Shown one piece after another: positions 1-64,000 of a stretch of 64,000 nt of DNA. A program made the translations under genes and the position numbers. The DNA lies in assembly GCA_016839365.1 (NCBI GenBank), contig JAEOUH010000069.1, forward strand, positions 33,698 through 97,697, given 5' to 3'. Positions within the stretch are counted from its first letter, which is position 1. Every line of letters begins with the position of its first letter. The notes under the pieces were generated by a model. That model saw nothing but the letters and a program-made list of their open reading frames with translations. It searched no databases and was not told the DNA's origin. Source of the stretch: Candidatus Hermodarchaeota archaeon. Lineage in GTDB: Archaea > Asgardarchaeota > Hermodarchaeia > Hermodarchaeales > Hermodarchaeaceae.

Positions 1-2
1 AA

Positions 3-185
3 GAATGGGAACTCTATCCTGCTGAAGCAGTTGCAGTTGGCATGAAGGCTATTGAACAGAAGATTGCCCGTAAAGAGTGGGAAGAGAATGAACTCCTTGC
101 ACATGCTACTAAGATCATTAAACGCTCCATCGATGTGACTCAGTCCCTCATGGACAACGGGTTCATTCCCAAAGCACCCTTCTAA
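3..185 (+). CDS. 3' end of NAD(P)-dependent malic enzyme (partial, runs off left edge)
   Basis: Frame 3 translates EWELYPAEAVAVGMKAIEQKIARK...LMDNGFIPKAPF*, which resembles the C-terminus of archaeal/Thermotoga-type malic enzymes. Not in the ORF track. Confidence 0.6.
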   Translation, partial: EWELYPAEAVAVGMKAIEQKIARKEWEENELLAHATKIIKRSIDVTQSLMDNGFIPKAPF

Positions 186-302
186 ACCAGGGCGCTTTTT
201 TACTCCTATACGAAAACTATAGACTCTACAAGGACAAACCTTTAACCGCTTGATTTCGAACTCGTGCTAGACTAGCTTGTTATTTCATGGGAGACCTATG
301 CC

Positions 303-977
303 ATGCCAATCTTGGTATCAGATTTAGATGGAACCCTTCTCGATGTCCGAGACCGGTTCATCCATGCACAGATCAATGCGCTAGCGGATTTCGGATACAC
401 AGTGACAATTGAGCAGGTCAGTCCACTCACAGAATTTACGATGGATTACAAACAATTCCTCGGAGGATTAGATGTCCAACTTTCCCAAGAGGACCTCATC
501 CACTATTTCCTACGTATCGAACAGGAATTCTACAAAGGCTGGCAATACTCCTATGTGTTTCCTGGCGTCATCGAAGCCCTTAAGGAGATCCGTCCTCGCG
601 TCGATGCTCTACGTTTGATTACATCACGGGCGTGGGTTGAGGAGACACGGGACGAAGTCAATCATTTTGGATTGGATATCCTCTTTGATCGTCAAGTGGT
701 TACTCGCGGTGACTTGGCTCGTGCCGAGGGCGTCCAAGAAGTTCCGCTCTACCCATTTTTAGATCATCGGCAACGACTAATCCAACTTGCCATTGCTGAC
801 CTGGAAACACCAAATGATGTCTGGGTAATCGGTGATTCACCCAATGAAATGGAAGCAGCACAGAGACTAGGATATACCTCGGTTGGGGTATTAACTGGTT
901 TCTACACACCTGAAGCCTTGGACCCGTATTGCACCCACGTCCTCAATTCAGTAGCAGATATCGACACCCTTCTCTAG
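303..977 (+). CDS. HAD-superfamily hydrolase (phosphoglycolate phosphatase-like)
   Basis: Motif I DLDGTL, motif II ITSR, motif IV GDSPNEMEAA. Confidence 0.85.
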   Translation: MPILVSDLDGTLLDVRDRFIHAQINALADFGYTVTIEQVSPLTEFTMDYKQFLGGLDVQLSQEDLIHYFLRIEQEFYKGWQYSYVFPGVIEALKEIRPRVDALRLITSRAWVEETRDEVNHFGLDILFDRQVVTRGDLARAEGVQEVPLYPFLDHRQRLIQLAIADLETPNDVWVIGDSPNEMEAAQRLGYTSVGVLTGFYTPEALDPYCTHVLNSVADIDTLL

Positions 978-1042
978 TTTGTGTTCAGTTCCTGACATAG
1001 TCAAGCTTATAACCGAACTAAACCTCCATCCCCCCAGTCACA

Positions 1043-1720
1043 ATGAAGTTGAAAGCATTCCTTTCCGACCTCGATGGCACCCTCATCGATACCCGAGAAA
1101 GAGCTATCCACGCCCACGCTAGCGGTCTGCACAGTATAGGTTATGATGTAACAGCCGAACAGGTACAGAGTCTATATCGATACTCCTTTGATACACGAGA
1201 TCTCCTCAACCGCTTAAACATTCAGCTCTCAGAATCCGAGTTCATCCACTATATCATGGGTTTCCGTGAATTCTTCTTTTCACATTCTGAACTCTCCCAT
1301 ATCATTCCAGGCACCATCGAAGCGCTCGAAAAGCTTCAACCGCAAATCGAACACATGCGAATTATCACATCACGACAAGACAGTGACCAAACTCGCCAAG
1401 AAATCCGACGCTTTGGATTCCACAAGTGGTTCGAGGACATTTTCACTCGTGGTGACTTGGCCCAAGCTGAGGGCAAAGATCGCATTCCCCTATTCCCATA
1501 TCTCCCCCACCGTCGCGGACTTATACGATTGGCTGTACAAGATGTCAAGACCGAAGGTGACGTCTGGGTGGTCGGTGATTCGGCGGGTGAATTGGAAGCC
1601 GCGAAAAGCCTCGGATGCTTCACCATCGGTGTCCTCACGGGATTTGGTACTAACGACGATTTAGCCCCCTTCGCTAGTCGCATATTCGACTCTTTCAAGG
1701 AAATTGTGCAACTTATCTAA
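1043..1720 (+). CDS. HAD-superfamily hydrolase, tandem paralog of 303-977
   Basis: DLDGTL, ITSR and GDSAGELEAA; shares TRGDLAxAEG...PLxPxLxHR with the upstream gene. Confidence 0.85.
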   Translation: MKLKAFLSDLDGTLIDTRERAIHAHASGLHSIGYDVTAEQVQSLYRYSFDTRDLLNRLNIQLSESEFIHYIMGFREFFFSHSELSHIIPGTIEALEKLQPQIEHMRIITSRQDSDQTRQEIRRFGFHKWFEDIFTRGDLAQAEGKDRIPLFPYLPHRRGLIRLAVQDVKTEGDVWVVGDSAGELEAAKSLGCFTIGVLTGFGTNDDLAPFASRIFDSFKEIVQLI

Positions 1721-1744
1721 GACACTACAATATGGTTTGTGGAC

Positions 1745-3208
1745 ATGTCTCCCACACCCTCTCAACCCACCAACTGTGACACCGATTCCACACGATTTGA
1801 CACCCGACAGTATCAAGAACATATCCTCCGACGAATCAAGGAAAACCGGAACCATAACATCTTGGTAGAATTAGACTGTGGGCTAGGCAAACGCGTCCTC
1901 ACCTACAAATTAGTCACCGAGCAGTTTCCACAAACCCGGTTCATCATCACAGTCAACTCGTCATCCTCACTTCAAGAAACCGCCCAATATCTGGAAAAAG
2001 AATACGGCGGTGTTGAAGGCTTAGGTATCCTGGCTCCCAACGTTCAAGGACCTCATCGTGAACAACTCTTGCGAGAATCTCGGGTAGTCTTGTGCACACC
2101 TCGAGTGCTAGCCAACATTCTTAAAAAAGGCAATCTGACGCCAACCAACTTCGACGGCTTGATGATCAACGAAGTAGACACTATCATTAGGCGGGTTGGA
2201 CAGGAGCGGGTGCTTATCCAACCGTGGAGTTATCTCCTCGAATTCTTTAAAGACAATTGGATTATTGGGCTCAGCGGTACCCTTCGCGACGATCATGTAG
2301 TGTTCACTGAAGAGCAGCTCCAGATCCGTAATGAACTCCAAACCCTTGCAGTGTTTCTACCTAACGTCGAACTGATCAGCATGAACGAATTGGCCGACAC
2401 TGATTTGAGCGAGTTCATCAAACCCACAATCTTGGATGCGGTTCCAGTCACCAGTCCAGTGATTCGAGCCACCTCCCTGGTCATCGACGACCTCATCCAA
2501 TCCACCCGGGAAGAAATTCACCAAAGGGTTCGCGAAGAAACCGGTCAGTCGATAGGGGAACTTCCAGAATCCACACGTATTCTACATTTAATCCTCCACG
2601 AACTCCCCATCTCAGAAGAACTCGCTCAAAAATACAGCGGACTCCTAATGACCCGGAAATATTTGTACGGCATGGCATCTAAAAGCTTCCGCCGCTACCT
2701 CCACCACCCCACCCTCAAATCTAACATCGATGTTAACCGCATGATGCAGGATTGGCCTAAAATCACTCCCAAATCACTGAAAGCCCAAGAGCTTGCATTA
2801 AACGCTGACAAAACCGTCATCCTTACCTCATACCTCAACGTCGTCAGTGAAATAGACAGCTTGCTCAAAGTGAGGGGAGTAAATACTTTTCAACTCACCG
2901 GACGCACCCAAGACAAACAAGCAGTGCTATCACAATTCAAACAGGCCAAACCACCTGCCGCAGTCATTTTATCTCCGGTCGGTGAGCGTGACCTTGACTT
3001 ACCCGATGCCGATTTGCTTATAATTTGTGATACCGTCAATACGACGAAAACGGTCTATCAGAAAATGAAGCGTAGCCGTGGTGGACGAGTTGTTTTCTTG
3101 GTGTATGCAGACACCTCAGAAGTGGAGAAACTCCGACGCCTCCTAGATAACATCATGGAGCGGTATCCCTGGTCATCACGACTCGGCGATATGAAAGATT
3201 TGCGCTAA
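1745..3208 (+). CDS. SF2 helicase-like protein (Hef/FANCM-type two-RecA core) with degenerate motifs
   Basis: RQYQ Q-motif, LDCGLGKR (Walker A), CTP, INEVD (motif II), GLSGT (III), VGERDLDLP (V), YQKMKRSRG (VI). ATG at 1745 preferred over GTG at 1739. Confidence 0.7.
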   Translation: MSPTPSQPTNCDTDSTRFDTRQYQEHILRRIKENRNHNILVELDCGLGKRVLTYKLVTEQFPQTRFIITVNSSSSLQETAQYLEKEYGGVEGLGILAPNVQGPHREQLLRESRVVLCTPRVLANILKKGNLTPTNFDGLMINEVDTIIRRVGQERVLIQPWSYLLEFFKDNWIIGLSGTLRDDHVVFTEEQLQIRNELQTLAVFLPNVELISMNELADTDLSEFIKPTILDAVPVTSPVIRATSLVIDDLIQSTREEIHQRVREETGQSIGELPESTRILHLILHELPISEELAQKYSGLLMTRKYLYGMASKSFRRYLHHPTLKSNIDVNRMMQDWPKITPKSLKAQELALNADKTVILTSYLNVVSEIDSLLKVRGVNTFQLTGRTQDKQAVLSQFKQAKPPAAVILSPVGERDLDLPDADLLIICDTVNTTKTVYQKMKRSRGGRVVFLVYADTSEVEKLRRLLDNIMERYPWSSRLGDMKDLR

Positions 3209-3233
3209 CAAAATACCCTGATATTGCCCTCCC

Positions 3234-3758
3234 CTACCAGGTCAGCCATCGAAACCAGACCATAAGGCTCACCATGATAATATAAACCAATACTACAAAA
3301 TTCAGGCCCATCAGAAGAAGAAGTGAATTAACGATACTGCGAATATCAACGAGAAGAGAGGATAAAGTAGAGAAATACCCAAGAATGAAAGTTGTCCATT
3401 GGATCCAAATTGCTGCCACCATGATAGACGCAATCGCACTTGCGAAGAACCATCGAGTATTTTGTGGGACATTCGTAGGATGCGAACAAACGCTGACCAA
3501 TACGCTACAAAGCCACGGTCCGAAGACAATAACACCAAAGGAAAGAGGAAAGTGAACCAGACTCAACTGGTTAAAAAACAGAAGCCCTCCCCCAGGTGTA
3601 GGATAATATCCTATCCGAGTAATTAAGTCAAGTGAAATAATCATCTGGGCGAATACAATGATGAACTGTGTAGCTACAGCAACTGAGAGACCAACGAACA
3701 CCAATCGCCAAGCTAGATTACTGCCCAGGTATTCATCGTAATCGTATACAACACCCAA
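3234..3758 (-). CDS. Hypothetical 4-TM membrane protein
   Basis: Four hydrophobic segments; GSxxAWR and GPW...HP motifs shared with the neighbouring gene. Confidence 0.65.
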   Translation of the reverse strand: MGVVYDYDEYLGSNLAWRLVFVGLSVAVATQFIIVFAQMIISLDLITRIGYYPTPGGGLLFFNQLSLVHFPLSFGVIVFGPWLCSVLVSVCSHPTNVPQNTRWFFASAIASIMVAAIWIQWTTFILGYFSTLSSLLVDIRSIVNSLLLLMGLNFVVLVYIIMVSLMVWFRWLTW

Positions 3759-3784
3759 ACATGTTCCCTCGCTCCAATCCTGTT

Positions 3785-4300
3785 CTAAGGGTTATTTAAA
3801 ACCTCAGATACAGGCTTTAGCCACTTCCACCAAAAAACCACACTTATCCCAACAATGGTGAACCCCACGATCCCATAGAGGATAGATGTGGTGACCAACT
3901 CAAACAACACAAATGGATCCGGTGGGTAAGGCCAGGTAACATGGTTGTATAACAGGATTAACTCTCCCCAACACATACCGATAAACGTCATAATCAAAAA
4001 TCCCTGGCCTAGCCATTGCCAATACTGGGATCCGTATTTTGGATGTGTGCTGCCAAAAATCACAATCATACCAAACCATGGGCCAATAAGCGTGGTGATT
4101 ATCAGAGTAAATATCAAACTGAAGAATTGCATAGTCCCACCAAACGACCAATTCGATAGGAGAAAAGCTTGGCGTGTCAATTCAAATAACACGATTTGAC
4201 TCACGATCAGGCATAGGCTAGCACTTGTTAGAATAATGAATCCCCACCGCCATGCCCGTTTTGAACCAGGATAAACTTCAACAGACTTTTTCAATTCCAT
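3785..4300 (-). CDS. Hypothetical 4-TM membrane protein, paralog of 3234-3758
   Basis: YPGSKRAWRW and IGPWFG...THP; ATG (MELKK) at 4300 preferred over the ORF-track start at 4354. Confidence 0.65.
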   Translation of the reverse strand: MELKKSVEVYPGSKRAWRWGFIILTSASLCLIVSQIVLFELTRQAFLLSNWSFGGTMQFFSLIFTLIITTLIGPWFGMIVIFGSTHPKYGSQYWQWLGQGFLIMTFIGMCWGELILLYNHVTWPYPPDPFVLFELVTTSILYGIVGFTIVGISVVFWWKWLKPVSEVLNNP

Positions 4301-4415
4301 ACATTTTCCTCTCCATAAAATAGTAACCAAGGCACCCAGAGGGCTTGTATCCAATTAATTCTTAGTATTACAAGGATTTAACAATTCAGAACAATGTTTC
4401 AACTTGTGAAACTGA

Positions 4416-5039
4416 ATGACCACCCACAATCAGCATTCCAAAGAAGAATCAACAGCTCCTACGGTCTTTCCTGTCTACGTCTTTGAGAGAACTAGCAAAT
4501 CAATCTTCAACTATTGTCTCAACAAAGCCACAGGGTCATCTCCGCGTGAAGCCCTGGGCGTCGTTCTGGGCTTTCGTCGACAATGGCAGGGAGAGAAGTA
4601 TATCCGTATCACCGATTGGGCCACCGGACACGTAGAAGCCAGTATTGCCCATGCCCGGTTCACTCCAGAAGGTATCCTCGAATATCGGCTTACCCTGCAC
4701 GATCGGTATGGCAATAATCCCCATTCTCCTCGCGTCGTCGGCCTCTGGCACTCCCATCCCTTTGGTGGCGATCCGCAGTTCTCCTCAACGGATTTACGTA
4801 CATTCTTCAACACGCCTTTCTGTGCTGAGGGCAACGTCTTCTTTTTGATTGATCCCCTCAGCCGGATCTTCAAAGTGTATATGCTTCGACCACGGCCCGA
4901 ACAGCCCGGCTTACAGCTAGAAAGGGTAGAATGGTGTACCTATCGTCCATCAGTCCCCGCTGGGGAACCAATGCTTCAGGATAACTCGCTAATCCATGAG
5001 GAGGAAATGCGTGATGACGAAGAAGCCCACACCGATTGA
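4416..5039 (+). CDS. JAB/MPN+ (JAMM) metalloprotease, putative Ubl-processing/deconjugating enzyme
   Basis: N-terminal catalytic Glu (PREALG) and a complete JAMM motif VGLWHSHP-x7-S-x2-D (HSHPFGGDPQFSSTD). Confidence 0.9.
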   Translation: MTTHNQHSKEESTAPTVFPVYVFERTSKSIFNYCLNKATGSSPREALGVVLGFRRQWQGEKYIRITDWATGHVEASIAHARFTPEGILEYRLTLHDRYGNNPHSPRVVGLWHSHPFGGDPQFSSTDLRTFFNTPFCAEGNVFFLIDPLSRIFKVYMLRPRPEQPGLQLERVEWCTYRPSVPAGEPMLQDNSLIHEEEMRDDEEAHTD

Positions 5040-5877
5040 TTTAGAGTATTTTGAGAAGGATCAGCATGATCGAACACGACGCTGGTTGGGGGCTACCAAT
5101 CTTGAGGCCGTTCGTCAGTCAACGGTACTGATGGTGGGCGCAGGGGCAGTCGGGAATGAGGTCTGTAAGAATCTCGGCTTGTTAGGGGTTGGGAAAATCG
5201 TTTTGGTGGATCCCGATAAAGTGGCCGCCTCCAATTTGAACCGCTGTGTTTTCTTTCGTCCAGGAGACCACGATATTAAGTTCAAAGTCGATGCAGTGGC
5301 TGAGCGGCTCCCTGAACTCGCAACCGATACAGTGGTTGAACCACATGCCATACCGATACAGGTTGCACCGGACGAAGTGTGGGATGTTGACTTAGTGTTG
5401 GTCGGTGTTGACAACCATTATGCCCGCTACCTGCTGAATGCTAAAAATCTCAGCATCGAGCCACCCTTGCCAGTGATAAATGGGGCTATGGGAAAGGACT
5501 TCGTGTCAGTTGAAGTCCTCGCGCCACCAAAGACAGCGTGCTTGGTGTGTTCGTGGAGTAAAGACTTCGTCGATCATGTCATCACCAACGAAGTACGCAC
5601 ACGATGTGATCCTTTCTTTGTTGACACTATGCCCCGATTTCCCATGATTAGTTTTGTTACCTCCGTTGTGGGCGCAGTGATGGCGTGGGAAGCCACAAAG
5701 ATGCTTGCTGGATTACAGCAGTGGCGTCTAACGGGGCAATGGCAGGAGGGGCTCAAACCAGCACTTGGCCGGTTCATCCAATACGACTTACACAAGCATA
5801 AATCCATGACAGGACCAATTATGGCAAATCCACGGTGTACAGAAATTTTCTGTCGCGATAAGCGGAAACATCTCTAA
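5014..5877 (+). CDS. ThiF/UBA-family E1-like Ubl-activating enzyme
   Basis: GAGAVGNE nucleotide loop, DPDKVAASNLNR, VDN, Zn ligands CLVC and C-x4-C, candidate catalytic Cys in RTRC. SD GAGGAGG precedes ATG 5014; overlaps the JAB gene. Confidence 0.9.
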   Translation: MTKKPTPIDLEYFEKDQHDRTRRWLGATNLEAVRQSTVLMVGAGAVGNEVCKNLGLLGVGKIVLVDPDKVAASNLNRCVFFRPGDHDIKFKVDAVAERLPELATDTVVEPHAIPIQVAPDEVWDVDLVLVGVDNHYARYLLNAKNLSIEPPLPVINGAMGKDFVSVEVLAPPKTACLVCSWSKDFVDHVITNEVRTRCDPFFVDTMPRFPMISFVTSVVGAVMAWEATKMLAGLQQWRLTGQWQEGLKPALGRFIQYDLHKHKSMTGPIMANPRCTEIFCRDKRKHL

Positions 5878-5881
5878 CCCG

Positions 5882-7483
5882 TTAGATTAAACCAATGGTC
5901 TTCTGCCAGACCGTTGAAGTCGGTTTCTGATCAGCCCACAAGCGTAGGTTCAGAGTTACTTTGGGGGCTCCATTTGGCATAGGGAGGTTCATCCAAATAT
6001 TCACAGGGGAATCTAATCGAGGTGCGAAGGGTTCAATAGCCACTACCTGGTCCATAAGGCCGTCTGAAACGGTTGCTGTCATCACCATTTGGTCTAACGG
6101 ATGGGCACTGCTTGGTTTTGGAATCAATGAGACCTTCAAGGGCAACGTACTCCCACGTGGGACAGCATCAGGGGCGTTAACCTCTAATTCTGCGGGGGCT
6201 TCTCTCAACCGGGCGGGAACCGATTCGGGGACACCCACCACTCGTTTTACTTTCCACCCGGTCTCAATCTTGGGCTCAGAACGCTCTCCCTTTTTTCCAT
6301 CAATGGCAACAGTATCAGAGTACCAACTGACTTTGAATTCTTGGCGGACGCGAGTATCCATCCAGTTTCCGATGATAAGGGGAATATGACGGTTTGTCAC
6401 TCCTAACAATCCCATGGCCCCATGCCAGGTCGGATCAACAGGGATCCATTGACCCCGAATCCAAATTTCACTCCAAGCATGACGCTCCCAGGACTGCCCA
6501 TTATAAGCATAACCCGCTTCCAATCGGGCTGGTATTTTGTTCGCGCGACACAACGCCGCAAATAAAGCGGCATATTCAGTGCAATCACCAACCTGCTTTT
6601 CGATAGCATAAGCTGCTCCTCTTTCATACTCTTGACGAACATACCGCATCTTCTTTGTAACTGCCCTCATCGCTGCTTGTGCAAATTGTATCGGTGTTGA
6701 ATGATCTTTAGCAATATCTCGGGCAAGATCTTTGATGAGGTGGTGGTGTGATTCTATGAAATTTTCTGGTTGGGTGAACTTAACGATATTGGATGGAAAG
6801 GCTGAGTTGCGAGTTTCTGGCGGAATATTATACCGTAGTGCGCGATTCCGAATGAGAGCTGTGTACCCACAGGTAAAGGCTTCTCCAACAGCAAGACTAG
6901 CTTGATGAAATCGTATCCATTGATTTCCGATTGTATCATTCTGTTGTTGTCCATCCTTCGGAGAGAACTGGATATCAAGTACCGTTTGCCGAGGAGGCAG
7001 CGAAGGCGGAGCAGCTATTATAACTCGAACATTGCTGATTCGAGCACGTGTAATGTTCTTCACAGTCGCTGAATAATTGACCCTGTGCACTACAATTGGT
7101 GGATGTCCTCCTTCAAAGCGAAAGCATCCCATGACATAATGATCGTCGGGAGGTCCTCGATAGGGATACTTATCGATTGCGGCTTTGATGCGGGTTTCCT
7201 GCAATGCAACAACGATTGTATAGAATCCAGACAGCAGATTTGCCGTCAGTGGCACACTAAATTCACCTGTATTAGTCTTACCAAAATGAAACGGGACCTT
7301 ACTCACCATTCGCCCGAAGGGATCAATGATGTAGACGATCCCATTGTCAACCTTTACATTCGATTTTGCTTGACCCTTTCGTTTCAACTGAATAGAAATC
7401 CGTTGACCGGCTTTAACACTCGGAACACCATCTTGCCTCGTAGGGGCGATAATTTTCAAAGACACGGGAAGATTACTCGTCAT
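5882..7483 (-). CDS. Transglutaminase-like (Cys-His-Asp) domain protein with flanking beta-rich domains
   Basis: GDCTEYAALFAALCRANKIPAR...HAWSEIW...W.PVDPTW gives an intact triad; no obvious signal peptide; overlaps the upstream Zn-finger gene. Confidence 0.85.
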   Translation of the reverse strand: MTSNLPVSLKIIAPTRQDGVPSVKAGQRISIQLKRKGQAKSNVKVDNGIVYIIDPFGRMVSKVPFHFGKTNTGEFSVPLTANLLSGFYTIVVALQETRIKAAIDKYPYRGPPDDHYVMGCFRFEGGHPPIVVHRVNYSATVKNITRARISNVRVIIAAPPSLPPRQTVLDIQFSPKDGQQQNDTIGNQWIRFHQASLAVGEAFTCGYTALIRNRALRYNIPPETRNSAFPSNIVKFTQPENFIESHHHLIKDLARDIAKDHSTPIQFAQAAMRAVTKKMRYVRQEYERGAAYAIEKQVGDCTEYAALFAALCRANKIPARLEAGYAYNGQSWERHAWSEIWIRGQWIPVDPTWHGAMGLLGVTNRHIPLIIGNWMDTRVRQEFKVSWYSDTVAIDGKKGERSEPKIETGWKVKRVVGVPESVPARLREAPAELEVNAPDAVPRGSTLPLKVSLIPKPSSAHPLDQMVMTATVSDGLMDQVVAIEPFAPRLDSPVNIWMNLPMPNGAPKVTLNLRLWADQKPTSTVWQKTIGLI

Positions 7484-7868
7484 TATCTCGACCTACTTGG
7501 TCGGCTTCAGAGCGGGATTCGATTCCTTCTTCTTCTGGAAGAATAACTACTTTTCCACCCAGTGGTTGAGGTGAGCGTCGGGGGACATCGCCCAATATTC
7601 TCACAGATGTTCGTATCTCCGTAGGTTGGCTTCCTAAATCCAATCGGGGACCCAAAAACCGAGTAAAGTGTGGAGAGTGGGCTTCACCGCCACGAACGAT
7701 TGCTCCGGGACAGGTGCCTTGCCCTGATTCTAAGAAGAGGGCACGACACGAAGGACAAATATAGCTACCACAGACTGTACAAATCCACCATTGGCTCCGT
7801 GCATTTTCAAGTGAAACTTGAGTGGCACAAGCCGCACACCGCATTTGGGATGCACCATGTATACTCAT
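7473..7868 (-). CDS. RING/PHD-like Zn-finger protein (candidate E3) with disordered acidic tail
   Basis: C-x2-C-x15-C-x2-C-x4-C-x2-C-x11-CP-x9-H; ATGA overlap with the upstream gene. Confidence 0.7.
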   Translation of the reverse strand: MSIHGASQMRCAACATQVSLENARSQWWICTVCGSYICPSCRALFLESGQGTCPGAIVRGGEAHSPHFTRFLGPRLDLGSQPTEIRTSVRILGDVPRRSPQPLGGKVVILPEEEGIESRSEADQVGRDNDE

Positions 7869-8083
7869 GATGGTCTCTCCTTAAGCTCACGTCGTTTCTT
7901 TTTACCATGAATTCTAATGGAATAATAAGGCGAAAAGTTGGGAGGTCGTTCTTCTTCAAAAGGGATGTCTCTCTCTCGGAGAATCTGAATCCGGGTTTCC
8001 CTCTCAGATTCATTCGTTGATTTTTCAGGTTCTTCCTCATACTCGTCGGGGCTTTCTTTCTCCTCTGAAGGTGGATCCGACAT
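7865..8083 (-). CDS. Small disordered protein (acidic N-terminus, basic C-terminus) in the Ubl operon
   Basis: SD GAGGTG upstream of ATG 8083; fills the gap between the E2 and Zn-finger genes with translational coupling. Confidence 0.65.
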   Translation of the reverse strand: MSDPPSEEKESPDEYEEEPEKSTNESERETRIQILRERDIPFEEERPPNFSPYYSIRIHGKKKRRELKERPS

Positions 8084-8097
8084 AATTGACACCTCGT

Positions 8098-8850
8098 TTA
8101 TCTCTCATCATCAAGAATCCGAACCGATGTACGTCTACTTGGTTTATCCAAAACGCGGGGCGCCCTTCGAACAGATTCCGCGCTTGATGATGAGGACTCA
8201 AGTATGCGTACACGTCCCTGCCGTGAAGCCGCAGCTGGCCCATCCTTGTGCTGGGCTTCCCAGAGCTGATCAAGGGTTTCAACGATTCTGTCTGCATCTT
8301 GCTCATACCATGCCATAGCCGCCATATTTAGACCATGATCGGATTGAAACTGAGATGGTGGTTCTACTCGGTCTGGTTTTAACAATACAAAAAAGGGGAG
8401 ATCTTCAAGGATACGATCTAATTCTCCACGAACCGAGTAGCAGGCATGTCCAGTCCCGCTCGCCGCCAGTCTGGGGTGATACAGGGGCGTTTCTGCTACA
8501 GGTCGAATGGCGCCTATGTTCTGAGGGTACTCTCGGGGCAAATCAAAGATGAATCGATGCTCATAACGTATGGCGCTTGTATCCTCAAGGTTTCTGGGTT
8601 TACGAACGAAGCCGGGGAGATTACGCATAGTAAAGCGAATCCGTTTAAAAGCTCCATCGCGATATCGGGCGATGGTGGAAACGGTGAAATCGCGATTGCT
8701 CCAAGCTGTGTCTTCGCGGTGCGGAGGATCTGGATCCCACCCTCGTCGTCCAAAGAGATTGTTCATAGTGTCAAAAAATGTCTGAATCTGGGTTTCCACT
8801 CTGGCGTTAAACAGCTCAGTAGAGAATACTGGTCGGGTCACGATTATCAC
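8098..8850 (-). CDS. UBC-fold E2-like Ubl-conjugating enzyme
   Basis: FIFDLPREYP...TPLYHPRL-x5-GHAC matches the E2 pattern FPxxYP...TxIxHPN-x-GxIC, with the Cys conserved; LNMAAMAWYEQD matches the E2 LNxxAAxxY helix. Confidence 0.8.
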   Translation of the reverse strand: MIIVTRPVFSTELFNARVETQIQTFFDTMNNLFGRRGWDPDPPHREDTAWSNRDFTVSTIARYRDGAFKRIRFTMRNLPGFVRKPRNLEDTSAIRYEHRFIFDLPREYPQNIGAIRPVAETPLYHPRLAASGTGHACYSVRGELDRILEDLPFFVLLKPDRVEPPSQFQSDHGLNMAAMAWYEQDADRIVETLDQLWEAQHKDGPAAASRQGRVRILESSSSSAESVRRAPRVLDKPSRRTSVRILDDER

Positions 8851-8894
8851 CCTCAGTTCCTGTATTCGTCTCGGGTGTGTGAAGATTTTTTTTG

Positions 8895-9215
8895 TTATTG
8901 TCCGACTTCAGGGACTACATCGAGGAGGAAGAATTCATCATCGGTGATTTTTGGTTCTAGCTCCCCGAAGGTTATACCTGGACTTAGCCGGGTGGGTTCA
9001 GGGGCTTTACGGATGAGCACAAATTCTGCACGCTGGTCCCCGATTTTCGCTTTAGCCCAATCGTCAATACTGACGCCCTCATCACGGGCCTGGGTGACAA
9101 GAGTGCGGATGACTTCATCGACACGGGTATCTTCATCAATGCCGATTCGGAATTCCTTTTGACGGGGCTCAACATCGACGATGATTGAGCGCCAAAATCC
9201 TTCATCTTTACTCAA
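8895..9215 (-). CDS. Ubiquitin-like (beta-grasp) protein ending ...VPEVG-Q
   Basis: 106 aa; strand-strand-helix (DTRVDEVIRTLV), then strands, TFGEL (like the Ub TLxD motif), a final strand FLLDV and a near-terminal Gly. SD AGGTGA before TTG; first gene of the E2 operon. Confidence 0.75.
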   Translation of the reverse strand: MSKDEGFWRSIIVDVEPRQKEFRIGIDEDTRVDEVIRTLVTQARDEGVSIDDWAKAKIGDQRAEFVLIRKAPEPTRLSPGITFGELEPKITDDEFFLLDVVPEVGQ

Positions 9216-9457
9216 GACTGTTCACCTACAAAGGGAGGGTCACAGCACGCACTTTAACTTTACTCGAATCTTAGACGCAAGCTCGCCCTTCTTTAATCGT
9301 GAAAGAGAATAGGTCGGCTCAAAATCACAGACTGATGGCGCTTTGTCTTTGGTTGGTGTGAAAGTTTAAGAGTGATGGACTATTGTGACTTAATGTACTT
9401 GGGCAATACTGAACATGCTAGCTGCTCAGGATAATCCGCGGGAGTGCACTCGAGATA
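9216..9457. promoter_or_regulatory. Divergent intergenic region with candidate BRE/TATA elements for the Ubl and SMC operons
   Basis: Minus-strand AAAGTTAAAG (plus-strand ctttaacttt, ~9252-9261) and plus-strand AAAGTTTAAG (9361-9370). Confidence 0.4.
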
Positions 9458-12352
9458 ATGACCACTAGGCACAAGCCATCCTTATCAACTTCACCAATCG
9501 TGTTTCGTAGTATCCGTCTAGTGAACTTTGTCATTCACCGTGATACCACAATCCAACTCGATCAATCCCCTGTCATTCTTATTACAGGCTCCAATGGAAG
9601 CGGAAAAACCTTGATTCTCGACGCCCTGTTGCTCGCAATTGGCGTTGAATCTCGAAGAGCCCAACGTCAACGCAATTCGGCTTTCATCGGTCGATTCGAG
9701 AAATATGCTGAAGTCATTCTAGAACTTAACAACTACCAACTCAATGGGCGACGAGTCTTAAGAAGCCCCGATCCTACCATGTCTGCGCTTCTTGATAAGG
9801 ACGTTGTGTCGATCCGGCTACGAGTCGATGAAACAAACCGAATATCCTATTGGTTGAATGAAAAACGATCAGTGAATGGCCATCAGATTGCTCGTAAAGA
9901 TATTCGGAAACTCTTCCAAGCTGCTGGACTCTTTGGAGATTCTCCCTTAGCTGTTACTGAGGCTGAGACTTTAGACCACTTTGCCTCCCAATCTCCACGA
10001 CGAAAGTTCGAGACTCTCCTGAACGAAACTGGGCTCCGTAATTGGATGGAAAAACTCGAGGAAGCCCGTCTCCTCGTATTACAGGCAAGAGCCAATGTCA
10101 AGCCCCTCGAATACCGGATCCGCCATGAAGAACAGCGCCTCCAGGTTCTGAAGGCAGCCTATGAAGCTTTTCAACAAAAACAGCAGCTCCAACAGAGACA
10201 GAAGGATCTCGACGTTGAAGCGGCCTGGGCTGAAGTGGCTTATCGTGAGGAGCTTGCTAGCCAACTCCAATCACAAGTTACCAGTCTGGAAACCCAACTC
10301 TCCGACCAAAATGAGAAATTGGACAAGTTAGACCAAAGGAAAACCAGCTTGAAAGAGAAGTGCGAAGCGATTGAAGCAAAACGGGAAAAGCTCCTAACAA
10401 CCATGGACTCGCTACACGATGAGCGGTTGCAAGCACAAGGCCATCGGCGAGGGCTAGAGAATGAACTCAAAGGCATGCTAAATCGAACAGAACGATATAC
10501 CAAGCGTCGGAAGCCCGCAACAGGCAAAATTGACGCCATTCAGAAGGAGTTAGCAACGATTATCCAGGATCGAGATGGCATCGATGATCAACTCGCTCAG
10601 GTCCGACAAGATATTGCCTCAACGGAAGAGTACCTCTTTACCAAACCCCAACGGTATCCACATTTTGAAGAGACAATACTTCGGGGCTGCCTCCGATACC
10701 GGTCTGAACTTGATAAACTCGCACTCTCTGATGCAGTGATTGGGCCCCTTTTTGCGCTCATTCGTATGAAACCGGAGTATGCACAGTACGAAACCGCGGT
10801 CAAACTGGCCTTGGGACGCTACTCCTATGCATTCATTGCTCTGAATCGAGAGGTCTTCGTTGAGGCTAAAAACTTGTATGATCATCTCTGGCCACATGAA
10901 AAGCCAGATCTGGTGGTCGCCCGGACAAATCCCACGACCGCGATAACGCGAGATCGCCCAACGGTTTCTTTACCCGTGATTGGTTGGGCAGCTGATCTCA
11001 TTGAAGGGGATATATATGCCATTAGTTTCCTAAGCCGTGTCATAAACACAGCTATCGCGGAGGAAGGAGCCGATCCCAACACGCTAGTCGATGCCTCTCA
11101 ACAACTCAATTGCAACATCATTACTAGTGAAGGAACAAGTCATTATCTCCGAATCGGCGCCTTTGCCCGACCACCCCGACCCGTTACGGTAAGTTTGGAT
11201 GTCTCTCTCAACGATTTGGGACTAGCCCAGGATGGCGCTGATACACGCATTCAACTCCGTGAACTTCGTGAACAAGAAGCTAAACTGATGCGAGACCGAA
11301 TGCGCATCAATTCTGAAATAAGTCAACTTCGGGCAACCCTCCAAGACCTTCAGCAAGTGCACATATCTCATCTTTCTGATGGGGAAAGAACAGCCCTGGT
11401 CACTAGTTCTGAACATCGAGTCGCTGAATTACAACAACTGATTCTTGAACTGGAAACTGAATGCGACAGGCTTAGCCAAGATTATCAGGAATATAACTTA
11501 GAATTATCACCGATCCATTCCCGACAGCAAAAACTATCCGAACAACTCCAAAACCTTGACCTTCGACGATCACGCCGTCAGGTTGAAATCAACCACCTCG
11601 TTGCAGAGCTCAAGCAACGCGAAGATGAATATGAGCATCTCATTAAACAAACCAAACATTTCCGTAAGGCTGCCACAGCACTGGGAGAACGCCCTCAGGC
11701 TGTTCGAAACCCTACTGCGATTCGTGATGAACAAATCCAAATCCAGGCGATGATTGATACTATCACCGCCACAGCAGACGATCGGCAAGCCTTTGAAGAC
11801 CAGGAACAAGTCGTCTCCCAACTCCAAGACTACCTCAAACAACGTCAGCTCCACTTAGAAAATCTGATGACGGACGTTGATCGAAGACTTCTCGAGTGGA
11901 GACGGCAACTCCAAGAGACGGTTGAAATCCTCAACCACCGTATGAACCAATTACTCAGCCACTTCCTCAAGCAAGTCAAACTGCTTATTCGATTCCCCGA
12001 TGAACCCAGTCGTGCGGAGCTCCACCTTCAACTTGCCATTAACCGCAAAGGCGACTGGCGGACCTATCAAGAAATGTCTGGGGGCGAACGGGTCCTAGCC
12101 ACCCAGACTTTCATTTTAGCCCTACACACTCTCGCCAAGAGTCCCCTCCATGTGATTGATGAATTTACCCAACGCCTCGATGAAGCAAGCCGTGCAGCTA
12201 TTCTCAGTGTTGTTCAACGCGCCCTCGATTTAACCCAAAAAGACTCACTAATTCATCCACAGTTTCTTCTAATGGCTCCCTCCACGGTCGGACTCGAGAT
12301 CCCAGAGACTATGCACCACGTCGTGCTGATCAAAGGACAGGTGAAAGTCTAA
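9458..12352 (+). CDS. SMC-family ATPase of the SMC5/6-related type
   Basis: IRLVNF..H, Walker A GSNGSGKT, two long coiled coils around a hinge (VIGPL...AVKLALG..AFI), signature MSGGER, Walker B/D-loop VIDEFTQRLD, and His-less switch QFLLMAP as in SMC5/6 QF/YxxxTP. Confidence 0.9.
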   Translation: MTTRHKPSLSTSPIVFRSIRLVNFVIHRDTTIQLDQSPVILITGSNGSGKTLILDALLLAIGVESRRAQRQRNSAFIGRFEKYAEVILELNNYQLNGRRVLRSPDPTMSALLDKDVVSIRLRVDETNRISYWLNEKRSVNGHQIARKDIRKLFQAAGLFGDSPLAVTEAETLDHFASQSPRRKFETLLNETGLRNWMEKLEEARLLVLQARANVKPLEYRIRHEEQRLQVLKAAYEAFQQKQQLQQRQKDLDVEAAWAEVAYREELASQLQSQVTSLETQLSDQNEKLDKLDQRKTSLKEKCEAIEAKREKLLTTMDSLHDERLQAQGHRRGLENELKGMLNRTERYTKRRKPATGKIDAIQKELATIIQDRDGIDDQLAQVRQDIASTEEYLFTKPQRYPHFEETILRGCLRYRSELDKLALSDAVIGPLFALIRMKPEYAQYETAVKLALGRYSYAFIALNREVFVEAKNLYDHLWPHEKPDLVVARTNPTTAITRDRPTVSLPVIGWAADLIEGDIYAISFLSRVINTAIAEEGADPNTLVDASQQLNCNIITSEGTSHYLRIGAFARPPRPVTVSLDVSLNDLGLAQDGADTRIQLRELREQEAKLMRDRMRINSEISQLRATLQDLQQVHISHLSDGERTALVTSSEHRVAELQQLILELETECDRLSQDYQEYNLELSPIHSRQQKLSEQLQNLDLRRSRRQVEINHLVAELKQREDEYEHLIKQTKHFRKAATALGERPQAVRNPTAIRDEQIQIQAMIDTITATADDRQAFEDQEQVVSQLQDYLKQRQLHLENLMTDVDRRLLEWRRQLQETVEILNHRMNQLLSHFLKQVKLLIRFPDEPSRAELHLQLAINRKGDWRTYQEMSGGERVLATQTFILALHTLAKSPLHVIDEFTQRLDEASRAAILSVVQRALDLTQKDSLIHPQFLLMAPSTVGLEIPETMHHVVLIKGQVKV

Positions 12353-13143
12353 TGATAACTAATGATACTTCTACATTTCTCCGTGCCTTTCCGCGCCGCA
12401 AGGCCTGGTATGACACTTTCCAATACAACTACAAGCGAACACGACTATCATCTTTTGGAACCAAAGGGATAGTAATTACGCTATGGAATCTGACCAAAAA
12501 GTATGAGGTTGCCCTAAAACAGCACGATACGTTCCCGATTAAGGAAGCGGAGATTGACCGTGAAGAAGTTGCCGATGCATACCGCGTCCTTGATACCCCC
12601 TGGGAACGAACTCTCGATGGGCGTTTCTACTATAATCTCGCTTCAATGCAACATCACCGGGATTCTCAATTGGCTGCTCCTGAAATCGCTCCCGAGGAAT
12701 GGATTTCCCAATTTGCCAATGAGGTCAAACGACGCGCGACTCCGGTACTCTTTTTAATTAATCAAGAGCGGACCATCCCACCTTTCCAATTGCCTCCTGC
12801 TGATTCGCCGGTCGCAATGGACGATGCCCCTACCCAAGATGATAAACAGGCTATGCGCAAACACCGTATCTCTTATGAAGAGATCTCCATAGACGCTCTC
12901 GGCGCTAGAAGGGCGGATATCCTGAAACGGCTACAAGGCAAACGATACAACTATGCAGCCCTATCCGAAATCCTAACCAACTGGGAACTCGATTTACTCA
13001 GCCAGATGATTCGGGATAACATCTGTCCTGCAACGTTCGAAAAAACGGCTATCATTTTTCGACACCCTCCACCTAAAACAAATCCTGCTTTCACTGCTGT
13101 TGCCATTACCGCACAAAACCATGAGGAGGTTCCTCGAAAGTGA
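12352..13143 (+). CDS. Hypothetical protein coupled to SMC; candidate kleisin (Nse4/ScpA-like)
   Basis: TAATG overlap with the SMC gene; helical N-part, Pro/acidic linker and C-terminal helical domain. The kleisin call is mainly positional. Confidence 0.45.
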   Translation: MITNDTSTFLRAFPRRKAWYDTFQYNYKRTRLSSFGTKGIVITLWNLTKKYEVALKQHDTFPIKEAEIDREEVADAYRVLDTPWERTLDGRFYYNLASMQHHRDSQLAAPEIAPEEWISQFANEVKRRATPVLFLINQERTIPPFQLPPADSPVAMDDAPTQDDKQAMRKHRISYEEISIDALGARRADILKRLQGKRYNYAALSEILTNWELDLLSQMIRDNICPATFEKTAIIFRHPPPKTNPAFTAVAITAQNHEEVPRK

Positions 13144-13787
13144 CCTCAGATCCAATACCTACTGACACCATCTCTTCCACAAGCGAGGATTCAGAAGAAG
13201 AGGTGTTAGAGCAACGTCATCTCATTGGTCAGCTCTTTGCCGCCCTCACAGCAAGGTTTCGGAATGAGGAAGGCCAACTCAGCATCGGGGTCAAACGGCA
13301 AGATCTTTTAGAAGCCCTTCATATCAATAAGACTGGCTTAGTCCGCCTCCTCGATTTACTCCGCCAGCAAATATCTCCCCTGGGGCTAGAATTGGTTGAA
13401 TATCGAATGGGACGGGACACGCTCTATTGTGTTCGAACCATTTACGGAGTTCCTGGCGAGCTCACTGATCCTGAATACGCCGTATTAGGAGTCATCATTT
13501 CCACTGTAGAACAGGTGAGTAAACTCCATCGTCCACGCCGGGTGGCCACAAAAGACATCGAAACAATCCTTGTAGCCCGTGGGCGCCTCTCCCGCTACCA
13601 ACTCGATCGTATTTTACGACGACTAACCGAGCTAGGCTATATTACGCGAACCGCACGACGAATTACTTACGGTCCACGACTCGAATTGGAATTTGATGCT
13701 GAACGCCGTGAAGCCATCGCCAGCGCAGCAACCCTGTATCTCGCAGGGGCTACAGCTGATTCGGAGGAAGACCTGAATGAAACTTGA
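13140..13787 (+). CDS. Tandem winged-helix KITE protein (Nse1/Nse3-MAGE/ScpB-like)
   Basis: LRQQISPLGLELVEY...LY, LTDPEYAVLGVII and LDRILRRLTELGYI...ITYGPRLELEF resemble Nse1/Nse3 WH-A and WH-B, including the terminal GPRxxxE; GTGA overlap with the upstream gene. Confidence 0.75.
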   Translation: MTSDPIPTDTISSTSEDSEEEVLEQRHLIGQLFAALTARFRNEEGQLSIGVKRQDLLEALHINKTGLVRLLDLLRQQISPLGLELVEYRMGRDTLYCVRTIYGVPGELTDPEYAVLGVIISTVEQVSKLHRPRRVATKDIETILVARGRLSRYQLDRILRRLTELGYITRTARRITYGPRLELEFDAERREAIASAATLYLAGATADSEEDLNET

Positions 13788-14238
13788 TCTCTCCACCGTT
13801 GGCATCAGTTGTGTAGCCTGTGGAACCCGAATCACACTTGAGGAGGCAATCCAGAAGGAATGGCACCAATGTTTACGGTGTCAGTTCTTCATTGATCCCC
13901 ATTGTCTTGGAATTGTCCAAAACACCATGGGTGGGGTCTGCCCCTCATTTAGCCAAGGAGTGACCCGTCATTCCTTGCAAGCTGCTGATATTCCTACAGA
14001 ACAGATCCTCATATTCGTCAAAGATCAATATCAGAAAGGTCACGGAGGTGCTCTCATCGACTCCTTATTTTATACCAGACCTTCAGCTTTAAAGAAACCA
14101 CAACACCCAAGTCAAATGGAATCGAACTCTGAAGAACCTCTCACCCGAGAAGAAATCTGGCAACGCTTTGGACTCGTTTTAGTGCAGCGGTCCCAAGGTA
14201 AATGGAAAACTTGGGAAAAAGTTGGCAGTACTAGCTGA
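13777..14238 (+). CDS. Nse1-RING-like Zn-finger protein, paralog of 7473-7868
   Basis: C-x2-C-x16-C-x2-C-x4-D-x2-C-x11-CP-x8-H; overlaps the end of the KITE gene by 11 nt. Confidence 0.7.
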   Translation: MKLDLSTVGISCVACGTRITLEEAIQKEWHQCLRCQFFIDPHCLGIVQNTMGGVCPSFSQGVTRHSLQAADIPTEQILIFVKDQYQKGHGGALIDSLFYTRPSALKKPQHPSQMESNSEEPLTREEIWQRFGLVLVQRSQGKWKTWEKVGSTS

Positions 14239-14240
14239 TA

Positions 14241-14672
14241 TTGTCCAAGGGACATAAACTATTTACCTATCAACCACTCATGCCTTCCTATACGAATTGG
14301 CTTGCATCATTTTTGGAGTTGATGGGTTTGGGTGACGAAAAGGCTCCCAGTTGGGTAAAACACGCCGTTCGGCGTTGGAAGCAATTCTATAATGAAATTC
14401 AGTTCATCGATGGACAAATTGATACTGCAAATCCGTTGAGTGTAATTTTCCGAAATGAAGCTCTCTTAAATCAAGTAGTATCCCAATCACAGGCTGTCAC
14501 CTCACCCATTGAACCAACCCTTTCAAAGAAAGAAGAATCAGCTCCATCTCAACCTGAAAAGACTCCTTCGCCAAATCCCGAAAAAAAGCAGCGCAAAGGA
14601 TGGTTCATTTCTAAACTCAAAGACCTCCAATACCTATTCAATCGCCCTCTTTGGTCCTGGGATTCTTTCTAG
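14241..14672 (+). CDS. Hypothetical protein, last gene of the SMC operon
   Basis: 2-nt gap after the Zn-finger gene; Pro/Ser/Glu linker and Trp-rich C-terminal tail. Confidence 0.55.
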   Translation: MSKGHKLFTYQPLMPSYTNWLASFLELMGLGDEKAPSWVKHAVRRWKQFYNEIQFIDGQIDTANPLSVIFRNEALLNQVVSQSQAVTSPIEPTLSKKEESAPSQPEKTPSPNPEKKQRKGWFISKLKDLQYLFNRPLWSWDSF

Positions 14673-15649
14673 ATGGGATCATCCAAACCCATTTTGGAAC
14701 GAATCTTCTCGATGACATCTTCTCCCATCCGCTTCGTTTCTGCTGACTCCGTCGTAGGCTCATCCTGCACATCCTCAGACAGTTGAGGGAGACCCGCTAG
14801 TTTTCTCACGATACCAGAAATTGCATGCTTTGCCACAGAAACCTCAGAACCGCCAGAGAGTAGCACCACCAACCGTCCCTCACAGACTTCTTCCGCTGCC
14901 TGCATCAAAATATCTGTCATTGCAGGAAAGGCACGCAACGAAAGATTAAACCCACCATAGTCTAGGGCATGGGCATCATGACCCATGTTCCACAAGATCA
15001 TCTCAGGGCGAATCCGCCTGGCCCAAGGCAGCGCTAAACGACGTACGGCTTCGACAAAGGAGTCATCACTACTCGAACTTGGGAAAGGGACATCCACATG
15101 CCGATGTGTCACCGTATCCAGGCTTTCCCGGAAACTCGCCTCGAAGTTTAAATGGTATACTCCTTCATCATCCCCAAGGACATCACGAGTTCCATCCCCT
15201 GGATGAGGATCCGTATCAACAATGAAAAAACGATTAACTCCATGCATATGTTGCAAATTTCGAACAAGTAAAGCAGAGTTGTTGTAATAGCAAAAACCCC
15301 AGGATGAACCACGACTAGCGTGGTGCCCAGCACAGCCAGTAAAGGCAAAAGCATTGGCTGCCTCGCCAATCCAAACCGCCTCACCTGCTCTTACCGCGGA
15401 TCCCCCCGACACGAGTGAAGCAGAATCATATCCTGATCTTCTAACATGTTGAATGTGATCAGGGGTGTGCACCTGCAGGAGTAAATCCTCACCTACTCTG
15501 GGCGCTTCTTCCAAAATAACCTGAGTAGTCTCCAATGTTCCCGAATCGCGTAAATAGTCAAGTGCCGGTTGTACACGACCAGCTAGCACCGGGTACCCTT
15601 CAACTGCCATTAAAGGATGGTAGAGTACGAGTGTTGGCTTCTTTTTCAT
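14669..15649 (-). CDS. Histone deacetylase/AcuC-family protein
   Basis: GHHA, GFCYYNN, DTDPHPGDGT and GHDAHALD; LSGGS where the family usually has LEGGY. Confidence 0.9.
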   Translation of the reverse strand: MKKKPTLVLYHPLMAVEGYPVLAGRVQPALDYLRDSGTLETTQVILEEAPRVGEDLLLQVHTPDHIQHVRRSGYDSASLVSGGSAVRAGEAVWIGEAANAFAFTGCAGHHASRGSSWGFCYYNNSALLVRNLQHMHGVNRFFIVDTDPHPGDGTRDVLGDDEGVYHLNFEASFRESLDTVTHRHVDVPFPSSSSDDSFVEAVRRLALPWARRIRPEMILWNMGHDAHALDYGGFNLSLRAFPAMTDILMQAAEEVCEGRLVVLLSGGSEVSVAKHAISGIVRKLAGLPQLSEDVQDEPTTESAETKRMGEDVIEKIRSKMGLDDPI

Positions 15650-15723
15650 TCTTATTCACTGCTTGGCATATTGGAGCAAAAAAGGATTTAACAGCATTTA
15701 TCATTTTACTCGAGTAGCCTAGG

Positions 15724-16935
15724 ATGGATATTCTGATGATAGAAATTCGGAAAATTACTAAAAATGAACGCCCCGCCATCATGGATCTTTACCGATATGC
15801 GTACACAAAATGGACAGATCGGGAGGTTAAGAACGAAGAAATTGATGACATTATTGAGGATGAAACTCTGGGCCTGTTTGAACAAGGGCGCCTGGTCTCT
15901 TCTTTAAGGGTCCACGAATTCCAGCAATCAATCCGTGGTGTACTCAAGGATTGTGGAGGGGTAGCCGGGGTTGCCACATACCCGGAGGCACGACGGAAGG
16001 GATATGTACGAAAATTAATGCAGGAAGGTTTCAAGATGATGCGTGAGAAGGGGCAATCGGTCAGTATGCTCGATCCCTTTAAGCAAAGTTACTATGAAAA
16101 ATTCGGGTACGTTGCTGCAAATACTGCCTATATTGTTGAAGCCCCACTCAAACAGCTACGCATATCAGACACGACGCCTCAGAATGTGGATTGGACCTTT
16201 GAAAGGGTTCGCGCAGTAAATGCCAAAGACGAATATCTAAAGTTTGTCCGCGAAGTAGGTCCTAAACAGTATCATGGTTACATCATTTTCAAAACCTTTC
16301 CTGATGCTATGTGGAGACAGCGTACAAAAGAAAGTCTCATTGTCTTTGTCAAACATAAAGGAAAAATTCAGGCTTTAGGCCGGTATCGGATTAAAGGGGA
16401 ACGAATCAAGGCTGAATTCCGCACAAATATGCAAGTGATCGATCTCTTATGGCGAACCCGAGAAGCTCGTGACAAACTCTTTTTCTTCTTCAGACAACAC
16501 TGGGACCAAATCCATAATATCAGCATACATGCTCCCTTCGATACTAAGGTCGAACATTGGTTCAAAGATGCACGTTTGAAGATTGAACGTAAAACTCCTT
16601 GGATGGTTCGCATCATCGACGCAAAGAACGCAATCCAGAATCTTCCAGGCCTTGGAGAAGACATCGTCACCCTTGAAATCACAGATCCTAATTGTCCCTG
16701 GAATAATGGAACTTACTCCCTTCAATCAGAAAAAGGGCGTTTACACCTAACTAAAAGCTCAGGGCATCCTGAAGTAAAAGCTACTATTCAAGCGCTCTCA
16801 GCCTTAGTCTATGGAACACAACTAGTAGAGGAATTAGAGTTTCAAGAGGAACTATCAGTCACAGAAGAATGGGCTAGACATACTCTTCAACGGTGGTTCC
16901 CGCCTCTCCACCTATATAATGTCGTGTACTTCTAA
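15724..16935 (+). CDS. Eis-like GNAT acetyltransferase
   Basis: GVAGVATYPEARRKGYVRKLM acetyl-CoA motif, YEKFGY, MVRIID, DPNCPWNNG and a C-terminal SCP2-like domain. Confidence 0.9.
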   Translation: MDILMIEIRKITKNERPAIMDLYRYAYTKWTDREVKNEEIDDIIEDETLGLFEQGRLVSSLRVHEFQQSIRGVLKDCGGVAGVATYPEARRKGYVRKLMQEGFKMMREKGQSVSMLDPFKQSYYEKFGYVAANTAYIVEAPLKQLRISDTTPQNVDWTFERVRAVNAKDEYLKFVREVGPKQYHGYIIFKTFPDAMWRQRTKESLIVFVKHKGKIQALGRYRIKGERIKAEFRTNMQVIDLLWRTREARDKLFFFFRQHWDQIHNISIHAPFDTKVEHWFKDARLKIERKTPWMVRIIDAKNAIQNLPGLGEDIVTLEITDPNCPWNNGTYSLQSEKGRLHLTKSSGHPEVKATIQALSALVYGTQLVEELEFQEELSVTEEWARHTLQRWFPPLHLYNVVYF

Positions 16936-17009
16936 TGAAAACCGAAACACGAGCCTTTTTTAGGCAGATATTGCATTGAATTGACTCCTAACTCACTGAG
17001 GGTTCAAAA

Positions 17010-17402
17010 ATGGGCTTTGAAATCCCCTTTGATAAAATCCGTGATGCGATTCAACAATACTTAGCATTTAAAGCTGACTCGACGACCCGGACTATTACCT
17101 TGGAATTTAAAGGATCTATTTACGAAGAGATGCCATTTGGGGATATGCTCGAAGATGAAGAGGGACTAAAACGCATGGCCAAGAACTTAATGGACCAAGA
17201 CATCGAATACACCGCAGAGCCATTACCTGAAGGTAAAGGCGTTATCCTTCACTTCGAAACAGATGAGGATTATCAGAAGATGTACAACTTCATTGATGGC
17301 ATTGTCAATGGGAATCTTATCCAAGAACTCATGGCAAAGGTTATGCAATCCATGTTCTCTGCAATAGACAATGATAGCTCCGAATTCGATAATACGACCT
17401 AG
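17010..17402 (+). CDS. Hypothetical acidic protein
   Basis: 130-aa ORF with SD GAGGG; no recognised motif. Confidence 0.65.
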   Translation: MGFEIPFDKIRDAIQQYLAFKADSTTRTITLEFKGSIYEEMPFGDMLEDEEGLKRMAKNLMDQDIEYTAEPLPEGKGVILHFETDEDYQKMYNFIDGIVNGNLIQELMAKVMQSMFSAIDNDSSEFDNTT

Positions 17403-19159
17403 CCAACTTTATCGCACGACCGATTATGCTCCCTCTTTAGGAAAAATCGCTCCACTTCCTGGTTAATGATTGCCCGCATTTTACCCCGGTCAATGTTCGG
17501 ATTGTCGAATTCCGCGGCAACACTCAATAAGTAGCTATTCCGAGCATCATATGTGATAGATAAGGTGGGTTCCTCACCTAACCATCGGTCTTTGTCGGTT
17601 TCAGACCAAGTTACCTTGAGAACATCCGACACACCATCCTGCTTGCTAATGCGGCTTTTCACAGGTCTACTATCAAGGTAGGATTCGAGTTGGGATACAT
17701 TGATGGGTTGATCAAATCGTACATTCATGGAAAGATGGGGTTCACTCTTCCTCGTTAGATATCGCATCATAAAAAACAGACCTGCAGCAACAACTGCCCA
17801 AGCACCTAATGCGAGTAGGAATACAATGCCCATTCCTAGGAGGAATAGGCCTTCAAACAATCCCATGATACTAAGAATTTCAAAAAAGGCCAGTGCCAAA
17901 GTGCCTGCCACAATAACTTCAATAATAGTCAACGCATGACTTGACCGCTCACTGGCTACGAGAACCTCCTCAGTGGAACGGGAACTGTCTTGGAGCGCCT
18001 CATACATACGTTTCATCTGTTTATCCGCTAAGGTGCCCACGACACTTTGTAAACCTTCCACTTCACGCTTCAATCCCTCCACAACCTTCTCAGCGTCGTC
18101 AATTCGGCTCTCCACACGATCAAAGAAACGGCGTATATGTACCTTCTCAGCAAATTCACGTTGGGCTGGACTTGCCTGCTCGTACAAATGGTTCACTTGT
18201 TTTTTCGTAAAACAAACGGTTTCTATCAGATACTGTTTCAGTGTTTCAAGAATCACGCCGTCAGCACCTACTCGTGACAGGGCTTCTTTTGCCTTCGTCA
18301 CGATAGTCGGATCACGTTCTGACTGCTCGAGAATCATCCGACGGATATGCAACGATTCGTCCCATCCAAGCCATAGCCGAGCGAAGTATTCGTCCATGAA
18401 CAAATCTAATGCCCGAACCAACGCATAAAGGCCAACAAAATCCTCGAAATCCTTTAGATTTTGGGTGACCAGGATTGAACCCAAGGTCCCAACAAAAATG
18501 AACGATCCATCCTTGAGGGTTTCTGCTTCCTCAAGGGTACCGATGATCTGCTCGAGCTCGTTCTGATAATCTTCCCCATCCCTGTACTCGGAAGCTGATT
18601 TCAGGTGGGGCGCGATGTCTTCTCCAATCGCCATAATGAATTTTCCACGATTATGAGATTTCCCACGATACATCGCATCAAGAATACGAATCTGATTATG
18701 TGTAAGGAGGGTATCTAGAATAGTCGAGGAATCCACAACAAGGTCAGCGTTGACCCGTGTTAATTTATCTAATGAGACGGTATTGGCGATACCATCGACT
18801 TCAATCAAATCAAGGGCAAACACTACAAGACCTTGCTCGGAGATATGCACAGCAAATTCCTCTTCCTGCACGATTCCTTCGGCTTCAGGAATATCAACTT
18901 GAGCTACAAACTCTACAAATCGGGTCATATCAAAATCATTAACGACAATTCGTGAATGCACAGGATCAGATTCGAAGATGGCATTCTGTGGGAACTCATC
19001 AACTAGTGCAGTCAATAAGGTGCTCTTTAGCCGTTCAAGCGACCCAAGTTTGTGATTGAGTGCAGCAATCTGATTATTCCCAAAGGGAATCCATTCCGAA
19101 ATAATAATCGAAGGGGTCTTGAGAAAAAGGATTTCTTCCAGTTCATCTCTGATAACCAT
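17399..19159 (-). CDS. Hypothetical membrane protein (large soluble domain, coiled stalk, 2 TM, C-terminal domain)
   Basis: 586-aa ORF; long amphipathic helices followed by two hydrophobic segments; SD GGAGG. Confidence 0.7.
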   Translation of the reverse strand: MVIRDELEEILFLKTPSIIISEWIPFGNNQIAALNHKLGSLERLKSTLLTALVDEFPQNAIFESDPVHSRIVVNDFDMTRFVEFVAQVDIPEAEGIVQEEEFAVHISEQGLVVFALDLIEVDGIANTVSLDKLTRVNADLVVDSSTILDTLLTHNQIRILDAMYRGKSHNRGKFIMAIGEDIAPHLKSASEYRDGEDYQNELEQIIGTLEEAETLKDGSFIFVGTLGSILVTQNLKDFEDFVGLYALVRALDLFMDEYFARLWLGWDESLHIRRMILEQSERDPTIVTKAKEALSRVGADGVILETLKQYLIETVCFTKKQVNHLYEQASPAQREFAEKVHIRRFFDRVESRIDDAEKVVEGLKREVEGLQSVVGTLADKQMKRMYEALQDSSRSTEEVLVASERSSHALTIIEVIVAGTLALAFFEILSIMGLFEGLFLLGMGIVFLLALGAWAVVAAGLFFMMRYLTRKSEPHLSMNVRFDQPINVSQLESYLDSRPVKSRISKQDGVSDVLKVTWSETDKDRWLGEEPTLSITYDARNSYLLSVAAEFDNPNIDRGKMRAIINQEVERFFLKREHNRSCDKVG

Positions 19160-19161
19160 GC

Positions 19162-19758
19162 CTACTCCTCCTTGACGCTATTGTGGTCATTTCGGTACGG
19201 CAATCGTAGAAATTTTGCTTTTGATATGTAACTGACATCTTCAATATCGAAAATCCTAATTTCCCGGATACAGTTACAGACAGGACATCGGAAGAAATAC
19301 CGCTCGAAGTTCTCACACTCAATCTGCATCAACTCCCCCTCACAGTCACTGCACCGAATAATCGCATTAACGCCTTCTCGCTCGCTATTTGGAATAGTGG
19401 CAAGAACTTCACGGCCCTTGTCCGTTAACCGATAACCCGTCACCGTTCCATATTGACTTGTGCTGATCTTGAGGTGGTCGAGTAAGCCCATCTCCCGAAG
19501 GTCGTTCAAATCATCAACACCCTCACGCGAGATATTCATGAAACGTCGATAGCCATCTAAACACAGAATGGACATTGCCGCATAATCATAGGTTTCGAAC
19601 ACGCCTTCAACAGTGAGTACATACATCACAGCAAGTAATGGCCCATCCTTGAACCAATGTTCTTGATCATCGGAGGTCTGTTTTTCATGAGCATAAGACC
19701 CGATGAGAAACACTAATTTCTGCTGGTCCTTCGTAAGTTCCACTTTGTCCACCGTCAT
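19162..19758 (-). CDS. Winged-helix protein with C-terminal Zn ribbon
   Basis: DLNDLREMGLL...GYRLTDKGREVL wHTH wing; CSDC and CPVC; 2 nt from the downstream gene. Confidence 0.7.
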   Translation of the reverse strand: MTVDKVELTKDQQKLVFLIGSYAHEKQTSDDQEHWFKDGPLLAVMYVLTVEGVFETYDYAAMSILCLDGYRRFMNISREGVDDLNDLREMGLLDHLKISTSQYGTVTGYRLTDKGREVLATIPNSEREGVNAIIRCSDCEGELMQIECENFERYFFRCPVCNCIREIRIFDIEDVSYISKAKFLRLPYRNDHNSVKEE

Positions 19759-19875
19759 ATCCCCTAAACGCAACAGTAAACAACAATTTCTGACCATAGT
19801 TAAAAAGCTTCATAGTGCTTAACCACTTGGGCTGCAAAGTGTTTAGGAAACCTTAGCGAAAGGAACCTGAATTGG

Positions 19876-21246
19876 ATGATTCGTAACATCCCAGAACTCA
19901 TCAAAGGCCCTCCTCTGACTCAATATGCACGACAGCGCGCTCTAGCACTCCTTAATGTCGCCCTCAATGCGGCAAATCCCCACGTCCTCGTTGAAAATAC
20001 AATCAAAGTCACCAGCCGCACGATTCGGTTTGTCGATAACGAAATAGGGTTTAATGATTTCGACGGAATTTATGTCATCGGCGCTGGAAAAGCGGCAGGT
20101 CGAATGGCCGAAGCCATCGAAAATCTTCTCCAGAATCACCTGGTTGATGGGCTCATCATTGTTCCCGAAAACACCCTCACTACCTATACGCTACACAAGA
20201 TATCCTTGCAAGCTGGTGGGCATCCCGTACCCACCGAATCCAGTATCACTGCCACTCACCAACTGCTTGATCTCATCGACCAATCCCCCAAGGATGCCCT
20301 AATCCTTAGCCTCTTTTCTGGCGGCGGATCCGCCTTACTCGCCGCTCCCACTCCACCACTTACCCTTGAAGACCTCCAACACACAACACGCTTACTCCTA
20401 CAAGCAGGCGTACCAATACACCAACTCAACACGGTTCGCAAACATCTTTCCCAAGTCAAAGGCGGCTATCTCGCACAACACATTCATCCCCGTCGACATT
20501 GGGGGCTACTCATTTCCGATGTACCTGGTGATCAACTCAACATGATTGCCAGCGGTCCCACTCTCCCCGATCCCACCACATTCGCCAATGCAGTGCAAGT
20601 CTTGGAAACCTATGGGGTTTGGGAACAAGTGTCAGCGCAGGTACGAGAGCACCTCGCTGCAGGTCGTGAAGGGAAACTCAAAGATACACCAAAGCCCCAG
20701 GAGCCAGTTTTTGACCATTCGATTCATCAGCTCATCGGGAGTAACCAACTAGCCTGCCAGGCAGTCCTTGAACAAGCTCAACACGAAGGCTTCACCACCC
20801 GTATTTTAACAACCGACTGTGAAGGCGAAGCCCGTGAAGTTGGCGACCAACTCGGCGCCCTCGCAAGAAAATTAACCCAACACCCCGAATCTCATGTGCT
20901 AATAGTTGGTTCGGAAACCACTGTCACCGTCCGGCATGAAGGAAAAGGAGGTCGAAACACCGAGCTCATCACCGCTGCGCTCTCTCATCTCAAAGGAACG
21001 GAAGGTCTTGTCATCGCAAGCCTTGCCACCGATGGGATCGATGGACCCACTAACGCTGCTGGTGCAATAGCTGATGGTGACTCGGTTAATCGGGCTGAAG
21101 ACCTTGCTCTCTCTCCTGTTCAGCTCCTCGAGACCAACTCAACCTACAACCTCTTCTACGCCCTCGAAGATCTGATTATTACCGGACCCACGCACACCAA
21201 TGTCCGCGATGTCACCGTGATCCTCTGGACAGGCACTCCACCCTAA
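19876..21246 (+). CDS. Glycerate 2-kinase (MOFRL family)
   Basis: GAGKAA, HPVP, SGGGSAL, RKHLSQVKGG, SDVPGD, SGPT, GGRN, TDGIDG, TGPTHTNV. Confidence 0.93.
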   Translation: MIRNIPELIKGPPLTQYARQRALALLNVALNAANPHVLVENTIKVTSRTIRFVDNEIGFNDFDGIYVIGAGKAAGRMAEAIENLLQNHLVDGLIIVPENTLTTYTLHKISLQAGGHPVPTESSITATHQLLDLIDQSPKDALILSLFSGGGSALLAAPTPPLTLEDLQHTTRLLLQAGVPIHQLNTVRKHLSQVKGGYLAQHIHPRRHWGLLISDVPGDQLNMIASGPTLPDPTTFANAVQVLETYGVWEQVSAQVREHLAAGREGKLKDTPKPQEPVFDHSIHQLIGSNQLACQAVLEQAQHEGFTTRILTTDCEGEAREVGDQLGALARKLTQHPESHVLIVGSETTVTVRHEGKGGRNTELITAALSHLKGTEGLVIASLATDGIDGPTNAAGAIADGDSVNRAEDLALSPVQLLETNSTYNLFYALEDLIITGPTHTNVRDVTVILWTGTPP

Positions 21247-21271
21247 ATGCCACTCATCATTATTTTGGAAA

Positions 21272-21412
21272 GAACATTGGGAAAAATGGCGGATTAGGCA
21301 CCTCCATAAAAAGGACATTTGTCCTAATAGGACACAATTGGAGGGGAGAGGGAATGGTTTTCTAGGGGGAGATTTTGGGAAGTGCCATTATCTTTCGCCA
21401 AACCCAATGTTC
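21272..21412. repeat. Structured intergenic element, copy 1
   Basis: Nested inverted repeats (GAACATTGGG/CCCAATGTTC, TGGCGGA/TTCGCCA, GGCAC/GTGCC); core blocks recur at 49203-49276. Confidence 0.7.
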
Positions 21413-21538
21413 CCACTTAATGCGCTCAAATGTCTTATTTAAAGATTTCATTTAACGCTGAAACTATAAATCACCTTACGGTCATAAAAATTTGCGTAAA
21501 TCGGCATTCTGTTGATTCATTCCAACTTTGTGGACAGC

Positions 21539-23002
21539 TTATCTCCGGTGTAAATAGGGAGGTTCGGGAAGGTTGGGGTGTCGTTGGTAGTGGTGGTAAA
21601 TGAGATTGAGGATATCGGCGGCTTCGGCGATGTTGGAGAAGACGGGAAGATTGGCGTCGCGGAACTGATTACGGGTTTCCAAGTTTTCTTGTGGATAGCT
21701 AACAGCAGGGACTGCGACAAAGAAGGGTTTTCGGAGCTCACGGACACAATATTGACCGGCTTGAATCATCATGTCCCAATAAGTGGTGGCCATGCCCTGC
21801 AAGTCCATATGGTTAGCCATAAAGTTGACATAGTGAGGGGCGGCTTCGACGATGATGGCGTCGATATTTTTGTCTTCTGCGACATGTCGGATGGTCTTTA
21901 CCGTGTTTTCGGGATAGAAGTAACTGGAAGCCATATCCACGGGATTTCTGATATTCGTGCCCACGGCATTGATGACATCGGATAAAGCTTCAATGGTTTC
22001 TGAACTTAGTCGGGGCACTTCAAAGCCAAAATGGGCAAGTGAATCAGTGCCTGCAACACCTGCTCCGCCACTGATTGCGATAAGAGCAACTCGTTTACCT
22101 GGCGGACGTGGGCAGCGAATAAATGTGACAATTGTGTTCACCAGACGCTCAAAGCTGTCCACGGAAACTGCGCCTGTTTGACGGAGTAAGGCATTCCAGA
22201 TGTCAGTGGATCCAGCTAAGGCTGCGCTATGGCTGGACACAGCTCGTTGACCTTCTTCTGTCACTCCGGATTTCCAGATAACGATGGGCTTGTCGGGAGC
22301 ACAAGTAGCAATAGCCTTGCGTAGACGAGGTCCATCTCGGACACCTTCGATGTAGATGCCGATCACTTGGGTTTTTGGATCTTCGTGAAGATATTCGACC
22401 AGTTCCCAACTGCTGATATCGGCCTCATTGCCATAACTGAAGACTTTACTGCATCCAAGCTTGGTTTCTGTTACCGCAAGATATGCATCAATAGCTTTTC
22501 CACCAGATTGGGAAATGAATCCCACAGGTCCTGGATTCCGTTTTAAATCAGGCCGAAATGCAAAATACGATTCAGGGCATGTCAAACCCATGCAGTTTGG
22601 ACCAAAGGCCCGCATGGGGCTAGCATGTATTTTCTCAGCAATCGCTCGTTCACGTTGCCAGCCTTCTTCTGTGCCAAGTTCACTGAAACCACTAGTAAAG
22701 ATAGTGACACATTTGACACCCTTCGCGATGCATTCATCCAACACCTGCAACACGCTCTGGGCTGGAACCCGTAAAATGGCATAATCCACGGGGTCGGGGA
22801 TCTCACTCAGAGACTTGTAGAACTTGTATCCGAGGGCTTCATCGACCCGTGGGTTCACCGGGTAGAGCTTTCCTGGAAATCCAAAATTGAGAAAGGACCT
22901 GAACCAGTAGAAACCAGCTGAGCGGCTTGTTCCAATTAAAGCGACGGATTTGGAGTGGATGAACTCTTCGAACTGCTGAAAGGTCTTGGCATCCATAGGC
23001 AT
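21539..23002 (-). CDS. Acetate/acyl-CoA ligase (ADP-forming) alpha subunit
   Basis: CoA-binding fold (ALIGTS, YPVNP), GPNCMG, SQSGG, phospho-His SHSAALAG, NPVD. Confidence 0.9.
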   Translation of the reverse strand: MPMDAKTFQQFEEFIHSKSVALIGTSRSAGFYWFRSFLNFGFPGKLYPVNPRVDEALGYKFYKSLSEIPDPVDYAILRVPAQSVLQVLDECIAKGVKCVTIFTSGFSELGTEEGWQRERAIAEKIHASPMRAFGPNCMGLTCPESYFAFRPDLKRNPGPVGFISQSGGKAIDAYLAVTETKLGCSKVFSYGNEADISSWELVEYLHEDPKTQVIGIYIEGVRDGPRLRKAIATCAPDKPIVIWKSGVTEEGQRAVSSHSAALAGSTDIWNALLRQTGAVSVDSFERLVNTIVTFIRCPRPPGKRVALIAISGGAGVAGTDSLAHFGFEVPRLSSETIEALSDVINAVGTNIRNPVDMASSYFYPENTVKTIRHVAEDKNIDAIIVEAAPHYVNFMANHMDLQGMATTYWDMMIQAGQYCVRELRKPFFVAVPAVSYPQENLETRNQFRDANLPVFSNIAEAADILNLIYHHYQRHPNLPEPPYLHRR

Positions 23003-23141
23003 CCCTGAAAGAGACTCGTTCGGATAGGCGAAGGGCAAGGATGTTCTACTATTTTATGCTGTCGTTTATCAGAACTACGTAGCTATGCATCTGTATAGAA
23101 GTCGTCACGTTTTATTGATAGCTGTTCACGCTTCGTTAAAG

Positions 23142-23645
23142 TCAGGATTCCTTCGAGTTGACGAAGATTTGGGGTAATGCCCTTTTAACGGCAAACATCA
23201 CGGCGACGCCAATGGCACACAGGATGGCAGTGCTAATGAGGATGCCTGGCATCAGGAGAATGTAGGGCGTGAAGACCAGGAACTGAAGATAGGCTGGGAC
23301 GCCTAACCCGATGATAAGAGTGGGGTATAACCAGGCGAGGAACCAATAGGGACAGGTTTTCCGGTTCATCACTAATACACCCGCTAGCAGATTGAGGAGG
23401 CTCCCAAAAACAACATCAATGGCTCCTAACCCACCGAAGATATTGGCAACGAAGCCCCCGATAAACAGGGCTAAAGCCATTGGCCAGCCAAGGATGTAGG
23501 GAAAAGGTAACAGCATATCAGCAACGCGAAATTGAATGCCATAATAACTGAGGGATCCTAACGCAATGGTGACCGCTGCATATACAGCAGCCATAATTGC
23601 CATCACGGCAATACCTTGAGTACGATTTAAATTAGTTCGTTTCAT
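23142..23645 (-). CDS. queT: QueT-family queuosine/archaeosine precursor transporter
   Basis: AAVYAAVT...LSYYGIQFRVAD...GGFVANIFG..G.IDVVFGSL; SD GAGGTG before ATG 23645. Confidence 0.85.
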   Translation of the reverse strand: MKRTNLNRTQGIAVMAIMAAVYAAVTIALGSLSYYGIQFRVADMLLPFPYILGWPMALALFIGGFVANIFGGLGAIDVVFGSLLNLLAGVLVMNRKTCPYWFLAWLYPTLIIGLGVPAYLQFLVFTPYILLMPGILISTAILCAIGVAVMFAVKRALPQIFVNSKES

Positions 23646-23743
23646 GACAATGACACCTCGCAGCCCGGGATTTATTTGAATGAGCGGAACTCGGCACGAG
23701 GAACCCACCCGCTCGGAAATCGCCACGTTTTTGCTCCTTATAA
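23646..23743 (-). promoter_or_regulatory. queT promoter and structured 5' leader (candidate riboswitch)
   Basis: TTATAA at 23738-23743; leader stem GAGCGG/CCGCUC whose loop CCUCG is complementary to the SD-overlapping CGAGG. Confidence 0.45.
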
Positions 23744-23877
23744 CTGCTTTGTCAAATCAACCAACATTCATAAAAGGGATGAGTATCTGTGCTTGGAGTC
23801 TCACGAACTTGAAGTAAACTTCTAATTATAAAAGGAGTTACACACGAAACCAATAGACTGCAAGGGTGGGCAACACG

Positions 23878-25800
23878 ATGCCGATACACATCGAAGATGA
23901 GTTGTACCTTGATGAAAAGCAGGTCTTTTACAACCCAAACGACCAATGGTTTGTCGAATACCTCAAACTGTACTATGTCCACACCATAGATGGACAATAT
24001 CTCTTTGGCAACACCCAGGCGGGTCGACGACCCGATCGTGCTTTCTACATTATCCCCGAAGGGTATAAACTGGGAAAAGGTCAACGCAGCTTCGACCGGA
24101 AAATCGGACTCCAACTCTTTGAAGTTGTTCTCCAGTATCTCAAAACCGCCAAAGTCATCGTCCAGGATGGAATCCAAGGGGAAAGTGGATATAAGACAGG
24201 GCTTCGAATTGTACTCAGCGTAGAGAACCCCCATACAGCTTATATCACTTGGTTTGGCCGTTTGATGATTTATCCACCGGAAGAGAACATGAAAATCAAT
24301 TGCTGGAACTATGTTGTACAGGAACGCTTACCCGGTGACTTAATCCGGGAAATTCAATCTTTCTGGCCCGCTTTTGACCCCGATGAGCCCCTTACGTTGT
24401 ATGACTTGACTCGTATGGACGAGGATCATCGTCGGGTGATGAGTCTACGGGTCGATTATTTTGGCGGAGCTTTTAAGAAACCCAACCTAACCATGGTCTG
24501 GAATCGTGGGGAAGCTGATGGGTGCATATCCTATCACGCTGGTTGCACTAGTAGCCGTGTGCTTAAAGGCCTCTCAGGCACTGGCAAAACAACTCTTACT
24601 GTAGGCCCTCAACTTGAACAAGATGATGCTGTGCTTGGATTACCCAAACATAATGCTACGTCCAGGATAAGAGAGGTGCAACTAATCGGACTTGAAGCTG
24701 CATCTTATGCGAAGAGTGAAGGCTTGGTGCCAGATAGCCCTGAATGGCCAGGGCTCATGAAGTCGAAGTATATCCAGCCTGATGGAACCAGACCAGTTGT
24801 TCTTGCCCAAAACATTGACTGTGAAGGAATTGAATATCGGATAGAAGAAATCGCCGGATATCACGTCAAGGTTCCTCGAGTGCTCCCTGGTCAACAGGTG
24901 GGCCACCTCCAACCAACACGTTACGAACAATCAGGAACTACCAATGGCCGGTTCGTCTTCCGTTTCTATGACCTGAATCCTGACTGGAAACCGGGATTAC
25001 CCAAGAATCTACACACAGAAATGTTGTCATTTCGGCGATTTGACATCTTTCCCTTAGTCGTTCGCATCACTGACCCAGTCATGGCCGTCGCCCTTGATTC
25101 CGCCTGTGAATCAGTGATTACCTCCGCTATCGGCGGGAAGATACCTGGGACCCGAGTCCGCTCTTATGCCGCAACCGATTTCATGGCCCGTGAACAAAGC
25201 CACCAAGCACTCCTCAAACTGGATATGTACACCGACATGAACCTTGGCCTTGATGGACAACTCGTATTCGCCATCGTAAATTCGGGATATGTGGGCGAAT
25301 ATGCCCTCGATGGGCAACAACGTCGGCGCCTTGATGAGAAAGGGCAACCTATACCAAAAATCGATGAAGCTACTGGAAAACCCTATCTAAACGCTCAAGG
25401 AAAACCTGAATACCTGGGTTTAGGTGAAAAAATTAAAGTTGGCGACACCAAACTCCTTGTAACACTAACAGAAACCCGTGCAATTAAGACATGGCACCCG
25501 CACCCAGTCTTCGGTGACGCCTACCTGATCCCAGACCCCACTGAACTAGAAGAAACCCATGGGCTCTCCAATTACCGGGAACGGTTCAATCCCCTCCGCT
25601 TCTATTCACCCAAAGAATACTTGGCATTCTGCCTACATGATATTGATGAACGCAGCACCTATCTTAACGACCTGTTTTCCGGACAGGAACACGCAGACAA
25701 ATTACAACCAATCATCAACGTGTGGCGTAAGGTGACCCTTCCATCAGAAAAAACAATCCAGACCTTTTATGAAACCCACTTCGGGAAAATCAGCCCATGA
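23878..25800 (+). CDS. pckA: Phosphoenolpyruvate carboxykinase (ATP)-like protein, divergent
   Basis: YFGGAFKK, YHAGC, GLSGTGKTTLT, QDD, YAK and TTNGR align with ATP-PCK motifs. Confidence 0.75.
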   Translation: MPIHIEDELYLDEKQVFYNPNDQWFVEYLKLYYVHTIDGQYLFGNTQAGRRPDRAFYIIPEGYKLGKGQRSFDRKIGLQLFEVVLQYLKTAKVIVQDGIQGESGYKTGLRIVLSVENPHTAYITWFGRLMIYPPEENMKINCWNYVVQERLPGDLIREIQSFWPAFDPDEPLTLYDLTRMDEDHRRVMSLRVDYFGGAFKKPNLTMVWNRGEADGCISYHAGCTSSRVLKGLSGTGKTTLTVGPQLEQDDAVLGLPKHNATSRIREVQLIGLEAASYAKSEGLVPDSPEWPGLMKSKYIQPDGTRPVVLAQNIDCEGIEYRIEEIAGYHVKVPRVLPGQQVGHLQPTRYEQSGTTNGRFVFRFYDLNPDWKPGLPKNLHTEMLSFRRFDIFPLVVRITDPVMAVALDSACESVITSAIGGKIPGTRVRSYAATDFMAREQSHQALLKLDMYTDMNLGLDGQLVFAIVNSGYVGEYALDGQQRRRLDEKGQPIPKIDEATGKPYLNAQGKPEYLGLGEKIKVGDTKLLVTLTETRAIKTWHPHPVFGDAYLIPDPTELEETHGLSNYRERFNPLRFYSPKEYLAFCLHDIDERSTYLNDLFSGQEHADKLQPIINVWRKVTLPSEKTIQTFYETHFGKISP

Positions 25801-26567
25801 AAAGGTTCTCAAATGTGAAGATTTATGGCAAATTTGCACAGTTGTACGCATCAGGAGATTTTCCAGAATTCAGCGCACATATGGCACAGCTCCTTCCATC
25901 ACTATTAGACAAGTTTCAGATGCAACCTAAGACTATCTTGGACTTAGCATGTGGTGAGGGAACTTTCGCAGTTGCCATGGCAAAAGCGGGATTCAAGGTT
26001 TCTGGTATTGATCGATCATCAGAGATGCTCGACCTTGCCCGCAAGAAAGCCCAAGCCGCAAGCGTAACAATTCATTTTTATGAAATGGATATGCGACACC
26101 TTGAACTCAACACCACCTTTGATTTAGTTACGTGCTGGTTTGACAGCCTCAACTACCTCCTCGCCCTTGATGACCTTGAGAGTGTCTTCAACAGAGTGGC
26201 ACGGCATTTAGAGCCTGGTGGTCATTTTGTCTTCGATATGAATACGATCTATTGGTTGACTACTCTCGCCCAACGCTATGCAGTAACACTTGAACGGGAA
26301 ACGGAGAGCATTTTCCAAGTTCATCGCCATTCCTATGATGAGAATGCTCGTATCGCTACCTTTGAAATCACTGGTTTCATTAAGGATAATAGCTGCTGGA
26401 GGCGTCAAGTTGATGAAACGCATCATGAACGCGGATACACAATTGAAGAAATTCGTTCCTGTTTGAACAATGCCGGGCTCACTGAAATCGCCTGTTATGG
26501 GAACCTTGAAGAAAGTCTCCCATATGCTCCTGAGAGTAAACGCGTATGGTTCATCACCCAAAAATAA
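25797..26567 (+). CDS. Class I SAM-dependent methyltransferase
   Basis: ILDLACGEG, GIDRSSEML, DMR, FDSLNY, LEPGGHFVFD. Confidence 0.92.
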   Translation: MKRFSNVKIYGKFAQLYASGDFPEFSAHMAQLLPSLLDKFQMQPKTILDLACGEGTFAVAMAKAGFKVSGIDRSSEMLDLARKKAQAASVTIHFYEMDMRHLELNTTFDLVTCWFDSLNYLLALDDLESVFNRVARHLEPGGHFVFDMNTIYWLTTLAQRYAVTLERETESIFQVHRHSYDENARIATFEITGFIKDNSCWRRQVDETHHERGYTIEEIRSCLNNAGLTEIACYGNLEESLPYAPESKRVWFITQK

Positions 26568-26572
26568 CTCAA

Positions 26573-26953
26573 CTATTTCTCCAAAACGAGCGCGTTCTGA
26601 TAACTTTTCATAACCCAGGGCATTACTTTCTTTAGTGCAAATCTATTCTTGACCAGGAGCTGTACCCATTTTTTCATCATGCGCTGGTCGGATTCAAAAG
26701 ATTTCGCCCCGGGAAGCTCATAGGCCTCTGCCCTTTCGTTTTCCGATAAACGAGTTAGAACAACACCATCTGTTACAATGAAAGCAAACAGCTTCCCGCC
26801 AGCCTTGTAACACGGACAGCCAAACATCTTCTTAGTAGACAGATGGGGATGCTGCAAAATTTCTGCTTCGAATTCTTCGCGAATCGCTTTCATTTTCTCT
26901 TCAGAGTAAAATTTCAAAGCCACCAACTCCGATTCGACTAGAACCTTTCCCAT
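26573..26953 (-). CDS. TfoX/Sxy N-terminal-like (YdhG/MmcQ-fold) protein
   Basis: KKMFGCPCYKAGGKLFAF...MKKWV; ATG (MGKVL) at 26953. Confidence 0.7.
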   Translation of the reverse strand: MGKVLVESELVALKFYSEEKMKAIREEFEAEILQHPHLSTKKMFGCPCYKAGGKLFAFIVTDGVVLTRLSENERAEAYELPGAKSFESDQRMMKKWVQLLVKNRFALKKVMPWVMKSYQNALVLEK

Positions 26954-27032
26954 ATGGCTTATAGATAATTTTAACAAGCCACTCCATATAAGACATCTGA
27001 AACCAACACATACGTGAGAACAGGTGGTACAA

Positions 27033-28232
27033 ATGGAAATCCGAAAACTAACCAAAGAGGACATGACTAAAGTTATCAAACTCCATCAATACAGCTACGG
27101 ATTCTGGACCGACCATGATGTCCGTGACGAAGACCACAACTATATGATTCCTGAAAACAGCATCGGGCTCTTCGAAAACGATAATCTCGTTTCGGTTGCC
27201 ACCATTATGCATACCCAGCAATCAATTCGTGGTATCCTCAAGGGCATGGGCGGAATTTCCATGGTCTGCACCTATCCAGAAAAACGGATGAAAGGCTATG
27301 TCCGATCAATCATGCAAAGTGCCTTTCTTGAAATGAAAGAAGCTGAACTCTCAGTTAGCATGCTTGAACCCTTCCGGGAATCCTTCTACACAGACCTCGG
27401 CGATGTCCCTGCCCATGACAAATACCGATTGAAAGCCCCTCTGAACGGCTTACGTGTACCACCAGACATTAGGATTGGTGATGAATGGACAGTTGAACGT
27501 ATTCCAGGACACGAAGCTAAAGAACGCTATATGGCTTTCATCAAAGCCTTCGCACCAACCAAGTTTCATGGATTTGCCTACAACCCTTCAATCCGGGATG
27601 AGGAATGGCGCCGCCGCAACAAAGACCATCACTACGTCTTCATTAAGAAAGCCGGTCAAGTCGAAGCACTCGCTCGTTACACACTCAAAGGGTACATGCA
27701 CTTTGAACAACCAGGAGAACTCATAATCAGAGAAATGTACTGGCGCTCCCTTCCCGCCCAAACTGCCCTCTTCCATTATCTGGGTAAACACCGGGATCAA
27801 ATCCAAACCCTTCACATAATCTTGCCCTACGGAACCGATTTTCAACACTGGTTCGAACACCTCCAAGACTGGATTGAAATCAAGGTTTGGCACCCTTGGA
27901 TGGTGCGTGTCATTGACGCCAAAGAAGCTCTTACAGGACTCCCCGTATCAACTGACGGCGAACTCACTTTCACACTGACAGATCCTCAGTGCGGCTGGAA
28001 TAACGGCACTTACCTACTCAAATCAAACAATGGTCAACTCGACGTGAGTATGACAAAACGGAGTGTCAAACTCGAAGCCTCAATCCAGGGGCTTAGTGCT
28101 CTTGTCTACGGCACTCATTCCATTGAAGCCCTTGAATATATTGGGTGGATAAAGGGAGTAAGCGACACCACCCGAAAACTCCTACATAACTGGTTCCCAC
28201 AACTACCGCTGTACAATCCCTACACTTTCTGA
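27033..28232 (+). CDS. Eis-like GNAT acetyltransferase, paralog of 15724-16935
   Basis: GISMVCTYPEKRMKGYVR, SVSMLEPF, PWMVRVIDA, DPQCGWNNG, IQGLSALVYGT. Confidence 0.9.
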   Translation: MEIRKLTKEDMTKVIKLHQYSYGFWTDHDVRDEDHNYMIPENSIGLFENDNLVSVATIMHTQQSIRGILKGMGGISMVCTYPEKRMKGYVRSIMQSAFLEMKEAELSVSMLEPFRESFYTDLGDVPAHDKYRLKAPLNGLRVPPDIRIGDEWTVERIPGHEAKERYMAFIKAFAPTKFHGFAYNPSIRDEEWRRRNKDHHYVFIKKAGQVEALARYTLKGYMHFEQPGELIIREMYWRSLPAQTALFHYLGKHRDQIQTLHIILPYGTDFQHWFEHLQDWIEIKVWHPWMVRVIDAKEALTGLPVSTDGELTFTLTDPQCGWNNGTYLLKSNNGQLDVSMTKRSVKLEASIQGLSALVYGTHSIEALEYIGWIKGVSDTTRKLLHNWFPQLPLYNPYTF

Positions 28233-28245
28233 GTAGGGATTGTAC
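28211..28245 (+). terminator. Perfect 13-bp inverted repeat spanning the stop codon
   Basis: GTACAATCCCTAC-(9 nt)-GTAGGGATTGTAC; the terminator role is inferred. Confidence 0.4.
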
Positions 28246-28483
28246 CTTCGCCATAATCATCGCCACACGCTCCATTACCTTCCTTCTCACCATCCCCGGC
28301 ATTGTTCAATCTGTCTTCATCACTTTCTATCCAGGTGGCATCTTGTCCTTCATCCTACTACCCATATAGGAGCCACAAAGTGGATTTGGTAAAAAAAGTC
28401 GACAACCATCACTTATGGATGACACTCCGCAAAAATCATAAAGTCTAATACGCTTCCTCAAAGCTGGGAGGTGCGACGAACAA

Positions 28484-30493
28484 GTGGCCACTTCACGTAC
28501 ATTCGAACTCAACCCAGATTATACCCCAAGTGGTGATCAACCCAAAGCTATCCAGAAGCTCATCAAAGGCTACAAAGAGGGTAAACGCCAACAGACACTG
28601 TTAGGCGTGACAGGATCTGGCAAAACCTTTACAGTGGCCTATATTGTAGAAGCCCTCCAAAAACCGACGCTGGTCATTTCACCTAACAAGACCCTTGCTG
28701 CACAACTCACAAGCATGTTCCGGGACTACTTCCCTGAAAACGCGGTAGAATATTACACCTCTTATTACGATTACTTTCAACCCGAAGCGTATATGCCCAC
28801 ATCAGATACCTACATCGAGAAAGATGCCTCAATTAACGAAGAAGTAGAACGGATGCGATTATCAGCGGTTGCCTCTCTTGCTGTCCGAAGAGATGTACTC
28901 ATCGTTGCCACCGTCTCCTGCATCTACGGCATTGGAGCCCCTGGCTCCTATCGAAACCTAGTCGTAGAGCTTGCACAGGGTCAAGAGATTCCACGTGATG
29001 AGCTTTTCGCCCGGTTAGTCCATATAAACTATACCCGGAATGACTTTGACTTCCACCGAGGAACCTTCCGCGTTCGTGGTGACGTAATCGAGGTCTTCCC
29101 GGCCTATGCCAATCATCCAATTCGCCTTGAAACATTTGGTGATACCATTGAACGCATCGCCGACATTGCCCCAATCAAAGGAACAGTGCTCTACGAGCGC
29201 GAAAAAATCAAAATCTTCCCGGCAAAACAATTCACCACCGACCAGCGAATCCTTCCTGAAATCTTGGAACAAATCGAAGATGAACTCGAGGAACGGCTGA
29301 AGGAACTCGAGACTCAAGAGAAAATCCTGGAAGCTGACCGATTGCGACGACGTGTGAAATATGACATCGAAATGATGCGCTCTGTTGGATGGACCGGTGG
29401 CATCGAGAACTATTCACGCTACTTTGATGGACGGAAACAAGGACAGAAACCCTACTGTCTATTAGATCATTACCCTGAGGACTTCCTCCTTGTAATTGAT
29501 GAGTCCCACATCACTGTGCCACAAATTGGAGGGATGTATTATGGTGACTTATCCCGAAAACGAAACCTCGTTGATTACGGCTTTCGACTACCCTCCGCCT
29601 TTGACAACCGTCCCCTAACCTTTGAAGAATTTGAACCCTATATGCGTACCGTTCTCTACACGTCTGCCACCCCCTCAAGTTATGAACGAAAGCATTCAGA
29701 CAAGGTGGTAGAACAAATCATCCGCCCCACCGGGCTAGTGGACCCTAAAATCATCGTGCGACCTACCGAAGGACAAGTCGAAGACCTGCTAGGAGAGATC
29801 CGTATTAGAGCCAAAAAAGATGAACGCGCCTTGGTGACTACTCTAACAAAACGCATGGCTGAAGACTTAGCTGATTACATGGTCCATGCTGGAGTCAAAG
29901 CCGAATATCTTCACTCCGAGGTCGGCACCCTTGAACGTATCGAGGTACTACGCAACCTACGTCAAGGTAAACACGAGGTAGTCGTTGGTATTAATTTACT
30001 GCGGGAAGGTCTGGACTTACCAGAAGTATCACTCGTAGCGATTCTCGATGCGGATAAGGAAGGCTTTCTCCGCTCCGATACCAGCCTAATTCAAATCATG
30101 GGACGGGCAAGCCGAAATGTCAACGGAACAGTAATTCTGTATGCGGATCGGATGACTGATTCTATGACTCGGGCGATCACTGAAAACAATCGACGCCGAG
30201 CCATGCAACTCAAGTACAACAAGGAACACGGCATCACTCCCACAACAATTGTGAAATCAATTACTGATATTGCTGAAGGAGTGGAACGTGTAACCGCGAG
30301 TTCACGGACCCAGGTAAACGTACCTAAAAACTGGCGTACTGCCAATGAAAGCGATCTCGCCCTGTTGGTTGTTGAGCTCCGTGAAGAGATGCTTCAGGCG
30401 GCAGAAGAACTGGAATTCGAACGGGCGGCAAACCTGCGTGACCTTATCAATGAAATTGAGGCGTACCTGGGGCTGCAAACGAAGAGTTCCTAG
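28484..30493 (+). CDS. uvrB: Excinuclease ABC subunit B
   Basis: PSGDQPKAI, LGVTGSGKT, YYDYFQPEAY, DESH, GFRLPSA, GINLLREGLDLPEV and a C-terminal UVR domain. Confidence 0.98.
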   Translation: MATSRTFELNPDYTPSGDQPKAIQKLIKGYKEGKRQQTLLGVTGSGKTFTVAYIVEALQKPTLVISPNKTLAAQLTSMFRDYFPENAVEYYTSYYDYFQPEAYMPTSDTYIEKDASINEEVERMRLSAVASLAVRRDVLIVATVSCIYGIGAPGSYRNLVVELAQGQEIPRDELFARLVHINYTRNDFDFHRGTFRVRGDVIEVFPAYANHPIRLETFGDTIERIADIAPIKGTVLYEREKIKIFPAKQFTTDQRILPEILEQIEDELEERLKELETQEKILEADRLRRRVKYDIEMMRSVGWTGGIENYSRYFDGRKQGQKPYCLLDHYPEDFLLVIDESHITVPQIGGMYYGDLSRKRNLVDYGFRLPSAFDNRPLTFEEFEPYMRTVLYTSATPSSYERKHSDKVVEQIIRPTGLVDPKIIVRPTEGQVEDLLGEIRIRAKKDERALVTTLTKRMAEDLADYMVHAGVKAEYLHSEVGTLERIEVLRNLRQGKHEVVVGINLLREGLDLPEVSLVAILDADKEGFLRSDTSLIQIMGRASRNVNGTVILYADRMTDSMTRAITENNRRRAMQLKYNKEHGITPTTIVKSITDIAEGVERVTASSRTQVNVPKNWRTANESDLALLVVELREEMLQAAEELEFERAANLRDLINEIEAYLGLQTKSS

Positions 30494-30684
30494 ACTCAAT
30501 TACTTTCATTGGGGTGTCCCCTCCGCTTATATGTTTAAACGAACTTCCGAGTACAAGAAAGCTGATAAAACAGGTCAACGAACCTGCAACGCTGGACGCA
30601 ACCTACGGTTGGGCTTGGTGTAGAACCGTAACTCTTATGTCAGCTGGCGCAATCGATGCCGCTGACAAGATAGGTGACAGATGG

Positions 30685-33615
30685 GTGAGCGACGACAAGT
30701 ACATTACCGTCAAAGGCGCCCGGGTGCACAATCTGAAAGATATCACTGTGCAAATCCCCCGGGATAAATACGTAGTCATCACTGGACTCTCCGGTTCCGG
30801 TAAATCCTCGCTAGCGTTCGATACGCTCTTCGCTGAAGGACAGCGCCGATACGTTGAGTCCCTCTCAGCTTATGCGCGACAATTCTTAGGGCGCATGGAC
30901 AAACCCGACGTTGACTCAATCGAAGGCTTAAGTCCGGCAATCTCCATCGATCAACGATCCGCAGGAGGCAATCCCAGGTCTACTGTGGGTACTACCACTG
31001 AAGTGTATGATTATATGCGATTGCTCTGGGCCCGCATTGGCATTCCGCATTGCCACCAGTGTGGAAGAAGGATTGCCCCACAATCAGCACAACAGATTGT
31101 ACGACAAATCATGGAATTCGAGGAAGGTACTCAAGTCCGGATCCTCTCCCCGGTTGTAAAAGGTAGGAAAGGCACCTATAAGGCACTCTTCAAGAAGTTA
31201 CAGAGTGAGGGCTTCATCCGGGTTCGTGTCGATGGGAAAGATTACAGATTGGATAAAGAGGAAATCGATCTCGACCGATATGTTATTCACAATATCGAAA
31301 TAATCGTTGACCGGTTAGTACTTAAGCCCGCCGTCGAACAACGTCTGAACCAGTCCGTGGAAACTGCATTAGAGTTTGGAGAAGGATTAGTAATTGTTGA
31401 GGTTAAAGGTGATCAGGAGTATCTGTTTAGCGAGTCTGCTGGCTGTCCGGTATGTGGAATTAGTTTCCCAGATTTAGCACCCCGTCTCTTCAGTTTCAAC
31501 TCACCTTATGGAGCATGTCCGGAATGCAAAGGATTAGGGTACACACTGGAGGTCGATCCTGATCTTGTCATCCCCGACGAGACTAAGTCGATTATAGAAG
31601 GAGCGATCGCTGCCTACCACACTCCTTTGAATGGCTGGCGATTACGGAGTCTGACCAGCATAGCCAAACATTACGGATTCAGTCTTGATACTCCCTTCAA
31701 AGACCTTGCCCCCGAGATTCAGCACGTACTTCTTTATGGATCAGGCGAGGAGGAAATCCGATTCGAACACAGTGGTATCACTGAGTCAGGGCGAAAATGG
31801 GAATGGATCAGTGAGAAACCCACTATGGGTGTGATTCCAGGACTTAAACACCGCTATAAGCAAACGAGTTCAGAGGTCGTTCGCGAATCAATTACTCGGT
31901 TCATGGCTCAGCTCCCTTGTCCAGTGTGTCATGGTCGTCGACTACGTCCGGAAGCGCTTGCCGTCACTATCCAGGACAAGAGTATCGATTATGTGACGAA
32001 CCTCTCAATTGATGAAACCTTGGCCTTCTTTGATCAGCTTGAGCTTACGAAGAAAGAAGCTACTATCGCTCGGCAAACCCTTCGTGAAATCAAACAACGA
32101 CTGGAGTTTCTCTCCTCGGTGGGGCTAGATTATCTGACCCTGAATCGCCAATCAGCTTCGTTGGCGGGGGGTGAAGCCCAACGTGTCCGGCTTGCAACGC
32201 AGATTGGGTCTCGCCTAGTCGGAGTGACTTACATCCTTGACGAACCTAGTATCGGTCTTCACATGCGTGACAACAAACGCCTCCTCTCCATGCTTCTCCA
32301 ACTCCGTGACCTAGGTAACACTGTGCTTGTTGTCGAGCACGACGAGGGTTTCATCCGTGCATCAGACTGGATTATTGATCTTGGACCTGGTGCCGGTATC
32401 CATGGAGGACAAGTGGTCGCCGAAGGACCAGTCCCAGAGATTGAAGCTAATCATAAGTCCATCACCGGACAGTATCTCCGAGGGGATAAGGTCATTTCCG
32501 TGCCTCCTACTCGAAGAATCGGTAACGGAGCCAGCATCCAAATCAAACGGGCCCACCATCGCAACCTGAAAAATATCGATGTGACATTTCCACTGGGAAC
32601 CTTCATCTGTATTACCGGTGTTTCTGGGTCAGGGAAAAGCACACTCATCACAGATACCTTGTATCCTGGTATTATCTGGCAGTTTCGACGCCGTCGTCGA
32701 CGCCAATCCGATGCAATCTTAGCTAGCCGGCTCCTCAAACCTGGACCTTTCGATGCCCTCAAGGGCGTCCGCTTCATCGATAAAGTTATCCTGGTTGATC
32801 AGTCACCCATCGGGCGAACACCACGTTCCAATCCTGCGACCTATACTCAGGTATTTGGACCAATCCGTGAACTTTTCTCGAAGACCGAAGAGGCACGAAA
32901 ACGTGGATATCAACCCGGACGCTTCAGCTTCAACGTAAAAGGTGGTCGATGTGAAACCTGTGGTGGCGCAGGGGTTCTAAGAATCGAGATGCAGTTCCTC
33001 CCAGATGTTTTTGTGCAATGCGATGAGTGCCATGGTAAACGCTTCAACAAAGAAACCCTTCAAGTTCGTTACAAGGGCAAGACCATCCACGAAGTACTTC
33101 GAATGACGGTCGACGAAGCTGCAGAGTTCTACAAGAATATTCCCAAGATTGCTGGTATCCTTGAAACCCTTCAACGGGTTGGTCTTGGGTATATGGAACT
33201 TGGTCAACCTTCGCCGACCCTGAGCGGTGGTGAAGCTCAACGTATCAAACTCAGCCGTGAACTCGGTAAACGCAGTACCACTCAAACACTCTATATCCTT
33301 GATGAACCGACCACCGGTCTGCATCTTGCGGATGTCCAGAAACTACTTGATGTCTTGAACCATCTTGTTGACGCAGGGAACACCGTCATTGTCATTGAGC
33401 ACCAACCCGATGTGATTAAGGGCGCAGATTATATCATCGATTTGGGACCTGAAGGCGGTGACAAAGGTGGATATATTGTAGCCCAGGGAACTCCGGAACA
33501 AGTGGCACAGAATCGAAAATCCTATACAGGGGCTGTGCTTCGTGAAGCACTGGCAATGAAGATGGAACGTGATTCCGAAGATTCCACAGACCGCGTGAAA
33601 GTCCTCTCTCGGTAA
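30685..33615 (+). CDS. uvrA: Excinuclease ABC subunit A
   Basis: [29 protein letters not shown], two ABC modules and Zn fingers; SD AGGTGA supports GTG 30685 over the ORF-track start at 30514. Confidence 0.98.
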
Positions 33616-33665
33616 GAGCGAACGGTTCTTCAACCCGTTTAGTGTTCTAGTAGGTGAATACGATT

Positions 33666-35492
33666 ATGAATCTTGAAGAGGAACTCAAGGACTTACCTGA
33701 CGCACCTGGTGTTTACATTCTATATGATGCCAATGATACCGTCATCTATGTTGGGAAAGCTCAATCTCTCCAAAAACGGGTGCCTGCCCATTTTCGTGGC
33801 AGCGGAAGTGGTAGCGTCTTCTCACCTATTGGGCAAGAAGTGGCTGAACTGGAATATGTGGTCACAGCAAATGAATCAGAAGCGTTGGTCCTTGAAGATA
33901 ATTTGATCAAACGCTACAGGCCACGATATAACATCCGCTTGAAAGATGACAAAAGTTTCCCTTATGTGCGAATTACACTCCAAGAAGACTTCCCAAGGGT
34001 AGAAAAAACACGTACACTTGTCAATGATGGTAGCCGATACATTGGTCCCTATTCCAACGTTAAAGCCTTGGATGGCTTCCTGAAATCAATTAATCGGATT
34101 GTTCCTATTGCCACATGTAAGCCAGCCATTGTTCCTGGAAAACGTAAACGCGCCTGTCTCAAATATGACATCGGCTACTGTCCTGCCCCCTGTATCAACA
34201 AGATTAGTAAAGAAGATTATGCTGAACTTGTCCAGGAGTACACACTGATGCTTACAGGGCAACAAGACGAGCTTGAAGCCCACCTCAAACGTCTTATGAA
34301 AAAAAGCTCCGATTCCCAGGAATTTGAACGGGCTGCCCGATACCGGGATCGGCTCCGCTCAGTCCAACGTGGCAGACAAGCACAACGTGCCACCTACTGG
34401 AATCAATTACCAGGCCACCGTGACGTATTGGGACTAGCTCGTCAAGGACCCGATGCCCTGGTCCAACTCCTCGTGGTCCGTGAAGGACGCGTAATTGGCC
34501 AACAACCGTTCCCCCTCAGTGCACCCTCCGAGCTCCCTGACGAAACGGTCATCGAAGCCTTCCTCAAGCAGTATTATCTACGCGCCACTGAAATCCCAGA
34601 GGAAGTCATACTATCTGTTCCCATAGCTGAGACGCAGTTTCTGGAAGAATGGCTCACTCAACGACGTGGGAATAATCACCCTGTAACAATCGTGCACCCC
34701 ACCCAGGAGCCCCTCATAAGTCTGACACAAATGGCAAATGAAAACGCTCAATTCCATCTCCACCAACTCGTCGAACGCATGGCTCGGGACGAAGGCCGAA
34801 AACAACAAGCCTACAACGATCTCATGGACGCCCTCCTTCTCACCGAAGAACCCGCCCATATCGAGGGGTTTGACATCTCGACTCTCCAAGGCACAGAATC
34901 AGTTGGTGTCTGTGTGGTCTTCAAAGATAGTCTTCCTTTCAAGAAGGGTTATCGGCGGTTCAAGATACGTGAAGTGGAAGGTCAGGATGATTTCGCGATG
35001 ATTAATGAAGTCGTCCACCGGCGTTATCACCGTCTAGTAACCGAGAAACTTCCTCTACCTAATCTCATCGTTATTGATGGTGGACGTGGACAAGTCAGTA
35101 TGGCACTCAAAGCCCTGGAATCTGTCGGCATTTTTAATATTCCAGTCATTGGTATTGCAAAAGCAGAAAAGCCCGATCCTGATCTTATTTACGTCCGTAA
35201 TCAGAAAACACCGGTCGATTTACCCGTAGATAGTCAAGGATTACGGTTAATCCAGCGAGTTCGTGATGAAGCCCATCGGTTTGCTATAGCTTATCATCGC
35301 AAAATCCGACAAATCAAGGGCATGAAACTTACATTAACCGATATTCCGGGCATTGGCGTTAAACGTGCTACTCTTCTCCTTCAGCACTTCGGCAACCTAG
35401 AGAACCTCTCGAAGGCTTCAGTGGATGAAATCGCTGCTGTCCCGGGAATAACTAAGCAATTGGCGAGCGAAATCATAGCGCATTTCTCATAA
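33666..35492 (+). CDS. uvrC: Excinuclease ABC subunit C
   Basis: GIY-YIG (PGVY...YVGKA), PRYNIRLKDDKSFPY, EGFDIS, IDGGRGQ, RDEAHRFA, HhH. Confidence 0.98.
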   Translation: MNLEEELKDLPDAPGVYILYDANDTVIYVGKAQSLQKRVPAHFRGSGSGSVFSPIGQEVAELEYVVTANESEALVLEDNLIKRYRPRYNIRLKDDKSFPYVRITLQEDFPRVEKTRTLVNDGSRYIGPYSNVKALDGFLKSINRIVPIATCKPAIVPGKRKRACLKYDIGYCPAPCINKISKEDYAELVQEYTLMLTGQQDELEAHLKRLMKKSSDSQEFERAARYRDRLRSVQRGRQAQRATYWNQLPGHRDVLGLARQGPDALVQLLVVREGRVIGQQPFPLSAPSELPDETVIEAFLKQYYLRATEIPEEVILSVPIAETQFLEEWLTQRRGNNHPVTIVHPTQEPLISLTQMANENAQFHLHQLVERMARDEGRKQQAYNDLMDALLLTEEPAHIEGFDISTLQGTESVGVCVVFKDSLPFKKGYRRFKIREVEGQDDFAMINEVVHRRYHRLVTEKLPLPNLIVIDGGRGQVSMALKALESVGIFNIPVIGIAKAEKPDPDLIYVRNQKTPVDLPVDSQGLRLIQRVRDEAHRFAIAYHRKIRQIKGMKLTLTDIPGIGVKRATLLLQHFGNLENLSKASVDEIAAVPGITKQLASEIIAHFS

Positions 35493-35585
35493 TCCCTTTG
35501 GCAGGTATTTTCTCTGAAAAACGATTAACTATAAGTATCTGGACCATAAAGCCCCTCATACAAAAATTCACAGGAGTTCGGACCA

Positions 35586-36152
35586 ATGGATACTACTGAA
35601 AAACAAGAAGCAGCAATGAGAAACTTTCTCCGAAGACATTGGAAAATGACGATATTGGCAGGCATAGGAATTGCCATCATGGTCATTGTATCAATTTATG
35701 TCCTTCTCTGGGTCGTGTCTAGTTCACTAGTCTTAGGAATCATACCAGATACGCTTGGAGCATGGAGTGTTGGACTTCTCTTTGGATTCTTTTTCATTCT
35801 GCTATTCTGGGAACTTGTCTTTGTAGCCAGTTGGGCGATTCCCATCGCTATAGTCTTCTGGGCTCTCTGGTACCGAAAATTACCAGAAGAAGAACGAAAG
35901 GAACTAGAATCACCCCGTAAACGCAGTAGAGATGCAGGTGGCGGTGGTGGAATCTCTGCCTTCGTTACACTAATCTGGATAGTTCTTGTCTGGTTCACTG
36001 GACGATGGAGCATTACCTTCAACACCTGGCTTGTCGCTGATTTCGTATATACCTGGCTAGTGGCATTTCTGATTGCATTAGTGCCTTTAATTATTGGTGG
36101 AGTAATTTTCCTTGCTTGGTGGATGACGAAAGGTTCCAAAACCGAATCCTAA
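35586..36152 (+). CDS. Hypothetical membrane protein
   Basis: Four hydrophobic segments; SD AGGAG. Confidence 0.7.
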   Translation: MDTTEKQEAAMRNFLRRHWKMTILAGIGIAIMVIVSIYVLLWVVSSSLVLGIIPDTLGAWSVGLLFGFFFILLFWELVFVASWAIPIAIVFWALWYRKLPEEERKELESPRKRSRDAGGGGGISAFVTLIWIVLVWFTGRWSITFNTWLVADFVYTWLVAFLIALVPLIIGGVIFLAWWMTKGSKTES

Positions 36153-36189
36153 AAACTTGCATTTTAGGATTCCTTCTTCCTTTTTTAAT

Positions 36190-36909
36190 TTAGAAGACAT
36201 ACACGACCATATTGAGTGAGAGCAAGAAGATGGCAAGGTAATAGGTTGTGAAGATGAACACTTCTGCTTTATTGAAGTGATGGCGAAACTGCTTGATTCC
36301 TATGGTGAAGTCTGAGATGACAAAGAAGAAGGCACCTAGCACAGAAACGAATCCAAGCAATATACCACTCGTCAACCACAACATCATTGCAGTACAAAAG
36401 GTCAGGGATACTGTGAGTGCATAAATGATGAGGGGGATTTTCATTTGGCCTAACCCAGCTTCTCCGGCTTCAATGTAAAGGGTTAAGAAGACTATGACCA
36501 AAATCCAGGCAATGAACGCCGTAATGAATGCGGCTAGTGGAAGAAAAGACACGCCGAGAAGTAGGCTCTGCCAGACAAAATTACTGATGAAGAAGATTTG
36601 AGCAATCAGGAAGAGTCCAACTCCTAACAGAAACTTCGTTTCCATACCAATATCTCCTAGCATACAAAAGATCAGGGCCACAGCTAAAAGGACATAAAAT
36701 AGACTCGCAGTGGACCGGAAAAGCAGGACGATAACTGCGGCGGAGAGTGAGGGAAGAAACTTGATGACGATGAAGAGGGCTTTTGGAAGTTCTGTGAGTC
36801 TTTCCTTCTGAAAGTTGATTTCGTCTTCGCGGGCTGCTTTGATTAGGGTCGAAATAAATGCAAAAACCCAGAAGAACAAAGCATAAGGAATCAAGAACAA
36901 CATGCCCAC
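36190..36909 (-). CDS. YhhN/lysoplasmalogenase-family membrane protein
   Basis: KFLP, ALIFCMLGDI, LGVGLFLIAQ, GAFFFVISD, TYYLA. Confidence 0.8.
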   Translation of the reverse strand: MGMLFLIPYALFFWVFAFISTLIKAAREDEINFQKERLTELPKALFIVIKFLPSLSAAVIVLLFRSTASLFYVLLAVALIFCMLGDIGMETKFLLGVGLFLIAQIFFISNFVWQSLLLGVSFLPLAAFITAFIAWILVIVFLTLYIEAGEAGLGQMKIPLIIYALTVSLTFCTAMMLWLTSGILLGFVSVLGAFFFVISDFTIGIKQFRHHFNKAEVFIFTTYYLAIFLLSLNMVVYVF

Positions 36910-36952
36910 AAGTTAGGGGCTAAGAAGCTTAAGAGTGTTTGATTTCAGGGGT

Positions 36953-37474
36953 TTATCGAGCCTTTAACCGTTTTTTGAGCAACGGAATCGCTCCCCCAGC
37001 CTCCAAGTATGCAAGGAGGAAAGGAGGAATCTTTGCAATCTTATAGCTCCTCTTAGTGCCTTGATTGATCAGGATTGATTCTTGTAAATCGATTTCTATT
37101 AGATCGCCATCACGGATAATTTCTGGATCTTTTTTGAGTTCAGAACATTCGATGGCAGGAAGACCAATATTGAATGAATTCCGGAAGAAAATTCGTGCGA
37201 ATGAAGCTGCAACAACTGCTCCGATACCCAATTGCTTCAAGATGGCAGGAGCTTCCTCACGGCTAGAACCAATGCCAAAGTGTTCACCGCTAACAATAAT
37301 GTCACCTACTTGAACCTTTTCAGCAAACTCAGGCCGAAGATGCTGAAAGGCATAGGTGGTGAGTTTCGTTATTTCAATAGTGGAGAGATGTACACCTGAG
37401 ATGATGTCGTCTGTGCTAATATCACTGCCAAACCGCCAGACCTTCCCAGTGATAAACGATATCTGCTTTGGCAT
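36953..37474 (-). CDS. leuD: 3-isopropylmalate dehydratase/homoaconitase small subunit
   Basis: FGSDISTDDII, FGIGSSREEA, SFARIFFRNSFNIGLP; substrate (leuD vs hacB) unresolved. Confidence 0.85.
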   Translation of the reverse strand: MPKQISFITGKVWRFGSDISTDDIISGVHLSTIEITKLTTYAFQHLRPEFAEKVQVGDIIVSGEHFGIGSSREEAPAILKQLGIGAVVAASFARIFFRNSFNIGLPAIECSELKKDPEIIRDGDLIEIDLQESILINQGTKRSYKIAKIPPFLLAYLEAGGAIPLLKKRLKAR

Positions 37475-37479
37475 TGGAT

Positions 37480-38742
37480 CTATTTACCTCCGCGGGGATC
37501 CGTGATTTTTCCTGTAATCGCACTCGCTGCAACTGTGACGGGTGAGGCTAGATAGATTTGGGCCTCAGCACTTCCCATCCGACCAGGGAAATTGCGGTTC
37601 GTGGAGCTAATACAAACCTCACCTGGCGCCAACAGACCACAATGCCCCCCAAAACAGGCACCACATGTTGCTGGTCCAATCGTGGCACCAGCTTTTACAA
37701 GGGTGCCAATCGTCCCATCGTGGAGAGCGGCATGATAGACTTGGCGACTAGCTGGGTTCACAATAAACCGAACCCCCTCGGCGATTTGGTTACCGTTTAT
37801 TACCTTAGCAGCCATTTGGAGATCTTCAAGTCGACCATTCGTGCACGATCCCAAATAGGCCTGATCGATGGGTGTTCCAGCTACCTCTGCTACAGGAACC
37901 GCTTGCGTGGGAAGCGATGGGGTTGCGACTTGGGGTGTGAGTGTTGACACATCAAAATCCATGCTTTGATCGTATTCTGCATTATCATCTGGTCTTATGG
38001 GTTTAAACTTGCGATCCGTGCGGGTCTTAACATATTCAGTGACGCGTTCATCGGGTGAGATAAGCGCAGCCATTGCTCCGATTTCAACTGCCATGTTGGT
38101 GAGGGTCATCCACGCATCGAGACTCAACTTGGCGAGCGTATCTCCCTGGTATTCGAGGGCTTGAAAGGTGGCTCCTTCCACGCCGAGCTCTCCAAGGGTG
38201 TGCAGAATGATATCTTTTCCCATCACCATTGAGGGCAGGTTGCCCGAATAGGTGATTTTAGTGGTTTCGGGCACTCGGAACCATAATCGTCCAGTTGCTA
38301 ATACAAATGCCATATCAGTGGCACCAATACCTGTTGCTAGGGCTCCGAATGCACCTGCGGTGGTTGTATGTGAATCAGTACCCACCACCAACTCACCAGG
38401 TCGGATATGCCCTTCTTCGACGAGAACCTGGTGACAGATGCCTCGTCCCACATCGTAAAAGTACTTAACGCCAAAATCTGAAACAAATTCTCGAACTTGT
38501 TGGTGAATGGTTGCAGCTTGAATCGTGGGGGCGGGAGCCCAGTGATCCAAGATCACTACCACTCGGCTAGGATCCCAGATTTTCTTAACTCCTGCTTCTG
38601 CAAGCTGGGGAAGCACGCGGGTTCCCAGCATTTCATGGGACATGGCTATGTCAATGGTTGCTTCGATGATTTCTCCAGGTTCTATCCTCTTTTCATCACT
38701 GTGGCTGAGGAGGATCTTCTCTGCTATCGTAAGACCGCTCAT
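37480..38742 (-). CDS. leuC: 3-isopropylmalate dehydratase/homoaconitase large subunit
   Basis: GICHQV, DSHTTT, GSCTNGR, CGACFG, NRNFPGRMG; leuC vs hacA unresolved. Confidence 0.85.
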   Translation of the reverse strand: MSGLTIAEKILLSHSDEKRIEPGEIIEATIDIAMSHEMLGTRVLPQLAEAGVKKIWDPSRVVVILDHWAPAPTIQAATIHQQVREFVSDFGVKYFYDVGRGICHQVLVEEGHIRPGELVVGTDSHTTTAGAFGALATGIGATDMAFVLATGRLWFRVPETTKITYSGNLPSMVMGKDIILHTLGELGVEGATFQALEYQGDTLAKLSLDAWMTLTNMAVEIGAMAALISPDERVTEYVKTRTDRKFKPIRPDDNAEYDQSMDFDVSTLTPQVATPSLPTQAVPVAEVAGTPIDQAYLGSCTNGRLEDLQMAAKVINGNQIAEGVRFIVNPASRQVYHAALHDGTIGTLVKAGATIGPATCGACFGGHCGLLAPGEVCISSTNRNFPGRMGSAEAQIYLASPVTVAASAITGKITDPRGGK

Positions 38743-38747
38743 CTAGT

Positions 38748-39938
38748 TTACAGCTCCTCTAATTGTTGTTGAATTCTTTGGCGAATAGCTTTGCCTACTT
38801 GTTTTGTGGTTGACGGTTTTATATGAGCATACTTACCGACGCAAAGATCGTAGGTACGTATCTGTTCCTCTCCTAGCAGTTCCATTACTGCTGCTTCAAT
38901 TACTGAAGCTGCTATCATTGCTTTTTGATCTTGGTGGCGTTCTCCGAGCCATTCGAGCATCATCTTCCCTGCTAAAATCGCTGCAATCGGATTAGCCCTG
39001 CGCTTGCCAGCATGCTTTGGTGCGGATCCATGTATAGGTTCAAACATCGCATGCAAGTCTCCAATATTACCTCCTGCAGCGACCCCCATACCCCCTTGAA
39101 TCCCAGCCCCCAAATCCGAAATGATGTCCCCATACATATTGGGGGCTACAACCACATTATAGTATTCGGGCCGCCGCACACACCACATCGTCCACGCATC
39201 AATATATGCATAATCGGGAATAATTTTCGGGAATTGCTGTGCCAGTTCTACAAAGACGCGGCGGAAGAGTTGATCACCAATCAACACATTGCTTTTATCC
39301 ACACAGGTGACCCGTTTTTTCTGATCACTTGGTGCTCCATACCCACGTTTTAAAGCTAGTTTCATGGCATAACGAATGACCCTTTCAGATCCCAGCCTGG
39401 AGATTGGGCGAACATCGATGGCAAGCTCTTCCCTTTCGCCTTCTCCATAATGTTTTCCAATACCCGCATAGAGTCCTTCAGTGTTTTCTCGGATGATGAC
39501 AAAGTCAATATCCTTTGGCTGTTTGTCAGCTAATGGTGTCGGAACGCCTGGATACAGCTTCACCGGTCGCACGTTTGCATATAACTCGAGTTCTCGTCGT
39601 TGACCCAACACGACTGCTGCACCTGCTAGTTGCCCATCGTCTCTGCGGACAGGTTCTCCGGGTGTCTTCTCCCATCCGACAGCGCCAAGGAGAATAGCAT
39701 CGGCTTCTTGCTTTGAGAATACTTCGGCTTCTCCTGGCCATTCACAACCTGTCTCCAAATAGTATTTGCCACCACACGGAAACTCATGAAAGGAGAGAGA
39801 TAGTCCAGGAATTCCATTAGACACTATTTCAAGAATTCCTACCGATTCCTGTATAACCTCAGGGCCAATCCCGTCTCCGGGTAACACTTGAATCTTATAG
39901 GTTCGTGGCACAGGAATCCGTTCCGCAATCCTCTTCAC
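38748..39938 (-). CDS. leuB: Isopropylmalate/isocitrate-family beta-decarboxylating dehydrogenase
   Basis: PGDGIGPEV, LYANVRP, RENTEGLY, DKSNV, NMYGDIISD, FEPIHGSAP. Confidence 0.8.
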   Translation of the reverse strand: MKRIAERIPVPRTYKIQVLPGDGIGPEVIQESVGILEIVSNGIPGLSLSFHEFPCGGKYYLETGCEWPGEAEVFSKQEADAILLGAVGWEKTPGEPVRRDDGQLAGAAVVLGQRRELELYANVRPVKLYPGVPTPLADKQPKDIDFVIIRENTEGLYAGIGKHYGEGEREELAIDVRPISRLGSERVIRYAMKLALKRGYGAPSDQKKRVTCVDKSNVLIGDQLFRRVFVELAQQFPKIIPDYAYIDAWTMWCVRRPEYYNVVVAPNMYGDIISDLGAGIQGGMGVAAGGNIGDLHAMFEPIHGSAPKHAGKRRANPIAAILAGKMMLEWLGERHQDQKAMIAASVIEAAVMELLGEEQIRTYDLCVGKYAHIKPSTTKQVGKAIRQRIQQQLEEL

Positions 39939-40023
39939 ACACGGCTATACAAAGTTTCCGACTTTAGAGGGTAAACGTACATGTCGGGCTGTTCGGGATT
40001 ATTCTAAAGCGAATTTAATGCAC

Positions 40024-41241
40024 TTATTCCAAGGACTCTTCTACAAACTCGATCAAGTCCACCATCTCCAGCTTCGATCCACTCTTTTCAATCGCTAGCT
40101 GAAGGCTCGTTTCGCAAAATGGGCAAGCACTTACAAGGTGGGTTGCACCGGTGGCTTCGGCTTCTTTGATACGTTCGATGGAGGTTTCGAGGGTCCAATC
40201 GGGAAATTGGGCACGGGCTCCTCCTCCAGCGCCGCAGCACCAGCTGTTTTCGCGATTACGGGGCATTTCGACGAAGTTGTCTCCAAGGAGAGTACGCAGG
40301 ATTTTTCGTGGGACTTCGAACCATTCGGCTTTTTCTTTGTGGTTCTTGATGAGTTCTCCGACATGTCGACCGTAGTGGCAGGGATCATGATAGGTGGCTT
40401 TGATACCTTTCATGGGTTTGAGTTTCCCTTTACCCGCTTCGAGGGCTTCAGCGATGAAGTTAACGCTGTGCTTCACTTCAAAAGGAAGGGGACCGTAATA
40501 TTTGGGCCAATCGCGTTTCATGGTACGGAAGCAGCCAGCACAGGAGGAGACGACAGTCTTAGCCTTAGAGTTCTTGAAAAGTTCAACATTGTGCTTGACA
40601 TAATCGTTTACTAAATCCAGTTTTCCAACTCGCATCAGTGGTGAACAGCAACAGTATTCGTCTTCTTTAACAGTAAAATCAATTTCTAATTTCTGCATTA
40701 CCCGAAGGGTTGAGACCGCTAGCTTCTGTAAGCGATATGATGCAGTACAGCCCACAAAATAGATTACATCAGCTGTGTCTTTCATCTTGAATTCCTTGGG
40801 AACCCAATCGGTGCGGCAAGCGTGATCTTCGTTGTAGGGATTGCGTTTGATCTCAGTAGCTTTGGCATACCCCTGTTGTTTGTCGAGGGGACCTACACCT
40901 GCCTTGACTGCTTCGGCTCGCATGGCTTCAATGATATCGACTGTGGGGAGCTCGTTTTCACATTGGGTTTCACAATTACCGCAGGTAGAGCAGCGGAATA
41001 GGAGGTCGCCAATGTCTTTGTCGATTTTGTAGTTTCCGTTTAGGATGGCTCGAGCCAGCCACATTTTCGCACCACCGCTATAGGCTTCCCATTCCATGGC
41101 GTTCCAAGCAGGGCAGCCGGTTTCGAAGCCCCCCTTGGGGTTGGCGGCATCAGCGATGGTGCAGGCTTTACAGTGAATGCATCGAGCGATTTCAAGCTCG
41201 AAGTCTTTGAGTTCGGTTTTAGGTTTTTCGGATTCAGTCAA
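40024..41241 (-). CDS. Fe-S oxidoreductase with CCG domains (GlpC/GlcF/HdrD-like)
   Basis: CIHCKAC...CP, CSTCGNCETQC, FVGC, CCCSP, HDPCHYGR, CCGAGGG, ACPFC; SD GGAGG before TTG 41241. Confidence 0.9.
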   Translation of the reverse strand: MTESEKPKTELKDFELEIARCIHCKACTIADAANPKGGFETGCPAWNAMEWEAYSGGAKMWLARAILNGNYKIDKDIGDLLFRCSTCGNCETQCENELPTVDIIEAMRAEAVKAGVGPLDKQQGYAKATEIKRNPYNEDHACRTDWVPKEFKMKDTADVIYFVGCTASYRLQKLAVSTLRVMQKLEIDFTVKEDEYCCCSPLMRVGKLDLVNDYVKHNVELFKNSKAKTVVSSCAGCFRTMKRDWPKYYGPLPFEVKHSVNFIAEALEAGKGKLKPMKGIKATYHDPCHYGRHVGELIKNHKEKAEWFEVPRKILRTLLGDNFVEMPRNRENSWCCGAGGGARAQFPDWTLETSIERIKEAEATGATHLVSACPFCETSLQLAIEKSGSKLEMVDLIEFVEESLE

Positions 41242-41324
41242 TTCAATGGTCCTCCGGATGGTAAGGCGAATGTTGTGTTTCACATACGTTAGACCCTTTT
41301 ACAGTTTGCCTTTTTTCGAAAAAT

Positions 41325-42050
41325 TCACGGTGTTAGATGCGAATCAACTGGGATACCAAGAGGTCTCTCTTGTTTTCCATAGTGTCGGTCTAAAACAATC
41401 ACTATGAATACCAGTACAAAGAAGATCCCCACAAAAGCAATTGCAATAACGTTCAAAATGAAATTCACCGGATAACTGGCATAATTTGCTAACGCGAACA
41501 GAAAAACCGAGCTCCCAATACATGGCATGCCCATGGTAAGAAGATGCTGAGTGATAACTGAAGTCTTAGCATCATCAGGAGCCGTAAGATAAGCATAGCT
41601 AAAGAATCGATAGGCAATGGACCAACTCAGAGCTGCGTTCACGAAAGTTAGGAGCACATAAACAACCAAAAGTAATGCCTCCAAGCGAAACAACGTGAGA
41701 AACAAAATTAGGTCAAAGATACTCATCCAAAGCAGAGCCCTCACTCCAAAGAGGAATCCGATGGAGAGTCCCATGGCACTTGCCATGAAGTATCGACCAA
41801 GACCAATATCGCGATCAACATCTCTTTCAATTAGTGGAGGAACACCCAGAGCAAAAGCGAAGTTAAAACCAAGAGAAATCACAAAGAATACGATTGGCTC
41901 ATATGGGTAAACCACGAAAAAGCTAGCAAGGCAAAAGTAGCCAATAAAAGCGTAAATAGAAGAGATTCCCAAACCCACAACATATACAATTAAGCGCTTA
42001 GTTGTTTCCTTAAGGTGCGTTAGCATTTTCGGCGTCCCCTCAAACTGCAA
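41325..42050 (-). CDS. Hypothetical multi-pass membrane protein
   Basis: About six hydrophobic segments; start uncertain. Confidence 0.6.
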   Translation of the reverse strand: MQFEGTPKMLTHLKETTKRLIVYVVGLGISSIYAFIGYFCLASFFVVYPYEPIVFFVISLGFNFAFALGVPPLIERDVDRDIGLGRYFMASAMGLSIGFLFGVRALLWMSIFDLILFLTLFRLEALLLVVYVLLTFVNAALSWSIAYRFFSYAYLTAPDDAKTSVITQHLLTMGMPCIGSSVFLFALANYASYPVNFILNVIAIAFVGIFFVLVFIVIVLDRHYGKQERPLGIPVDSHLTP

Positions 42051-42280
42051 TTGATTGAAAATGTCCTATGATAGTTCTCTTACTGTTGAACAGCATTCAC
42101 CTTCTAGGATTCAGTAAAGAGTCTAGAAAATCCTGGGTACGGTCTGAGCGGAGTGAGTTCAAAGGATAACACTGCAACTCCCTCCATCTCGTGTTCGATC
42201 GCGAGGATTTTCATATCCTACCCTCACTTGATTCTCAGGTTTAATTGTTACGTGGAAGAAAAATTAGTAAAAGGGCTAGA

Positions 42281-42802
42281 TCAGTACCATCCAACCTCGG
42301 AACCACATTCATGGCAGAACTGGTCGATGCGATTCAGTTCCGTGCCACAATTGACGCATTTCTTTGTCTGCGTTGTGGCTGAGCCCTCTATGTGGTGCTG
42401 GCGAACCCAGATGGAACTACCATCGTAATCATGGTATGGTCCCAGAGGATGGAATTGGGTTCGCGTAGACCGTGAAGCTGGAACCTGATAAGGATTCCAA
42501 CTAGCCACTAAGGCACCTGCAACAATAAGGAGTACTCCACCAATGAAGAAGATGAAAAGCAGACTGACAATACCGGAGACGATGAGAATCCCACCAGCCG
42601 CACCTCGGTTCCCCTTAGGGATCTCGATCCAAGCAGTTATCGGAAAAATGAATCCCAGGAAGAACCACAGGAGTGTAATAAATATCAAAGGAAAATAGAT
42701 GATGGCCATCAATAATTGGAAGATGAGAATGAAGCCATTGGCTAAAAGTCCAAGAATTGTCAATACCTGTACAGTATCTTTAGTTCCCATTATCTCAACC
42801 AA
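42281..42802 (-). CDS. Membrane protein with C-terminal zinc ribbon
   Basis: Four TM segments, then CVNCG-x8-FCHECG. Confidence 0.7.
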   Translation of the reverse strand: MVEIMGTKDTVQVLTILGLLANGFILIFQLLMAIIYFPLIFITLLWFFLGFIFPITAWIEIPKGNRGAAGGILIVSGIVSLLFIFFIGGVLLIVAGALVASWNPYQVPASRSTRTQFHPLGPYHDYDGSSIWVRQHHIEGSATTQTKKCVNCGTELNRIDQFCHECGSEVGWY

Positions 42803-42920
42803 ACTTCAACGTAAATACCAGTTCAAGTATTCCCACTAAAAACGGGCAGAAAAACCTTTGTCACCTTGCCTAATCTGAACTCCAATACTGGTAAAATATT
42901 TGGAGCCTGAATAATTTTGA

Positions 42921-44375
42921 TTAGACTGCCAACCGACCGGGGTGCATGATGCCATTGGGATCCCAAAGCTCTTTGAGCTCCTTCAACAAGTTCACATACT
43001 CAGGCATCAACGGCCGCATCGCCGGCCAATGGATGAAAGCATTCGGTCGGTAGTTTAACCAGCCTTTCTTATGCGCAATTTCCGTAAAGTGCTTATCCCA
43101 AGCTTCTGCTTGTTCATAGCCCTTCTCGGTACGGCTATCAAAGGTGACAATTGGCATCGAAATACACTGCCGACCTTGCTCAATACTAGCCACCCATTGC
43201 ACTGGAGGTATGTCAAACTTTTCCATGGTTTCGACGGAGATACGGGAAATTTCAGCGCAGTCCTTCCAAGGGCAATACCAGGTAATGAAAACGAAGCCAG
43301 CGCGGTGCATGGCATATGGAACTGCAATAAGGTTGGGTTTGGTGAGACGCACTTCTTTGGCTCGGGGATGGAGTTCCATGGCATCGACCTTTTCACCAGT
43401 TTCCCGAATCTTCTTGGCTTCCTCTTCGATGATGTCCATTTGGCTTTGCATTTCTTTCTCAGTATGAGCCCAGAGCTCGTAGTTCATGAGCCATTCGGGG
43501 ATGTAGTACTTCTTCTCTCGCCACTCCTCGATAGTGGTGGGAACTTCGCGTTCATCTTTCCTGCTTGGGACCAGCCACCAATTACCGCCTTGGACCATGA
43601 CGCCAACTTCTTTCTTCAGGACAGCCATGGAGTGATTCTGCATGGCTTCAGGAGTGTCGTAATCATAGGCTACAAGGTCAATGTAAGGGGGATGGGGGAT
43701 GATACGGATAGCAGCCTTGGTGATGATGCCCATGGTGCCTTGTGCCCCGAGGAAGAGGCCCGTGAAATCCGGACCCGGTCCCCATGGATAGAAGGGTTTG
43801 AAGCCCTTCAGGGCCCAGCTGCCTGTATAAATGAGTTCACCACGGGGCAGGATGACTTCGAGCCCGTTGATCATACGACCTTGAGGACCGTATTTACTGG
43901 TGACCAGACTAAAACCGCGTTCTAGGGCATCTCCAATGAGAGTTGCCCGCGGTGGGGCTCCGTCAGGAACGGGTGGTGCCCATTCGGGATGGTGTTTTCG
44001 GAAGTAAGCCCAGACTTGGCCAGCGGTGACGCCTGCTTCCACAATGACATATCGCGCATCTTCGTCCACTTCGATGATGTTGTTCAGACGCACCAAATCC
44101 AAAATGATTCCTTCTGGCTTCAAAGGTTGAGCATATCCGCCACTTAGCCCGCCGGAATAGGGACTGATGGGGATCTTGTATTTGTTGCAAAGTCTGACGA
44201 TTTCTAAGATCTCGTCACGTGTTCCGGGTTTCACAATGGCTTCTGCAACGGCAGCGCGGATGCCCATGACAGATCGGGCCATGTAGCTGTGGCGCATCGC
44301 CAGGTTCGTTGTAATGTGTTCAGAACCGATAATTTTGGTGGCTTCATCAACGAATTTGTCAATCTTTCCAGGCAT
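42921..44375 (-). CDS. FAD-binding oxidoreductase (GlcD/D-lactate dehydrogenase-like)
   Basis: IVKP...GG.SGG, VEAGVT, GLEVILP.GE, GAQGTMGIITK, WDPNGIMHPG; SD GGAGG before ATG 44375. Confidence 0.9.
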   Translation of the reverse strand: MPGKIDKFVDEATKIIGSEHITTNLAMRHSYMARSVMGIRAAVAEAIVKPGTRDEILEIVRLCNKYKIPISPYSGGLSGGYAQPLKPEGIILDLVRLNNIIEVDEDARYVIVEAGVTAGQVWAYFRKHHPEWAPPVPDGAPPRATLIGDALERGFSLVTSKYGPQGRMINGLEVILPRGELIYTGSWALKGFKPFYPWGPGPDFTGLFLGAQGTMGIITKAAIRIIPHPPYIDLVAYDYDTPEAMQNHSMAVLKKEVGVMVQGGNWWLVPSRKDEREVPTTIEEWREKKYYIPEWLMNYELWAHTEKEMQSQMDIIEEEAKKIRETGEKVDAMELHPRAKEVRLTKPNLIAVPYAMHRAGFVFITWYCPWKDCAEISRISVETMEKFDIPPVQWVASIEQGRQCISMPIVTFDSRTEKGYEQAEAWDKHFTEIAHKKGWLNYRPNAFIHWPAMRPLMPEYVNLLKELKELWDPNGIMHPGRLAV

Positions 44376-44547
44376 GCAGGACGCCTCCGATAAATACACC
44401 AGAGATTAATGCCGACACGGTATGACAGCCTGTACATAAGCCTTACTTAAGTTAGAAATGCTATAGAAAGTAGTTTGGGGGTTAGGATTGGCGAATTCTA
44501 TGCAAGGATGGAAGCACTTGCTCGTATCTACTTCTTTAACGGATTCA

Positions 44548-45861
44548 CTACGGAAGTGGTAATAGAAACAAACGGAATAACACATAGGCTGTCGATAAAC
44601 CCAGAAAGATGAACGTCATTAAAACGCCAATCGTTAAGAATGTAATATAGGGAATTGGGCGGTTATGTTTCGCTGCCGTGCGATATGCAAGGAGATTTGC
44701 TGTACTTGAGATTGGAGTGAGACATCCTCCTAATTCAGCGCCAAGGGTTAGAGCAATCCAGAGGGTTCCCGCGGGAATGCCAATTACTATTAATCCTTCG
44801 ACAACGGGAATGAGTGTCATTGTAATAGGAATATTATCAACTATGCCGCTGGCTAGTCCAGTAATCCATAAAATCACAACATGAGCTGTGACGGTATTTC
44901 CACCAGTTAATAAGATGATTTGAATAGCCAGCACATCGATTACTCCAAATTCCTCCATGGCTCCTACAATTATGAACAATCCGATAAAAAAGAAGATAGA
45001 TGACCATTCCACTTCTCTCAATATCTCCTCCGTATCACCACCAAAAAGCAAAAAGGCGACTGCTCCAATGATTGCGACAATATAGGCATATTGACTAAAC
45101 AAGATGAATCCCGCAATAATTGCAACTAATAAAAGCGCTGTGCGGTAGAAAATTGAGCGGTTTGGAATCATTGTAGCTTCATCAATTTCAAGTAGATGTT
45201 CAAGTTGGGTTGGATGCAGGGCTTTGAGGGTTTTCCTAAAGAAAATGAAGCAAATTACAATTGCTACCCCAGCTAATATCACTGCGAAGGGTAAGAGATT
45301 AATTAAGAACCAATTGAAATCATATCCAGTCGCTCCAGCAATCAAAATATTTGGTATCCCAGAAATCTGAGTGCTCACCGCTCCGACATTGGAGACTATA
45401 GCCTCTGACACAAGATAGGGCACTGGATTAAAATCAAGTGCTTCACAAACAATCATCGTCAAGGACCCAATCAACACGATTGTCGCAATTTGGGTTAACA
45501 CTGCGGACAGCATAAATGCTAGTAGACAAAAAATCGCAAGTAATATTGCAGGACCTCCCCGCGACCATTTCACAGCCTTGATCGAAATATATTGAAACAA
45601 CCCTGAATCCTTGATCGGTTCGGTAATCACCATCACTGCTAGAATAATAATAATGGTGCGAAAATCAACCCATCTGACTAACAGCTCTACAAACACTGGG
45701 TATGTCAAAAATTCTCCAGCCCAAAATGGCCAAATCTGAACCATAAAGACCAAAACAGCTACCGCACCTAACAGTGTCGCAATCACCTCCTTGACCATGT
45801 TAGTCGTAATCAACAAGACTACAACAATGAAGATGATGAATACGAAGGTTCCAGGAAACAC
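44548..45861 (-). CDS. ArsB/NhaD/SLC13-family permease
   Basis: DFRTI, SNVGAVSTQISGIPNILI, VEWSSIFFFIGLF, SGIVDNIP, GGCLTPISSTAN. Confidence 0.88.
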   Translation of the reverse strand: MFPGTFVFIIFIVVVLLITTNMVKEVIATLLGAVAVLVFMVQIWPFWAGEFLTYPVFVELLVRWVDFRTIIIILAVMVITEPIKDSGLFQYISIKAVKWSRGGPAILLAIFCLLAFMLSAVLTQIATIVLIGSLTMIVCEALDFNPVPYLVSEAIVSNVGAVSTQISGIPNILIAGATGYDFNWFLINLLPFAVILAGVAIVICFIFFRKTLKALHPTQLEHLLEIDEATMIPNRSIFYRTALLLVAIIAGFILFSQYAYIVAIIGAVAFLLFGGDTEEILREVEWSSIFFFIGLFIIVGAMEEFGVIDVLAIQIILLTGGNTVTAHVVILWITGLASGIVDNIPITMTLIPVVEGLIVIGIPAGTLWIALTLGAELGGCLTPISSTANLLAYRTAAKHNRPIPYITFLTIGVLMTFIFLGLSTAYVLFRLFLLPLP

Positions 45862-46218
45862 ATTGCATCCCGCCGGAAGCTTCCAAAAAATTCTTGAATA
45901 GATGCAAAAGACACTTCATGCTTATCAACTTTGTTGGTTGAGGAAAAGTAATTTTCTAAGTTCTTTTTGTAACTTCCAGGCATCATCATCGTAGTAATCG
46001 TGTGATTTAATCTTTGTTCATCGTATTAGGAGAAAATATACTAGTAATTAACAGGCATGAAGCTGCTTTGTTATCCTTTTCTTTAATGACTAGTGACAAT
46101 TGTCTAAAGCATCATGCACTTTTGTCAACCTTTTACTTCCATTCTTTTTCGAAACAACACAAACAGTATAAAAGGAACATTACTGCGTTAAGACGAGTTC
46201 CTGTAGCTTCATAACTTG

Positions 46219-48543
46219 ATGGGTGTTTCTATGACCGGATTCTTCTCCACCTTTCTGAGCCTTACTCCCCTCGAGCAAGGCATGCTCTACTTCGTAATCA
46301 TCGCCGCCATCATTAGCCTCATCTACGCTGTCTGGCTCCGTCGTGATGTCCTCAAACACGACAAAGGCACCAAAGAAATGCAAGAAGTCTGGGGCTCCAT
46401 AAAAGAAGGATCCAACGCTTATCTGAGTAAACAGCTTCGTACTATTCTGCCAATCATCTTTCTCCTCACCTTTGTACTGTTCCTCTCCGTGTATATCATT
46501 CCGGCTAGCCCTGAAGCCGTTCATGTTTTCCCCCCGGGTCCCTATAACACGAGCTTCATCATCGCCATTGGACGCTCTGTAGCATTCATCATGGGCGCCC
46601 TCTCATCCCTCGCTGTCGGTCAACTCGGAATGCGAATAGCCATCGAATCGAACATTCGCGTTGCCTCCGCCTCTGGACGCAGCTACCGTGAAGCCCTCAA
46701 AATCGCCTACCACGGTGGCACCTTCACTGGCATGCTCACCGACGGACTCGGCTTACTTGGTGGTACCCTCATCTTCATCGCCTTTGGCATCAGCGCCCCT
46801 GACGCCCTCCTTGGTTTCGGTCTCGGTGGTACTCTCCTTGCCCTCTTCATGCGAATTGGTGGTGGCATCTACACCAAAGCCGCCGATGTCGGTGCTGACC
46901 TCGTCGGCAAAGTTGAAGCCGGGCTTCCCGAAGATGATCCCCGCAATGCCGCAGTCATCGCTGATCTAGTAGGTGATAACGTGGGTGATTGTGCTGGAAT
47001 GGCTGCAGACATCTTTGAATCCTATGAAGTCACCATAGTGTCCGCACTTATCCTTGGTGTTGCCCTCTTCGCCATTACTGGGGATATTTTCTGGATTGTC
47101 TTCCCCTTGGTAGTACGTGCCATTGGTGTCATCAGCAGCATTATCGGTACATTCATGGTTGCGGTGTGGCGAACTGAAAAAGCCGAGAAAGCCATGTTTT
47201 ACAGCTACGAAGTTAGTAGCGCGTTCACGATTATCGTTTCCAGCATCTTCGCTTATTTTTACACCGGTGATGTGCGCCTCGGCATTCTCGTCGCCGTCGG
47301 TGTCCTCCTTGCGGTCAGCTTCAACCCCCTGACCAACTACTTCACCAGTCACCGTCACCGACCGGTCGAAGAAATCGTCGAACAAGCCCACGGCGGACCC
47401 GCCACCATCGTTCTCAGCGGCATCAGCGTCGGCTATGAAGCCGCCGTCTGGATCCTCCTCGTCATCGTCGCCACCTTCATCGCTGCCTTCCTCATTGCCC
47501 CCGAATACGTCCTCTACGGCATCGCCCTCATCGGCATTGGCATGTTAAGTCACACAGGAAATAATGTGGCTATGGATAGCTATGGACCGATTGCGGATAA
47601 TGCGGGTGGGATTGCGGAGTTGACGGATATGCCGAAGGAACCTCGGAAGATTCTAGCGGATTTGGATGCGGTTGGGAATACGACCAAGGCGATCACCAAG
47701 AATGTGGCTATTGCTTCGGCGGTGATTGCAGCGAGTGCGTTGTTCTATAGTTTCGTCGTGGACGTGACACGCGCTGCCGATTTCTGGGGCGTTATTAATC
47801 CGTTGGCAATGGGGATTCAATTGGATAACCCGGTTGTCCTCGCCGGACTCTTACTAGGCGCAGCCTTACCATGGTTGTTTTCTGCGCTAGCAATCCGTGC
47901 GGTGAGCCGAGCCTCCACACAAATTATCGAGGAGGTGCGTGAGCAGTTTAAGACACCTGGTGTTATGGAAGGAAAGGTGAAACCGAAGTATGATCGAGTG
48001 GTAACGATTACCACTCGGGCCGCACAAAAAGAGCTCATCAGCTTGACAATCCTTGCGGTGGTGACCCCACTTGTGATAGGGTTGCTGCTGCAGATTCAGG
48101 CCTTGGGTGGATTCTTGGCTGGTCTAATTGCTTCTGGACTTCTCCTAGCCGTGTACATGTCGGTTGCGGGAGGCGCTTGGGATAATGCGAAGAAATACAT
48201 TGAAGACGAAATCTGTGCCCCTGAAAAAGGGACAGGTAAGGGTTCTGACAGACACAAAGCAGCTGTGTGCGGTGATACCATTGGTGATCCGTTAAAGGAT
48301 ACCGCAGGTCCAGCCTTGAATCCGATGATCAAAGTGGTGAATCTCGTCGCCTTGATTGTCGCACCAATTCTGCTAGTGTATCGGTTCACTCTGCCGGTAG
48401 TATGGCCTCCCACAATGGAATGGATTATTGGAACCCTTGTAATCGTCTTTGTGGTCCTAATACTCTTAGCGCTTTTAGTGTGGGCGTTCCGTCGGAGTCG
48501 TCGGTCCATTCCACCGATTGCAGAATGGGAGAGTCGGGACTAA
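46219..48543 (+). CDS. hppA: Membrane H+-translocating pyrophosphatase, K+-independent type
   Basis: GGIYTKAADVGADLVGKVE, EDDPRN, DNVGDCAG, DNAGG and GNTTKA (Lys marks the K+-independent type); DPLKDTAGP. Confidence 0.95.
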   Translation: MGVSMTGFFSTFLSLTPLEQGMLYFVIIAAIISLIYAVWLRRDVLKHDKGTKEMQEVWGSIKEGSNAYLSKQLRTILPIIFLLTFVLFLSVYIIPASPEAVHVFPPGPYNTSFIIAIGRSVAFIMGALSSLAVGQLGMRIAIESNIRVASASGRSYREALKIAYHGGTFTGMLTDGLGLLGGTLIFIAFGISAPDALLGFGLGGTLLALFMRIGGGIYTKAADVGADLVGKVEAGLPEDDPRNAAVIADLVGDNVGDCAGMAADIFESYEVTIVSALILGVALFAITGDIFWIVFPLVVRAIGVISSIIGTFMVAVWRTEKAEKAMFYSYEVSSAFTIIVSSIFAYFYTGDVRLGILVAVGVLLAVSFNPLTNYFTSHRHRPVEEIVEQAHGGPATIVLSGISVGYEAAVWILLVIVATFIAAFLIAPEYVLYGIALIGIGMLSHTGNNVAMDSYGPIADNAGGIAELTDMPKEPRKILADLDAVGNTTKAITKNVAIASAVIAASALFYSFVVDVTRAADFWGVINPLAMGIQLDNPVVLAGLLLGAALPWLFSALAIRAVSRASTQIIEEVREQFKTPGVMEGKVKPKYDRVVTITTRAAQKELISLTILAVVTPLVIGLLLQIQALGGFLAGLIASGLLLAVYMSVAGGAWDNAKKYIEDEICAPEKGTGKGSDRHKAAVCGDTIGDPLKDTAGPALNPMIKVVNLVALIVAPILLVYRFTLPVVWPPTMEWIIGTLVIVFVVLILLALLVWAFRRSRRSIPPIAEWESRD

Positions 48544-48604
48544 AAGGCATCCTTTGCTTGGTGTGGCTGTAGAAATAAAAACGGGAACTTCACATGGAGT
48601 CATA

Positions 48605-48856
48605 GTGATTTCTAAGTCAAGTCCTTATCTAATTCTCATGGATGATGTGCTGAGTGGAAAAATCCCTCCAGATTCTATTGAACCACAGTATATCCTAGTC
48701 GCTCCAGGTAAGAAATCCCCCAGAGACAAGTTCATCGAAGGTATTAACTACTTAGCGAAGTTTGGTTGGCGATCGGTCGGCTATTCACACAACCAATTAT
48801 CCATAGTAACTCTTGGTCGTACTACAATCTATTGTCTGATGGAAAAAGTGGAATAA
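48605..48856 (+). CDS. Small hypothetical protein (DUF4177-like)
   Basis: INYLAKFGWRSV...IYCLMEK pattern; GGAG before GTG 48605. Confidence 0.5.
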   Translation: MISKSSPYLILMDDVLSGKIPPDSIEPQYILVAPGKKSPRDKFIEGINYLAKFGWRSVGYSHNQLSIVTLGRTTIYCLMEKVE

Positions 48857-48941
48857 ACGTCTACAACTACCAAAATTAGTCGGTAACAGAAGACCCAAAA
48901 AGCAGGCACACGCAGTAAGTATTATAGCTTTCTTAAGGTGT

Positions 48942-49130
48942 ATGCAGGTGTCTTCGCAACCACGGTCTGTAATCCTGTTAATCTTCTTGGGCATTGTGTT
49001 CATAAGTGCTGGGTTTGGGCTGTTGTTAATCCCATTGTTGGGATCCCTCTCTTATGTGGCTTCGATTTTATTGTTGGCTGTTGGGCTAATAGTCCTTATC
49101 CTAGCAGGCTGTTTGAGTCGGCGCTTCTAA
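48942..49130 (+). CDS. Small 2-TM membrane protein
   Basis: 62 aa with two hydrophobic helices; AGGTG upstream. Confidence 0.5.
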   Translation: MQVSSQPRSVILLIFLGIVFISAGFGLLLIPLLGSLSYVASILLLAVGLIVLILAGCLSRRF

Positions 49131-49180
49131 ACACACTGGGAACTGTTTAAGCTTCAGCCTGCTTCAAGTATCAATTAATT

Positions 49181-49307
49181 CTACTGTTCACCACACAAGC
49201 CTTGGCGGATTAGACACCTCAAGGATAATGAAAACATCGGAGAGGGAATGGTTTTCTAAGGGGGGAGAGAGGTGCCAAACTTCTCACCGCTGTAGTGGTC
49301 ACAATAG
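49181..49307. repeat. Structured intergenic element, copy 2
   Basis: TGGCGGATTAGACACCTC (49203-49220) and GGAGAGGGAATGGTTTTCTA (49239-49258) match 21287-21304 and 21345-21364. Confidence 0.7.
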
Positions 49308-49466
49308 AAACATCTTAGGCAATATCCCGAATCCTCAAGTGGAATTCACGTTGGCGACATATAAAAGTATAGACTCACATTTTGTCGGGTTGATTCTCAA
49401 AACGAACTACACACTTTTAAGCGGGTTTCCTACCTAGTCGCCTCACCAATACCGAGGCTGATCTGC

Positions 49467-50738
49467 ATGGTCGATTTTGCCCTGACGAAACGTGAACAAG
49501 AAATCTTAGATACTGCCATGGCTTTCTCCAAAAAGTGGATTGTACCCTATGCTCGGGAACTCGAAGAAGCCGACGAGTTTCCCTGGAAACTGGCCCAGAA
49601 AGCCTATGATGCTGGGCTAATGAACTCGCATATACCTAAAGAATACGGTGGACCCGCTCATTCAATGGTGGAAGAGACCCTCATTGGGGAGGCTATTGGT
49701 TACGGTGACGGCGGTATCGCCACTACTATTTTAGCTAACAACTTGGCCCTCACGCCGCTTCTTATTACTGCAACTCCGGAGCAAATGGAGAAATACATCA
49801 AACCCTTTGCCACGGGCAAGGAAGCCCAGTTTGCCGCTTTCTGCCTCACTGAACGTGAGGCGGGATCTGATGCTGCTGCTGTGAAAACTACCGCCACGAA
49901 GGATGGTAATGAGTGGATCATCAATGGGCGCAAATGCTTTAGCACCAACGGGCACGTTGCTAAATATCACAGCGTCTTCACTACGGTGGATCCCTCATTG
50001 GGCTATAAGGGAATGGCTGTGCACATGGTGGACGCGGAACTTCCTGGGGTTAAGGTTGTCATGCTCGAAGACAAGCTTGGGCAGCGAGCTTCATTCCAAG
50101 CGGAAATTGAATACAAAGACGTCCGCATCCCCGGAGATTGTCTCTTCGGAGAGGTTGGTAGTGGTTTTAAGTATGCGATGCAAACCCTTGACCGTACTCG
50201 CGCAGCCATTGCAGCTTTGGGCGTAGGGATTGCACAACGTGCTGTAGATGAGGCAGCGATTTTCGCTAATCATCGCCGCCAATTCGGCAAACCCATCGGC
50301 GCCTATCAGGGTATCAACTTTATGATAGCAGATATGGAAGCTCGTACCATGCACGCCCGATGGGCTACTCGTTATTCTGCTTGGCTTGTCGACCAAGGAA
50401 AACGGAATACCAAAGAGTCCAGTTGTGCGAAGTTCTTCGCCACAGACGCTGCAATGCAAAATACACTGGATTGCATCCAAATCATGGGCGGCTATGGTTA
50501 TGCCAAAGAATATCCCGCCGAACAGATGATGCGCGGTGCCAAGCTTACCCAAATTTATGAAGGCACCAATCAGATTCAACGGATGGTCGCGGGACAGGCC
50601 GTCCTAAAAGAAGCCCAGGTCACCGAATTGGACACCGGATTCCGATTATCCTATTCAGGAAACGACTATCCCGATCCTTGGGGTCCTCGTGAAAGCAAGG
50701 TTCCTGATTTCTGGGGGAAACAGAAGGCTAAGAAATAA
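49467..50738 (+). CDS. Acyl-CoA dehydrogenase
   Basis: FCLTEREAGSD, INGRKCF, KLGQRAS, RRQFGKPI, QIMGGYGY, IYEGTNQIQR. Confidence 0.95.
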   Translation: MVDFALTKREQEILDTAMAFSKKWIVPYARELEEADEFPWKLAQKAYDAGLMNSHIPKEYGGPAHSMVEETLIGEAIGYGDGGIATTILANNLALTPLLITATPEQMEKYIKPFATGKEAQFAAFCLTEREAGSDAAAVKTTATKDGNEWIINGRKCFSTNGHVAKYHSVFTTVDPSLGYKGMAVHMVDAELPGVKVVMLEDKLGQRASFQAEIEYKDVRIPGDCLFGEVGSGFKYAMQTLDRTRAAIAALGVGIAQRAVDEAAIFANHRRQFGKPIGAYQGINFMIADMEARTMHARWATRYSAWLVDQGKRNTKESSCAKFFATDAAMQNTLDCIQIMGGYGYAKEYPAEQMMRGAKLTQIYEGTNQIQRMVAGQAVLKEAQVTELDTGFRLSYSGNDYPDPWGPRESKVPDFWGKQKAKK

Positions 50739-50768
50739 GCTTCCTCTTGGGCTGAAAAATAAAAGAAC

Positions 50769-50800
50769 GAGCCGACAGTGAATACTATGCCTGTCGACTC
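50769..50800. terminator. Hairpin between convergent genes
   Basis: GAGCCGACAG/CTGTCGACTC stem with one mismatch. Confidence 0.35.
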
Positions 50801-50829
50801 ATTAAAGCTAGCTCCGTCAAAGAGAGCTA

Positions 50830-51807
50830 CTATTCTTGTTTCTTGCGTCGTACTGAACGGACAGGAGGCGGTTGGCTAGCACCTACTAGACCAGCAAGAC
50901 CTAAGATTTCACCTCTAACCATGTCCATAGGAATGGCAAAGACGATCGTATTGCTTTGATCGAAGCTGATGTCTTCAAGGCTAGACAGAGTTCGTAAGTA
51001 AAGGGCTTGAGTGCTCATCTCCCGAACTGCTTGTTCGAGATTCTGAGCGGCCACTAGTTCCCCTTCGCTTTTGATAATTACGGCTCGGCGTTCTCGTTCG
51101 GCTTCCGCCTGGCGAGCAATTACTCGCTTCATATCCATGGGCAATTCAATGTTCTGAAGATTGACGCTTTGAATGTCAATGCCCCAGCGTTCTGTCTCTT
51201 TGTCCACGATTAACTTAATACGGTCGGCGATTTGGTCGCGTTGTGCTAGAAGGTCGTCGAGTTCAACGTTACCGATGACATCTCGCATGGTGGTTTGGGC
51301 GTATTGGACGGTGCTGAGTCTTACGTCTTGGATGTTAATGAGACTTTTGGGAGTATTGGTGACTTTCATGAAGACCACAGCGTCAATATTAAGACTGATG
51401 TTGTCGCGTGTCATTAGTTCTTGTTTCATCACATCTAGAGTCTGGATTCGCATGTCTTGGCGGATGAATCTTTCGACTCCAGGCCATTTGAAGAACATAC
51501 CTGGTCCGACGAGACGGACAAATTTCCCGAATCGCAGGACAATGGCTTCCTCCCACTGCTTATTGATGGACACAGTTGCGGGAATGAATATGAAAAACAT
51601 CACAGCAAAGAATCCAAAGAGGAATGGGAGAAAGAATGTCCAAAAGCCAAGTATTGGCACTAGGAAGGGGACTCCAAAGATCGCGATGAGGATGAAGATG
51701 ATTCCAAGGAAGAGGAATGTGAGCAATGGAAGTGGCGAGCCCCTATATTCATACATGCGTTGCTGCTCTCTTTCACTTTTCTCTACTTCAGTCACGGTTT
51801 TCACCAT
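50830..51807 (-). CDS. SPFH/band-7 (stomatin-like) membrane protein
   Basis: Two N-terminal TM segments, QWEEAIVLRFGK, TRDN, AQTTMRDVIG, WGI, RQAEAERERRA. Confidence 0.92.
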   Translation of the reverse strand: MVKTVTEVEKSEREQQRMYEYRGSPLPLLTFLFLGIIFILIAIFGVPFLVPILGFWTFFLPFLFGFFAVMFFIFIPATVSINKQWEEAIVLRFGKFVRLVGPGMFFKWPGVERFIRQDMRIQTLDVMKQELMTRDNISLNIDAVVFMKVTNTPKSLINIQDVRLSTVQYAQTTMRDVIGNVELDDLLAQRDQIADRIKLIVDKETERWGIDIQSVNLQNIELPMDMKRVIARQAEAERERRAVIIKSEGELVAAQNLEQAVREMSTQALYLRTLSSLEDISFDQSNTIVFAIPMDMVRGEILGLAGLVGASQPPPVRSVRRKKQE

Positions 51808-52056
51808 AGGTCACTCAAAGTGCTCTCACATCGTCCCTTATAGCTGTTGATTGAAAGACTAGTTGGGTGGGATGGTAGCACTGAAGTGTTGAGGGAATAT
51901 TGCGGTTTGGAACTATACGTAGATCATCTAAATAAACATCTATCCCGTGTGTATAGCCGAATCGGATATCCCGCACCAGGTTCGAATATCCCTCGTTCTA
52001 GGTTCCACGAGTTCAGGCTTAAAAAATTACGGGACAGGAATTGACATTAGCCACAA

Positions 52057-52263
52057 TTAGGTGATGTCAAGCCTTTGTGTTCGGGCAATAACGAAGCCAA
52101 GAATTACAATCGCGATTGCTATTATGACGAAAAAAGCCGTGAAGATAATACCAATGAACACGGCTCCGAAGGAGCCGAGTAAAAAATTGACAACTGAAGC
52201 AACGGCACATAGCATTGTAACAAACGCGAATTGGACCCAGTTCTTCGACCATTCTATCTTCAT
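52057..52263 (-). CDS. Small 2-TM membrane protein
   Basis: 68 aa with two hydrophobic helices. Confidence 0.5.
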   Translation of the reverse strand: MKIEWSKNWVQFAFVTMLCAVASVVNFLLGSFGAVFIGIIFTAFFVIIAIAIVILGFVIARTQRLDIT

Positions 52264-52342
52264 ACCAAGTCATACCTTTTTTGTCGCAGGCAGGTGTGGG
52301 GGGCGAATTATTGAAGCTGTTGAAAAATCATTATTGGCTGTG

Positions 52343-53335
52343 TTACTTGGTTTTGATAAGATCTGGGTAATTCGGGTCGAGTTTACGAACTTGGTCAAAA
52401 CAGGCCTGGGCTTCCCGTGGCCGATTTAACTCAATGAGAATCCTGCCGCGAAGATATAGCCCATTTATATGGTGAGGACTCACCTCGAGAAGCCGATTGG
52501 TGATGTCTAAAGCTTCCTGGAACCGTTTGAGTTTTCGTGCTAGTGTGTTCGCAAGATTGTAGAGGGTGTGCACATCATGCGGGTTAAGTTTGGTGGCTCG
52601 TACATAGGCTTCAACTGCCTCTTTGTGCTTGTCTAGAATACCCAACGCAACACCTTTATCATACCACGCTCGCGCGTTTTCTGGTTCTAAGGCAATAACT
52701 CGTTTGAAAATCTTTAGGGCGTCTTCAGTCTGCTCCATCTTCCCCAAGAGTTCACCCATGTCAAGCCACGCTTCTACTTGCTCTGGGGTCATCTTGGTGG
52801 TTTTCTTATAACTGGCGAGAGCTTCTTCATTTTGGCCAAGCTGTTCGTGGATGACCCCACGATTATACCACGCTCGTGCGTCTCCAGGATTAATACGCAC
52901 AGTCTCAATAAAACATTCCAACGCTTCTTCGTAGCGCTCCATATCGGCTAAAATGACACCCCTATTGTACCAGGCGTTGGCATAATCCACTCGGTTTGGT
53001 GTACGTGTACGGGTGGCTCTGATGAAGCTTTCTAACGCCTCTTGAGCGCGTCCTAGTTCCTGATAGGCTGCCCCCAGGTTGTTCCACGCTTCAGTATAAT
53101 TATCATCTAATTCAGTTGCCCGTTGATAACAGTCCAAAGCCTCATTAATCCGACCTAATTCATCAAGGACAAGTCCCCGGTTAAACCAGATGGCTGCATC
53201 GTGGGGACATAATTCAGCAGCAGTAGTAAAAGCTTCCAACGCTTCTTGGTGGTTTCCCTGTTCGCCAAGTGTCACTCCGAGGTTAAACCAGTCTTCTGCT
53301 GTTAGATTGGTTTTTCGTGGCGGGTTCTTTGACAC
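52343..53335 (-). CDS. Tetratricopeptide-repeat protein
   Basis: About nine 34-aa repeats of the form AWxNxG...EAL...A. Confidence 0.92.
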   Translation of the reverse strand: MSKNPPRKTNLTAEDWFNLGVTLGEQGNHQEALEAFTTAAELCPHDAAIWFNRGLVLDELGRINEALDCYQRATELDDNYTEAWNNLGAAYQELGRAQEALESFIRATRTRTPNRVDYANAWYNRGVILADMERYEEALECFIETVRINPGDARAWYNRGVIHEQLGQNEEALASYKKTTKMTPEQVEAWLDMGELLGKMEQTEDALKIFKRVIALEPENARAWYDKGVALGILDKHKEAVEAYVRATKLNPHDVHTLYNLANTLARKLKRFQEALDITNRLLEVSPHHINGLYLRGRILIELNRPREAQACFDQVRKLDPNYPDLIKTK

Positions 53336-53347
53336 CTTCTCACCCTT

Positions 53348-53710
53348 TCATCCTGCCTGCAAAACCTGCAGCATTAGCTGCCCTAAGGGCACTGATTCAT
53401 GGGCTGCTCCAATAATGATGAGTTCCCACCGCTTCATCAAGTCCCGAAATGATACTTGTCCTGTGAACAAATTCATCAAAGTTTCACTTCTAGCCTTGTA
53501 GATCACATCAGGCGAAGGATAACTCCCTTTTCTGAGTTCCATCGTTCCTTGCTTAAAGACAATAATATGCACTGTTTCTGCTTCAGTTTCAAGTTGGAGG
53601 ACTTTCCCTTGATACGGGCCTACCCATCTTTTCACCTGCTCACGAAGTTCTGAGGTGTTATTGACCTTTGTCACCAATCCGTCGAATAATTGCATTATTG
53701 AACTAGTCAT
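53348..53710 (-). CDS. SCP2 sterol-carrier-like protein
   Basis: PDVIYKA.SETLMNLFTGQVS...ELIIIG SCP2 pattern; ATG 53710 overlaps the upstream stop. Confidence 0.65.
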   Translation of the reverse strand: MTSSIMQLFDGLVTKVNNTSELREQVKRWVGPYQGKVLQLETEAETVHIIVFKQGTMELRKGSYPSPDVIYKARSETLMNLFTGQVSFRDLMKRWELIIIGAAHESVPLGQLMLQVLQAG

Positions 53711-53997
53711 TCTCTCTTCTCTCCTGACTTTTTCTGTTTCATCCAATTACGTATGGCTTCTAAAGCCGCTGCATTGACGTTTCGAGCATTGATGCTGCCT
53801 TTGTCTTGTTGTACTTTTTCTAGAAAATCTTGGTATTCACCATGGTCCATTAACACCACAATTCGTCCCTTGCGGTTGTTCACCATCGATTCCGCAACAT
53901 ATTGGTTCTGCTGAATTGACAGTGTCTCAATGTCATTTAGGCGAAGTGTGGGGTACCCAGGCCATTGCCCATCTGATGCTTTCTTGTATCGTTTCAC
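53707..53997 (-). CDS. Hypothetical protein with possible C-terminal ribbon-helix-helix
   Basis: SD GAGGAG; operonic; IVVLMD..EYQDF...AALEAIRNW. Confidence 0.55.
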   Translation of the reverse strand: MKRYKKASDGQWPGYPTLRLNDIETLSIQQNQYVAESMVNNRKGRIVVLMDHGEYQDFLEKVQQDKGSINARNVNAAALEAIRNWMKQKKSGEKRE

Positions 53998-54009
53998 ACC
54001 AACTCCTCC

Positions 54010-54282
54010 TTAACTGATTCTTTCCTTTTTCAAATCAATTGACTGATCGCCAGGTATCTTAACTAATCCGGGTTGAAAGGGCCAATCAATTACATACCGC
54101 ATTCCTTTCTTCCCAGCCTTGTCTCCGCTGCGCCAGGTTCCCACGTAAATCCCACTTCCGAAGACACGGATATATTCACTTAATATGAGGGTCGCCGCTG
54201 CTTCAACACTAATGTTGGCATTTTCCGCTTTCTCAGCTAGTCCCTTCTGGATTTCTTTAGGTAGAATGATCTTCATCGACAT
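54010..54282 (-). CDS. Hypothetical protein with N-terminal ribbon-helix-helix
   Basis: MKIILPKEIQKGLAEKAENANISVEAAATLILSEYI; SD GGAG. Confidence 0.6.
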   Translation of the reverse strand: MSMKIILPKEIQKGLAEKAENANISVEAAATLILSEYIRVFGSGIYVGTWRSGDKAGKKGMRYVIDWPFQPGLVKIPGDQSIDLKKERIS

Positions 54283-54298
54283 CTACTCCTAACCATCG

Positions 54299-55078
54299 TT
54301 AATGTTTGGGTTTTGTTTTTCTTTTGATACGAAATGCTAAGCGTGTGTATGGATTCCCCCATCGTTCAACATAGAAACTTCCTTCTAACGGCCAACGGGA
54401 GGGTCCAAGCATTCGTGCTTTCTCAGGCACCCCAATACAAAAAGCGGCCAATGGCGTCCAGGTGCGAGGGATCCCTAGTTTGTCACAGATGAATTCGACA
54501 TGTCTTTTATCGGCAAAGGGGACCGCTTGATATGCGCAGGCGTATCCCATGGAATGGGCAACCAGCCACATACTGAAGACTCCCATGGCAACAACTACGC
54601 TACCGCAGAGCTCATTCGAATACATAGCGGGGCTATCATGCCAGCTTTCTGAGGCGCAGCATACGATTACCGCATCCGCTTTCTCAGGATACCTGAACAA
54701 GGAGCCATCCCGCATCTCCTCATATGTCCCCGGACGACTCGCATCAGGCATATACCAAAGTCGACCCTGGGTTGCCTCATACGGGTAGTTGCCAAAGACA
54801 TAGCGGGCTGCCTCCTGACTGATATCGGCGATGATCCGTTTCATTTCCTCATCTTCACGAATAATGACATACCGCCACATCTGCATGTTTTCTGGAGAAG
54901 GCGCATATCGGGCGGCATCCAAAATCAGCTCCAAATCTTCGTCTGGGATCCGTTCACCCGTCATGTGCCGGATGCTTCGCCGCATACGAAGTAACTCGAC
55001 TAATTGGTTCGTGGCAAGGGACTGGATATTGGATTCGCCTTTTTTTGACACAGATGCCTTAGATTTTGCTTCTGTCAT
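54299..55078 (-). CDS. Nitroreductase-family flavoprotein
   Basis: RRSIR, ILDAARYAPSPENMQMWRY, MWLVAHSMGYAC, IGVP. Confidence 0.9.
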   Translation of the reverse strand: MTEAKSKASVSKKGESNIQSLATNQLVELLRMRRSIRHMTGERIPDEDLELILDAARYAPSPENMQMWRYVIIREDEEMKRIIADISQEAARYVFGNYPYEATQGRLWYMPDASRPGTYEEMRDGSLFRYPEKADAVIVCCASESWHDSPAMYSNELCGSVVVAMGVFSMWLVAHSMGYACAYQAVPFADKRHVEFICDKLGIPRTWTPLAAFCIGVPEKARMLGPSRWPLEGSFYVERWGNPYTRLAFRIKRKTKPKH

Positions 55079-55235
55079 AAATATTCCACCGTGGCGTCTC
55101 TATTCGAAATATATCTATGTGGTATTAAATGGTAGCTTTGTAAACGATGAAGCATCCACTATCAGGATAACACTGAGCAGAACAATTGGCGAAGTGAAAA
55201 ACACAGATACAGTTGAGGTAACTGCCCCCTTTAGG

Positions 55236-55940
55236 CTAGCCTGATCGGATGTGCATGTTCAGCTCTTCTAGCTTAGCAACAGCCGTAGCAACGGTATCCG
55301 GGGGTAAATCGGAAGGGCTAGATTTCAGGAGCGCGATGAGTTCTTTGTAGACACTCGCAGCCTTCGCCCGACTGCTGAGGTTATTCATTGCTGTATCACG
55401 GGCTTGCTCAATCAAAGGTTTTAGGTACTCTCGTTGCACCTTTTGCCGATTCTTCAGGTCGTTGATAATGTTATCATTCGTTTCAATGACCGTGGCAATT
55501 TTGGTATCAGGCACATCGGAGGGCCGACGAGGGGCTGCTGGTCCAGCAGCGGCTGGTATAGGGGCTGGAGCAGGTGCGGGAGCTGGCGCACGTGCAGGGG
55601 CTGGAGCGGAGGTCGGTGCAGGAGCTGGTGCAGGGGCAGTTCGTTGAAGTTGGGGGATTATCTGCTCGGTCATGGCTGATCGAATGGCTTTATCGATGAC
55701 TTCTGCAAGGGTGGCTTCAATGGGAGCCAATCCATCGGCAACCGCCTTCCCTGTAGCCGTCATAATATTACCGATGGCTTTATCCAGCGCATCAATACGC
55801 TTCTCAATATTGGTGATTTGTGCAGCCATCTTTTTCTGCGCTTCGTTAAGATGGCTGATATATGAAACAATCCTCTTCAACTCTTGATCAATTCCGCCTT
55901 TCTGAGCAGCAGGTGGCGGGGTTTGAGGTGGCTGTGTCAT
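55236..55940 (-). CDS. Coiled-coil protein with Pro/Ala linker and helical C-terminal domain
   Basis: Heptad N-terminus, (AP)n tract and helical C-terminus; SD GGAG. Confidence 0.7.
   Translation of the reverse strand: MTQPPQTPPPAAQKGGIDQELKRIVSYISHLNEAQKKMAAQITNIEKRIDALDKAIGNIMTATGKAVADGLAPIEATLAEVIDKAIRSAMTEQIIPQLQRTAPAPAPAPTSAPAPARAPAPAPAPAPIPAAAGPAAPRRPSDVPDTKIATVIETNDNIINDLKNRQKVQREYLKPLIEQARDTAMNNLSSRAKAASVYKELIALLKSSPSDLPPDTVATAVAKLEELNMHIRSG
55545..55640 (-). repeat. Low-complexity Ala-Pro coding repeat
   Basis: Imperfect GCNCCN tandem units encoding APAPAPAPTSAPAPARAPAPAPAPAPIPAAA. Confidence 0.7.
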
Positions 55941-56068
55941 CAGAAATCAATCTCCATAAGCTGTTTACAAATAATACGGGCTAGCGGATAGTATAACCCT
56001 TCCGTTCTCCACTCCGTAAGACTCCAGATAAATGTTTAGCTCAATTTCTGGAAAAAGTCGGGTTGAAT

Positions 56069-56515
56069 TCAATCATCATGAAAAATTTCAACATCAACAG
56101 GAATCCCTTGGCGCACCGAGGATGTGACAATACAGTAATTCTCAAAAATATCCACACAGCGCTGGTATCGGTTCGGATCATCTTCAGCCATTGTGATATG
56201 GACTTTAACATTTACATGTTGAATACGCCATCTTCCTTCCTCATTCCGGGCAACTGTTGGAGAGACTTCTGCACGGATCGTATCAACCATGAGTTTACTT
56301 CGTTGAAGACAAAACATGAAACTCGCCGTCAAGCAATTGCCAATTGCAGCCGCTAACGCTCGTGTGGCGTTTGGTCCCTTATCCTTTCCCAGAGGGGATG
56401 GTTCATCCATGGTCCACTCATCAAATGAAGGGTTATCGAAGCGAACACGGAACTCATAATTCTCCACACGTTCAACAACCACTGTGTAACTATGTGGGTC
56501 ATCTATCTTGGACAT
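56069..56515 (-). CDS. OsmC/Ohr-family protein
   Basis: DEPSPLGKDKGPNA..ALAAAIGNC and FENYCIVTSS (two Cys). Confidence 0.88.
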   Translation of the reverse strand: MSKIDDPHSYTVVVERVENYEFRVRFDNPSFDEWTMDEPSPLGKDKGPNATRALAAAIGNCLTASFMFCLQRSKLMVDTIRAEVSPTVARNEEGRWRIQHVNVKVHITMAEDDPNRYQRCVDIFENYCIVTSSVRQGIPVDVEIFHDD

Positions 56516-56605
56516 AAAAACCACCAATTGTACTCTCCGAGTACTACGTTAGTTGGGCATATAATCTAGTCGGCGAAAACACTGATTTAGTTTGTAGTTT
56601 TGAAA

Positions 56606-58288
56606 CTATTTTCGATTCACAATTGACTTCTTGCCCATCTTTTCCAACTGCTCTTCTTGGAGCACTCGTCGGAGAACCTTCCCAACCATTGATTTTGGTA
56701 ATTCGTCACGGAATTCGACGAATTGAGGTCGTTTGTAATAGGCGAGTTTATCTTTGGTATACTCGATAACCTCTTCGGCGGTAATTTCTTCGCCTTGTTT
56801 GACTACAACGACGGCCATGACGGTTTCTCCACGCTGTTCGTCTGGAATTCCGAATACAGCGGCTTCAGCGATCTTTGGATGTTCGAAGAGCACTTCTTCC
56901 ACGTCACGGGGCCAGACTTTGAATCCTGCTCGGTCAATCATTTGCTTCGCTCGATCCACGATGTAGAAGTAGCCGTCCTCATCCATTTTAGCGATATCAC
57001 CGGTACGGAGCCAGCCGTCTTCGGTCATCTGCTGTACTGTTTCTTCGGGTTTGTTCCAGTAGCCTTTCATCACCTGAGGGCCCTTAATGACCAATTCACC
57101 TTCCTGTCCAGGTGGGAGGTCTTCACCTGTGTCGAGATCGATGATTTTAGCCAGTGTGCTTGGCATCGGAATACCGACGGAACCTTCACGTTTCTTGTCA
57201 AAGGGCGGGTTCTGTTGAATGGGATTTGCATGAGTCACCGGACTCGCCTCAGTGAGCCCATATCCTTCAACAAGGTTAGCGCCCGCGATGTCTTCAAAGG
57301 CTTTGGCAACAGCCATTGGGAGAGGGGCGGCGCCAGATAAACAAGCGGTCATCGATTTCAGGTCGTATTGGTCAAGGTCGTCTCGTTGGAGTAGGGACGA
57401 GTAAATGGTTGGAACGCCTGGAAAGAAGGCAACGTTGTAGCGTGGGATGTCGCGGAGGATTTGGTCCAGGTCAGGTCGTGGATGGAGGATCAACCGGTCA
57501 GCAAGAGTGATAGTGTTGAGCATACAGACGGTGAGGCCAAAGGAATGGAAAAAGGGAATCACAGCGAGAGTAGTGTCTCCTGCTCCCCGTTCAGCAAAAG
57601 GAATCCAGCTGTTGCATTGGTATGCATTTGCTACAAGATTATAATGGGTCAGTATTGCCCCCTTTGGTACACCAGTGGTGCCACCTGTGTAAAGAAGCAC
57701 TGCAGGTGTGTCTTTCGGTGTGATTTTGAGTTTGGGGGGTTTCGGCTCAGCTGATTCGAGGAGTTCACCCCACATGTGATATCCTTTGATACCTTCAGGT
57801 GGTTTGAAGCTGACCTGCATGCCCGGGAAAGCATCCGCCATTGTCGTGACAATGGTATACTGCACTTTAGTTTCGTCACGGATTTTAGCATAACCATCAT
57901 GCATAATGTCAATGATGATTAAAGCCTTCGCACCCGAATCGTTGAGCTGGAACTTGACTTCAGGAGCCTGGTAGAGGGGATTGATCAGCGTGAGGATTGC
58001 TCCAGCCCTGAGTGCACCAAAGAATGCAGTGATAAATTGGGGCATGTTCCCTAACATCAGGCCGACAACATCACCTTGCTTGATGCCCATTTTATTCAAC
58101 GCAGTTGCTAAACGGTTGACTTCTTCTAGTACTTGTTTGTAAGTTTTTTCTTGTCCAAGAAAAACACCAAGGGTATTATCTGGAAAATCCTTTGCAGAAT
58201 CTTCGAGAAGTTGAAAGAGGGGGATTTCGGGGATTTCAATATTTTCAGGGACTCCGGGTTCGTAAAATTTCAGCCAGGGTTTTTCCAT
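56606..58288 (-). CDS. fadD: Long-chain fatty acid--CoA ligase
   Basis: YTGGTTGVPKG, EGYGLTEASP, GPQVMKGYW, RTGD, LPKSMVGKVLRR. Confidence 0.93.
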   Translation of the reverse strand: MEKPWLKFYEPGVPENIEIPEIPLFQLLEDSAKDFPDNTLGVFLGQEKTYKQVLEEVNRLATALNKMGIKQGDVVGLMLGNMPQFITAFFGALRAGAILTLINPLYQAPEVKFQLNDSGAKALIIIDIMHDGYAKIRDETKVQYTIVTTMADAFPGMQVSFKPPEGIKGYHMWGELLESAEPKPPKLKITPKDTPAVLLYTGGTTGVPKGAILTHYNLVANAYQCNSWIPFAERGAGDTTLAVIPFFHSFGLTVCMLNTITLADRLILHPRPDLDQILRDIPRYNVAFFPGVPTIYSSLLQRDDLDQYDLKSMTACLSGAAPLPMAVAKAFEDIAGANLVEGYGLTEASPVTHANPIQQNPPFDKKREGSVGIPMPSTLAKIIDLDTGEDLPPGQEGELVIKGPQVMKGYWNKPEETVQQMTEDGWLRTGDIAKMDEDGYFYIVDRAKQMIDRAGFKVWPRDVEEVLFEHPKIAEAAVFGIPDEQRGETVMAVVVVKQGEEITAEEVIEYTKDKLAYYKRPQFVEFRDELPKSMVGKVLRRVLQEEQLEKMGKKSIVNRK

Positions 58289-58531
58289 GTTTCGTTGTCC
58301 TCCCTGTAGAGATTAGCACAATATGGTGGCTCATAGATGAAAAGGCTTACCATTTCAACTCTTCTTGCGACGATTCAGCCGTTAGAGTTTTTATCCAACA
58401 ACTCAGTATCAGTCATGAACCTAGTTTTTTCGAGGAATTCGTGACTACGTGGATTCAGTATTGTCCTGTCACTGACACTTAAAAGGCACCATGTCGATGA
58501 GTAGCTGGGATTCTGGCGAGGATGCACCTGA

Positions 58532-59707
58532 ATGGATACTGCCGATTTACGACACCAGATTGCAGACTATCTGGACTCTGTTCGGGATTTTAACCAAAGT
58601 GTTATGCTTATTGATTCGGGAGTGTTTTGTCTTCCCGATTATCACGAGCTAATAACTCATCCTGAAGCCCTATTGAAGCTTGAAAATCAGTTCATCGGTG
58701 AACTGGTTCATCTACTCAATGAGTTAAACAGAGCTCTGCATCACGCCCGACAATGGCGGACCCATCTTGAGAATCTGGCTACAAATCTCTACTTCTCTCC
58801 CATTGATAAAAAAGCCCTATTCAAGAAAAAACAAAAAGCCGTCCGGATATTAGCCCAAGACGATATCCGGACCCGCATTCAAGCGTCCTCGGATGGATTA
58901 GCATATCTTCGCTGGATTGCTGCAGATACAGGTTTAGAGCTTGAACAGCTCCTCATTGAAATGCGCAATCTAGGTGTTACCCGTCAAGGCTTTCGAAACC
59001 TTTTCGGCAAGTATCAATCACCAGAATTAAGTCGATGGGAAAAAGCCCTTGATGCCTGGTTAGATGTGGACCTCGATGCTCTAATTACCGCCCTGCAAGG
59101 CTTTCTGGATGAGGCTAGCAATACGGGCTTCAAAAGGGCACTCCATGCCCTGGCCAGCTATATTGATGTCATTGTCAATCTTCTTTCCCAATTCTCCACG
59201 ATCAGTGCCAGTTTCAATTTTCTTTCATTGGAATGGATGTCAAAAATCCAAATCCAGTTCGATTCGCTTACCGAAGCCAGCGTGGCACTACATGAGCTCC
59301 TTTCGCAACGTACTCAAGTAGGAAATCTTTACGTTGATCACGAACTAGCTATCCTCAACGCAATCCTTCCAACTGAAATTGATCCCACCGAATGGTTTGT
59401 GGTGTTTGCAAAAAATCCCGCGAAATCGGCCCACGAACTATTACCACAGGAGATACGTTTTGATGCCCTTCCTTTTGCTCTTCATCAAGCTGAAACGGCC
59501 TTGGTTTCCATGGATGACCAAATCAAAATTGGAGAATATCTCCTGAAATCCGTTGAAGTCCTTCCAGAACTACTGAAATCACCGATAGTGGCAAAATTCC
59601 TCGATGCCGATAAACAACGGCTCGACATTTTTCGGTCCGGACGTTTCAATTTGTTTCGGCGGTTACGTCAAATACGGGAAATGGTAAACTCGATTAATGT
59701 TCTCTGA
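58532..59707 (+). CDS. Hypothetical all-helical protein
   Basis: 391-aa ORF, Leu-rich helical composition, GAGG upstream; no motif recognised. Confidence 0.65.
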   Translation: MDTADLRHQIADYLDSVRDFNQSVMLIDSGVFCLPDYHELITHPEALLKLENQFIGELVHLLNELNRALHHARQWRTHLENLATNLYFSPIDKKALFKKKQKAVRILAQDDIRTRIQASSDGLAYLRWIAADTGLELEQLLIEMRNLGVTRQGFRNLFGKYQSPELSRWEKALDAWLDVDLDALITALQGFLDEASNTGFKRALHALASYIDVIVNLLSQFSTISASFNFLSLEWMSKIQIQFDSLTEASVALHELLSQRTQVGNLYVDHELAILNAILPTEIDPTEWFVVFAKNPAKSAHELLPQEIRFDALPFALHQAETALVSMDDQIKIGEYLLKSVEVLPELLKSPIVAKFLDADKQRLDIFRSGRFNLFRRLRQIREMVNSINVL

Positions 59708-59920
59708 TCCTTGCAAACTGCCAGAATTGCTTGTTACTTTGACAATAATTCTCAAAGAAGTAGTAATTTGTGCTACCTCAGGCATCTAGGTAAATGATTT
59801 TAACTACAGCCTCACTATTGGTGAATGAGGCGACAATACGGGAGGTCCTTGGATCCTTAGTAAAGCCAAGGCTTTCCGTGTTCACTCCTGAAGAAAATGG
59901 CTCCTCAGGAACGGGATATT

Positions 59921-62900
59921 ATGAAACGTTCTTTTACCAAATGGTGTGGAATTCCACTAATTGCTTTACTTACATTTACTTTGATATATCCTCTCTTGTA
60001 TTCTCCTTCGTTATTGCCGTCGAATATGGCGTTGGTTTCAGCGCCTAATGTACAAAGACCAACCTTTGGACCAGTTATTCCCCAGCCAGCTAGCCCTGAA
60101 TATTTGATTATAACACCAAACAGCGGCTGGGTCCAATCCTTTGCGGAATGGAAGACCCTGAAAGGGGTTCCCACTCAGGTGATCAATGTTAGCTGGATTC
60201 AAGCAAATTACCCACTGAGTTCAACAATTCGGGATAAAGCTGAACAAATATGGACTGCGATAAAGAGTGTATATGACGCAACAACTCCTGCTAGCCTTCA
60301 ATGGGTTCTACTCATTGGTGATAATGCGACCATTCCTTCACGGTATGTCTACTTACCTGATACAACAGAATGGACAGGTCAAGATCCTAACCGGAAACCA
60401 ACTGATTTCTACTATTCAGTTATGGGTGATACCGATTGGGATGACGATGGTGATGGCAGATGGGGGGAATGTGCCACCTTTAATGTGGGCGGCCCCTCGT
60501 CTGACGAAATTGGGGATTGGCAATCTGATCTTTATGTTGGTCGCATCCCCTTTAGTGACCAAGGAAATGTAACCAGCATACTCACTAAGGCATTAGATTA
60601 TGCCCGGAATCCAACCGGCTTTTCACCGACGGGCTGGGATTCCTTCCTCCTTGGCGGTGCCATAAGTAATTACGATGAAGAGGTCTGGGCGTGGCTCGAT
60701 CAAGATTACACCGATGAAGCAGAACTAAGCGACTACATCAACGCAAACCATATTCCTGGGTATTACGATGTCTACCGTTTCTATGAAGATCGGTTTAACT
60801 TCTGGAATTACACCTCACCGAATACATTTCAGAACTTAAACGATACTGCGGTTATCCAAGGAATCAATCTCTACTCACCCGCACTCATCAATTTAGCTGC
60901 GCATGGAAGCCCAACAGACATTCAGCGCAAATATGATCCCTGGGGATTCCCCTATGGAAACACCTGGTCTAGTGCAACAGCAGGATGGAATAATCCAGTA
61001 ACCGGAGTTGCCATCGGTGATCCTGACAATGACGGCTTCAATGAGCTAGTCTACACACATGGCATGGGTACAGGGCTTACTGCACAAAATGGTACAATTT
61101 GGCTACGAGATCCTAGTACGATGGTAGACACCCTAATCTGGGATCTATGGACTTTCCCGGTTGACGGTTTTCCAACCCATGCTACCTGCGTTGATATCGG
61201 GGATGTTTGGAATAATGGGACCATTGCAGTTGTAGTGGGCACTTGGTCCGGTTCAACTGTCATTTTCACGAGAATCGTTCCCATTGTGGGACTTCCCTAT
61301 TGGAGGCCAGTTGTAGTGAATGGTCCAGAAATTTCAGATCCAGTACTATGTATCGAGGTTGGAAATGCCGACAATGTCCTTGAACCACACGGTTATGGGG
61401 GAAGTGGCACTCCTTCTGTCAATATTGATATCGTTTGGGGTCATCAAAGTGGCATGACCTTTATCGCATCTTGTGTTGGTGCACCAGGACCAGTAGGGCA
61501 CGTCATACGGGTAGCCTTAGTGTGGAATCACGGTCAAGCAGTGTATTCGATTGACGTAGGCGATCCCGACGACGATACAAAGGGGGAAATCACCTGTGGA
61601 ACAGGGTTTACTAATGCTTCTGGTGATTTTGGAGACGTCTATCGATTATTCTATCTGCCTGCTGTTAATTGGTTCCGTACTACCATCGACTTAGGCCTTG
61701 GCGGGTTTGTGTATGGGTGTGATTCGGGTGATGCCGGTAACGACTTCTATAACAAAGTCGTTGTTGGTGTAAGCGATGGATCCATCTATATGTATGAAGC
61801 CGGTTGCATATCCCTTGGATATGGGGGATATCAAGGTGGTACGGATAGAGGAACGAGAAAAACAATCTCGAGCCCTGGTGGAAATGCAGGCATGGTTCGA
61901 TGTTTAAACATCGGATTCGTCGATGACAATGACCTCCTTACCACTTATCCAACACCTGTGGAACACTATTCGATCATTGCCGGGAATCAATACGGTGGTA
62001 TCTGGAAATACCATGCTAACAACGTTTCAGGCTTTATTGACGCCTACCCCATCGCAGTTCAGAACTTGGTATTTGGGGTGAATGTAACAGATCTTGACGT
62101 TGGCGAACTTAGTTACGTTACGGGAGAAACGACATTCAATCAAGAGGTTGCGGCTGGCAGTGAAGTTGGTATGATGCCACTGTCATTTGTCTATTGGTTT
62201 GAATGGCCTTGGAATCTGTGGGGCAATATGCTCAATACTACTCAAGTTAATGCAACAACCGCGAATATCCCTGCCCTCGTCTATGCTGACTCCTGTCACA
62301 CAGCCGGATATGAATATACCCAAGAATGTTTAGCTGAAGCCTTCATACGAAACATGGCCATTGGCTACATCGGTTCGATGCGCATCTGCTGGTATTATCG
62401 AGGGACCATGACTCAATCCTTCCTGTGGGGGCTAGGTCGGTACATGTCACAGGAATTCTGGGACCTCTTCTTCAGTGGCACAACTGCCTATCGACCAGGA
62501 GCAACACTCTATCAGAATAAAATCGATTATCAAAGTACCTTTGCTTCCATTGCCAGCTCATTCCCCACAACATGGGAAACCTATCACCGCAAGAACCTAC
62601 TCAGCTATGCCCTCTTCGGAGATCCAGAGATTGACGTGTTCACCAATAATCCACGAACCCTCACCATAAGTACTCCAGCCAACGCTAATTATCAAGGAAC
62701 CACAGTCCTTCAAGCCTTGGATGGCACCTTACCTGTAGCAGGGGCAACCATCTGCCTTTGGGACAAAGATGGCACCTACTACGAGGTCCAAACCACTAAT
62801 GCCAGCGGTCATGCTGTGTTTACAGTAACAGCAAGTGTTCCGAATAGTCTGAATGTCACTGCCACAGCGCACAACTATATTCCTCACCAGAGCACTATTG

Positions 62901-63373
62901 GTGTTGCCCATTGGCTCGATATCTCACAACCCACCATCTCCTATGTTGCCAGCACGGCAAGCTTGGATGTGACTAGTGTCACAGCTACGTGTAGCAATCC
63001 ATCCCACGGCAGTCTCAATGACACCGAAGCGACCACCTATACTTACACCATCTACACCAATGGCACCGACGCAGCCACCACAATAGCCGGTACGTTAACC
63101 TGGACTGGAACATCATGGCAGGTACTCGGTATTGATGTCTCAAGTCTTGCATTTGGTTCCTATTATGTTCGGTGTAACTTTGCTGATGCCGATGTGACGA
63201 ATACCATGAGCCCCGCGTCGGATCTCTTCACAATTGCTCCCGTTGGACCCCCACCCTTCGACTGGCTACTCTGGCTCATGCAAAATTGGCTATTCATCCT
63301 CATCATCATTGTAATCCTCATCATAATTCTGCTCCTCGTATTCAGGATGCGGCGACGTGGGAAGATCGAGTAA
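59921..63373 (+). CDS. Membrane-anchored C25 (gingipain-like) cysteine peptidase with inserted FG-GAP-type propeller
   Basis: Signal-like N-terminus, EYLIIT...FAEWKTLKG, VLLIGD, TDFYYS, VGRIP, AHGS, DSC, LFGDP, Ig-like domains and a C-terminal TM followed by RMRRR; ATG 59921. Confidence 0.88.
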   Translation: MKRSFTKWCGIPLIALLTFTLIYPLLYSPSLLPSNMALVSAPNVQRPTFGPVIPQPASPEYLIITPNSGWVQSFAEWKTLKGVPTQVINVSWIQANYPLSSTIRDKAEQIWTAIKSVYDATTPASLQWVLLIGDNATIPSRYVYLPDTTEWTGQDPNRKPTDFYYSVMGDTDWDDDGDGRWGECATFNVGGPSSDEIGDWQSDLYVGRIPFSDQGNVTSILTKALDYARNPTGFSPTGWDSFLLGGAISNYDEEVWAWLDQDYTDEAELSDYINANHIPGYYDVYRFYEDRFNFWNYTSPNTFQNLNDTAVIQGINLYSPALINLAAHGSPTDIQRKYDPWGFPYGNTWSSATAGWNNPVTGVAIGDPDNDGFNELVYTHGMGTGLTAQNGTIWLRDPSTMVDTLIWDLWTFPVDGFPTHATCVDIGDVWNNGTIAVVVGTWSGSTVIFTRIVPIVGLPYWRPVVVNGPEISDPVLCIEVGNADNVLEPHGYGGSGTPSVNIDIVWGHQSGMTFIASCVGAPGPVGHVIRVALVWNHGQAVYSIDVGDPDDDTKGEITCGTGFTNASGDFGDVYRLFYLPAVNWFRTTIDLGLGGFVYGCDSGDAGNDFYNKVVVGVSDGSIYMYEAGCISLGYGGYQGGTDRGTRKTISSPGGNAGMVRCLNIGFVDDNDLLTTYPTPVEHYSIIAGNQYGGIWKYHANNVSGFIDAYPIAVQNLVFGVNVTDLDVGELSYVTGETTFNQEVAAGSEVGMMPLSFVYWFEWPWNLWGNMLNTTQVNATTANIPALVYADSCHTAGYEYTQECLAEAFIRNMAIGYIGSMRICWYYRGTMTQSFLWGLGRYMSQEFWDLFFSGTTAYRPGATLYQNKIDYQSTFASIASSFPTTWETYHRKNLLSYALFGDPEIDVFTNNPRTLTISTPANANYQGTTVLQALDGTLPVAGATICLWDKDGTYYEVQTTNASGHAVFTVTASVPNSLNVTATAHNYIPHQSTIGVAHWLDISQPTISYVASTASLDVTSVTATCSNPSHGSLNDTEATTYTYTIYTNGTDAATTIAGTLTWTGTSWQVLGIDVSSLAFGSYYVRCNFADADVTNTMSPASDLFTIAPVGPPPFDWLLWLMQNWLFILIIIVILIIILLLVFRMRRRGKIE

Positions 63374-63385
63374 ATTCATAATTAT

Positions 63386-63412
63386 CCTCTAGCACTCCTA
63401 GAGTGCTGGAGG
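63386..63412. terminator. Hairpin between convergent genes
   Basis: CCTCTAGCACTC/GAGTGCTGGAGG 12-bp stem (one G-U pair) followed by a T-rich tract. Confidence 0.5.
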
Positions 63413-63424
63413 ACTTTCCTCTTT

Positions 63425-64000
63425 TTATTCACGAAGCCCAACTTCACGTCGATACCCAGCATATTCTCTAATCGCCTTAAGCGAGATCGTACTGGTGATA
63501 TACTGCGATTTTTCATCGGTGGTCGTTTTCAATGCTTGGGTAGGGGGGCCTTCTTCATTGGAAAATCGGTAGGAGGGATCCGCGATACAAGACCCACCAC
63601 ATGTATAAACGCCAGGGAAATATTCTCGAGACGCTTGGTCTGCACTGACAATTGGAATGGTGTACTCCTTTGATCGGACAGACACCAGCGACTGCCACGC
63701 CCATTGACCATACCTGATGTATTGGTCGTTCAGGACCGTGGTCATTGTCGGTACAGTGAGAAAATCGATTTGAGGTGCAATCTGTGACACCAAGTCATGA
63801 TACCAGAGATCCGAACAGATAAGGACAGCCATTCGAAGTTTTTTTATCCTAAAGATAGGGCGCTCTGTTCCCGGCTCTAATCCGAGCTTTTTCTCAGCCC
63901 GAAAGGGATAGTGCTTATCATAGAACCCGAGGATTTTCCCTTCCTCCGAGAAGACAAAACAACGATTTCGCCACTGGTTCTGCTTCGTCTGATACGGCAT
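63425..64000 (-). CDS. Carbon-nitrogen hydrolase (nitrilase family), 5'-truncated by the window edge
   Basis: YDKHYP (catalytic Lys), E, LICSDLWY (catalytic Cys), GGSCIADP. Confidence 0.85.
   Translation of the reverse strand: MPYQTKQNQWRNRCFVFSEEGKILGFYDKHYPFRAEKKLGLEPGTERPIFRIKKLRMAVLICSDLWYHDLVSQIAPQIDFLTVPTMTTVLNDQYIRYGQWAWQSLVSVRSKEYTIPIVSADQASREYFPGVYTCGGSCIADPSYRFSNEEGPPTQALKTTTDEKSQYITSTISLKAIREYAGYRREVGLRE

Follow-up and report, generated by a model that had tools for sequence, protein, structure and literature searches.

The DNA analysed, called the window here, was a stretch of 64,000 nt from Candidatus Hermodarchaeota archaeon (GCA_016839365.1, contig JAEOUH010000069.1, positions 33,698-97,697 of the forward strand). 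Positions 4416-14672 of the window contain 11 solid genes and the doubtful ORF143, arranged in three tight units (Table 1). As described in the first-pass annotation, the Ubl and SMC genes diverge across a 242 bp spacer, and neighbours inside each unit overlap by 1-44 nt or are separated by gaps of no more than 44 bp. The same annotation counted 12 contiguous genes. This was correct for 11 of them, all kept in at least 10 related genomes, but ORF143 probably lies outside the system since it is missing from most orthologous loci in Hermodarchaeota and poorly conserved where it is found. A Pfam search with ORF143 returned nothing.

Table 1. Genes and features at positions 4416-14672 of the window.
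Feature	Position	Strand	Basis
JAMM/JAB metalloprotease	4416..5039	+	Pfam Prok-JAB, PADLOC JAB models, motif
ThiF/MoeB-type E1 (Ubl-activating enzyme), 293 aa	4996..5877	+	Pfam ThiF
Transglutaminase-fold cysteine enzyme	5882..7483	-	Pfam Transglut_core, apparent triad
ZnF1, RING-like zinc protein	7473..7868	-	Paralogue of ZnF2
Small acidic protein	7865..8092	-	Orthologues 3' of E2
Divergent UBC-fold E2	8098..8850	-	Family profile against PDB; UQ_con in family members
Ubl, beta-grasp ubiquitin-like modifier	8895..9215	-	AF2 model and Foldseek, C-terminal V-G
Divergent intergenic region, 242 bp, Ubl operon/SMC operon	9216..9457	.	ORF coordinates
Smc6-like SMC ATPase, 964 aa	9458..12352	+	Pfam SMC_N, profile against PDB
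ORF263, putative kleisin	12352..13143	+	Position only
KITE-type winged-helix subunit, Nse1/Nse3-related	13140..13787	+	Pfam MarR_2, weak family matches
ZnF2, RING/U-box-like zinc subunit in SMC operon	13777..14238	+	AF2 and VIA-align
ORF143, doubtful ORF	14241..14672	+	TTG start, no Pfam match

Proteins of the SMC operon

The SMC protein matched Pfam SMC_N (3.2e-22). When the family profile was compared with the PDB, Smc6 scored 165 bits (1.6e-47) and no other SMC more than 111, with 111 for SMC4, 103 for Smc, 95 for SMC3 and 87 for SMC5. The canonical Smc of the same genome, whose Smc-ScpA-ScpB-like operon sits apart on contig C15, was used as a control and matched Smc and SMC1-4 only. This SMC does not group with Rad50 or canonical Smc, and the sequence comparison suggests that it is an SMC5/6-related, Smc6-like protein forming part of a second SMC complex in the genome. 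Walker A, the signature SGGE and the Walker B DE are invariant in the family. Conservation does not extend to the Q-loop Gln and H-loop His of canonical SMCs, thus the ATPase cycle may differ.

ORF263 was always found between the SMC and KITE genes in the loci compared, and this position makes it a putative kleisin. Its N-terminal and C-terminal regions are conserved and its middle is variable; comparison with ScpA by hhalign and with the Pfam kleisin families gave no match. Pfam scans of the single sequences gave no support for the E2, Ubl, KITE and RING labels, which were examined by other comparisons and stand with differing strength. The KITE protein contains a MarR_2 winged helix (1.8e-4), and its label is upheld by weak Nse1/MAGE-type matches among family members: SMC_Nse1 (two members, 0.0022) and MAGE (0.0012), besides MksE and ScpB. 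One Nse1/3-related kite is listed for a Hermodarchaeum genome (van Hooff et al. Table S3, bioRxiv 10.1101/2024.01.07.573240).

Residues 1-90 of ZnF2 were modelled by AF2 with pLDDT above 90. Foldseek gave no significant match to ZnF2. The top rows from VIA-align were nearly all RING/U-box E3 domains, including RNF4 (Z 4.8, rmsd 2.4 Å over 59 of 64 residues). The ZnF2 HMM matched ZnF1 at 4e-13, with invariant columns C12, W29, C32, C35, C43, C55 and H65 in common, so the proposal that the two operons carry paralogous fingers was borne out. Both are probably RING/U-box-like zinc proteins, on the strength of Z values of 4-5 for a 70-residue domain. Support extends to a RING/U-box-like fold and a C4-x-C-type ligand spacing; an Nse1-type finger was not specifically supported, and no specific Nse1 match was seen. 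ZnF2 ends in a conserved R-E-E-x-W...G-K-F-x-T-W element. ZnF1 has a disordered tail with V-R-I-L / V-V-I-L motifs, is conserved in Hermodarchaeota and adjoins the transglutaminase in family f12.

Proteins of the ubiquitin-like system

The AF2 model of Ubl (pLDDT 85) found ubiquitin, SUMO1, ISG15, NEDD8 and UBX as its best Foldseek matches, at E values of about 1e-4. The C-terminal V-G is invariant among orthologues and is followed by 0-3 variable residues (V-G-Q here); identity across Hermodarchaeota is 88-99%. The E1 matched Pfam ThiF (1.5e-34) and has a GAGAVG nucleotide loop and C182-x2-C185 but no rhodanese domain, while its NCBIfam matches (ThiF, MoeB, UbaA and Ube1) each fell under the cut-off. 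For the E2 family profile, the best 60 matches in the PDB were all ubiquitin-conjugating enzymes (top E 9e-4), in alignments pairing HP[NR] and the catalytic Cys, and 10/38 family members matched Pfam UQ_con. H125-P-R127 and C137 are invariant in close relatives. From its sequence this gene appears to encode a divergent UBC enzyme built around an HPR...Cys core. The E2 tail carries repeated [RK]-[IV]-x-I-[IL] motifs, and natural Ubl-E2 fusions occur in some relatives. The JAMM protease (Prok-JAB 1.3e-8, with matches to PADLOC JAB models) has an intact motif, H112-S-H114...S-S-T-D126, and is a candidate for trimming the Ubl tail and for deconjugation.

The transglutaminase matched Transglut_core (4e-24), and its translation shows an apparent Cys-His-Asp triad, GDC...H...D; it is a candidate isopeptidase or protease. 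The JAB, E1, E2, Ubl and transglutaminase labels of the first-pass annotation all survived these comparisons. The small acidic protein has a conserved core, R-I-x-I-L ... PPN-F-S-P ... H, with E40, D42, P50, P51, N52, P55 and H62 invariant, and its orthologues lie directly 3' of E2 in f1 and f12 despite rearrangement. A separate, canonical ubiquitin and UQ_con cluster is present on contig C71 of the same genome, therefore the Ubl system at the locus is an extra, dedicated one.

Linkage of the two operons across Asgard archaea

Synteny within Hermodarchaeota proves nothing since the HDAC and GNAT genes on the flanks are just as syntenic there. At least seven Asgard families (f1, f2, f6, f8, f11, f12 and f7, the Heimdallarchaeaceae) have kept the SMC-ORF263-KITE-ZnF2 operon, with SMC identities of about 25-32%. 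In a survey of 400 genomes of the phylum, the E2 family was present in 32, all within f1, f2, f11 and f12, and 31 of the 32 also encoded the SMC; the exception is a genome that is 77% complete. The E2/Ubl family is thus confined to four families, each carrying the SMC operon. Within families E2 was found in 18/18 genomes of f1 and 10/12 of f12, and SMC in 28/31 of f7, where E2 was found in 0/31. Only 57 clusters of the E2 family occur among 1.84 billion representative proteins.

At least four gene orders link the Ubl and SMC genes. The Ubl operon diverges from the SMC gene in Hermodarchaeota, while f12 has a single co-directional operon of nine genes, SMC-ORF263-KITE-ZnF2-JAB-E1-Ubl-E2-small protein, with short gaps or none. 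The order in f2 is ...ZnF2-JAB-E1, with Ubl-E2-transglutaminase on another contig. A contig of 62% GC reads ORF263-KITE-ZnF2-JAB-E1-kinase, with a Ubl-E2 fusion as well in a related contig; an unrelated contig of 32% GC has a ZnF gene immediately upstream of such a fusion. JAMM adjoins E1 in every arrangement examined. The transglutaminase adjoins Ubl-E2 again in f2 and f11 and lies near the operon in f12, and two Heimdallarchaeaceae loci have it close to the SMC operon. Of 21 metagenome loci with enough flank, all except L093 and L101 had SMC-operon genes beside the Ubl kit. The two modules are therefore not independently distributed. In an SMC tree from a quick search, with long branches, the Ubl-linked lineages formed a paraphyletic group with the unlinked ones nested inside it, a pattern suggesting that the linkage is ancestral and was later lost.

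ZnF2 is present in every operon of the SMC subfamily, and is kept in f6, f8 and Heimdallarchaeaceae where E2/Ubl family members are absent. ZnF2 thus has no strict dependence on this Ubl system and may be mainly structural, or be served by another E2.

Role of the locus and relation to eukaryotic SMC5/6

The linkage and the SMC profile class support the earlier proposal of a prokaryotic SMC5/6-like machine with a dedicated Ubl pathway. The genes are identified to the level of fold or family. We consider, with a probability of about 0.7, that the locus encodes two cooperating modules, an SMC5/6-related complex and a private Ubl conjugation system.

It is unlikely, though worth weighing, that the locus is instead an anti-plasmid or anti-virus array in which an SMC-type DNA sensor or clamp (cf. 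Wadjet, Lamassu) acts with a Ubl-conjugation effector arm (cf. Bil, CBASS Cap2/Cap3) to tag proteins of the invader or the host. PADLOC models for LmuB (1.8e-21), JetC, CBASS-type E1-E2 and JAB do match the SMC, E1 and JAB proteins, but the SMC matches are to generic head and coiled-coil, and the E2, Ubl, ZnF, KITE and ORF263 proteins have zero PADLOC matches. Across the phylum the E2/Ubl family is rare and patchily distributed, a Ser/Thr kinase, common in conflict systems, is found in the high-GC variants, and a 4.4-kb contig has ZnF and a Ubl-E2 fusion beside a Rep_1 rolling-circle replication gene, suggesting a mobile copy. However, the locus lacks a nuclease or any other JetD- or LmuA-type effector, its GC content is that of the remaining window, and the neighbours in Heimdallarchaeaceae are ordinary housekeeping and transport genes with the exception of one TnpB-like gene. 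Between genome maintenance and defence, the two roles first offered, the near-universal and syntenic presence within the bearing families, unlike that of defence islands, favours maintenance; the likely role is in chromosome or replicon maintenance rather than as a mobile defence island. The two ideas do overlap because eukaryotic SMC5/6 also restricts episomes.

We give little credence to the modules being mere neighbours, with Ubl working in general proteostasis or elsewhere and ZnF2 purely structural or DNA-binding. The lineages that keep ZnF2 without the Ubl kit, and the split contigs of f2, would fit this. The linkage nevertheless persists through the different gene orders, including a single co-directional operon, the E2/Ubl family never occurs in a genome family lacking the SMC operon, the zinc proteins are paralogues and general ubiquitin use is already served by the canonical system. 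A sulfur-carrier role for Ubl and E1 in cofactor or tRNA thiolation, as a pair of the MoaD/ThiS-MoeB/ThiF type and in place of protein modification, is scarcely credible: the E1 is a minimal ThiF/MoeB-type protein with ThiF and MoeB as its best NCBIfam matches, all far under cut-offs, but alongside the pair are a JAMM protease, two RING-like proteins and a UBC-fold E2 whose catalytic Cys is conserved, Ubl-E2 fusions exist, the Ubl model resembles ubiquitin and SUMO, and sulfurtransferase and cofactor-biosynthesis genes are absent from the cluster.

In the two-module reading, the first module would comprise the Smc6-like ATPase, presumably a homodimer because there is one SMC gene, with the putative kleisin ORF263, the Nse1/3-type KITE and ZnF2 as integral fourth subunit. 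The second would comprise the V-G-ending Ubl, ThiF-type E1, divergent E2, JAMM, ZnF1, the small protein as adaptor and the transglutaminase-fold enzyme. JAMM would trim the 0-3 residues past the terminal Gly of Ubl, and also undo conjugation; E1 would adenylate Ubl and pass it to Cys137 of E2. ZnF2 may dock on the SMC complex via its conserved C-terminal element and act as an E3-like adaptor directing E2~Ubl to subunits of the complex or to proteins on the DNA it holds. The E2 tail, small protein and ZnF1 carry [RK]-[IV]-x-I-[IL] motifs, which probably form SIM-like strands that bind Ubl.

An SMC-kleisin-kite operon related to SMC5/6 has already been published for Asgard archaea (van Hooff et al., bioRxiv 10.1101/2024.01.07.573240; Yoshinaga and Inagaki, PMC8665677). 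The literature searched contained no description of a RING-like subunit or of a Ubl linkage in such archaeal operons. The locus has a single SMC gene where eukaryotes have the Smc5/Smc6 pair, and counterparts of Nse2, Nse5 and Nse6 were not seen. The Nse1 RING has been called a eukaryotic innovation in one preprint. Since the pairing persists through gene reshuffling in other lineages, ubiquitin/SUMO ligases may already have been tied to SMC5/6 before eukaryotes arose. The variant RING of Nse1 is a ubiquitin ligase targeting Nse4 (PMC8750328). The role proposed for ZnF2 would parallel both ligase activities of eukaryotic SMC5/6, the ubiquitination of Nse4 by Nse1 and the SUMOylation of SMC5/6 by Nse2.

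Gene content of the array

The window is contained in contig C45 of a 2.2-Mb metagenome-assembled genome (MAG), 84% complete, whose nearest relatives are Hermodarchaeota / Promethearchaeota (Asgard) MAGs. The first-pass annotation had placed twelve genes in the array, and the ORF listing agreed exactly with its coordinates. Within each unit the genes overlap or are separated by at most 44 bp, the overlap between KITE and ZnF2 being 11 nt, and the GC content of the array is the same as that of the remainder of the window. No nuclease domain was found by Pfam in any of the twelve genes and no CD-NTase was found at the locus. ORF143 was considered as a member of the system and rejected on comparison of the orthologous Hermodarchaeota loci.

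Genes of the array, with the evidence for each assignment
Feature	Position in window	Strand	Evidence
JAB	4416-5039	+	Pfam Prok-JAB, 1.3e-8
E1	4996-5877	+	Pfam ThiF, 1.5e-34
Transglutaminase	5882-7483	-	Pfam Transglut_core
ZnF1	7473-7868	-	paralogue of ZnF2
Small 75-aa protein	7865-8092	-	ORF listing
E2 candidate	8098-8850	-	E2-family profile against PDB
Ubl candidate	8895-9215	-	AlphaFold2 model and Foldseek
Divergent spacer, Ubl to SMC (242 bp)
SMC	9458-12352	+	Pfam SMC_N
ORF263	12352-13143	+	kleisin position
KITE	13140-13787	+	winged-helix match, MarR_2 1.8e-4
ZnF2	13777-14238	+	RING/U-box-like model
ORF143	14241-14672	+	ORF listing

A gene of the histone-deacetylase (HDAC) family directly follows the SMC operon (14669-15649, - strand), and beyond it lies an Eis-like GNAT acetyltransferase with an SCP2 domain (15724-16935, + strand). 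The HDAC gene is syntenic in both Hermodarchaeota genera sampled and the GNAT gene in one; the other families showed neither gene. Eukaryotic cohesin is regulated by an acetyltransferase/HDAC pair and hence these neighbours may deserve attention. Their position may also be plain synteny and, given that this synteny is confined to Hermodarchaeota, they were left uncounted.

The SMC operon and its zinc protein

The family profile of the SMC ATPase (14 sequences) was searched against the PDB. The best matches were to yeast and human Smc6 (159-165 bits; E ~1e-46 to 1e-47, best 1.6e-47), followed by SMC4 (111 bits), Pyrococcus Smc (103), SMC3 (95) and SMC5 (87). The only other SMCs in the genome are Rad50 and a canonical Smc of 1187 aa on contig C15, followed there by ScpA and a ScpB-like gene. 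When used as a control, the canonical Smc matched Smc and SMC1-4; SMC5/6 was absent from its best 60 matches. The claim that the window SMC is Smc5/6-like and not Rad50 or a canonical Smc was thus upheld, with 165 bits for Smc6 against at most 111 for SMC1-4 and Smc. By profile score the ATPase belongs to the SMC5/6 clade and, taken with the control, is the SMC5/6-related paralogue described in TACK and Asgard archaea (PMC8665677; bioRxiv 10.1101/2024.01.07.573240). There is one SMC gene per operon.

In the alignment of the SMC subfamily the Walker A, signature and Walker B motifs are intact. The glutamine of the Q-loop is not conserved, the subfamily having T-[E/G/A]-[E/A/Q] at that position, and the position of the H-loop histidine is occupied by Pro within P-Q-F-x-L-x-x-P. 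Any resemblance of this stretch to the H-loop region of SMC5/6 is an assumption on our part. An ORF of 223 aa (L030, G015:C1:1354677-1355264) lies ~2 kb from the SMC gene in one complete genome of the Heimdallarchaeaceae. It matches the SMC N-terminal head only (residues 8-204, 3.5e-24) and could represent either a head fragment that arose by duplication or the gene of a small ATPase.

In every operon of the subfamily ORF263 lies at the place of the kleisin, and its family is conserved in its N- and C-terminal regions with a variable middle. Using hhalign, no similarity of ORF263 to the Asgard ScpA family or to the KITE family was found. No Pfam kleisin family was matched, and the profile gave no Nse4 match in the PDB and only an insignificant match to NSE1 (E 0.21). 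Since no sequence method ties ORF263 to ScpA or Nse4, it is called a putative kleisin from its place in the operon. One KITE gene was detected. Pfam SMC_Nse1 was weakly matched by 2 of the 14 KITE members (0.0022), and single members weakly matched MAGE (0.0012), MksE and ScpB; generic winged helices were matched as well. The KITE profile gave weak generic winged-helix matches only when searched against the PDB. A published kite tree has one Nse1/3-related kite for a Hermodarchaeum genome (bioRxiv 10.1101/2024.01.07.573240).

The zinc fingers of the two operons had been described as paralogous, and the ZnF2 HMM indeed matches ZnF1 at 4e-13. Invariant in both proteins are C12, W29, C32, C35, C43, C55 and H65, the ligand pattern being C-x2-C...C-x2-C-x4-[C/D]-x2-C...C-x9-H. 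The first six ligand positions are spaced as in C4HC3 variant-RING or PHD modules; the variant RING of Nse1 is C4HC3 (PMC8750328). The model of ZnF2 is confident over residues 1-90. Foldseek returned nothing below E 0.3 with this model. VIA-align, run against 48,161 representative chains and used to re-check the Foldseek list, returned almost exclusively RING/U-box E3 domains at Z 4-5. These included a U-box (Z 5.0), the RING of RNF4 (Z 4.8, rmsd 2.4 Å, 59/64 residues), APC11, TRAF6, RING1B and the SP-RING of Nse2/Mms21 (Z 4.3-4.4), with no Nse1 among the VIA-align rows listed. The weak best matches of the ZnF2 sequence profile were RING E3s. Because of the VIA-align matches at Z 4-5, we read the ZnF2 model as a RING/U-box-like cross-brace module and not as an established Nse1 orthologue. 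A role as an E3 ligase is putative.

ZnF2, and not ZnF1, ends in a conserved R-E-E-x-W...G-K-F-x-T-W, a region of low model confidence, which is plausible as a candidate docking element for the SMC complex. A complex prediction for ORF263, KITE and ZnF2, with ZnF2 as partner, scored 0.08, a value that speaks neither for nor against binding. A search for longer forms gave no fused KITE-ZnF proteins, which is weak evidence.

The conjugation genes and their linkage to the SMC operon

The E1 has the GAGAVG loop and CxxC pair of an E1 adenylation domain, and the JAB has the intact JAMM protease motif H-S-H...S-S-T-D. An apparent Cys-His-Asp triad of the transglutaminase was read from the translation. 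Close relatives of the E2 candidate have an invariant H-P-R with Cys137 nine residues downstream. A 12-sequence E2 profile matched 43 PDB sequences, nearly all of them ubiquitin-conjugating enzymes, and with a 38-sequence profile all of the best 60 matches were E2 enzymes (best E 9e-4) in which the HP[NR] motif and catalytic Cys columns were aligned. Pfam UQ_con was matched individually by 10/38 family members. These profile matches argue for a UBC-fold E2 with an HPN-type motif and a catalytic Cys.

The Ubl candidate has no Pfam match and no sequence-profile match in the PDB and was identified by fold search only. An AlphaFold2 model built with 11 orthologues (pLDDT 85) has beta-grasp topology and, in Foldseek, matches ubiquitin, SUMO1, ISG15, NEDD8 and UBX domains at E ~1e-4. 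A C-terminal Val-Gly is invariant in all orthologues; most stop there and others add Q, F, IK or FSS, as in a conjugatable modifier whose C-terminus may carry a cap. The candidate is accordingly a predicted beta-grasp modifier whose C-terminal Gly is exposed or can be masked. Across Hermodarchaeota the Ubl is 88-99% identical, above any neighbouring gene. A transglutaminase ligation route starting from Gly-Gln at the end of the Ubl was considered and rejected since the residue after Gly is variable, the orthologues ending in G, GFSS, GIK or GF.

Motifs of the form [RK]-[IV]-x-I-[IL] are found in the E2 tail, the ZnF1 tail and the core of the small protein. They are kept in families f12, f2 and f11 of the 400-genome phylum survey and in the high-GC variants described below while the surrounding tails vary. 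These motifs look like SIM-type strands.

A separate, canonical ubiquitin cluster of eukaryote-like type was found in the same genome on contig C71 (~37384-40685, L078-L081), with its genes within ~3 kb. Two E2 genes there match UQ_con (3.4e-32 and 5.5e-15) and another gene matches Pfam ubiquitin (1.4e-11). The Ubl and E2 of the window, taken singly, match neither Pfam ubiquitin nor UQ_con. Given that the C71 cluster matches both, the Ubl kit of the window is an additional divergent system and not the general one of the cell.

In Hermodarchaeota synteny extends over the complete array and also over the HDAC and GNAT genes beside it. Synteny at this depth therefore says little about linkage; more can be learned from other Asgard families, in which the SMC homologues are ~25-32% identical. 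A tight SMC-ORF263-KITE-ZnF2 operon is present in f1, f2, f6, f7, f8, f11 and f12 (by NCBI labels f7 is Heimdallarchaeaceae, f12 and f6 are "Heimdallarchaeota" and f2 is "Asgardarchaeia/Odinarchaeota"). In f12, ZnF2 is followed by JAB-E1-Ubl-E2-small protein as a same-strand extension of the operon, the apparent exceptions being contig breaks inside the operon. In f2, JAB-E1 follows ZnF2 of the SMC genes and Ubl-E2-transglutaminase is on a different contig. In f11, ZnF2-JAB reaches a contig end and Ubl-E2-x-transglutaminase is found on other short contigs. The four-gene operon stands alone in f7, f6 and f8, and unrelated genes flank it in one complete genome of the Heimdallarchaeaceae.

The E2 family was found in 32 of the 400 phylum genomes, all of them in f1 (18/18), f2 (1/1), f11 (2/2) and f12 (10/12), and in 0/31 genomes of f7. 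The SMC is present as well in all of these genomes but one, a 77%-complete MAG. The two modules, which the first-pass annotation had presented as a linked pair, are thus not independently distributed, with 31/32 E2-family genomes carrying the SMC and at least four gene orders keeping the link. That they are adjacent by pure coincidence is hard to reconcile with these gene orders, each of which retains the Ubl kit. The E2 family is otherwise rare, with 57 clusters at E <=0.001 among 1.84 billion representative proteins. The 21 metagenome loci recovered by means of the E2 alignment fit the same linkage where the contig is long enough, except L093 and L101, and distant members of the E2 family are mostly on 1-3 kb contigs with no useful context.

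A quick maximum-likelihood tree of SMC sequences placed the ZnF2-bearing subfamily in one group (SH-aLRT 87). In this tree, a quick search with long branches, the Ubl-linked lineages form no clade of their own: f11, f2+f1 and f12 are paraphyletic with respect to f6, f7 and f8, which are unlinked. This paraphyly fits an ancestral linkage with later loss of the Ubl kit.

A variant of the system was seen on contigs of 62% GC (L102 and L106; GCA_002998485.1 and GCA_964486115.1), where the order is ORF263-KITE-ZnF2-JAB-E1-Ser/Thr kinase, then a Ubl-E2 fusion; a further high-GC variant, L053, has 70% GC. The kinase, of 647 aa, lies between E1 and the Ubl-E2 fusion or directly after E2. On a 4.4-kb Logan contig of 32% GC (SRR22808069, L084:2313-4381) a ZnF-family gene directly precedes a Ubl-E2 fusion, so that the ZnF family has a link with conjugation enzymes that does not depend on the SMC operon. 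The Ubl part there, ending VVGG, passes without a break into E2, and part of a Rep_1 rolling-circle replication gene is in the row; this locus may represent a copy of the conjugation module carried by a plasmid or virus.

Homologues of the transglutaminase-fold enzyme were also seen 0.8-5 kb from SMC-ORF263-KITE-ZnF2 (L037:4115-5740 and L039:18067-19671). Both genomes are Heimdallarchaeaceae without the Ubl/E2 family, a hint that the transglutaminase, besides its link with the Ubl module, has one with the SMC module. In a Heimdallarchaeaceae genome a TnpB/Cas12f-like gene (L029:15497-17011, - strand), matching Cas12f1-like_TNB and OrfB_IS605, lies ~4 kb from the SMC operon.

Interpretation and comparison with known systems

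The array probably encodes a dedicated Ubl conjugation pathway that serves an SMC5/6-related complex, of which a RING-like protein is an integral subunit. On a more far-reaching reading, the archaeal ancestor common to Hermodarchaeia and to Heimdallarchaeia-related lineages, near the eukaryotic stem, would have had an SMC5/6-type complex with a RING-like E3 subunit and a dedicated Ubl/E1/E2/JAMM pathway modifying the complex or DNA-bound clients. The ligase functions of SMC5/6 (the Nse1 RING and, functionally, Nse2) would then descend from or replace this Asgard invention instead of having arisen as a eukaryotic innovation, and the KITE gene with its overlapping RING-like gene would be an unfused Nse1 precursor. 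We put the chance of this evolutionary reading at roughly one in three.

The array might instead be a defence system, a reading that may overlap with that of a ligase-bearing SMC5/6-related complex because eukaryotic SMC5/6 also restricts episomes. It is weakened by the near-universal and syntenic occurrence of the system within families, by the lack of a nuclease effector at the locus and by the absence of PADLOC matches for the specific components.

To our knowledge no eukaryotic SMC complex is less well understood than SMC5/6, which is also the sole one with built-in ubiquitin and SUMO ligases. The origin of these ligases and the reason for them are open questions on which the Asgard operon bears. 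If an SMC5/6-related complex with its own ligase pathway is the correct reading, then the SMC-ligase connection would predate eukaryogenesis. The RING-like subunit is always carried by this operon and the Ubl/E1/E2/JAMM set, which is compact and self-contained, is tied to it in several lineages, which makes the connection testable with few small prokaryotic proteins. A rare and very divergent E2/Ubl family (~57 clusters in 1.84 billion representative proteins) also joins the catalogue of prokaryotic Ubl systems.

The window resembles Wadjet (JetABCD) and Lamassu (LmuB) in that one operon combines an SMC-like ATPase and its kleisin-like and KITE-like partners. However, its SMC gives only generic matches to the LmuB and JetC models of PADLOC and is Smc6-like, not MukB-like, there is no JetD or LmuA nuclease, and occurrence is near-universal and syntenic within families; the locus does not belong with either. 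The Bil and CBASS Cap2-Cap3 systems share with the window a related E1 adenylation domain and JAB (PADLOC E1-E2, BilD and JAB) and a Gly-ended Ubl. They differ in that the E1 and E2 of the window are separate, that neither its E2 nor its Ubl matches the PADLOC Bil/Cap models, and that two RING-like proteins and an SMC complex stand in place of a CD-NTase or tail-fibre-targeting context. With separate E1 and E2 and no defence-specific partner, the array falls outside these systems too.

The eukaryote-like ubiquitin operon of Caldiarchaeum subterraneum and Asgard archaea consists of Ub, E1, E2, a small RING and an Rpn11-like JAMM (PMC3082918, PMC5654768). The parts list in the window is the same and is likewise in one gene cluster: a Gly-ended beta-grasp modifier, E1, UBC-fold E2, RING-like protein and JAMM. 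The window's Ubl and E2 fall below Pfam recognition, whereas the C71 cluster of the same genome reaches it, and the window adds a transglutaminase-fold enzyme, a small adaptor protein and the tie to an SMC operon.

Published counterparts also include the SMC5/6-related operons of TACK and Asgard archaea (van Hooff; Yoshinaga and Inagaki 2021), with which the window shares the order of SMC, kleisin position and Nse1/3-type kite and the presence of a second complex (9458-14238) beside a canonical Smc-ScpA-ScpB-like operon (C15). Van Hooff lists a Hermodarchaeum genome with SMC5/6-related SMCs, calls no Nse4-related kleisin for Hermodarchaeum, finds the Nse1 RING absent from archaeal kites and, in this recent evolutionary study, treats it as a eukaryotic innovation added to the complex (bioRxiv 10.1101/2024.01.07.573240). 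A fourth, RING-like gene and a Ubl/E1/E2/JAMM linkage are mentioned neither there (bioRxiv 10.1101/2024.01.07.573240) nor in PMC8665677. A full-text literature search gave no description of either the RING-like gene or the linkage to Ubl genes in the Asgard SMC5/6-related operon. Relative to the literature searched these two features are new; the SMC-kleisin-kite operon is already published. The more distant SMC5/6-like loci of genomes G249 and G307 differ in having a kite without ZnF2.

Eukaryotic Smc5/6 comprises Smc5-Smc6, the kleisin Nse4, the tandem winged-helix KITEs Nse1 and Nse3, the variant RING of Nse1, the SP-RING SUMO ligase Nse2 of the Smc5 arm, and Nse5/6. Unlike it, the Asgard operon has one SMC gene and no heterodimer pair, one detected KITE gene, and a RING-like module that is a separate protein, not fused to the KITE, with C-x9-H as its last ligand pair. 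No counterpart of Nse2, Nse5 or Nse6 was recognised at the locus, the Ubl/E1/E2 are private, operon-encoded and far diverged from the ubiquitin and SUMO enzymes, and the Q-loop Gln and H-loop His are not conserved. The likenesses are that the SMC profile is best matched by Smc6, well ahead of the other SMCs, that the KITE has weak similarity to Nse1 and MAGE, that a predicted RING/U-box-like module, with its first six ligands spaced much as in a C4HC3 RING or PHD, directly follows the KITE gene, and that the complex is tied to Ubl-conjugating enzymes.

Follow-up and report, generated by a model that had tools for sequence, protein, structure and literature searches.

Does a compact cluster of ubiquitin-like (Ubl) genes in an Asgard archaeon encode a protein-tagging pathway of its own kind, and what might such a pathway tag? 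Within the window (the whole 64,000-nucleotide stretch of DNA analyzed here), a preliminary description had recognized a Ubl, an E1, an E2, a JAMM peptidase, a RING-like protein, and a transglutaminase (TGase) and had read them as a self-contained system. All six components are present where it placed them, together with one further gene, so that positions 4416 to 9215 hold seven genes (JAB, E1, TGase, zinc finger, a 75-aa acidic protein, E2, and Ubl) (Table 1). The cluster is, however, not self-contained: it stands head-to-head with an SMC-kleisin-kite-RING operon, to which it is linked through three gene orders in several Asgard families. This SMC linkage, the 75-aa gene, and the members of the family in Planctomycetota were all absent from that description. 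The archaeon encodes a very divergent yet complete Ubl protein-tagging pathway that is consistently found alongside an operon for SMC5/6-like chromosome maintenance. In layout, this recalls eukaryotic SMC5/6, which has ubiquitin and SUMO ligases built into the complex. We found no paper describing an SMC-linked Asgard Ubl system.

Table 1. Features of the Ubl cluster and of the adjacent SMC operon (positions in the window)
Feature	Coordinates	Strand	Description and basis
JAMM/JAB metallopeptidase	4416..5039	+	207 aa; Pfam Prok-JAB
Compact ThiF-type E1	4996..5877	+	293-aa ORF; Pfam ThiF
Cytosolic transglutaminase-core protein	5882..7483	-	533 aa; Cys301-His335-Asp350 triad intact
RING-like 8-ligand zinc-finger protein	7473..7868	-	131 aa; disordered tail with two SIM-like motifs
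Small acidic protein	7865..8092	-	75 aa; core [RKT]-I-x-I-L-x-E-R-D ... PPN-x-x-P conserved
Divergent UBC-fold E2	8098..8850	-	250-aa ORF; AF2 model, Foldseek, VIA, hhalign
Beta-grasp Ubl	8895..9215	-	106 aa, ends ...PEVG-Q; AF2, Foldseek, VIA
Divergent intergenic region	9216..9457	.	242 bp, between Ubl operon and SMC operon; ORF map
Second SMC paralogue	9458..12352	+	964 aa; Pfam SMC_N 3.2e-22
Kleisin-position protein	12352..13143	+	263 aa; position after SMC conserved in all loci
Kite-position winged-helix protein	13140..13787	+	215 aa; weak MarR_2 match
RING-like zinc-finger protein of SMC operon	13777..14238	+	153 aa; paralogue of 131-aa zinc finger

Chance open reading frames are ruled out because synteny is kept in 30+ genomes. 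The chromosomal site is stable, with housekeeping flanks, even GC content, no tRNA, and no mobile-element genes found at the locus, and the intergenic region is presumed to be the shared promoter region of both operons. The earlier remark that ESCRT and sulfur-transfer genes are missing from the vicinity holds, in that the Snf7 (ESCRT-III) genes lie on another contig (C7) and the closest ThiS/MoaD-type (ThiS-family) gene is ~36.6 kb upstream.

Catalytic residues had been described as intact in the JAMM peptidase, E1, and E2, and orthologue alignments bear this out. JAB matches Pfam Prok-JAB (E = 1.3e-8; 35.1 bits, cut-off 25), its residues E45, H112, H114, S123, and D126 are invariant among orthologues as low as 39% identity, and it is predicted both to trim the Ubl tail and to deconjugate the Ubl. 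The E1, whose probable start at 5014 gives 287 aa, matches Pfam ThiF (E = 1.5e-34) and has an invariant GAGAVGNE motif, SN(L/I)NRC, DN motif, and CxxC...Cx4C zinc tetrad, as well as an invariant lone Cys in the crossover region. Compared with PDB sequences, it scores best with UBA6 (70.7 bits) and UBA1, ahead of ThiF/MoeB; UBA5 (42 bits) and UBA2 score below UBA6 and UBA1. Neither a ubiquitin-fold domain nor a rhodanese domain was found in it, and the missing ubiquitin-fold domain, which bears on E2 recruitment, counts against an E1-E2-E3 conjugation pathway dedicated to the SMC complex.

The E2, likely starting at 8841 (247 aa), matches nothing in Pfam, PADLOC, or NCBIfam, and its assignment comes from structure and profile comparison. 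Its AF2 model has a mean pLDDT of 75.7 (core >90). Of the model's 46 Foldseek matches at E<=1e-3, every one has the UBC fold and almost all are E2 enzymes, and the MvcA-UBE2N-Ub entry 6jky is among the matches; Ubc9 is the top Foldseek match, with other E2s equaling it on VIA Z score (VIA: Z 8.0, rmsd 4.6 A, 136 aligned). Alignment to canonical Asgard E2s by hhalign (81% probability, E = 1.2e-5) pairs HPR125-127 with HPN and the invariant Cys137 with the catalytic Cys. The Arg at the position of the canonical HPN Asn counts against the reading we favor below. A disordered tail follows the UBC core.

The preliminary Ubl call depended on the 106-aa protein being beta-grasp, and structure prediction upholds this: its model has 65 Foldseek matches at E<=1e-3 and VIA Z scores of 9.5 to 10.8, with SUMO1 among the top structural matches and the Bil Ubl-DUB complex 8tyx (Z 10.2) also present. 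The predicted fold derives from one confident AF2 model of five (pLDDT 85.8, the others near 50), which counts against the reading we favor below. Val104-Gly105 is invariant across orthologues and is followed by 0 to about 20 unrelated residues (e.g., Q, VLP, FSS, RK, or KVEA), so the C terminus behaves like that of a processed modifier with a single terminal Gly. Sequence relatives of the E2 and Ubl are very few, amounting to 58 clusters in a set of 1.84 billion representatives.

The RING-like label is plausible rather than proven, since the best Pfam score of the 131-aa zinc finger is subthreshold (zf-UDP, E = 0.0077, 16.7 bits against 27.1) but its ligand pattern, C-x2-C-x15-C-x2-C-x4-C-x2-C-x11-C-x10-H, is conserved. 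It is an E3 candidate, although neither it nor its paralogue in the SMC operon reaches the threshold of any RING model, which counts against that role. The 75-aa gene is kept after E2 in Hermod-type, Heimdall-type, and one Planctomycetota locus. Motifs of the form [VI]-x-I-[LI], bordered by acidic or Ser residues, recur in the tails of three proteins: the E2 (up to three copies, usually two or three), the 131-aa zinc finger, and the 75-aa protein. They are enriched 10 to 13 times over shuffled tails and are retained between lineages only ~35% identical, in which the remaining tail sequence does not align; judged by sequence, these SIM-like motifs probably bind the Ubl. The TGase matches Pfam Transglut_core (E = 4e-24), with Cys301 and His335 invariant and Asp350 replaced by Glu in one orthologue; its N- and C-terminal beta-rich extensions are missing in some orthologues (290 aa).

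Next door, the 964-aa SMC has PDB matches to Smc, SMC3, SMC6, and SMC5 and none to Pfam SMC_hinge, and a canonical hinge-bearing SMC is encoded on contig C15 of the same genome. We call it SMC5/6-like on the basis of literature context and this second SMC, not of a tree. The kleisin-position protein has no family match.

Across 400 Asgard genomes grouped in families, orthologues of E1 and E2 occur in 31 and 32 genomes, respectively, with nearly identical distributions (E2: f1 18/18, f2 1/1, f11 2/2, and f12 10/12; E1: f1 17/18, f2 1/1, f11 1/2, f12 10/12, and f29 1/1), and the remaining ~28 families have neither. The Ubl system is joined to the SMC-kleisin-kite-RING operon in five families comprising Hermod-, Heimdall-, and Asgardarchaeum-type MAGs. 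In the Hermod type, the SMC operon is head-to-head with Ubl-E2-small-ZnF-TGase, on which E1-JAB converges, a layout in which the head-to-head arrangement is present at every locus whose DNA extends far enough. Heimdall-type genomes have a codirectional SMC-kleisin-kite-RING-JAB-E1-Ubl-E2-small order (gaps of 13 to 129 nt), and in Asgardarchaeum SMC-kleisin-kite-RING-JAB-E1 and Ubl-E2-TGase are on separate contigs; JAB directly follows the SMC-operon RING gene in families other than that of this archaeon. In f29, kite and E1 are 1.3 kb apart. Because two families (f7 and f8) have SMC-kleisin-kite-RING operons without the Ubl system, the SMC complex can dispense with that system, which counts against a dedicated pathway. 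Three Planctomycetota genomes with Ubl-E2 also have orthologues of E1 (1e-106), JAB (1e-65), kite (1e-48), and the SMC-operon RING (1e-15).

With moderate confidence, we favor an active E1-E2-E3 pathway of Ubl conjugation and deconjugation dedicated to the SMC5/6-like chromosome complex. Folds, catalytic residues, and gene linkage are established; every chemical step and the substrate are read from sequence and fold. The Ubl would be cut after Gly105, most likely by JAB, a step that orthologues already ending in Gly would skip. Gly105 would then be adenylated by the E1, probably a homodimer, and the Ubl moved onto the crossover-loop Cys (Cys198, numbered from the Met at 5014) and handed to Cys137 of the E2. 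The 131-aa zinc finger and the 153-aa paralogue that ends the SMC-kleisin-kite operon would act as E3s, with lysines as the targets, either in the SMC complex itself or in proteins that the complex encounters on DNA. The tail motifs would hold the Ubl noncovalently, as SUMO-interacting motifs do. JAB would take the modifier off again, and the TGase-fold Cys-His-Asp enzyme could be a second isopeptidase or a transamidase.

A general-purpose modifier, adjacent to the SMC operon through inherited synteny, is unlikely. Conservation of the Hermod-type neighborhood does partly reflect shared ancestry, because flanking HAD hydrolases, a helicase, and malic enzyme are also syntenic, and the dispersal of the Ubl-system genes in Planctomycetota speaks for such a modifier and against an SMC-dedicated one. 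The SMC link nevertheless outlasts three rearrangements between families with protein identities of just 29 to 50%, JAB-E1 lies within tens of bases behind the SMC-operon RING gene in three families, the two operons have paralogous zinc fingers, and kite is present in every family having E1 or E2 orthologues. We give slightly less credence still to an anti-plasmid or antivirus module pairing an SMC-type DNA sensor (as in Wadjet and Lamassu) with a Ubl arm (as in Bil and CBASS Cap2/Cap3). The SMC matches the PADLOC models LmuB (1.8e-21), mad3, and JetC; the E1 matches CBASS E1-E2 (up to 2.5e-15) and BilD (3e-7); the patchy family-level distribution, reaching Planctomycetota across domains, suggests horizontal transfer; and restriction of episomal DNA by eukaryotic SMC5/6 is mentioned in bioRxiv 10.1101/2024.01.07.573240. 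Those matches, however, do not extend beyond the generic ATPase head or adenylation domain, and the E2, Ubl, zinc finger, and TGase match no defense model. Two families, moreover, carry the system in 18/18 and 10/12 of their genomes, at a fixed chromosomal position and without mobile-element genes. Bacterial Bil, type II CBASS Cap2/Cap3, and Bub/6e operons (PMC1779556, PMC10557695, and PMC11601596) likewise combine a ThiF-type E1, UBC-fold E2, beta-grasp Ubl, and JAB, but here only E1 and JAB match PADLOC models, all weakly (JAB only generic ones, best 2.4e-5), E1, E2, and JAB are separate proteins, no CD-NTase, nuclease, or other effector gene is present, and the site is tied to the SMC operon rather than to a defense island.

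It is very unlikely that the Ubl serves the E2-like protein as a regulatory domain or subunit, with the TGase as the real, ATP-independent cross-linking ligase or a protease. At six Planctomycetota loci, the Ubl frame runs past Val-Gly into the E2 N-terminal helix, where the Ubl could act as an E2 domain rather than a free modifier, and bacterial operons are known in which a Ubl is fused to an E2-like domain (PMC1779556). The TGase, for its part, has its full triad, and its gene and the zinc-finger gene are coupled in translation (11-nt overlap). In Asgard genomes, though, the Ubl has in every case a gene of its own that stops at Gly or shortly after. An adaptor, moreover, would have no need of the invariance seen in Cys137 of the E2 and in the adenylation and Cys residues of the E1, the terminal Gln of this genome's Ubl cannot be a TGase donor site because it is not conserved among orthologues, and in Heimdall-type genomes the TGase gene lies apart from the cluster. 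More improbable than any of these is a sulfur carrier (SAMP/MoaD/ThiS-like) thiocarboxylated by the E1. A member of the ThiF/MoeB superfamily, the E1 comes closest to ThiF in NCBIfam (85 bits), yet it stays far under every equivalog cut-off (ThiF 275, MoeB 266, and UbaA 450, the last against a score of 61.7) and lacks a rhodanese domain. The neighborhood is free of cofactor and thiolation genes; five ThiS-family genes and two further ThiF genes sit elsewhere in the genome. Sampylation by archaeal SAMP/UbaA shares the beta-grasp modifier, ThiF-type activation, and removal by a JAMM desampylase; SAMPs, however, are E2 independent, double as sulfur carriers, and end in Gly-Gly, whereas this single-Gly Ubl is coinherited with JAB, RING-like proteins, and an E2 with an invariant Cys.

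That the set forms a distinct E1-E2-Ubl-JAB protein-modifier family, as the preliminary description had proposed, is supported in silico by the small E2/Ubl family, the E1 below NCBIfam equivalogs, the processed-type single Gly of the Ubl, and the presence on contig C71 of a canonical RING-Ub-E2-E1 operon distinct from this cluster. The same evidence speaks against a sulfur carrier and against the ESCRT-linked ubiquitin system, although "self-contained" does not stand. The Caldiarchaeum/Asgard canonical operon (Ub, E1, E2, small RING E3, and Rpn11-like JAMM; PMC3082918 and PMC5654768) follows the same logic and parts list, with beta-grasp modifier, ThiF-fold E1, UBC-fold E2 bearing a catalytic Cys, zinc-finger E3 candidate, and JAMM in one archaeal cluster. 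On C71, ubiquitin, UQ_con, and zf-RING_2 are Pfam significant and the E1 has a C-terminal Ub-fold domain, whereas the SMC-linked Ubl, E2, and zinc finger match none of these models, the E1 has no such domain, the Ubl has a single terminal Gly, the E2 has HPR for HPN and a motif-bearing tail, a TGase and the 75-aa protein are added, and the cluster is tied to an SMC operon.

Mature UFM1 has one terminal Gly after a Val, which becomes exposed once a short tail is cut off; UBA5 is a compact homodimeric E1 without a ubiquitin-fold domain, and UFC1 lacks the canonical HPN Asn. Comparable traits are seen or predicted here, but no Pfam Ufm1 or UFC1 match was found, UBA5 scores below UBA6 and UBA1 against the E1, trimming would fall to a JAMM peptidase, and RING-like proteins are the candidates for E3. 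For the TGase, Legionella MavC/MvcA, Cys-His-Asp enzymes that act on Ubl and E2 in TGase-type ubiquitin ligation and its reversal, offer a precedent by analogy, the protein here being a classical Transglut_core protein.

Like eukaryotic SMC5/6 with Nse1 (RING) and Nse2/Mms21 (SP-RING SUMO ligase), the locus joins an SMC-kleisin-kite core to zinc-finger ligase candidates and a Ubl pathway; published work treats the ligase subunits of SMC5/6 as eukaryotic additions (bioRxiv 10.1101/2024.01.07.573240). The tail motifs recall SUMO-SIM recognition by short hydrophobic [VI]-x-[VI]-[VIL]-type motifs beside acidic or Ser residues, and the Ubc9 and SUMO1 matches are a further likeness. These are resemblances to SUMO, Ubc9, UBA2/SAE1, and Nse2 rather than demonstrated orthology; UBA6 and UBA1 outscore UBA2 against the E1, and other E2s tie with Ubc9 on VIA Z. 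Unlike in eukaryotic SMC5/6, the RING here is a separate gene after kite, unfused.

The seven genes resolved by ORF mapping within the Ubl cluster are closely packed and lie on contig C45 of an Asgard metagenome-assembled genome (2.2 Mb, 84% complete), whose relatives appear in public records as Hermodarchaeota or Promethearchaeota. The E2, 75-aa, zinc-finger, and transglutaminase (TGase) genes are translationally coupled, with one 5-nt gap followed by overlaps of 4 and 11 nt, and the 75-aa ORF is a genuine gene, being kept after E2 in Hermod-type loci (the family of the window's own genome), Heimdall-type loci, and one Planctomycetota locus. GC content is even throughout the window, and no tRNA genes were found in it. 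The preliminary description regarded the cluster as self-contained, a view that has to be given up: it overlooked an SMC operon across a 242-bp divergent spacer, and the link between the two is kept through rearrangement.

Coordinates of the Ubl cluster and its flanking genes (window positions)
Feature	Position	Strand	Remark
Tandem pair of HAD-family hydrolase paralogues	303-1720		pair kept in Hermod-type genomes
Helicase and two genes of unassigned family (174 and 189 aa)	1739-4354	-	just before JAB; strand given for the 174- and 189-aa genes
JAB peptidase gene	4416-5039	+	overlaps E1 gene
ThiF-type E1 gene	4996/5014-5877	+	overlaps JAB gene
Transglutaminase-core gene	5882-7483	-	converges on JAB-E1
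Zinc-finger gene	7473-7868	-	converges on JAB-E1
75-aa protein gene	7865-8092	-	converges on JAB-E1
E2 gene	8098-8850	-	converges on JAB-E1
Ubl gene	8895-9215	-	converges on JAB-E1
SMC operon	9458-14238	+	SMC, kleisin-position, winged-helix kite-position, and 153-aa zinc-finger genes
Histone-deacetylase-family gene	14669-15649	-	adjoins SMC operon
GNAT acetyltransferase with SCP2 domain	15724-16935	+	near SMC operon

The SMC protein (964 aa) does not match the hinge model, and a separate, canonical, hinge-bearing SMC is encoded on contig C15 of the same genome. The PDB sequence scores of the 964-aa protein do not discriminate among SMC types (Smc, 55 bits; SMC3, 43 bits; SMC6, 37.5 bits), and a search of the PDB with the kite profile found nothing. 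The order SMC, kleisin-position gene, winged-helix gene is conserved across loci. We call the operon SMC5/6-like on the basis of the second, SMC5/6-related SMC-kleisin-kite operons described in TACK and Asgard archaea (PMC8665677; bioRxiv 10.1101/2024.01.07.573240); the ligase coupling and the Nse1 RING of SMC5/6 are viewed as eukaryotic gains (bioRxiv 10.1101/2024.01.07.573240).

Hermod-type genomes place the SMC operon head-to-head with the Ubl, E2, small-protein, zinc-finger, and TGase genes, on which E1 and JAB converge. The Heimdall-type arrangement is a single co-directional run of SMC, kleisin, kite, RING, JAB, E1, Ubl, E2, and small-protein genes, with the zinc-finger and TGase genes about 7 kb off behind housekeeping genes; in Asgardarchaeum abyssi, the run from SMC through kleisin, kite, RING, and JAB to E1 occupies one contig, with Ubl, E2, and TGase on another; and in a fifth family (f29), the kite gene lies 1.3 kb from E1. 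Among 400 Asgard genomes, orthologues of E2 occur in 32 and those of E1 in 31, almost the same genomes. The kite is present in every family holding E1 or E2 orthologues; the converse is false, and families f7 and f8 carry SMC-kleisin-kite-RING operons without the Ubl cascade, which implies that the cascade is an accessory of one operon branch and that the RING belongs to the SMC operon itself. At three loci from cascade-less Asgard families (L118:8861-13527, L119:5196-9991, and L120:450-5039), a gene homologous to that of the 153-aa RING-like protein comes after SMC, kleisin, and kite; because such families retain this gene, a separate RING looks integral to Asgard SMC5/6-like operons. Both f7 loci also have a TGase homologue 7 to 8 kb away.

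Outside the Asgard archaea, six Planctomycetota MAGs proved to have the Ubl-E2 pair, with identities near 40%, in a scan that took one genome for each prokaryotic species. Three of these genomes were searched for the remaining components, and all three contain single strong orthologues of E1 (1e-102 to 1e-106), JAB (1e-63 to 1e-65), the kite (1e-44 to 1e-48), and the 153-aa RING protein (full-length identity about 30%), together with TGase-like candidates, all dispersed around the genomes. This co-presence indicates that the ensemble was transferred or maintained across domains as a whole, with its SMC accessory proteins, and such joint behavior favors a single functional unit over a chance neighborhood.

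The Planctomycetota loci have further peculiarities. In all six (L080:9582-10531 and L081 to L085), the Ubl frame continues past Val-Gly into the N-terminal helix of E2, and a run of ten A residues (L080, ~9995-10010) sits exactly at the -1 shift into the E2 core ORF. This A10 tract is conserved although the proteins are only 37 to 43% identical to the window E2, which suggests programmed frameshifting or transcriptional slippage yielding a Ubl-E2 fusion. RimK-type ATP-grasp ligase genes, one of them with a GCS2 neighbor, lie a few kilobases from Ubl-E2 at two unrelated loci (L080:10619-13354 and L085:10684-11895), perhaps by coincidence. At L085:6150-9119, the Ubl, E2, and small-protein genes are followed by a gene for a 989-aa HEAT-repeat protein with a faint match to the Stromalin conservative domain (E=0.0079); Stromalin-type proteins accompany kleisins in eukaryotic SMC complexes.

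The modifier itself is recognizable by structure. The Ubl sequence matches neither Pfam ubiquitin nor any PDB entry, its profile returns only noise from PDB sequences, and its hhalign comparison with the genome's canonical ubiquitin is not significant. A fold other than beta-grasp for this 106-aa protein would have overturned the preliminary description; the one confident AF2 model of five (pLDDT 85.8) is beta-grasp, with Foldseek and VIA matches (Z 9.5-10.8) to ubiquitin, SUMO1, ISG15, Caldiarchaeum ubiquitin, and a bacterial Bil Ubl. The C terminus weighs more than the fold. Val104-Gly105 is invariant among orthologues, and the protein stops at this Gly in Heimdall-type, Asgardarchaeum, and some Hermod-type genomes; the other orthologues continue for 1 to about 20 residues, in tails that bear no relation to one another. 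A variable or absent tail after an invariant Val-Gly is the sequence signature of a modifier matured through tail removal, with an exposable end that is predicted to be a single Gly, not the classical Gly-Gly. A role for the terminal Gly-Gln as a transglutaminase glutamine donor was ruled out, since orthologues differ freely in what follows Gly or have nothing there.

E2 is similarly isolated in sequence, with zero matches in Pfam, PADLOC, and NCBIfam and nothing against Pfam UQ_con at E≤0.1. The best UQ_con match within its family, a Planctomycetota orthologue (E=0.0012), scores 18.9 bits, below the gathering score of 27. Its profile retrieves only noise from PDB sequences, and the family is tiny, with 58 clusters found at E≤1e-3 in a search of 1.84 billion representatives and no canonical E2s in their number. 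Three distant members (P0104, P0108, and P0119) sit on contigs of only 1 to 3.4 kb with no informative neighbors. The AF2 model, with core pLDDT above 90, nevertheless adopts a predicted UBC fold consisting of an N-terminal helix, a four-strand sheet, and C-terminal helices. Each of the 46 Foldseek matches at E≤1e-3 has the UBC fold, and almost all are E2 enzymes, with Ubc9 in the lead (6.8e-5); VIA aligns 131 to 146 residues, spanning model residues 6 to 205, with UBC-fold structures at Z 7.3 to 8.0 (best match, Z 8.0, rmsd 4.6 Å, 136 aligned). A specific affinity to SUMO/Ubc9 is not sustained: Ube2K, Ube2G2, Ubc13, and UbcH5 fall within 1 Z unit of Ubc9 in VIA, and Ube2K and others equal or exceed it. 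Residues H125-P126-R127 and C137 are invariant among 26 family sequences, and hhalign of the 26-member profile with 24 canonical Asgard E2s (81% probability, E=1.2e-5) places HPR125-127, in which Arg substitutes for the Asn, over the HPN motif and Cys137 over the catalytic Cys. Cys137, at the expected distance of 8 to 10 or so residues after an HPN-type motif, is the predicted catalytic residue. A complex prediction for the E2 core (residues 1-205) and the zinc-finger domain (residues 1-78) scored 0.06 against a mark of 0.32, which says nothing for or against binding.

The remaining enzymes, JAB, E1, and TGase, exceed their Pfam cut-offs, and their catalytic residues are invariant among orthologues down to 30 to 50% identity, TGase Asp350 excepted. 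JAB scores 35.1 bits with Prok-JAB (cut-off, 25), and E45, H112, H114, S123, and D126 are all invariant, which identifies it by motif as a JAMM/JAB peptidase. TGase, at 85.4 bits with Transglut_core (cut-off, 23), is by its Cys-His-Asp triad a predicted member of the transglutaminase-like superfamily, with C301 and H335 invariant and D350 replaced by Glu in one orthologue. It occurs in two forms, one of 533 to 570 aa with N- and C-terminal beta-rich domains and a core-only one of 290 aa, and each form is found among genomes placed in the window's genus (the window gene versus L001:11361-12233 and L017:2854-3729). E1 is compact (287 to 293 aa, with the ThiF domain at residues 31-270); Pfam detects no further domain beyond ThiF, neither the Cys domain and C-terminal ubiquitin-fold domain of canonical E1s nor a rhodanese domain. 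Its glycine-rich loop, SN(L/I)NRC, DN motif, CxxC...Cx4C zinc tetrad, and single crossover-region Cys are invariant. The earlier reading of the catalytic residues as intact is thereby borne out for the JAB motif, for the E1 loop, SN(L/I)NRC, and Cys, and for E2 Cys137. By sequence, UBA6 and UBA1 supply the PDB chains nearest to E1, through their active adenylation domains, and ThiF, UBA5, MoeB, and UBA2 score lower (UBA6, 70.7 bits; UBA2, 36.6 bits).

The zinc finger of the Ubl operon and the 153-aa zinc-finger protein of the SMC operon are paralogues. Eight ligands with RING/PHD/Nse1-like spacing are conserved in the former; its best model matches are to RING domains and stay below threshold (zf-UDP, E=0.0077; PDB CesA RING, 0.072; RNF4, 0.24; NOT4, 1.8), and hhalign finds no significant similarity between the zinc fingers and the canonical RING protein of this genome. 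The protein is plausibly RING-like. Short motifs of the form [VI]-x-[IVF]-[LIMV], mostly with G, R, K, S, or T before them and acidic residues behind, occur in the core of the 75-aa protein and in two disordered tails, that of E2 beyond residue 205 and that of the zinc finger beyond residue 75. Tails contain a mean of 1.9 motifs (0.15 to 0.19 in shuffled tails), and the motifs are retained in Heimdall-type and Planctomycetota proteins whose tails are otherwise unalignable. They resemble SUMO-interacting motifs (SIMs) and may bind the Ubl.

Comparison with known systems supports the earlier inference of a distinct modifier system, on the grounds of a separate canonical operon in the genome, E1 scores below equivalog cut-offs, and the tiny E2 family. 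The canonical operon, of Caldiarchaeum type (contig C71, L004:419-2764), encodes a zf-RING_2 protein, a ubiquitin (PF00240), a UQ_con E2, and an E1 whose C terminus carries a ubiquitin-fold domain; membership of the window genes in a canonical ubiquitin operon was rejected, this one being separate. A second UQ_con protein is encoded about 2 kb from it. The system would work much like the Caldiarchaeum/Asgard ubiquitin operon and bacterial Bil-type cascades but fails their sequence membership tests. In PADLOC, the E1 adenylation domain matches E1-E2 models (up to 2.5e-15 over about 115 residues) and BilD (3e-7), and JAB matches generic JAB models (best, 2.4e-5), all weakly; E2, Ubl, zinc finger, and TGase have zero matches. 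Bil and CBASS Cap2-Cap3 membership was rejected, as only the E1 adenylation domain and JAB match defense models. No NCBIfam equivalog cut-off is reached by E1 (ThiF, 85.2 versus 275; MoeB, 70.2 versus 266; SAMP E1 UbaA, 61.7 versus 450), and SAMP/UbaA membership was rejected on the UbaA score and the missing rhodanese domain. With the UFM1 pathway, as generally known, the system has in common a single-Gly modifier and a compact E1; membership was considered and rejected, there being no Pfam Ufm1 or UFC1 match and a lower score of E1 with UBA5 than with UBA6 and UBA1. SMC association and SIM-like motifs are shared with eukaryotic SMC5/6 and SUMO biology. In a literature search of incomplete coverage, which leaves novelty unproven, we found no paper describing this family, its SMC linkage, or an archaeal SMC5/6-like operon with a Ubl cascade or RING.

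Taken together, we consider it somewhat probable that these genes encode an E1-E2-Ubl conjugation pathway dedicated to the SMC complex. JAB would trim the Ubl to Gly105; the compact E1 would adenylate it and then form a thioester; and the Ubl would pass to Cys137 of E2. The two RING-like paralogues could steer ligation to the SMC complex or to DNA-bound clients, JAB and perhaps also the TGase-fold Cys-His-Asp enzyme could reverse the modification, and the tail motifs would provide non-covalent Ubl recognition.

A general modifier that has nothing but synteny in common with the SMC operon would fit the dispersed Planctomycetota genes; the linkage maintained through rearrangement makes it unlikely. 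Rather less likely is an anti-mobile-element defense module, to which the PADLOC matches of the SMC protein and E1 might point and for which E2, Ubl, zinc finger, and TGase offer no match; that reading is compatible with SMC-dedicated conjugation, because eukaryotic SMC5/6 also restricts episomal DNA. The Planctomycetota read-through and the intact TGase triad could instead indicate that the Ubl is a non-conjugating adaptor with TGase chemistry, which, next to the separate Ubl gene of Asgard genomes and the invariant E1 residues and E2 Cys137, we judge improbable. Sulfur transfer, for which a ThiF-type E1 might speak, is the most improbable reading. The preliminary description noted neither ESCRT nor sulfur-transfer context, and this holds: the ESCRT-III genes are on contig C7, and of the five ThiS-family genes in the genome, none lies closer than about 36.6 kb upstream. 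Two more ThiF genes are also located elsewhere.

To our knowledge, eukaryotic SMC5/6 is the sole SMC complex whose own subunits include ubiquitin and SUMO ligases, and SMC coupling is the main source of significance of the locus. We tentatively propose that certain Asgard archaea of Hermod, Heimdall, and Asgardarchaeum type, and through transfer also certain Planctomycetota, may possess an SMC5/6-like complex with its own RING, a private Ubl, E1, E2, and JAB, and SIM-like readers, a prokaryotic counterpart and possibly forerunner of eukaryotic SMC5/6-ligase (Nse1/Nse2) coupling. If true, the ligase arm of SMC5/6 would be older than eukaryotes and not a eukaryotic addition. The locus is compact and fully prokaryotic, and its roughly 11 small genes join SMC-kleisin-kite-RING with an apparently dedicated, co-inherited Ubl cascade; all can be expressed recombinantly, allowing direct tests for the Ubl on the SMC complex or its clients and for effects on loading or ATPase. 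It also adds an E2/Ubl family that stands alone in sequence and combines a single-Gly modifier with a compact E1, provides prokaryotic candidates for SIM-like reader motifs, and raises the possibility that a transglutaminase-fold enzyme is at work in a Ubl pathway.

Some minor features of the surroundings can be added. The ResIII/Helicase_C helicase upstream of JAB (489 aa) has a weak XPB/Rad25 C-terminal match, and its position and that of the 189-aa gene are constant across Hermod-type genomes, not in Heimdall-type ones. An aromatic amino-acid lyase at another locus (L042:10942-12660) carries a rubredoxin domain inserted at residues 277-324 and adjoins a lyase paralogue without the insert. 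The deacetylase gene beside the SMC operon occupies the same position in three related loci, from a Hodarchaeota-labelled MAG, Hermodarchaeum yapensis, and a Guaymas Basin sediment contig.

What the first reader, a model, noticed from the sequence alone, without database searches (positions are those of the whole stretch)
5882..9215. Ubl ends in Gly-Gln and is co-transcribed with an intact transglutaminase: possible second, ATP-independent ligation route
Seen: the Ubl terminus is GAA GTC GGA CAA TAA = E-V-G-Q-stop, a single Gly capped by Gln. The operon ends with a Cys-His-Asp transglutaminase-like gene with no evident signal peptide. Established: single-Gly Ubls with a removable cap exist (UFM1 matures to VG; Atg8). 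Transglutaminases act on Gln side chains, Pup ends in Gln/Glu, and Legionella MavC cross-links ubiquitin via a Gln. Inference: JAMM may remove Gln to open the E1/E2 route, while the transglutaminase cross-links or deamidates the Gln-capped form. Alternatively it acts as a maturase or deconjugase.
Basis: partly seen in the sequence, partly recalled or inferred. Interest (0 to 1): 0.75.

Follow-up and report, generated by a model that had tools for sequence, protein, structure and literature searches.

The report
Variable Ubl tail; conserved transglutaminase-like partner
An Asgard archaeon's second ubiquitin-like tagging operon does end its tag in Gly-Gln and does carry an intact transglutaminase-fold enzyme, but the Gln is just one version of a throw-away tail, so the enzyme, although a conserved and unexplained part of the system, is very unlikely to work through that Gln.

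Summary
The 106-aa ORF (8895-9215, minus strand) ends E-V-G-Q-stop and folds as a ubiquitin-like beta-grasp. It heads a tightly packed operon: Ubl, divergent UBC-type E2, small charged protein, RING-like zinc protein, 533-aa cytosolic transglutaminase-like enzyme with a conserved Cys301-His335-Asp350 triad. This operon converges on JAMM and ThiF-E1 genes.

In 30 species genomes from four Asgard families, Val-Gly is invariant but the next residue is not. It is Gln in 5 (one genus, the window's nearest kin) and absent in 13. In the other 12 it is F, FSS, D, K, I, IK, L or VLP. The transglutaminase-like gene lay beside or near the Ubl operon in every locus where the contig allowed a check, whatever the tail.

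My reading is that Gln is a disposable precursor cap, probably clipped by the JAMM peptidase. The transglutaminase-fold enzyme is most likely a papain-like thiol (iso)peptidase acting on Ubl linkages. An E3-like acyl-transfer role with its zinc-finger partner is not excluded.

The genome also has the canonical Asgard Ub/ESCRT cluster, so this is a second system. It is linked to an Smc5/6-like operon. The scan has already described the same system in other Hermodarchaeota genomes.

The parts
8895..9215 (-). Ubl, 106 aa, beta-grasp. The functional end is the invariant Val104-Gly105. Gln106 (codon 8898-8900) is a non-conserved cap.
8098..8850 (-). Divergent UBC-fold E2-like protein, 250 aa. It has HPR in place of HPN, a putative catalytic Cys137, and a disordered tail with three [RK]-[IV]-x-[IV]-[LI] motifs.
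   Evidence: hhalign against 31 canonical Asgard E2s gives probability 91%, E 1e-6, with Cys137 aligned to the catalytic Cys. Two distant orthologs give weak UQ_con hits. The ESM Atlas search gives a lead to bacterial E2 clusters. Alignment.
7865..8092 (-). Small charged protein (S75, 75 aa) with a conserved RIVIL...ERDIPFEEERPPNF core. It is kept between the E2 and the TGase in all four families.
7473..7868 (-). RING-like binuclear zinc-finger protein (131 aa; CxxC-x15-CxxC-x4-CxxC...C...HxxH) with two tail motifs. It overlaps the TGase start by 11 nt.
   Evidence: Alignment. In Pfam, zf-UDP (RING-type) hits 10 of 14 members, best E 4.3e-6, below the cut-off. The Atlas search gives a B-box/RING lead. 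The ZN-TGase pair recurs in family f21 and in GCA_048886025.1.
5882..7483 (-). Transglutaminase-like (papain-fold) enzyme, 533 aa, cytosolic. Domains: MG/Ig-like 4-124, beta-sandwich plus catalytic core 128-417, Ig-like 423-533. Triad codons: Cys301 at 6581-6583, His335 at 6479-6481, Asp350 at 6434-6436.
4996..5877 (+). ThiF-type E1, 293 aa, with a GxGxxG motif, CxxC zinc motifs and a basic C-terminal tail. It converges on the TGase gene.
   Evidence: Pfam ThiF at 119.6 bits. Sequence. Synteny.
4416..5039 (+). JAMM/JAB metallopeptidase, 207 aa, with an intact Glu...HSH...SSTD motif. It is the default candidate for removing the cap.
   Evidence: Pfam Prok-JAB at 35.1 bits against a cut-off of 25. 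Sequence.

Best explanation
The 106-aa protein is the modifier of a second, lineage-restricted Asgard ubiquitin-like conjugation system. Its working C-terminus is the invariant Val-Gly. Whatever follows is a short, unconstrained precursor tail, which is Gln in this genome. The tail is clipped, most likely by the convergently encoded JAMM peptidase (inferred). Gly105 is then adenylated by the ThiF-type E1 and passed to Cys137 of the divergent UBC-fold E2 (inferred from homology). RING-like zinc proteins serve as E3-type adaptors (inferred). The transglutaminase-like protein is a real, cytosolic, catalytically intact Cys-His-Asp enzyme that several Asgard families keep with the Ubl, E2 and small-protein genes. 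Its retention does not depend on a terminal Gln. The mechanism I commit to is a papain-like thiol (iso)peptidase or amidase working on the Ubl C-terminal linkage, that is, deconjugation or a second processing activity. It would be recruited through its zinc-finger or small-protein neighbours, in the way the Bub systems pair a JAB maturase with a second, unrelated deconjugating peptidase. What is shown: gene content, folds, catalytic residues, tail variability and synteny. What is inferred: every enzymatic step. The confidence of 0.45 is for the whole statement. I put the part 'the Gln is a non-essential, variable cap' at about 0.9, and the part 'the enzyme is a Ubl-directed (iso)peptidase' at about 0.4.
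For: (1) Tail variability. Val-Gly is invariant in 30 species genomes. The next residue is Q in 5, absent in 13, and F/FSS/D/K/I/IK/L/VLP in 12 (alignments). Three further Heimdall-labelled assemblies end in QVG-stop. (2) A Ubl fold, an E2 fold with a Cys aligned to the catalytic Cys, ThiF and JAMM domains with intact motifs. (3) The TGase triad is conserved in 58 aligned homologs. The core matches the 'putative cysteine protease' 3ISR at Z 23.8 (rmsd 3.4 A, 255 residues aligned) and matches TglA, TgpA, FXIII and TG2/3 at Z 9-11. At sequence level 3ISR scores E 2.7e-20. (4) Synteny. Ubl-E2-S75-(ZN)-TGase are contiguous in 14 loci of families f1 and f5 and in family f20. In f21 a ZN-TGase pair lies about 7-40 kb from the Ubl cluster. 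In G022 the TGase stays with Ubl-E2 while JAB-E1 stay with the SMC operon on another contig. (5) Precedent for two peptidases in one Ubl operon: in Bub systems JAB matures the Ubl and BubE is proposed to deconjugate it (PMC11601596). (6) Complex prediction of the Ubl with the TGase core gave weak support only. The score was 0.46 (runs 0.46, 0.59, 0.12) and the best of 3 controls was 0.00. That mark was reached by 58 of 80 solved complexes and 2 of 110 mismatched pairs. At 0.60 or under it was reached by only 7 of those 80 and by both mismatches that passed. The runs agree in at least 0% of their contacts, and the partner's pLDDT is at least 77. This adds little.
Against: No biochemical data exist for any member. 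The Transglut_core superfamily contains true transglutaminases, proteases, amidases and inactive scaffolds, so fold and triad do not tell peptidase from transferase. JAMM is retained even where the Ubl has no cap, so a deconjugase already exists and a second one needs a reason. Related TGase clades occur in Asgard genomes that lack this Ubl/E2 (P0043 in a closed Loki-like genome). A ZN-TGase pair also stands alone in another assembly. The enzyme family is therefore not strictly Ubl-dependent. In f21-type loci the TGase is not in the operon proper. The three complex-prediction runs did not agree on an interface.
Confidence: 0.45

Rival explanations
1. E3-like acyl relay. The RING-like zinc protein recruits E2~Ubl. 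The Ubl is passed as a thioester to Cys301 of the transglutaminase-fold enzyme and then aminolysed onto a target Lys. This is the second half-reaction of a transglutaminase, but fed by the ATP-dependent E1/E2 route rather than by a Gln.
For: ZN and TGase form a translationally coupled pair with an 11-nt overlap. The pair persists when separated from the Ubl operon. The triad is intact. The Ubl-TGase complex prediction gave weak support: score 0.46 against a best control of 0.00, with the same caveats and counts as given under the best explanation. From general knowledge, transglutaminases work through a thioester acyl-enzyme, and Legionella SidC is a Cys-His-Asp E3.
Against: Families f5 and f20 have the TGase next to Ubl-E2-S75 without the ZN gene. 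No papain- or TGase-fold enzyme is known to accept a Ubl from an E2. There is no direct evidence.
Confidence: 0.18
2. The enzyme acts on something other than the Ubl linkage. It could be a Ubl-targeted protease or amidase that processes tagged substrates, for example proteins on the neighbouring Smc5/6-like complex or chromatin. It could also be a merely syntenic neighbour with an unrelated role.
For: Related TGases occur without the Ubl system. In f21 the gene lies 7-40 kb away. Ig/MG-like flanking domains, lost in some species of the same genus, suggest substrate-binding accessories. The whole cluster is tied to an Smc5/6-like operon.
Against: The TGase is immediately adjacent to Ubl-E2-S75, often overlapping, in three families. 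In G022 it travels with Ubl-E2 rather than with E1/JAB. One f20 TGase carries the same tail motif as E2, S75 and ZN.
Confidence: 0.2
3. Division of labour reversed. The transglutaminase-like enzyme is the C-terminal maturase that removes the cap, and JAMM is the deconjugase.
For: Papain-like Ubl maturases are the rule in eukaryotes (UCH, Ulp/SENP, UfSP, Atg4; general knowledge). The TGase sits in the Ubl's own operon.
Against: Thirteen of 30 species, including all ten f21 genomes with the Ubl, encode a Ubl ending in a naked Gly yet keep the enzyme. Maturation therefore cannot be its only job. In characterised prokaryotic systems JAB does the maturation (PMC11601596).
Confidence: 0.1
4. The terminal Gln is the acyl donor or deamidation site for the transglutaminase, giving an ATP-independent ligation route parallel to E1/E2.
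For: Gly-Gln is present here and in four close relatives. The enzyme has an intact triad.
Against: Gln follows the Gly in only 5 of 30 species, all in one genus, and is absent or different elsewhere, while the enzyme is retained. No Pup-ligase/Dop family gene was found in this 84%-complete genome. A C-terminal residue with a free carboxylate next to its side chain is not a typical transglutaminase substrate (general knowledge).
Confidence: 0.03

Closest known systems
Archaeal and Asgard E1/E2/RING/Rpn11-like ubiquitin cascades (Caldiarchaeum subterraneum system, PMC5654768; canonical Asgard Ub-ESCRT cluster)
   Same: A beta-grasp modifier with a C-terminal Gly, a ThiF-type E1, a UBC-fold E2 with a catalytic Cys, a zinc-finger E3 candidate and a JAMM peptidase, all clustered.
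   Different: This genome already has the canonical cluster on another contig: Ub 78 aa, E2 153 aa, E1 361 aa and a RING next to Vps23/Vps28. The system here is a second one. Its Ubl and E2 escape the Pfam models. The Ubl ends in a single Val-Gly rather than Gly-Gly. It has an extra small protein and a transglutaminase-fold enzyme, and it is linked to an Smc5/6-like operon.
Bacterial Bub (6E/DUF6527) and Bil operons
   Same: Prokaryotic Ubl operons in which a JAB peptidase exposes the C-terminal Gly. Bub operons also carry a second, unrelated peptidase (BubE) proposed to deconjugate (PMC11601596).
   Different: The second enzyme here is a Cys-His-Asp transglutaminase/papain fold, not the Ser-His BubE. 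The E2 keeps its cysteine. The host is an Asgard archaeon and the context is an SMC operon, not phage defence.
COG1305-type 'transglutaminase-like putative cysteine protease' (PDB 3ISR, Cytophaga hutchinsonii); also TgpA and TglA
   Same: The same beta-sandwich plus catalytic core: Z 23.8 (rmsd 3.4 A, 255 residues aligned), sequence E 2.7e-20, and aligned G-x-C / H-A-W / D motifs.
   Different: None of these is known to work with a Ubl. 3ISR is uncharacterised. The Asgard protein adds MG/Ig-like domains at both ends and sits in a Ubl operon.
UFM1 pathway (UFM1 precursor ...VG-SC, UBA5, UFC1, UfSP cysteine proteases)
   Same: A single Val-Gly terminus with a short removable cap, a small ThiF-like E1, and a papain-superfamily cysteine enzyme in the pathway (general knowledge).
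   Different: The E2 aligns with canonical HPN-type E2s through an HPR motif, which UFC1 lacks. The cysteine enzyme is transglutaminase-fold, not C78 UfSP. No homology to UFM1 was tested or claimed.
Gln-based Ubl chemistry: Pup/Dop/PafA and Legionella MavC
   Same: Only the presence of a Gln near the reactive end and, for MavC, a papain-like transglutaminase acting on ubiquitin.
   Different: The Pup terminal Gln/Glu is conserved and ligated by glutamine-synthetase-like enzymes, which were not found here. MavC uses the internal Gln40 of ubiquitin. Here the Gln is not conserved.

Membership tests
Transglutaminase-like superfamily (Pfam PF01841 Transglut_core; papain-like fold) | Profile match above the curated cut-off | tested here: met
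   85.4 bits against a cut-off of 23, residues 252-351. PDB sequence matches: 3ISR at E 2.7e-20 and TgpA at E 1.3e-11.
Transglutaminase-like superfamily (Pfam PF01841 Transglut_core; papain-like fold) | Cys-His-Asp catalytic triad in the conserved motifs | tested here: met
   Cys301 and His335 are invariant and Asp350 is at least 90% conserved among 58 homologs, with one Glu. They align to the motifs of 3ISR and TgpA.
Transglutaminase-like superfamily (Pfam PF01841 Transglut_core; papain-like fold) | Core fold | tested here: met
   AF2 model with pLDDT 90.6. 3ISR matches at Z 23.8 (rmsd 3.4 A, 255 residues aligned). TglA, TgpA, FXIII and TG2/3 match at Z 9-11. Foldseek gives E 5.7e-17.
Transglutaminase-like superfamily (Pfam PF01841 Transglut_core; papain-like fold) | Protein-Gln transamidation (true transglutaminase activity) | not testable with these tools
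   An amine-incorporation or cross-linking assay is needed. The comparative data argue only against Gln106 as the substrate.
Conjugatable ubiquitin-like modifiers | Beta-grasp fold | tested here: met
   AF2 pLDDT 86.7. Foldseek matches ubiquitin, SUMO1, NEDD8 and ISG15 at E 1e-4 to 1e-3, probability 1.00.
Conjugatable ubiquitin-like modifiers | Conserved C-terminal Gly, exposed or followed by a short removable tail | tested here: met
   Val104-Gly105 are invariant. The tail is 0-3 residues in the 30 species genomes and up to 13 in one metagenomic protein.
Conjugatable ubiquitin-like modifiers | Dedicated E1 and E2 encoded alongside | tested here: met
   ThiF at 119.6 bits. The E2-like protein gives hhalign probability 91%, E 1e-6, with the catalytic Cys aligned. 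Synteny holds across four families.
Conjugatable ubiquitin-like modifiers | Covalent attachment to targets | not testable with these tools
   No proteomic or biochemical data are available.
UBC-fold E2 (Pfam PF00179) | Profile match and an HPN...Cys active-site region | tested here: inconclusive
   The window protein has no Pfam hit. Two distant orthologs hit UQ_con below the cut-off, at E 0.003-0.004. Profile-profile comparison with 31 canonical Asgard E2s gives probability 91%, E 1e-6, aligning HPR to HPN and Cys137 to the catalytic Cys. No structure was predicted for it.
JAMM/JAB metallopeptidases | Glu ... H-x-H ... S-x-x-D zinc site | tested here: met
   Prok-JAB at 35.1 bits against a cut-off of 25. 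The sequence shows REALG and WHSHPFGGDPQFSSTD.
Pup-type Gln/Glu-terminal modifiers | Conserved C-terminal Gln or Glu | tested here: not met
   Gln in 5 of 30 species genomes and Glu in none. One metagenomic ortholog has an E cap.
Pup-type Gln/Glu-terminal modifiers | Dop/PafA ligase family in the genome | tested here: not met
   PF03136 gave no match in the own genome, which is 84% complete. The positive control matched Corynebacterium.
RING/B-box-type binuclear zinc fingers (for the 131-aa ZN protein) | Eight Cys/His ligands in cross-brace spacing and a profile match | tested here: inconclusive
   Conserved ligands are C11, C14, C30, C33, C38, C41, C53 and H64/H67. zf-UDP (RING-type) hits 10 of 14 members, best E 4.3e-6, with the window's own copy below the cut-off. 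The Atlas search gives a B-box lead. hhalign found no match to the genome's canonical RING. The domain was not folded.

The most novel reading that the evidence does not exclude
The zinc-finger protein and the transglutaminase-fold enzyme together form a new class of Ubl ligase in the closest archaeal relatives of eukaryotes. The RING-like finger docks E2~Ubl. The Ubl is relayed as a thioester to the transglutaminase Cys301 and then aminolysed onto lysines, possibly of the neighbouring Smc5/6-like complex or its clients. That would be a HECT/RBR-like mechanism built on a papain/transglutaminase fold.
Probability: 0.13. Interest if true: 0.85.

Novelty: new variant of a known kind. Interest (0 to 1): 0.5.

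Why it matters
Asgard archaea are the closest known relatives of eukaryotes. Their ubiquitin machinery is used to reconstruct how eukaryotic protein tagging arose. This cluster is a second Ubl system, not described in the literature I could search. It has a Val-Gly terminus, docking motifs in its enzymes' tails, and a physical link to an Smc5/6-like operon. It also has an enzyme type, the transglutaminase/papain fold, that no characterised Ubl pathway contains.

Settling that the Gln is irrelevant removes an attractive but wrong mechanism. It also focuses the open question: is the enzyme a deconjugase, a processing protease or a ligase? That can be tested directly with four or five recombinant proteins.

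Tried and rejected
- **E2, single-sequence comparison:** Comparing the E2-like alignment with one canonical E2 by hhalign gave nothing. Homology appeared only with more diverse alignments on both sides.
- **E2, PDB sequence search:** The E2-like profile gave only spurious acyl-carrier-protein hits at E above 0.1.
- **ZN against the canonical RING:** hhalign found no match.
- **The search for related loci in genome contigs:** With the E2 alignment it re-found only Hermodarchaeota-type loci, because the chosen peptide patterns were too specific.
- **Profile search of 5.8 billion proteins:** It returned only Asgard-labelled proteins plus one labelled Zixibacteria.
- **PNGase/Rad4 idea:** This came from PMC6222260. 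No PNGase or Rad4 chain appeared among the 50 rows shown by Foldseek or by VIA-align. That does not exclude a distant relationship.
- **Informative domain fusions:** Pfam on ten related transglutaminase-like proteins showed no Ubl-related fusions.
- **TGase tree:** Only the quick search finished, and deep branches are weak, with 68% support for the group holding all Ubl-linked rows. I draw no conclusion on monophyly.
- **Cap type against TGase form:** I looked for a link between cap type and the long or short TGase form and found none. Short forms go with QKQ, L, I, FSS and no cap. Long forms go with Q, K, F, D and IK.

Full report
**What is there**

The region 4416-9215 holds seven genes. Five lie on the minus strand, packed with a 44-nt gap, a 5-nt gap, a 4-nt overlap and an 11-nt overlap:
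- a 106-aa protein (8895-9215)
- a 250-aa protein (8098-8850)
- a 75-aa highly charged protein (7865-8092)
- a 131-aa Cys-rich protein (7473-7868)
- a 533-aa Transglut_core protein (5882-7483)

Two lie on the plus strand and converge on these with 4 nt between the stop codons: a Prok-JAB peptidase (4416-5039) and a ThiF-family E1 (4996-5877).

The minus-strand sequence reads GAA GTC GGA CAA TAA at the end of the first gene.

**Identity of the parts**

- **Ubl.** The 106-aa protein has no Pfam hit. Its AF2 model (pLDDT 86.7) matches ubiquitin, SUMO1, NEDD8, ISG15 and the EccD Ubl domain.
- **E2.** The 250-aa protein also escapes Pfam. A 22-sequence alignment of it against 31 canonical Asgard E2s gives hhalign probability 91% and E 1e-6. 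PREYP, HPR (for HPN), Cys137 (for the catalytic Cys) and the LN..AM helix all align. Two distant orthologs give weak UQ_con hits in the same region, and the ESM Atlas search points to bacterial E2 clusters.
- **Zinc protein.** The 131-aa protein has eight conserved Cys/His ligands in cross-brace spacing. It hits RING-type models weakly in 10 of 14 orthologs.
- **JAB and E1.** Both show intact motifs.
- **Transglutaminase-like protein.** It scores 85.4 bits against a cut-off of 23. Cys301 and His335 are invariant and Asp350 nearly so among 58 homologs. It has no N-terminal hydrophobic segment. The confident model (pLDDT 90.6) has three parts: an MG/Ig-like domain (4-124), a beta-sandwich plus catalytic core (128-417), and an Ig-like domain (423-533). 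The core matches 3ISR at Z 23.8 and TglA, TgpA, FXIII and TG2/3 at Z 9-11.

**Host and context**

Homologs are labelled Hermodarchaeota, Promethearchaeota and other Asgard names.

The same genome carries the canonical Asgard ubiquitin cluster elsewhere. That cluster has Ub, E2, an E1 with a Ub-fold domain, and a RING, next to Vps23 and Vps28. The window's cluster is therefore a second Ubl system.

Its E2 family was found in 32 of 400 Asgard genomes, confined to four families: f1 18/18, f5 1/1, f20 2/2 and f21 10/12.

The cluster sits head-to-head with an SMC-kleisin-kite-zinc-finger operon. In f21 the two are fused into one co-directional array: SMC-kleisin-kite-ZN-JAB-E1-Ubl-E2-S75. A 2025 preprint describes archaeal SMC5/6-related operons. 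In the passages I searched it treats the Nse1 RING and the SUMO ligase Nse2 as eukaryotic additions and does not mention a Ubl linkage (10.1101/2024.01.07.573240). That linkage is the subject of other findings of this scan.

I collected the Ubl C-termini from 30 species-level genomes, from metagenomic proteins and from three further assemblies. Val-Gly is invariant. The residue after it is not:

| Residue(s) after Val-Gly | Species genomes (of 30) |
|---|---|
| None | 13 (all ten f21 genomes with the Ubl, f5, one f20, one f1) |
| Q or QKQ | 5 (four Q, one QKQ; all one genus, the window's closest kin at 93-99% identity) |
| F | 3 |
| FSS | 2 |
| D | 2 |
| K, I, IK, L, VLP | 1 each |

Metagenomic variants add E, R, G, RK, KVEA, SNP and one 13-residue tail.

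In every locus where the contig allowed a check, a transglutaminase-like gene of this family was present. No Pup-ligase/Dop gene was found in this 84%-complete genome.

**How firmly is the transglutaminase-like gene tied to the Ubl?**

The tie is firm but not absolute.
- In f1 (13 loci), f5 and f20 the gene directly follows Ubl-E2-S75, with the zinc protein in between only in f1.
- In G022 the system is split. SMC-kleisin-kite-ZN-JAB-E1 lie on one contig and Ubl-E2-S75-TGase on another. The enzyme therefore travels with the modifier and the E2, not with E1/JAB.
- In f21 a paralogous ZN gene is always immediately followed by the TGase (ten loci). This pair lies about 7-40 kb from the Ubl cluster, separated by unrelated genes. 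In three other f21-type assemblies it is not within 7 kb.
- A ZN-TGase pair also stands alone in GCA_048886025.1.
- A related TGase clade occurs in a closed Loki-like genome that lacks this E2.

**Mechanism**

The tail behaves like the unconstrained precursor extensions of many Ubls. JAB peptidases expose the Gly in the Bub system (PMC11601596), and the Caldiarchaeum cascade is the archaeal precedent for such clusters (PMC5654768). I therefore assign cap removal to the JAMM enzyme by inference.

The enzyme is kept where there is no cap, so it cannot be only a maturase. I favour a papain-like (iso)peptidase role on Ubl linkages. Three considerations support this. Its closest structural relative is annotated, though not shown, as a cysteine protease. 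Papain-superfamily enzymes are the usual Ubl proteases. Bub operons pair a JAB maturase with a second deconjugating peptidase.

A co-fold of the Ubl with the enzyme core gave weak support only. The score was 0.46 (runs 0.46, 0.59, 0.12) and the best of 3 controls was 0.00. That mark was reached by 58 of 80 solved complexes and 2 of 110 mismatched pairs. At 0.60 or under it was reached by only 7 of those 80 and by both mismatches that passed. The runs agree in at least 0% of their contacts, and the partner's pLDDT is at least 77. I give it little weight.

The main rivals are an E3-like thioester relay with the zinc-finger partner, and action on tagged substrates rather than on the Ubl bond. Neither is excluded.

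**Comparison with what is known, and novelty**

None of the prokaryotic Ub-system papers returned by my search (including Iyer 2006, the Caldiarchaeum reconstitution and the Bil/Bub papers) contains the term 'transglutaminase-like'. A search for Asgard, ubiquitin and transglutaminase returned only unrelated contexts.

The arrangement is a new variant of a known kind: a prokaryotic E1/E2/JAB Ubl operon with an added transglutaminase-fold enzyme.

The scan has already found and followed up the same system in other Hermodarchaeota genomes. Those conclusions agree with mine: the enzyme is real, conserved, closest to 3ISR, and adds to E1/JAB rather than replacing them. The new result here is the census of the C-terminal tail, which disposes of the Gln hypothesis.

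Noticed in passing
window 7473-8230 (tails of E2-like, S75, ZN); also L065:2438-3745 C-terminus and the E2 C-termini in L057-L063: A short strand-like motif, [RK]-[IV]-x-[IV]-[LI], often followed by acidic or Ser residues, recurs in disordered tails. It occurs three times in the E2-like protein, once in S75 and twice in ZN. It ends the E2 in f21 (GGVRII-stop) and one f20 TGase (SSIVFLEE-stop). It is conserved across four families and looks like a SIM/LIR-type docking motif. The partner is untested.
   Followed up: partly
window 9458-14238 (SMC-like 9458-12352, kleisin-like 12352-13143, kite-like 13140-13787, zinc finger 13777-14238): An Smc5/6-like operon lies head-to-head with the Ubl operon. 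Its last gene is a paralog of the Ubl-operon zinc protein. The SMC-kleisin-kite-ZN array also occurs in Loki-like genomes that lack the Ubl system, and in f21/f5 it is fused to JAB-E1.
   Followed up: partly
own genome contig C71, about 37.5-42 kb (loci L070, L071): This is the canonical Asgard ubiquitin cluster: E1 with a C-terminal Ub-fold, a 153-aa E2, a 78-aa ubiquitin and a RING protein, next to UEV-Vps23 and Vps28. The genome therefore runs two separate Ubl systems.
   Followed up: yes
orthologous loci L014, L017, L019, L021, L023 compared with window 5882-7483: Within one genus the transglutaminase-like protein exists in a long form (about 533 aa) and a short form (about 290 aa). The short form lacks both the N-terminal MG/Ig-like domain and the C-terminal Ig-like domain. 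In the tree the short forms group together.
   Followed up: partly
L067:1942-3660, L176:8094-9848, L177:8216-9940, L178:7536-9254: In f21-type genomes the gene directly after S75 is an aromatic amino-acid lyase with a rubredoxin domain inserted in its middle. Four assemblies conserve it at this position. I did not look up whether this fusion is known, and its relation to the Ubl cluster is unknown.
   Followed up: no
window 4996-5877 and orthologs: The E1 ends in a conserved Cys-x-E-x-F-C-R-x-K-R-K basic tail in all families. It is possibly a zinc or nucleic-acid contact. I did not examine it.
   Followed up: no
G022 (family f5), whole genome: This 93%-complete genome has the divergent E2-like gene but gave no canonical UQ_con match at E 1e-10 or better. 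The second system may be the only E2-based one there. I did not check this further.
   Followed up: no
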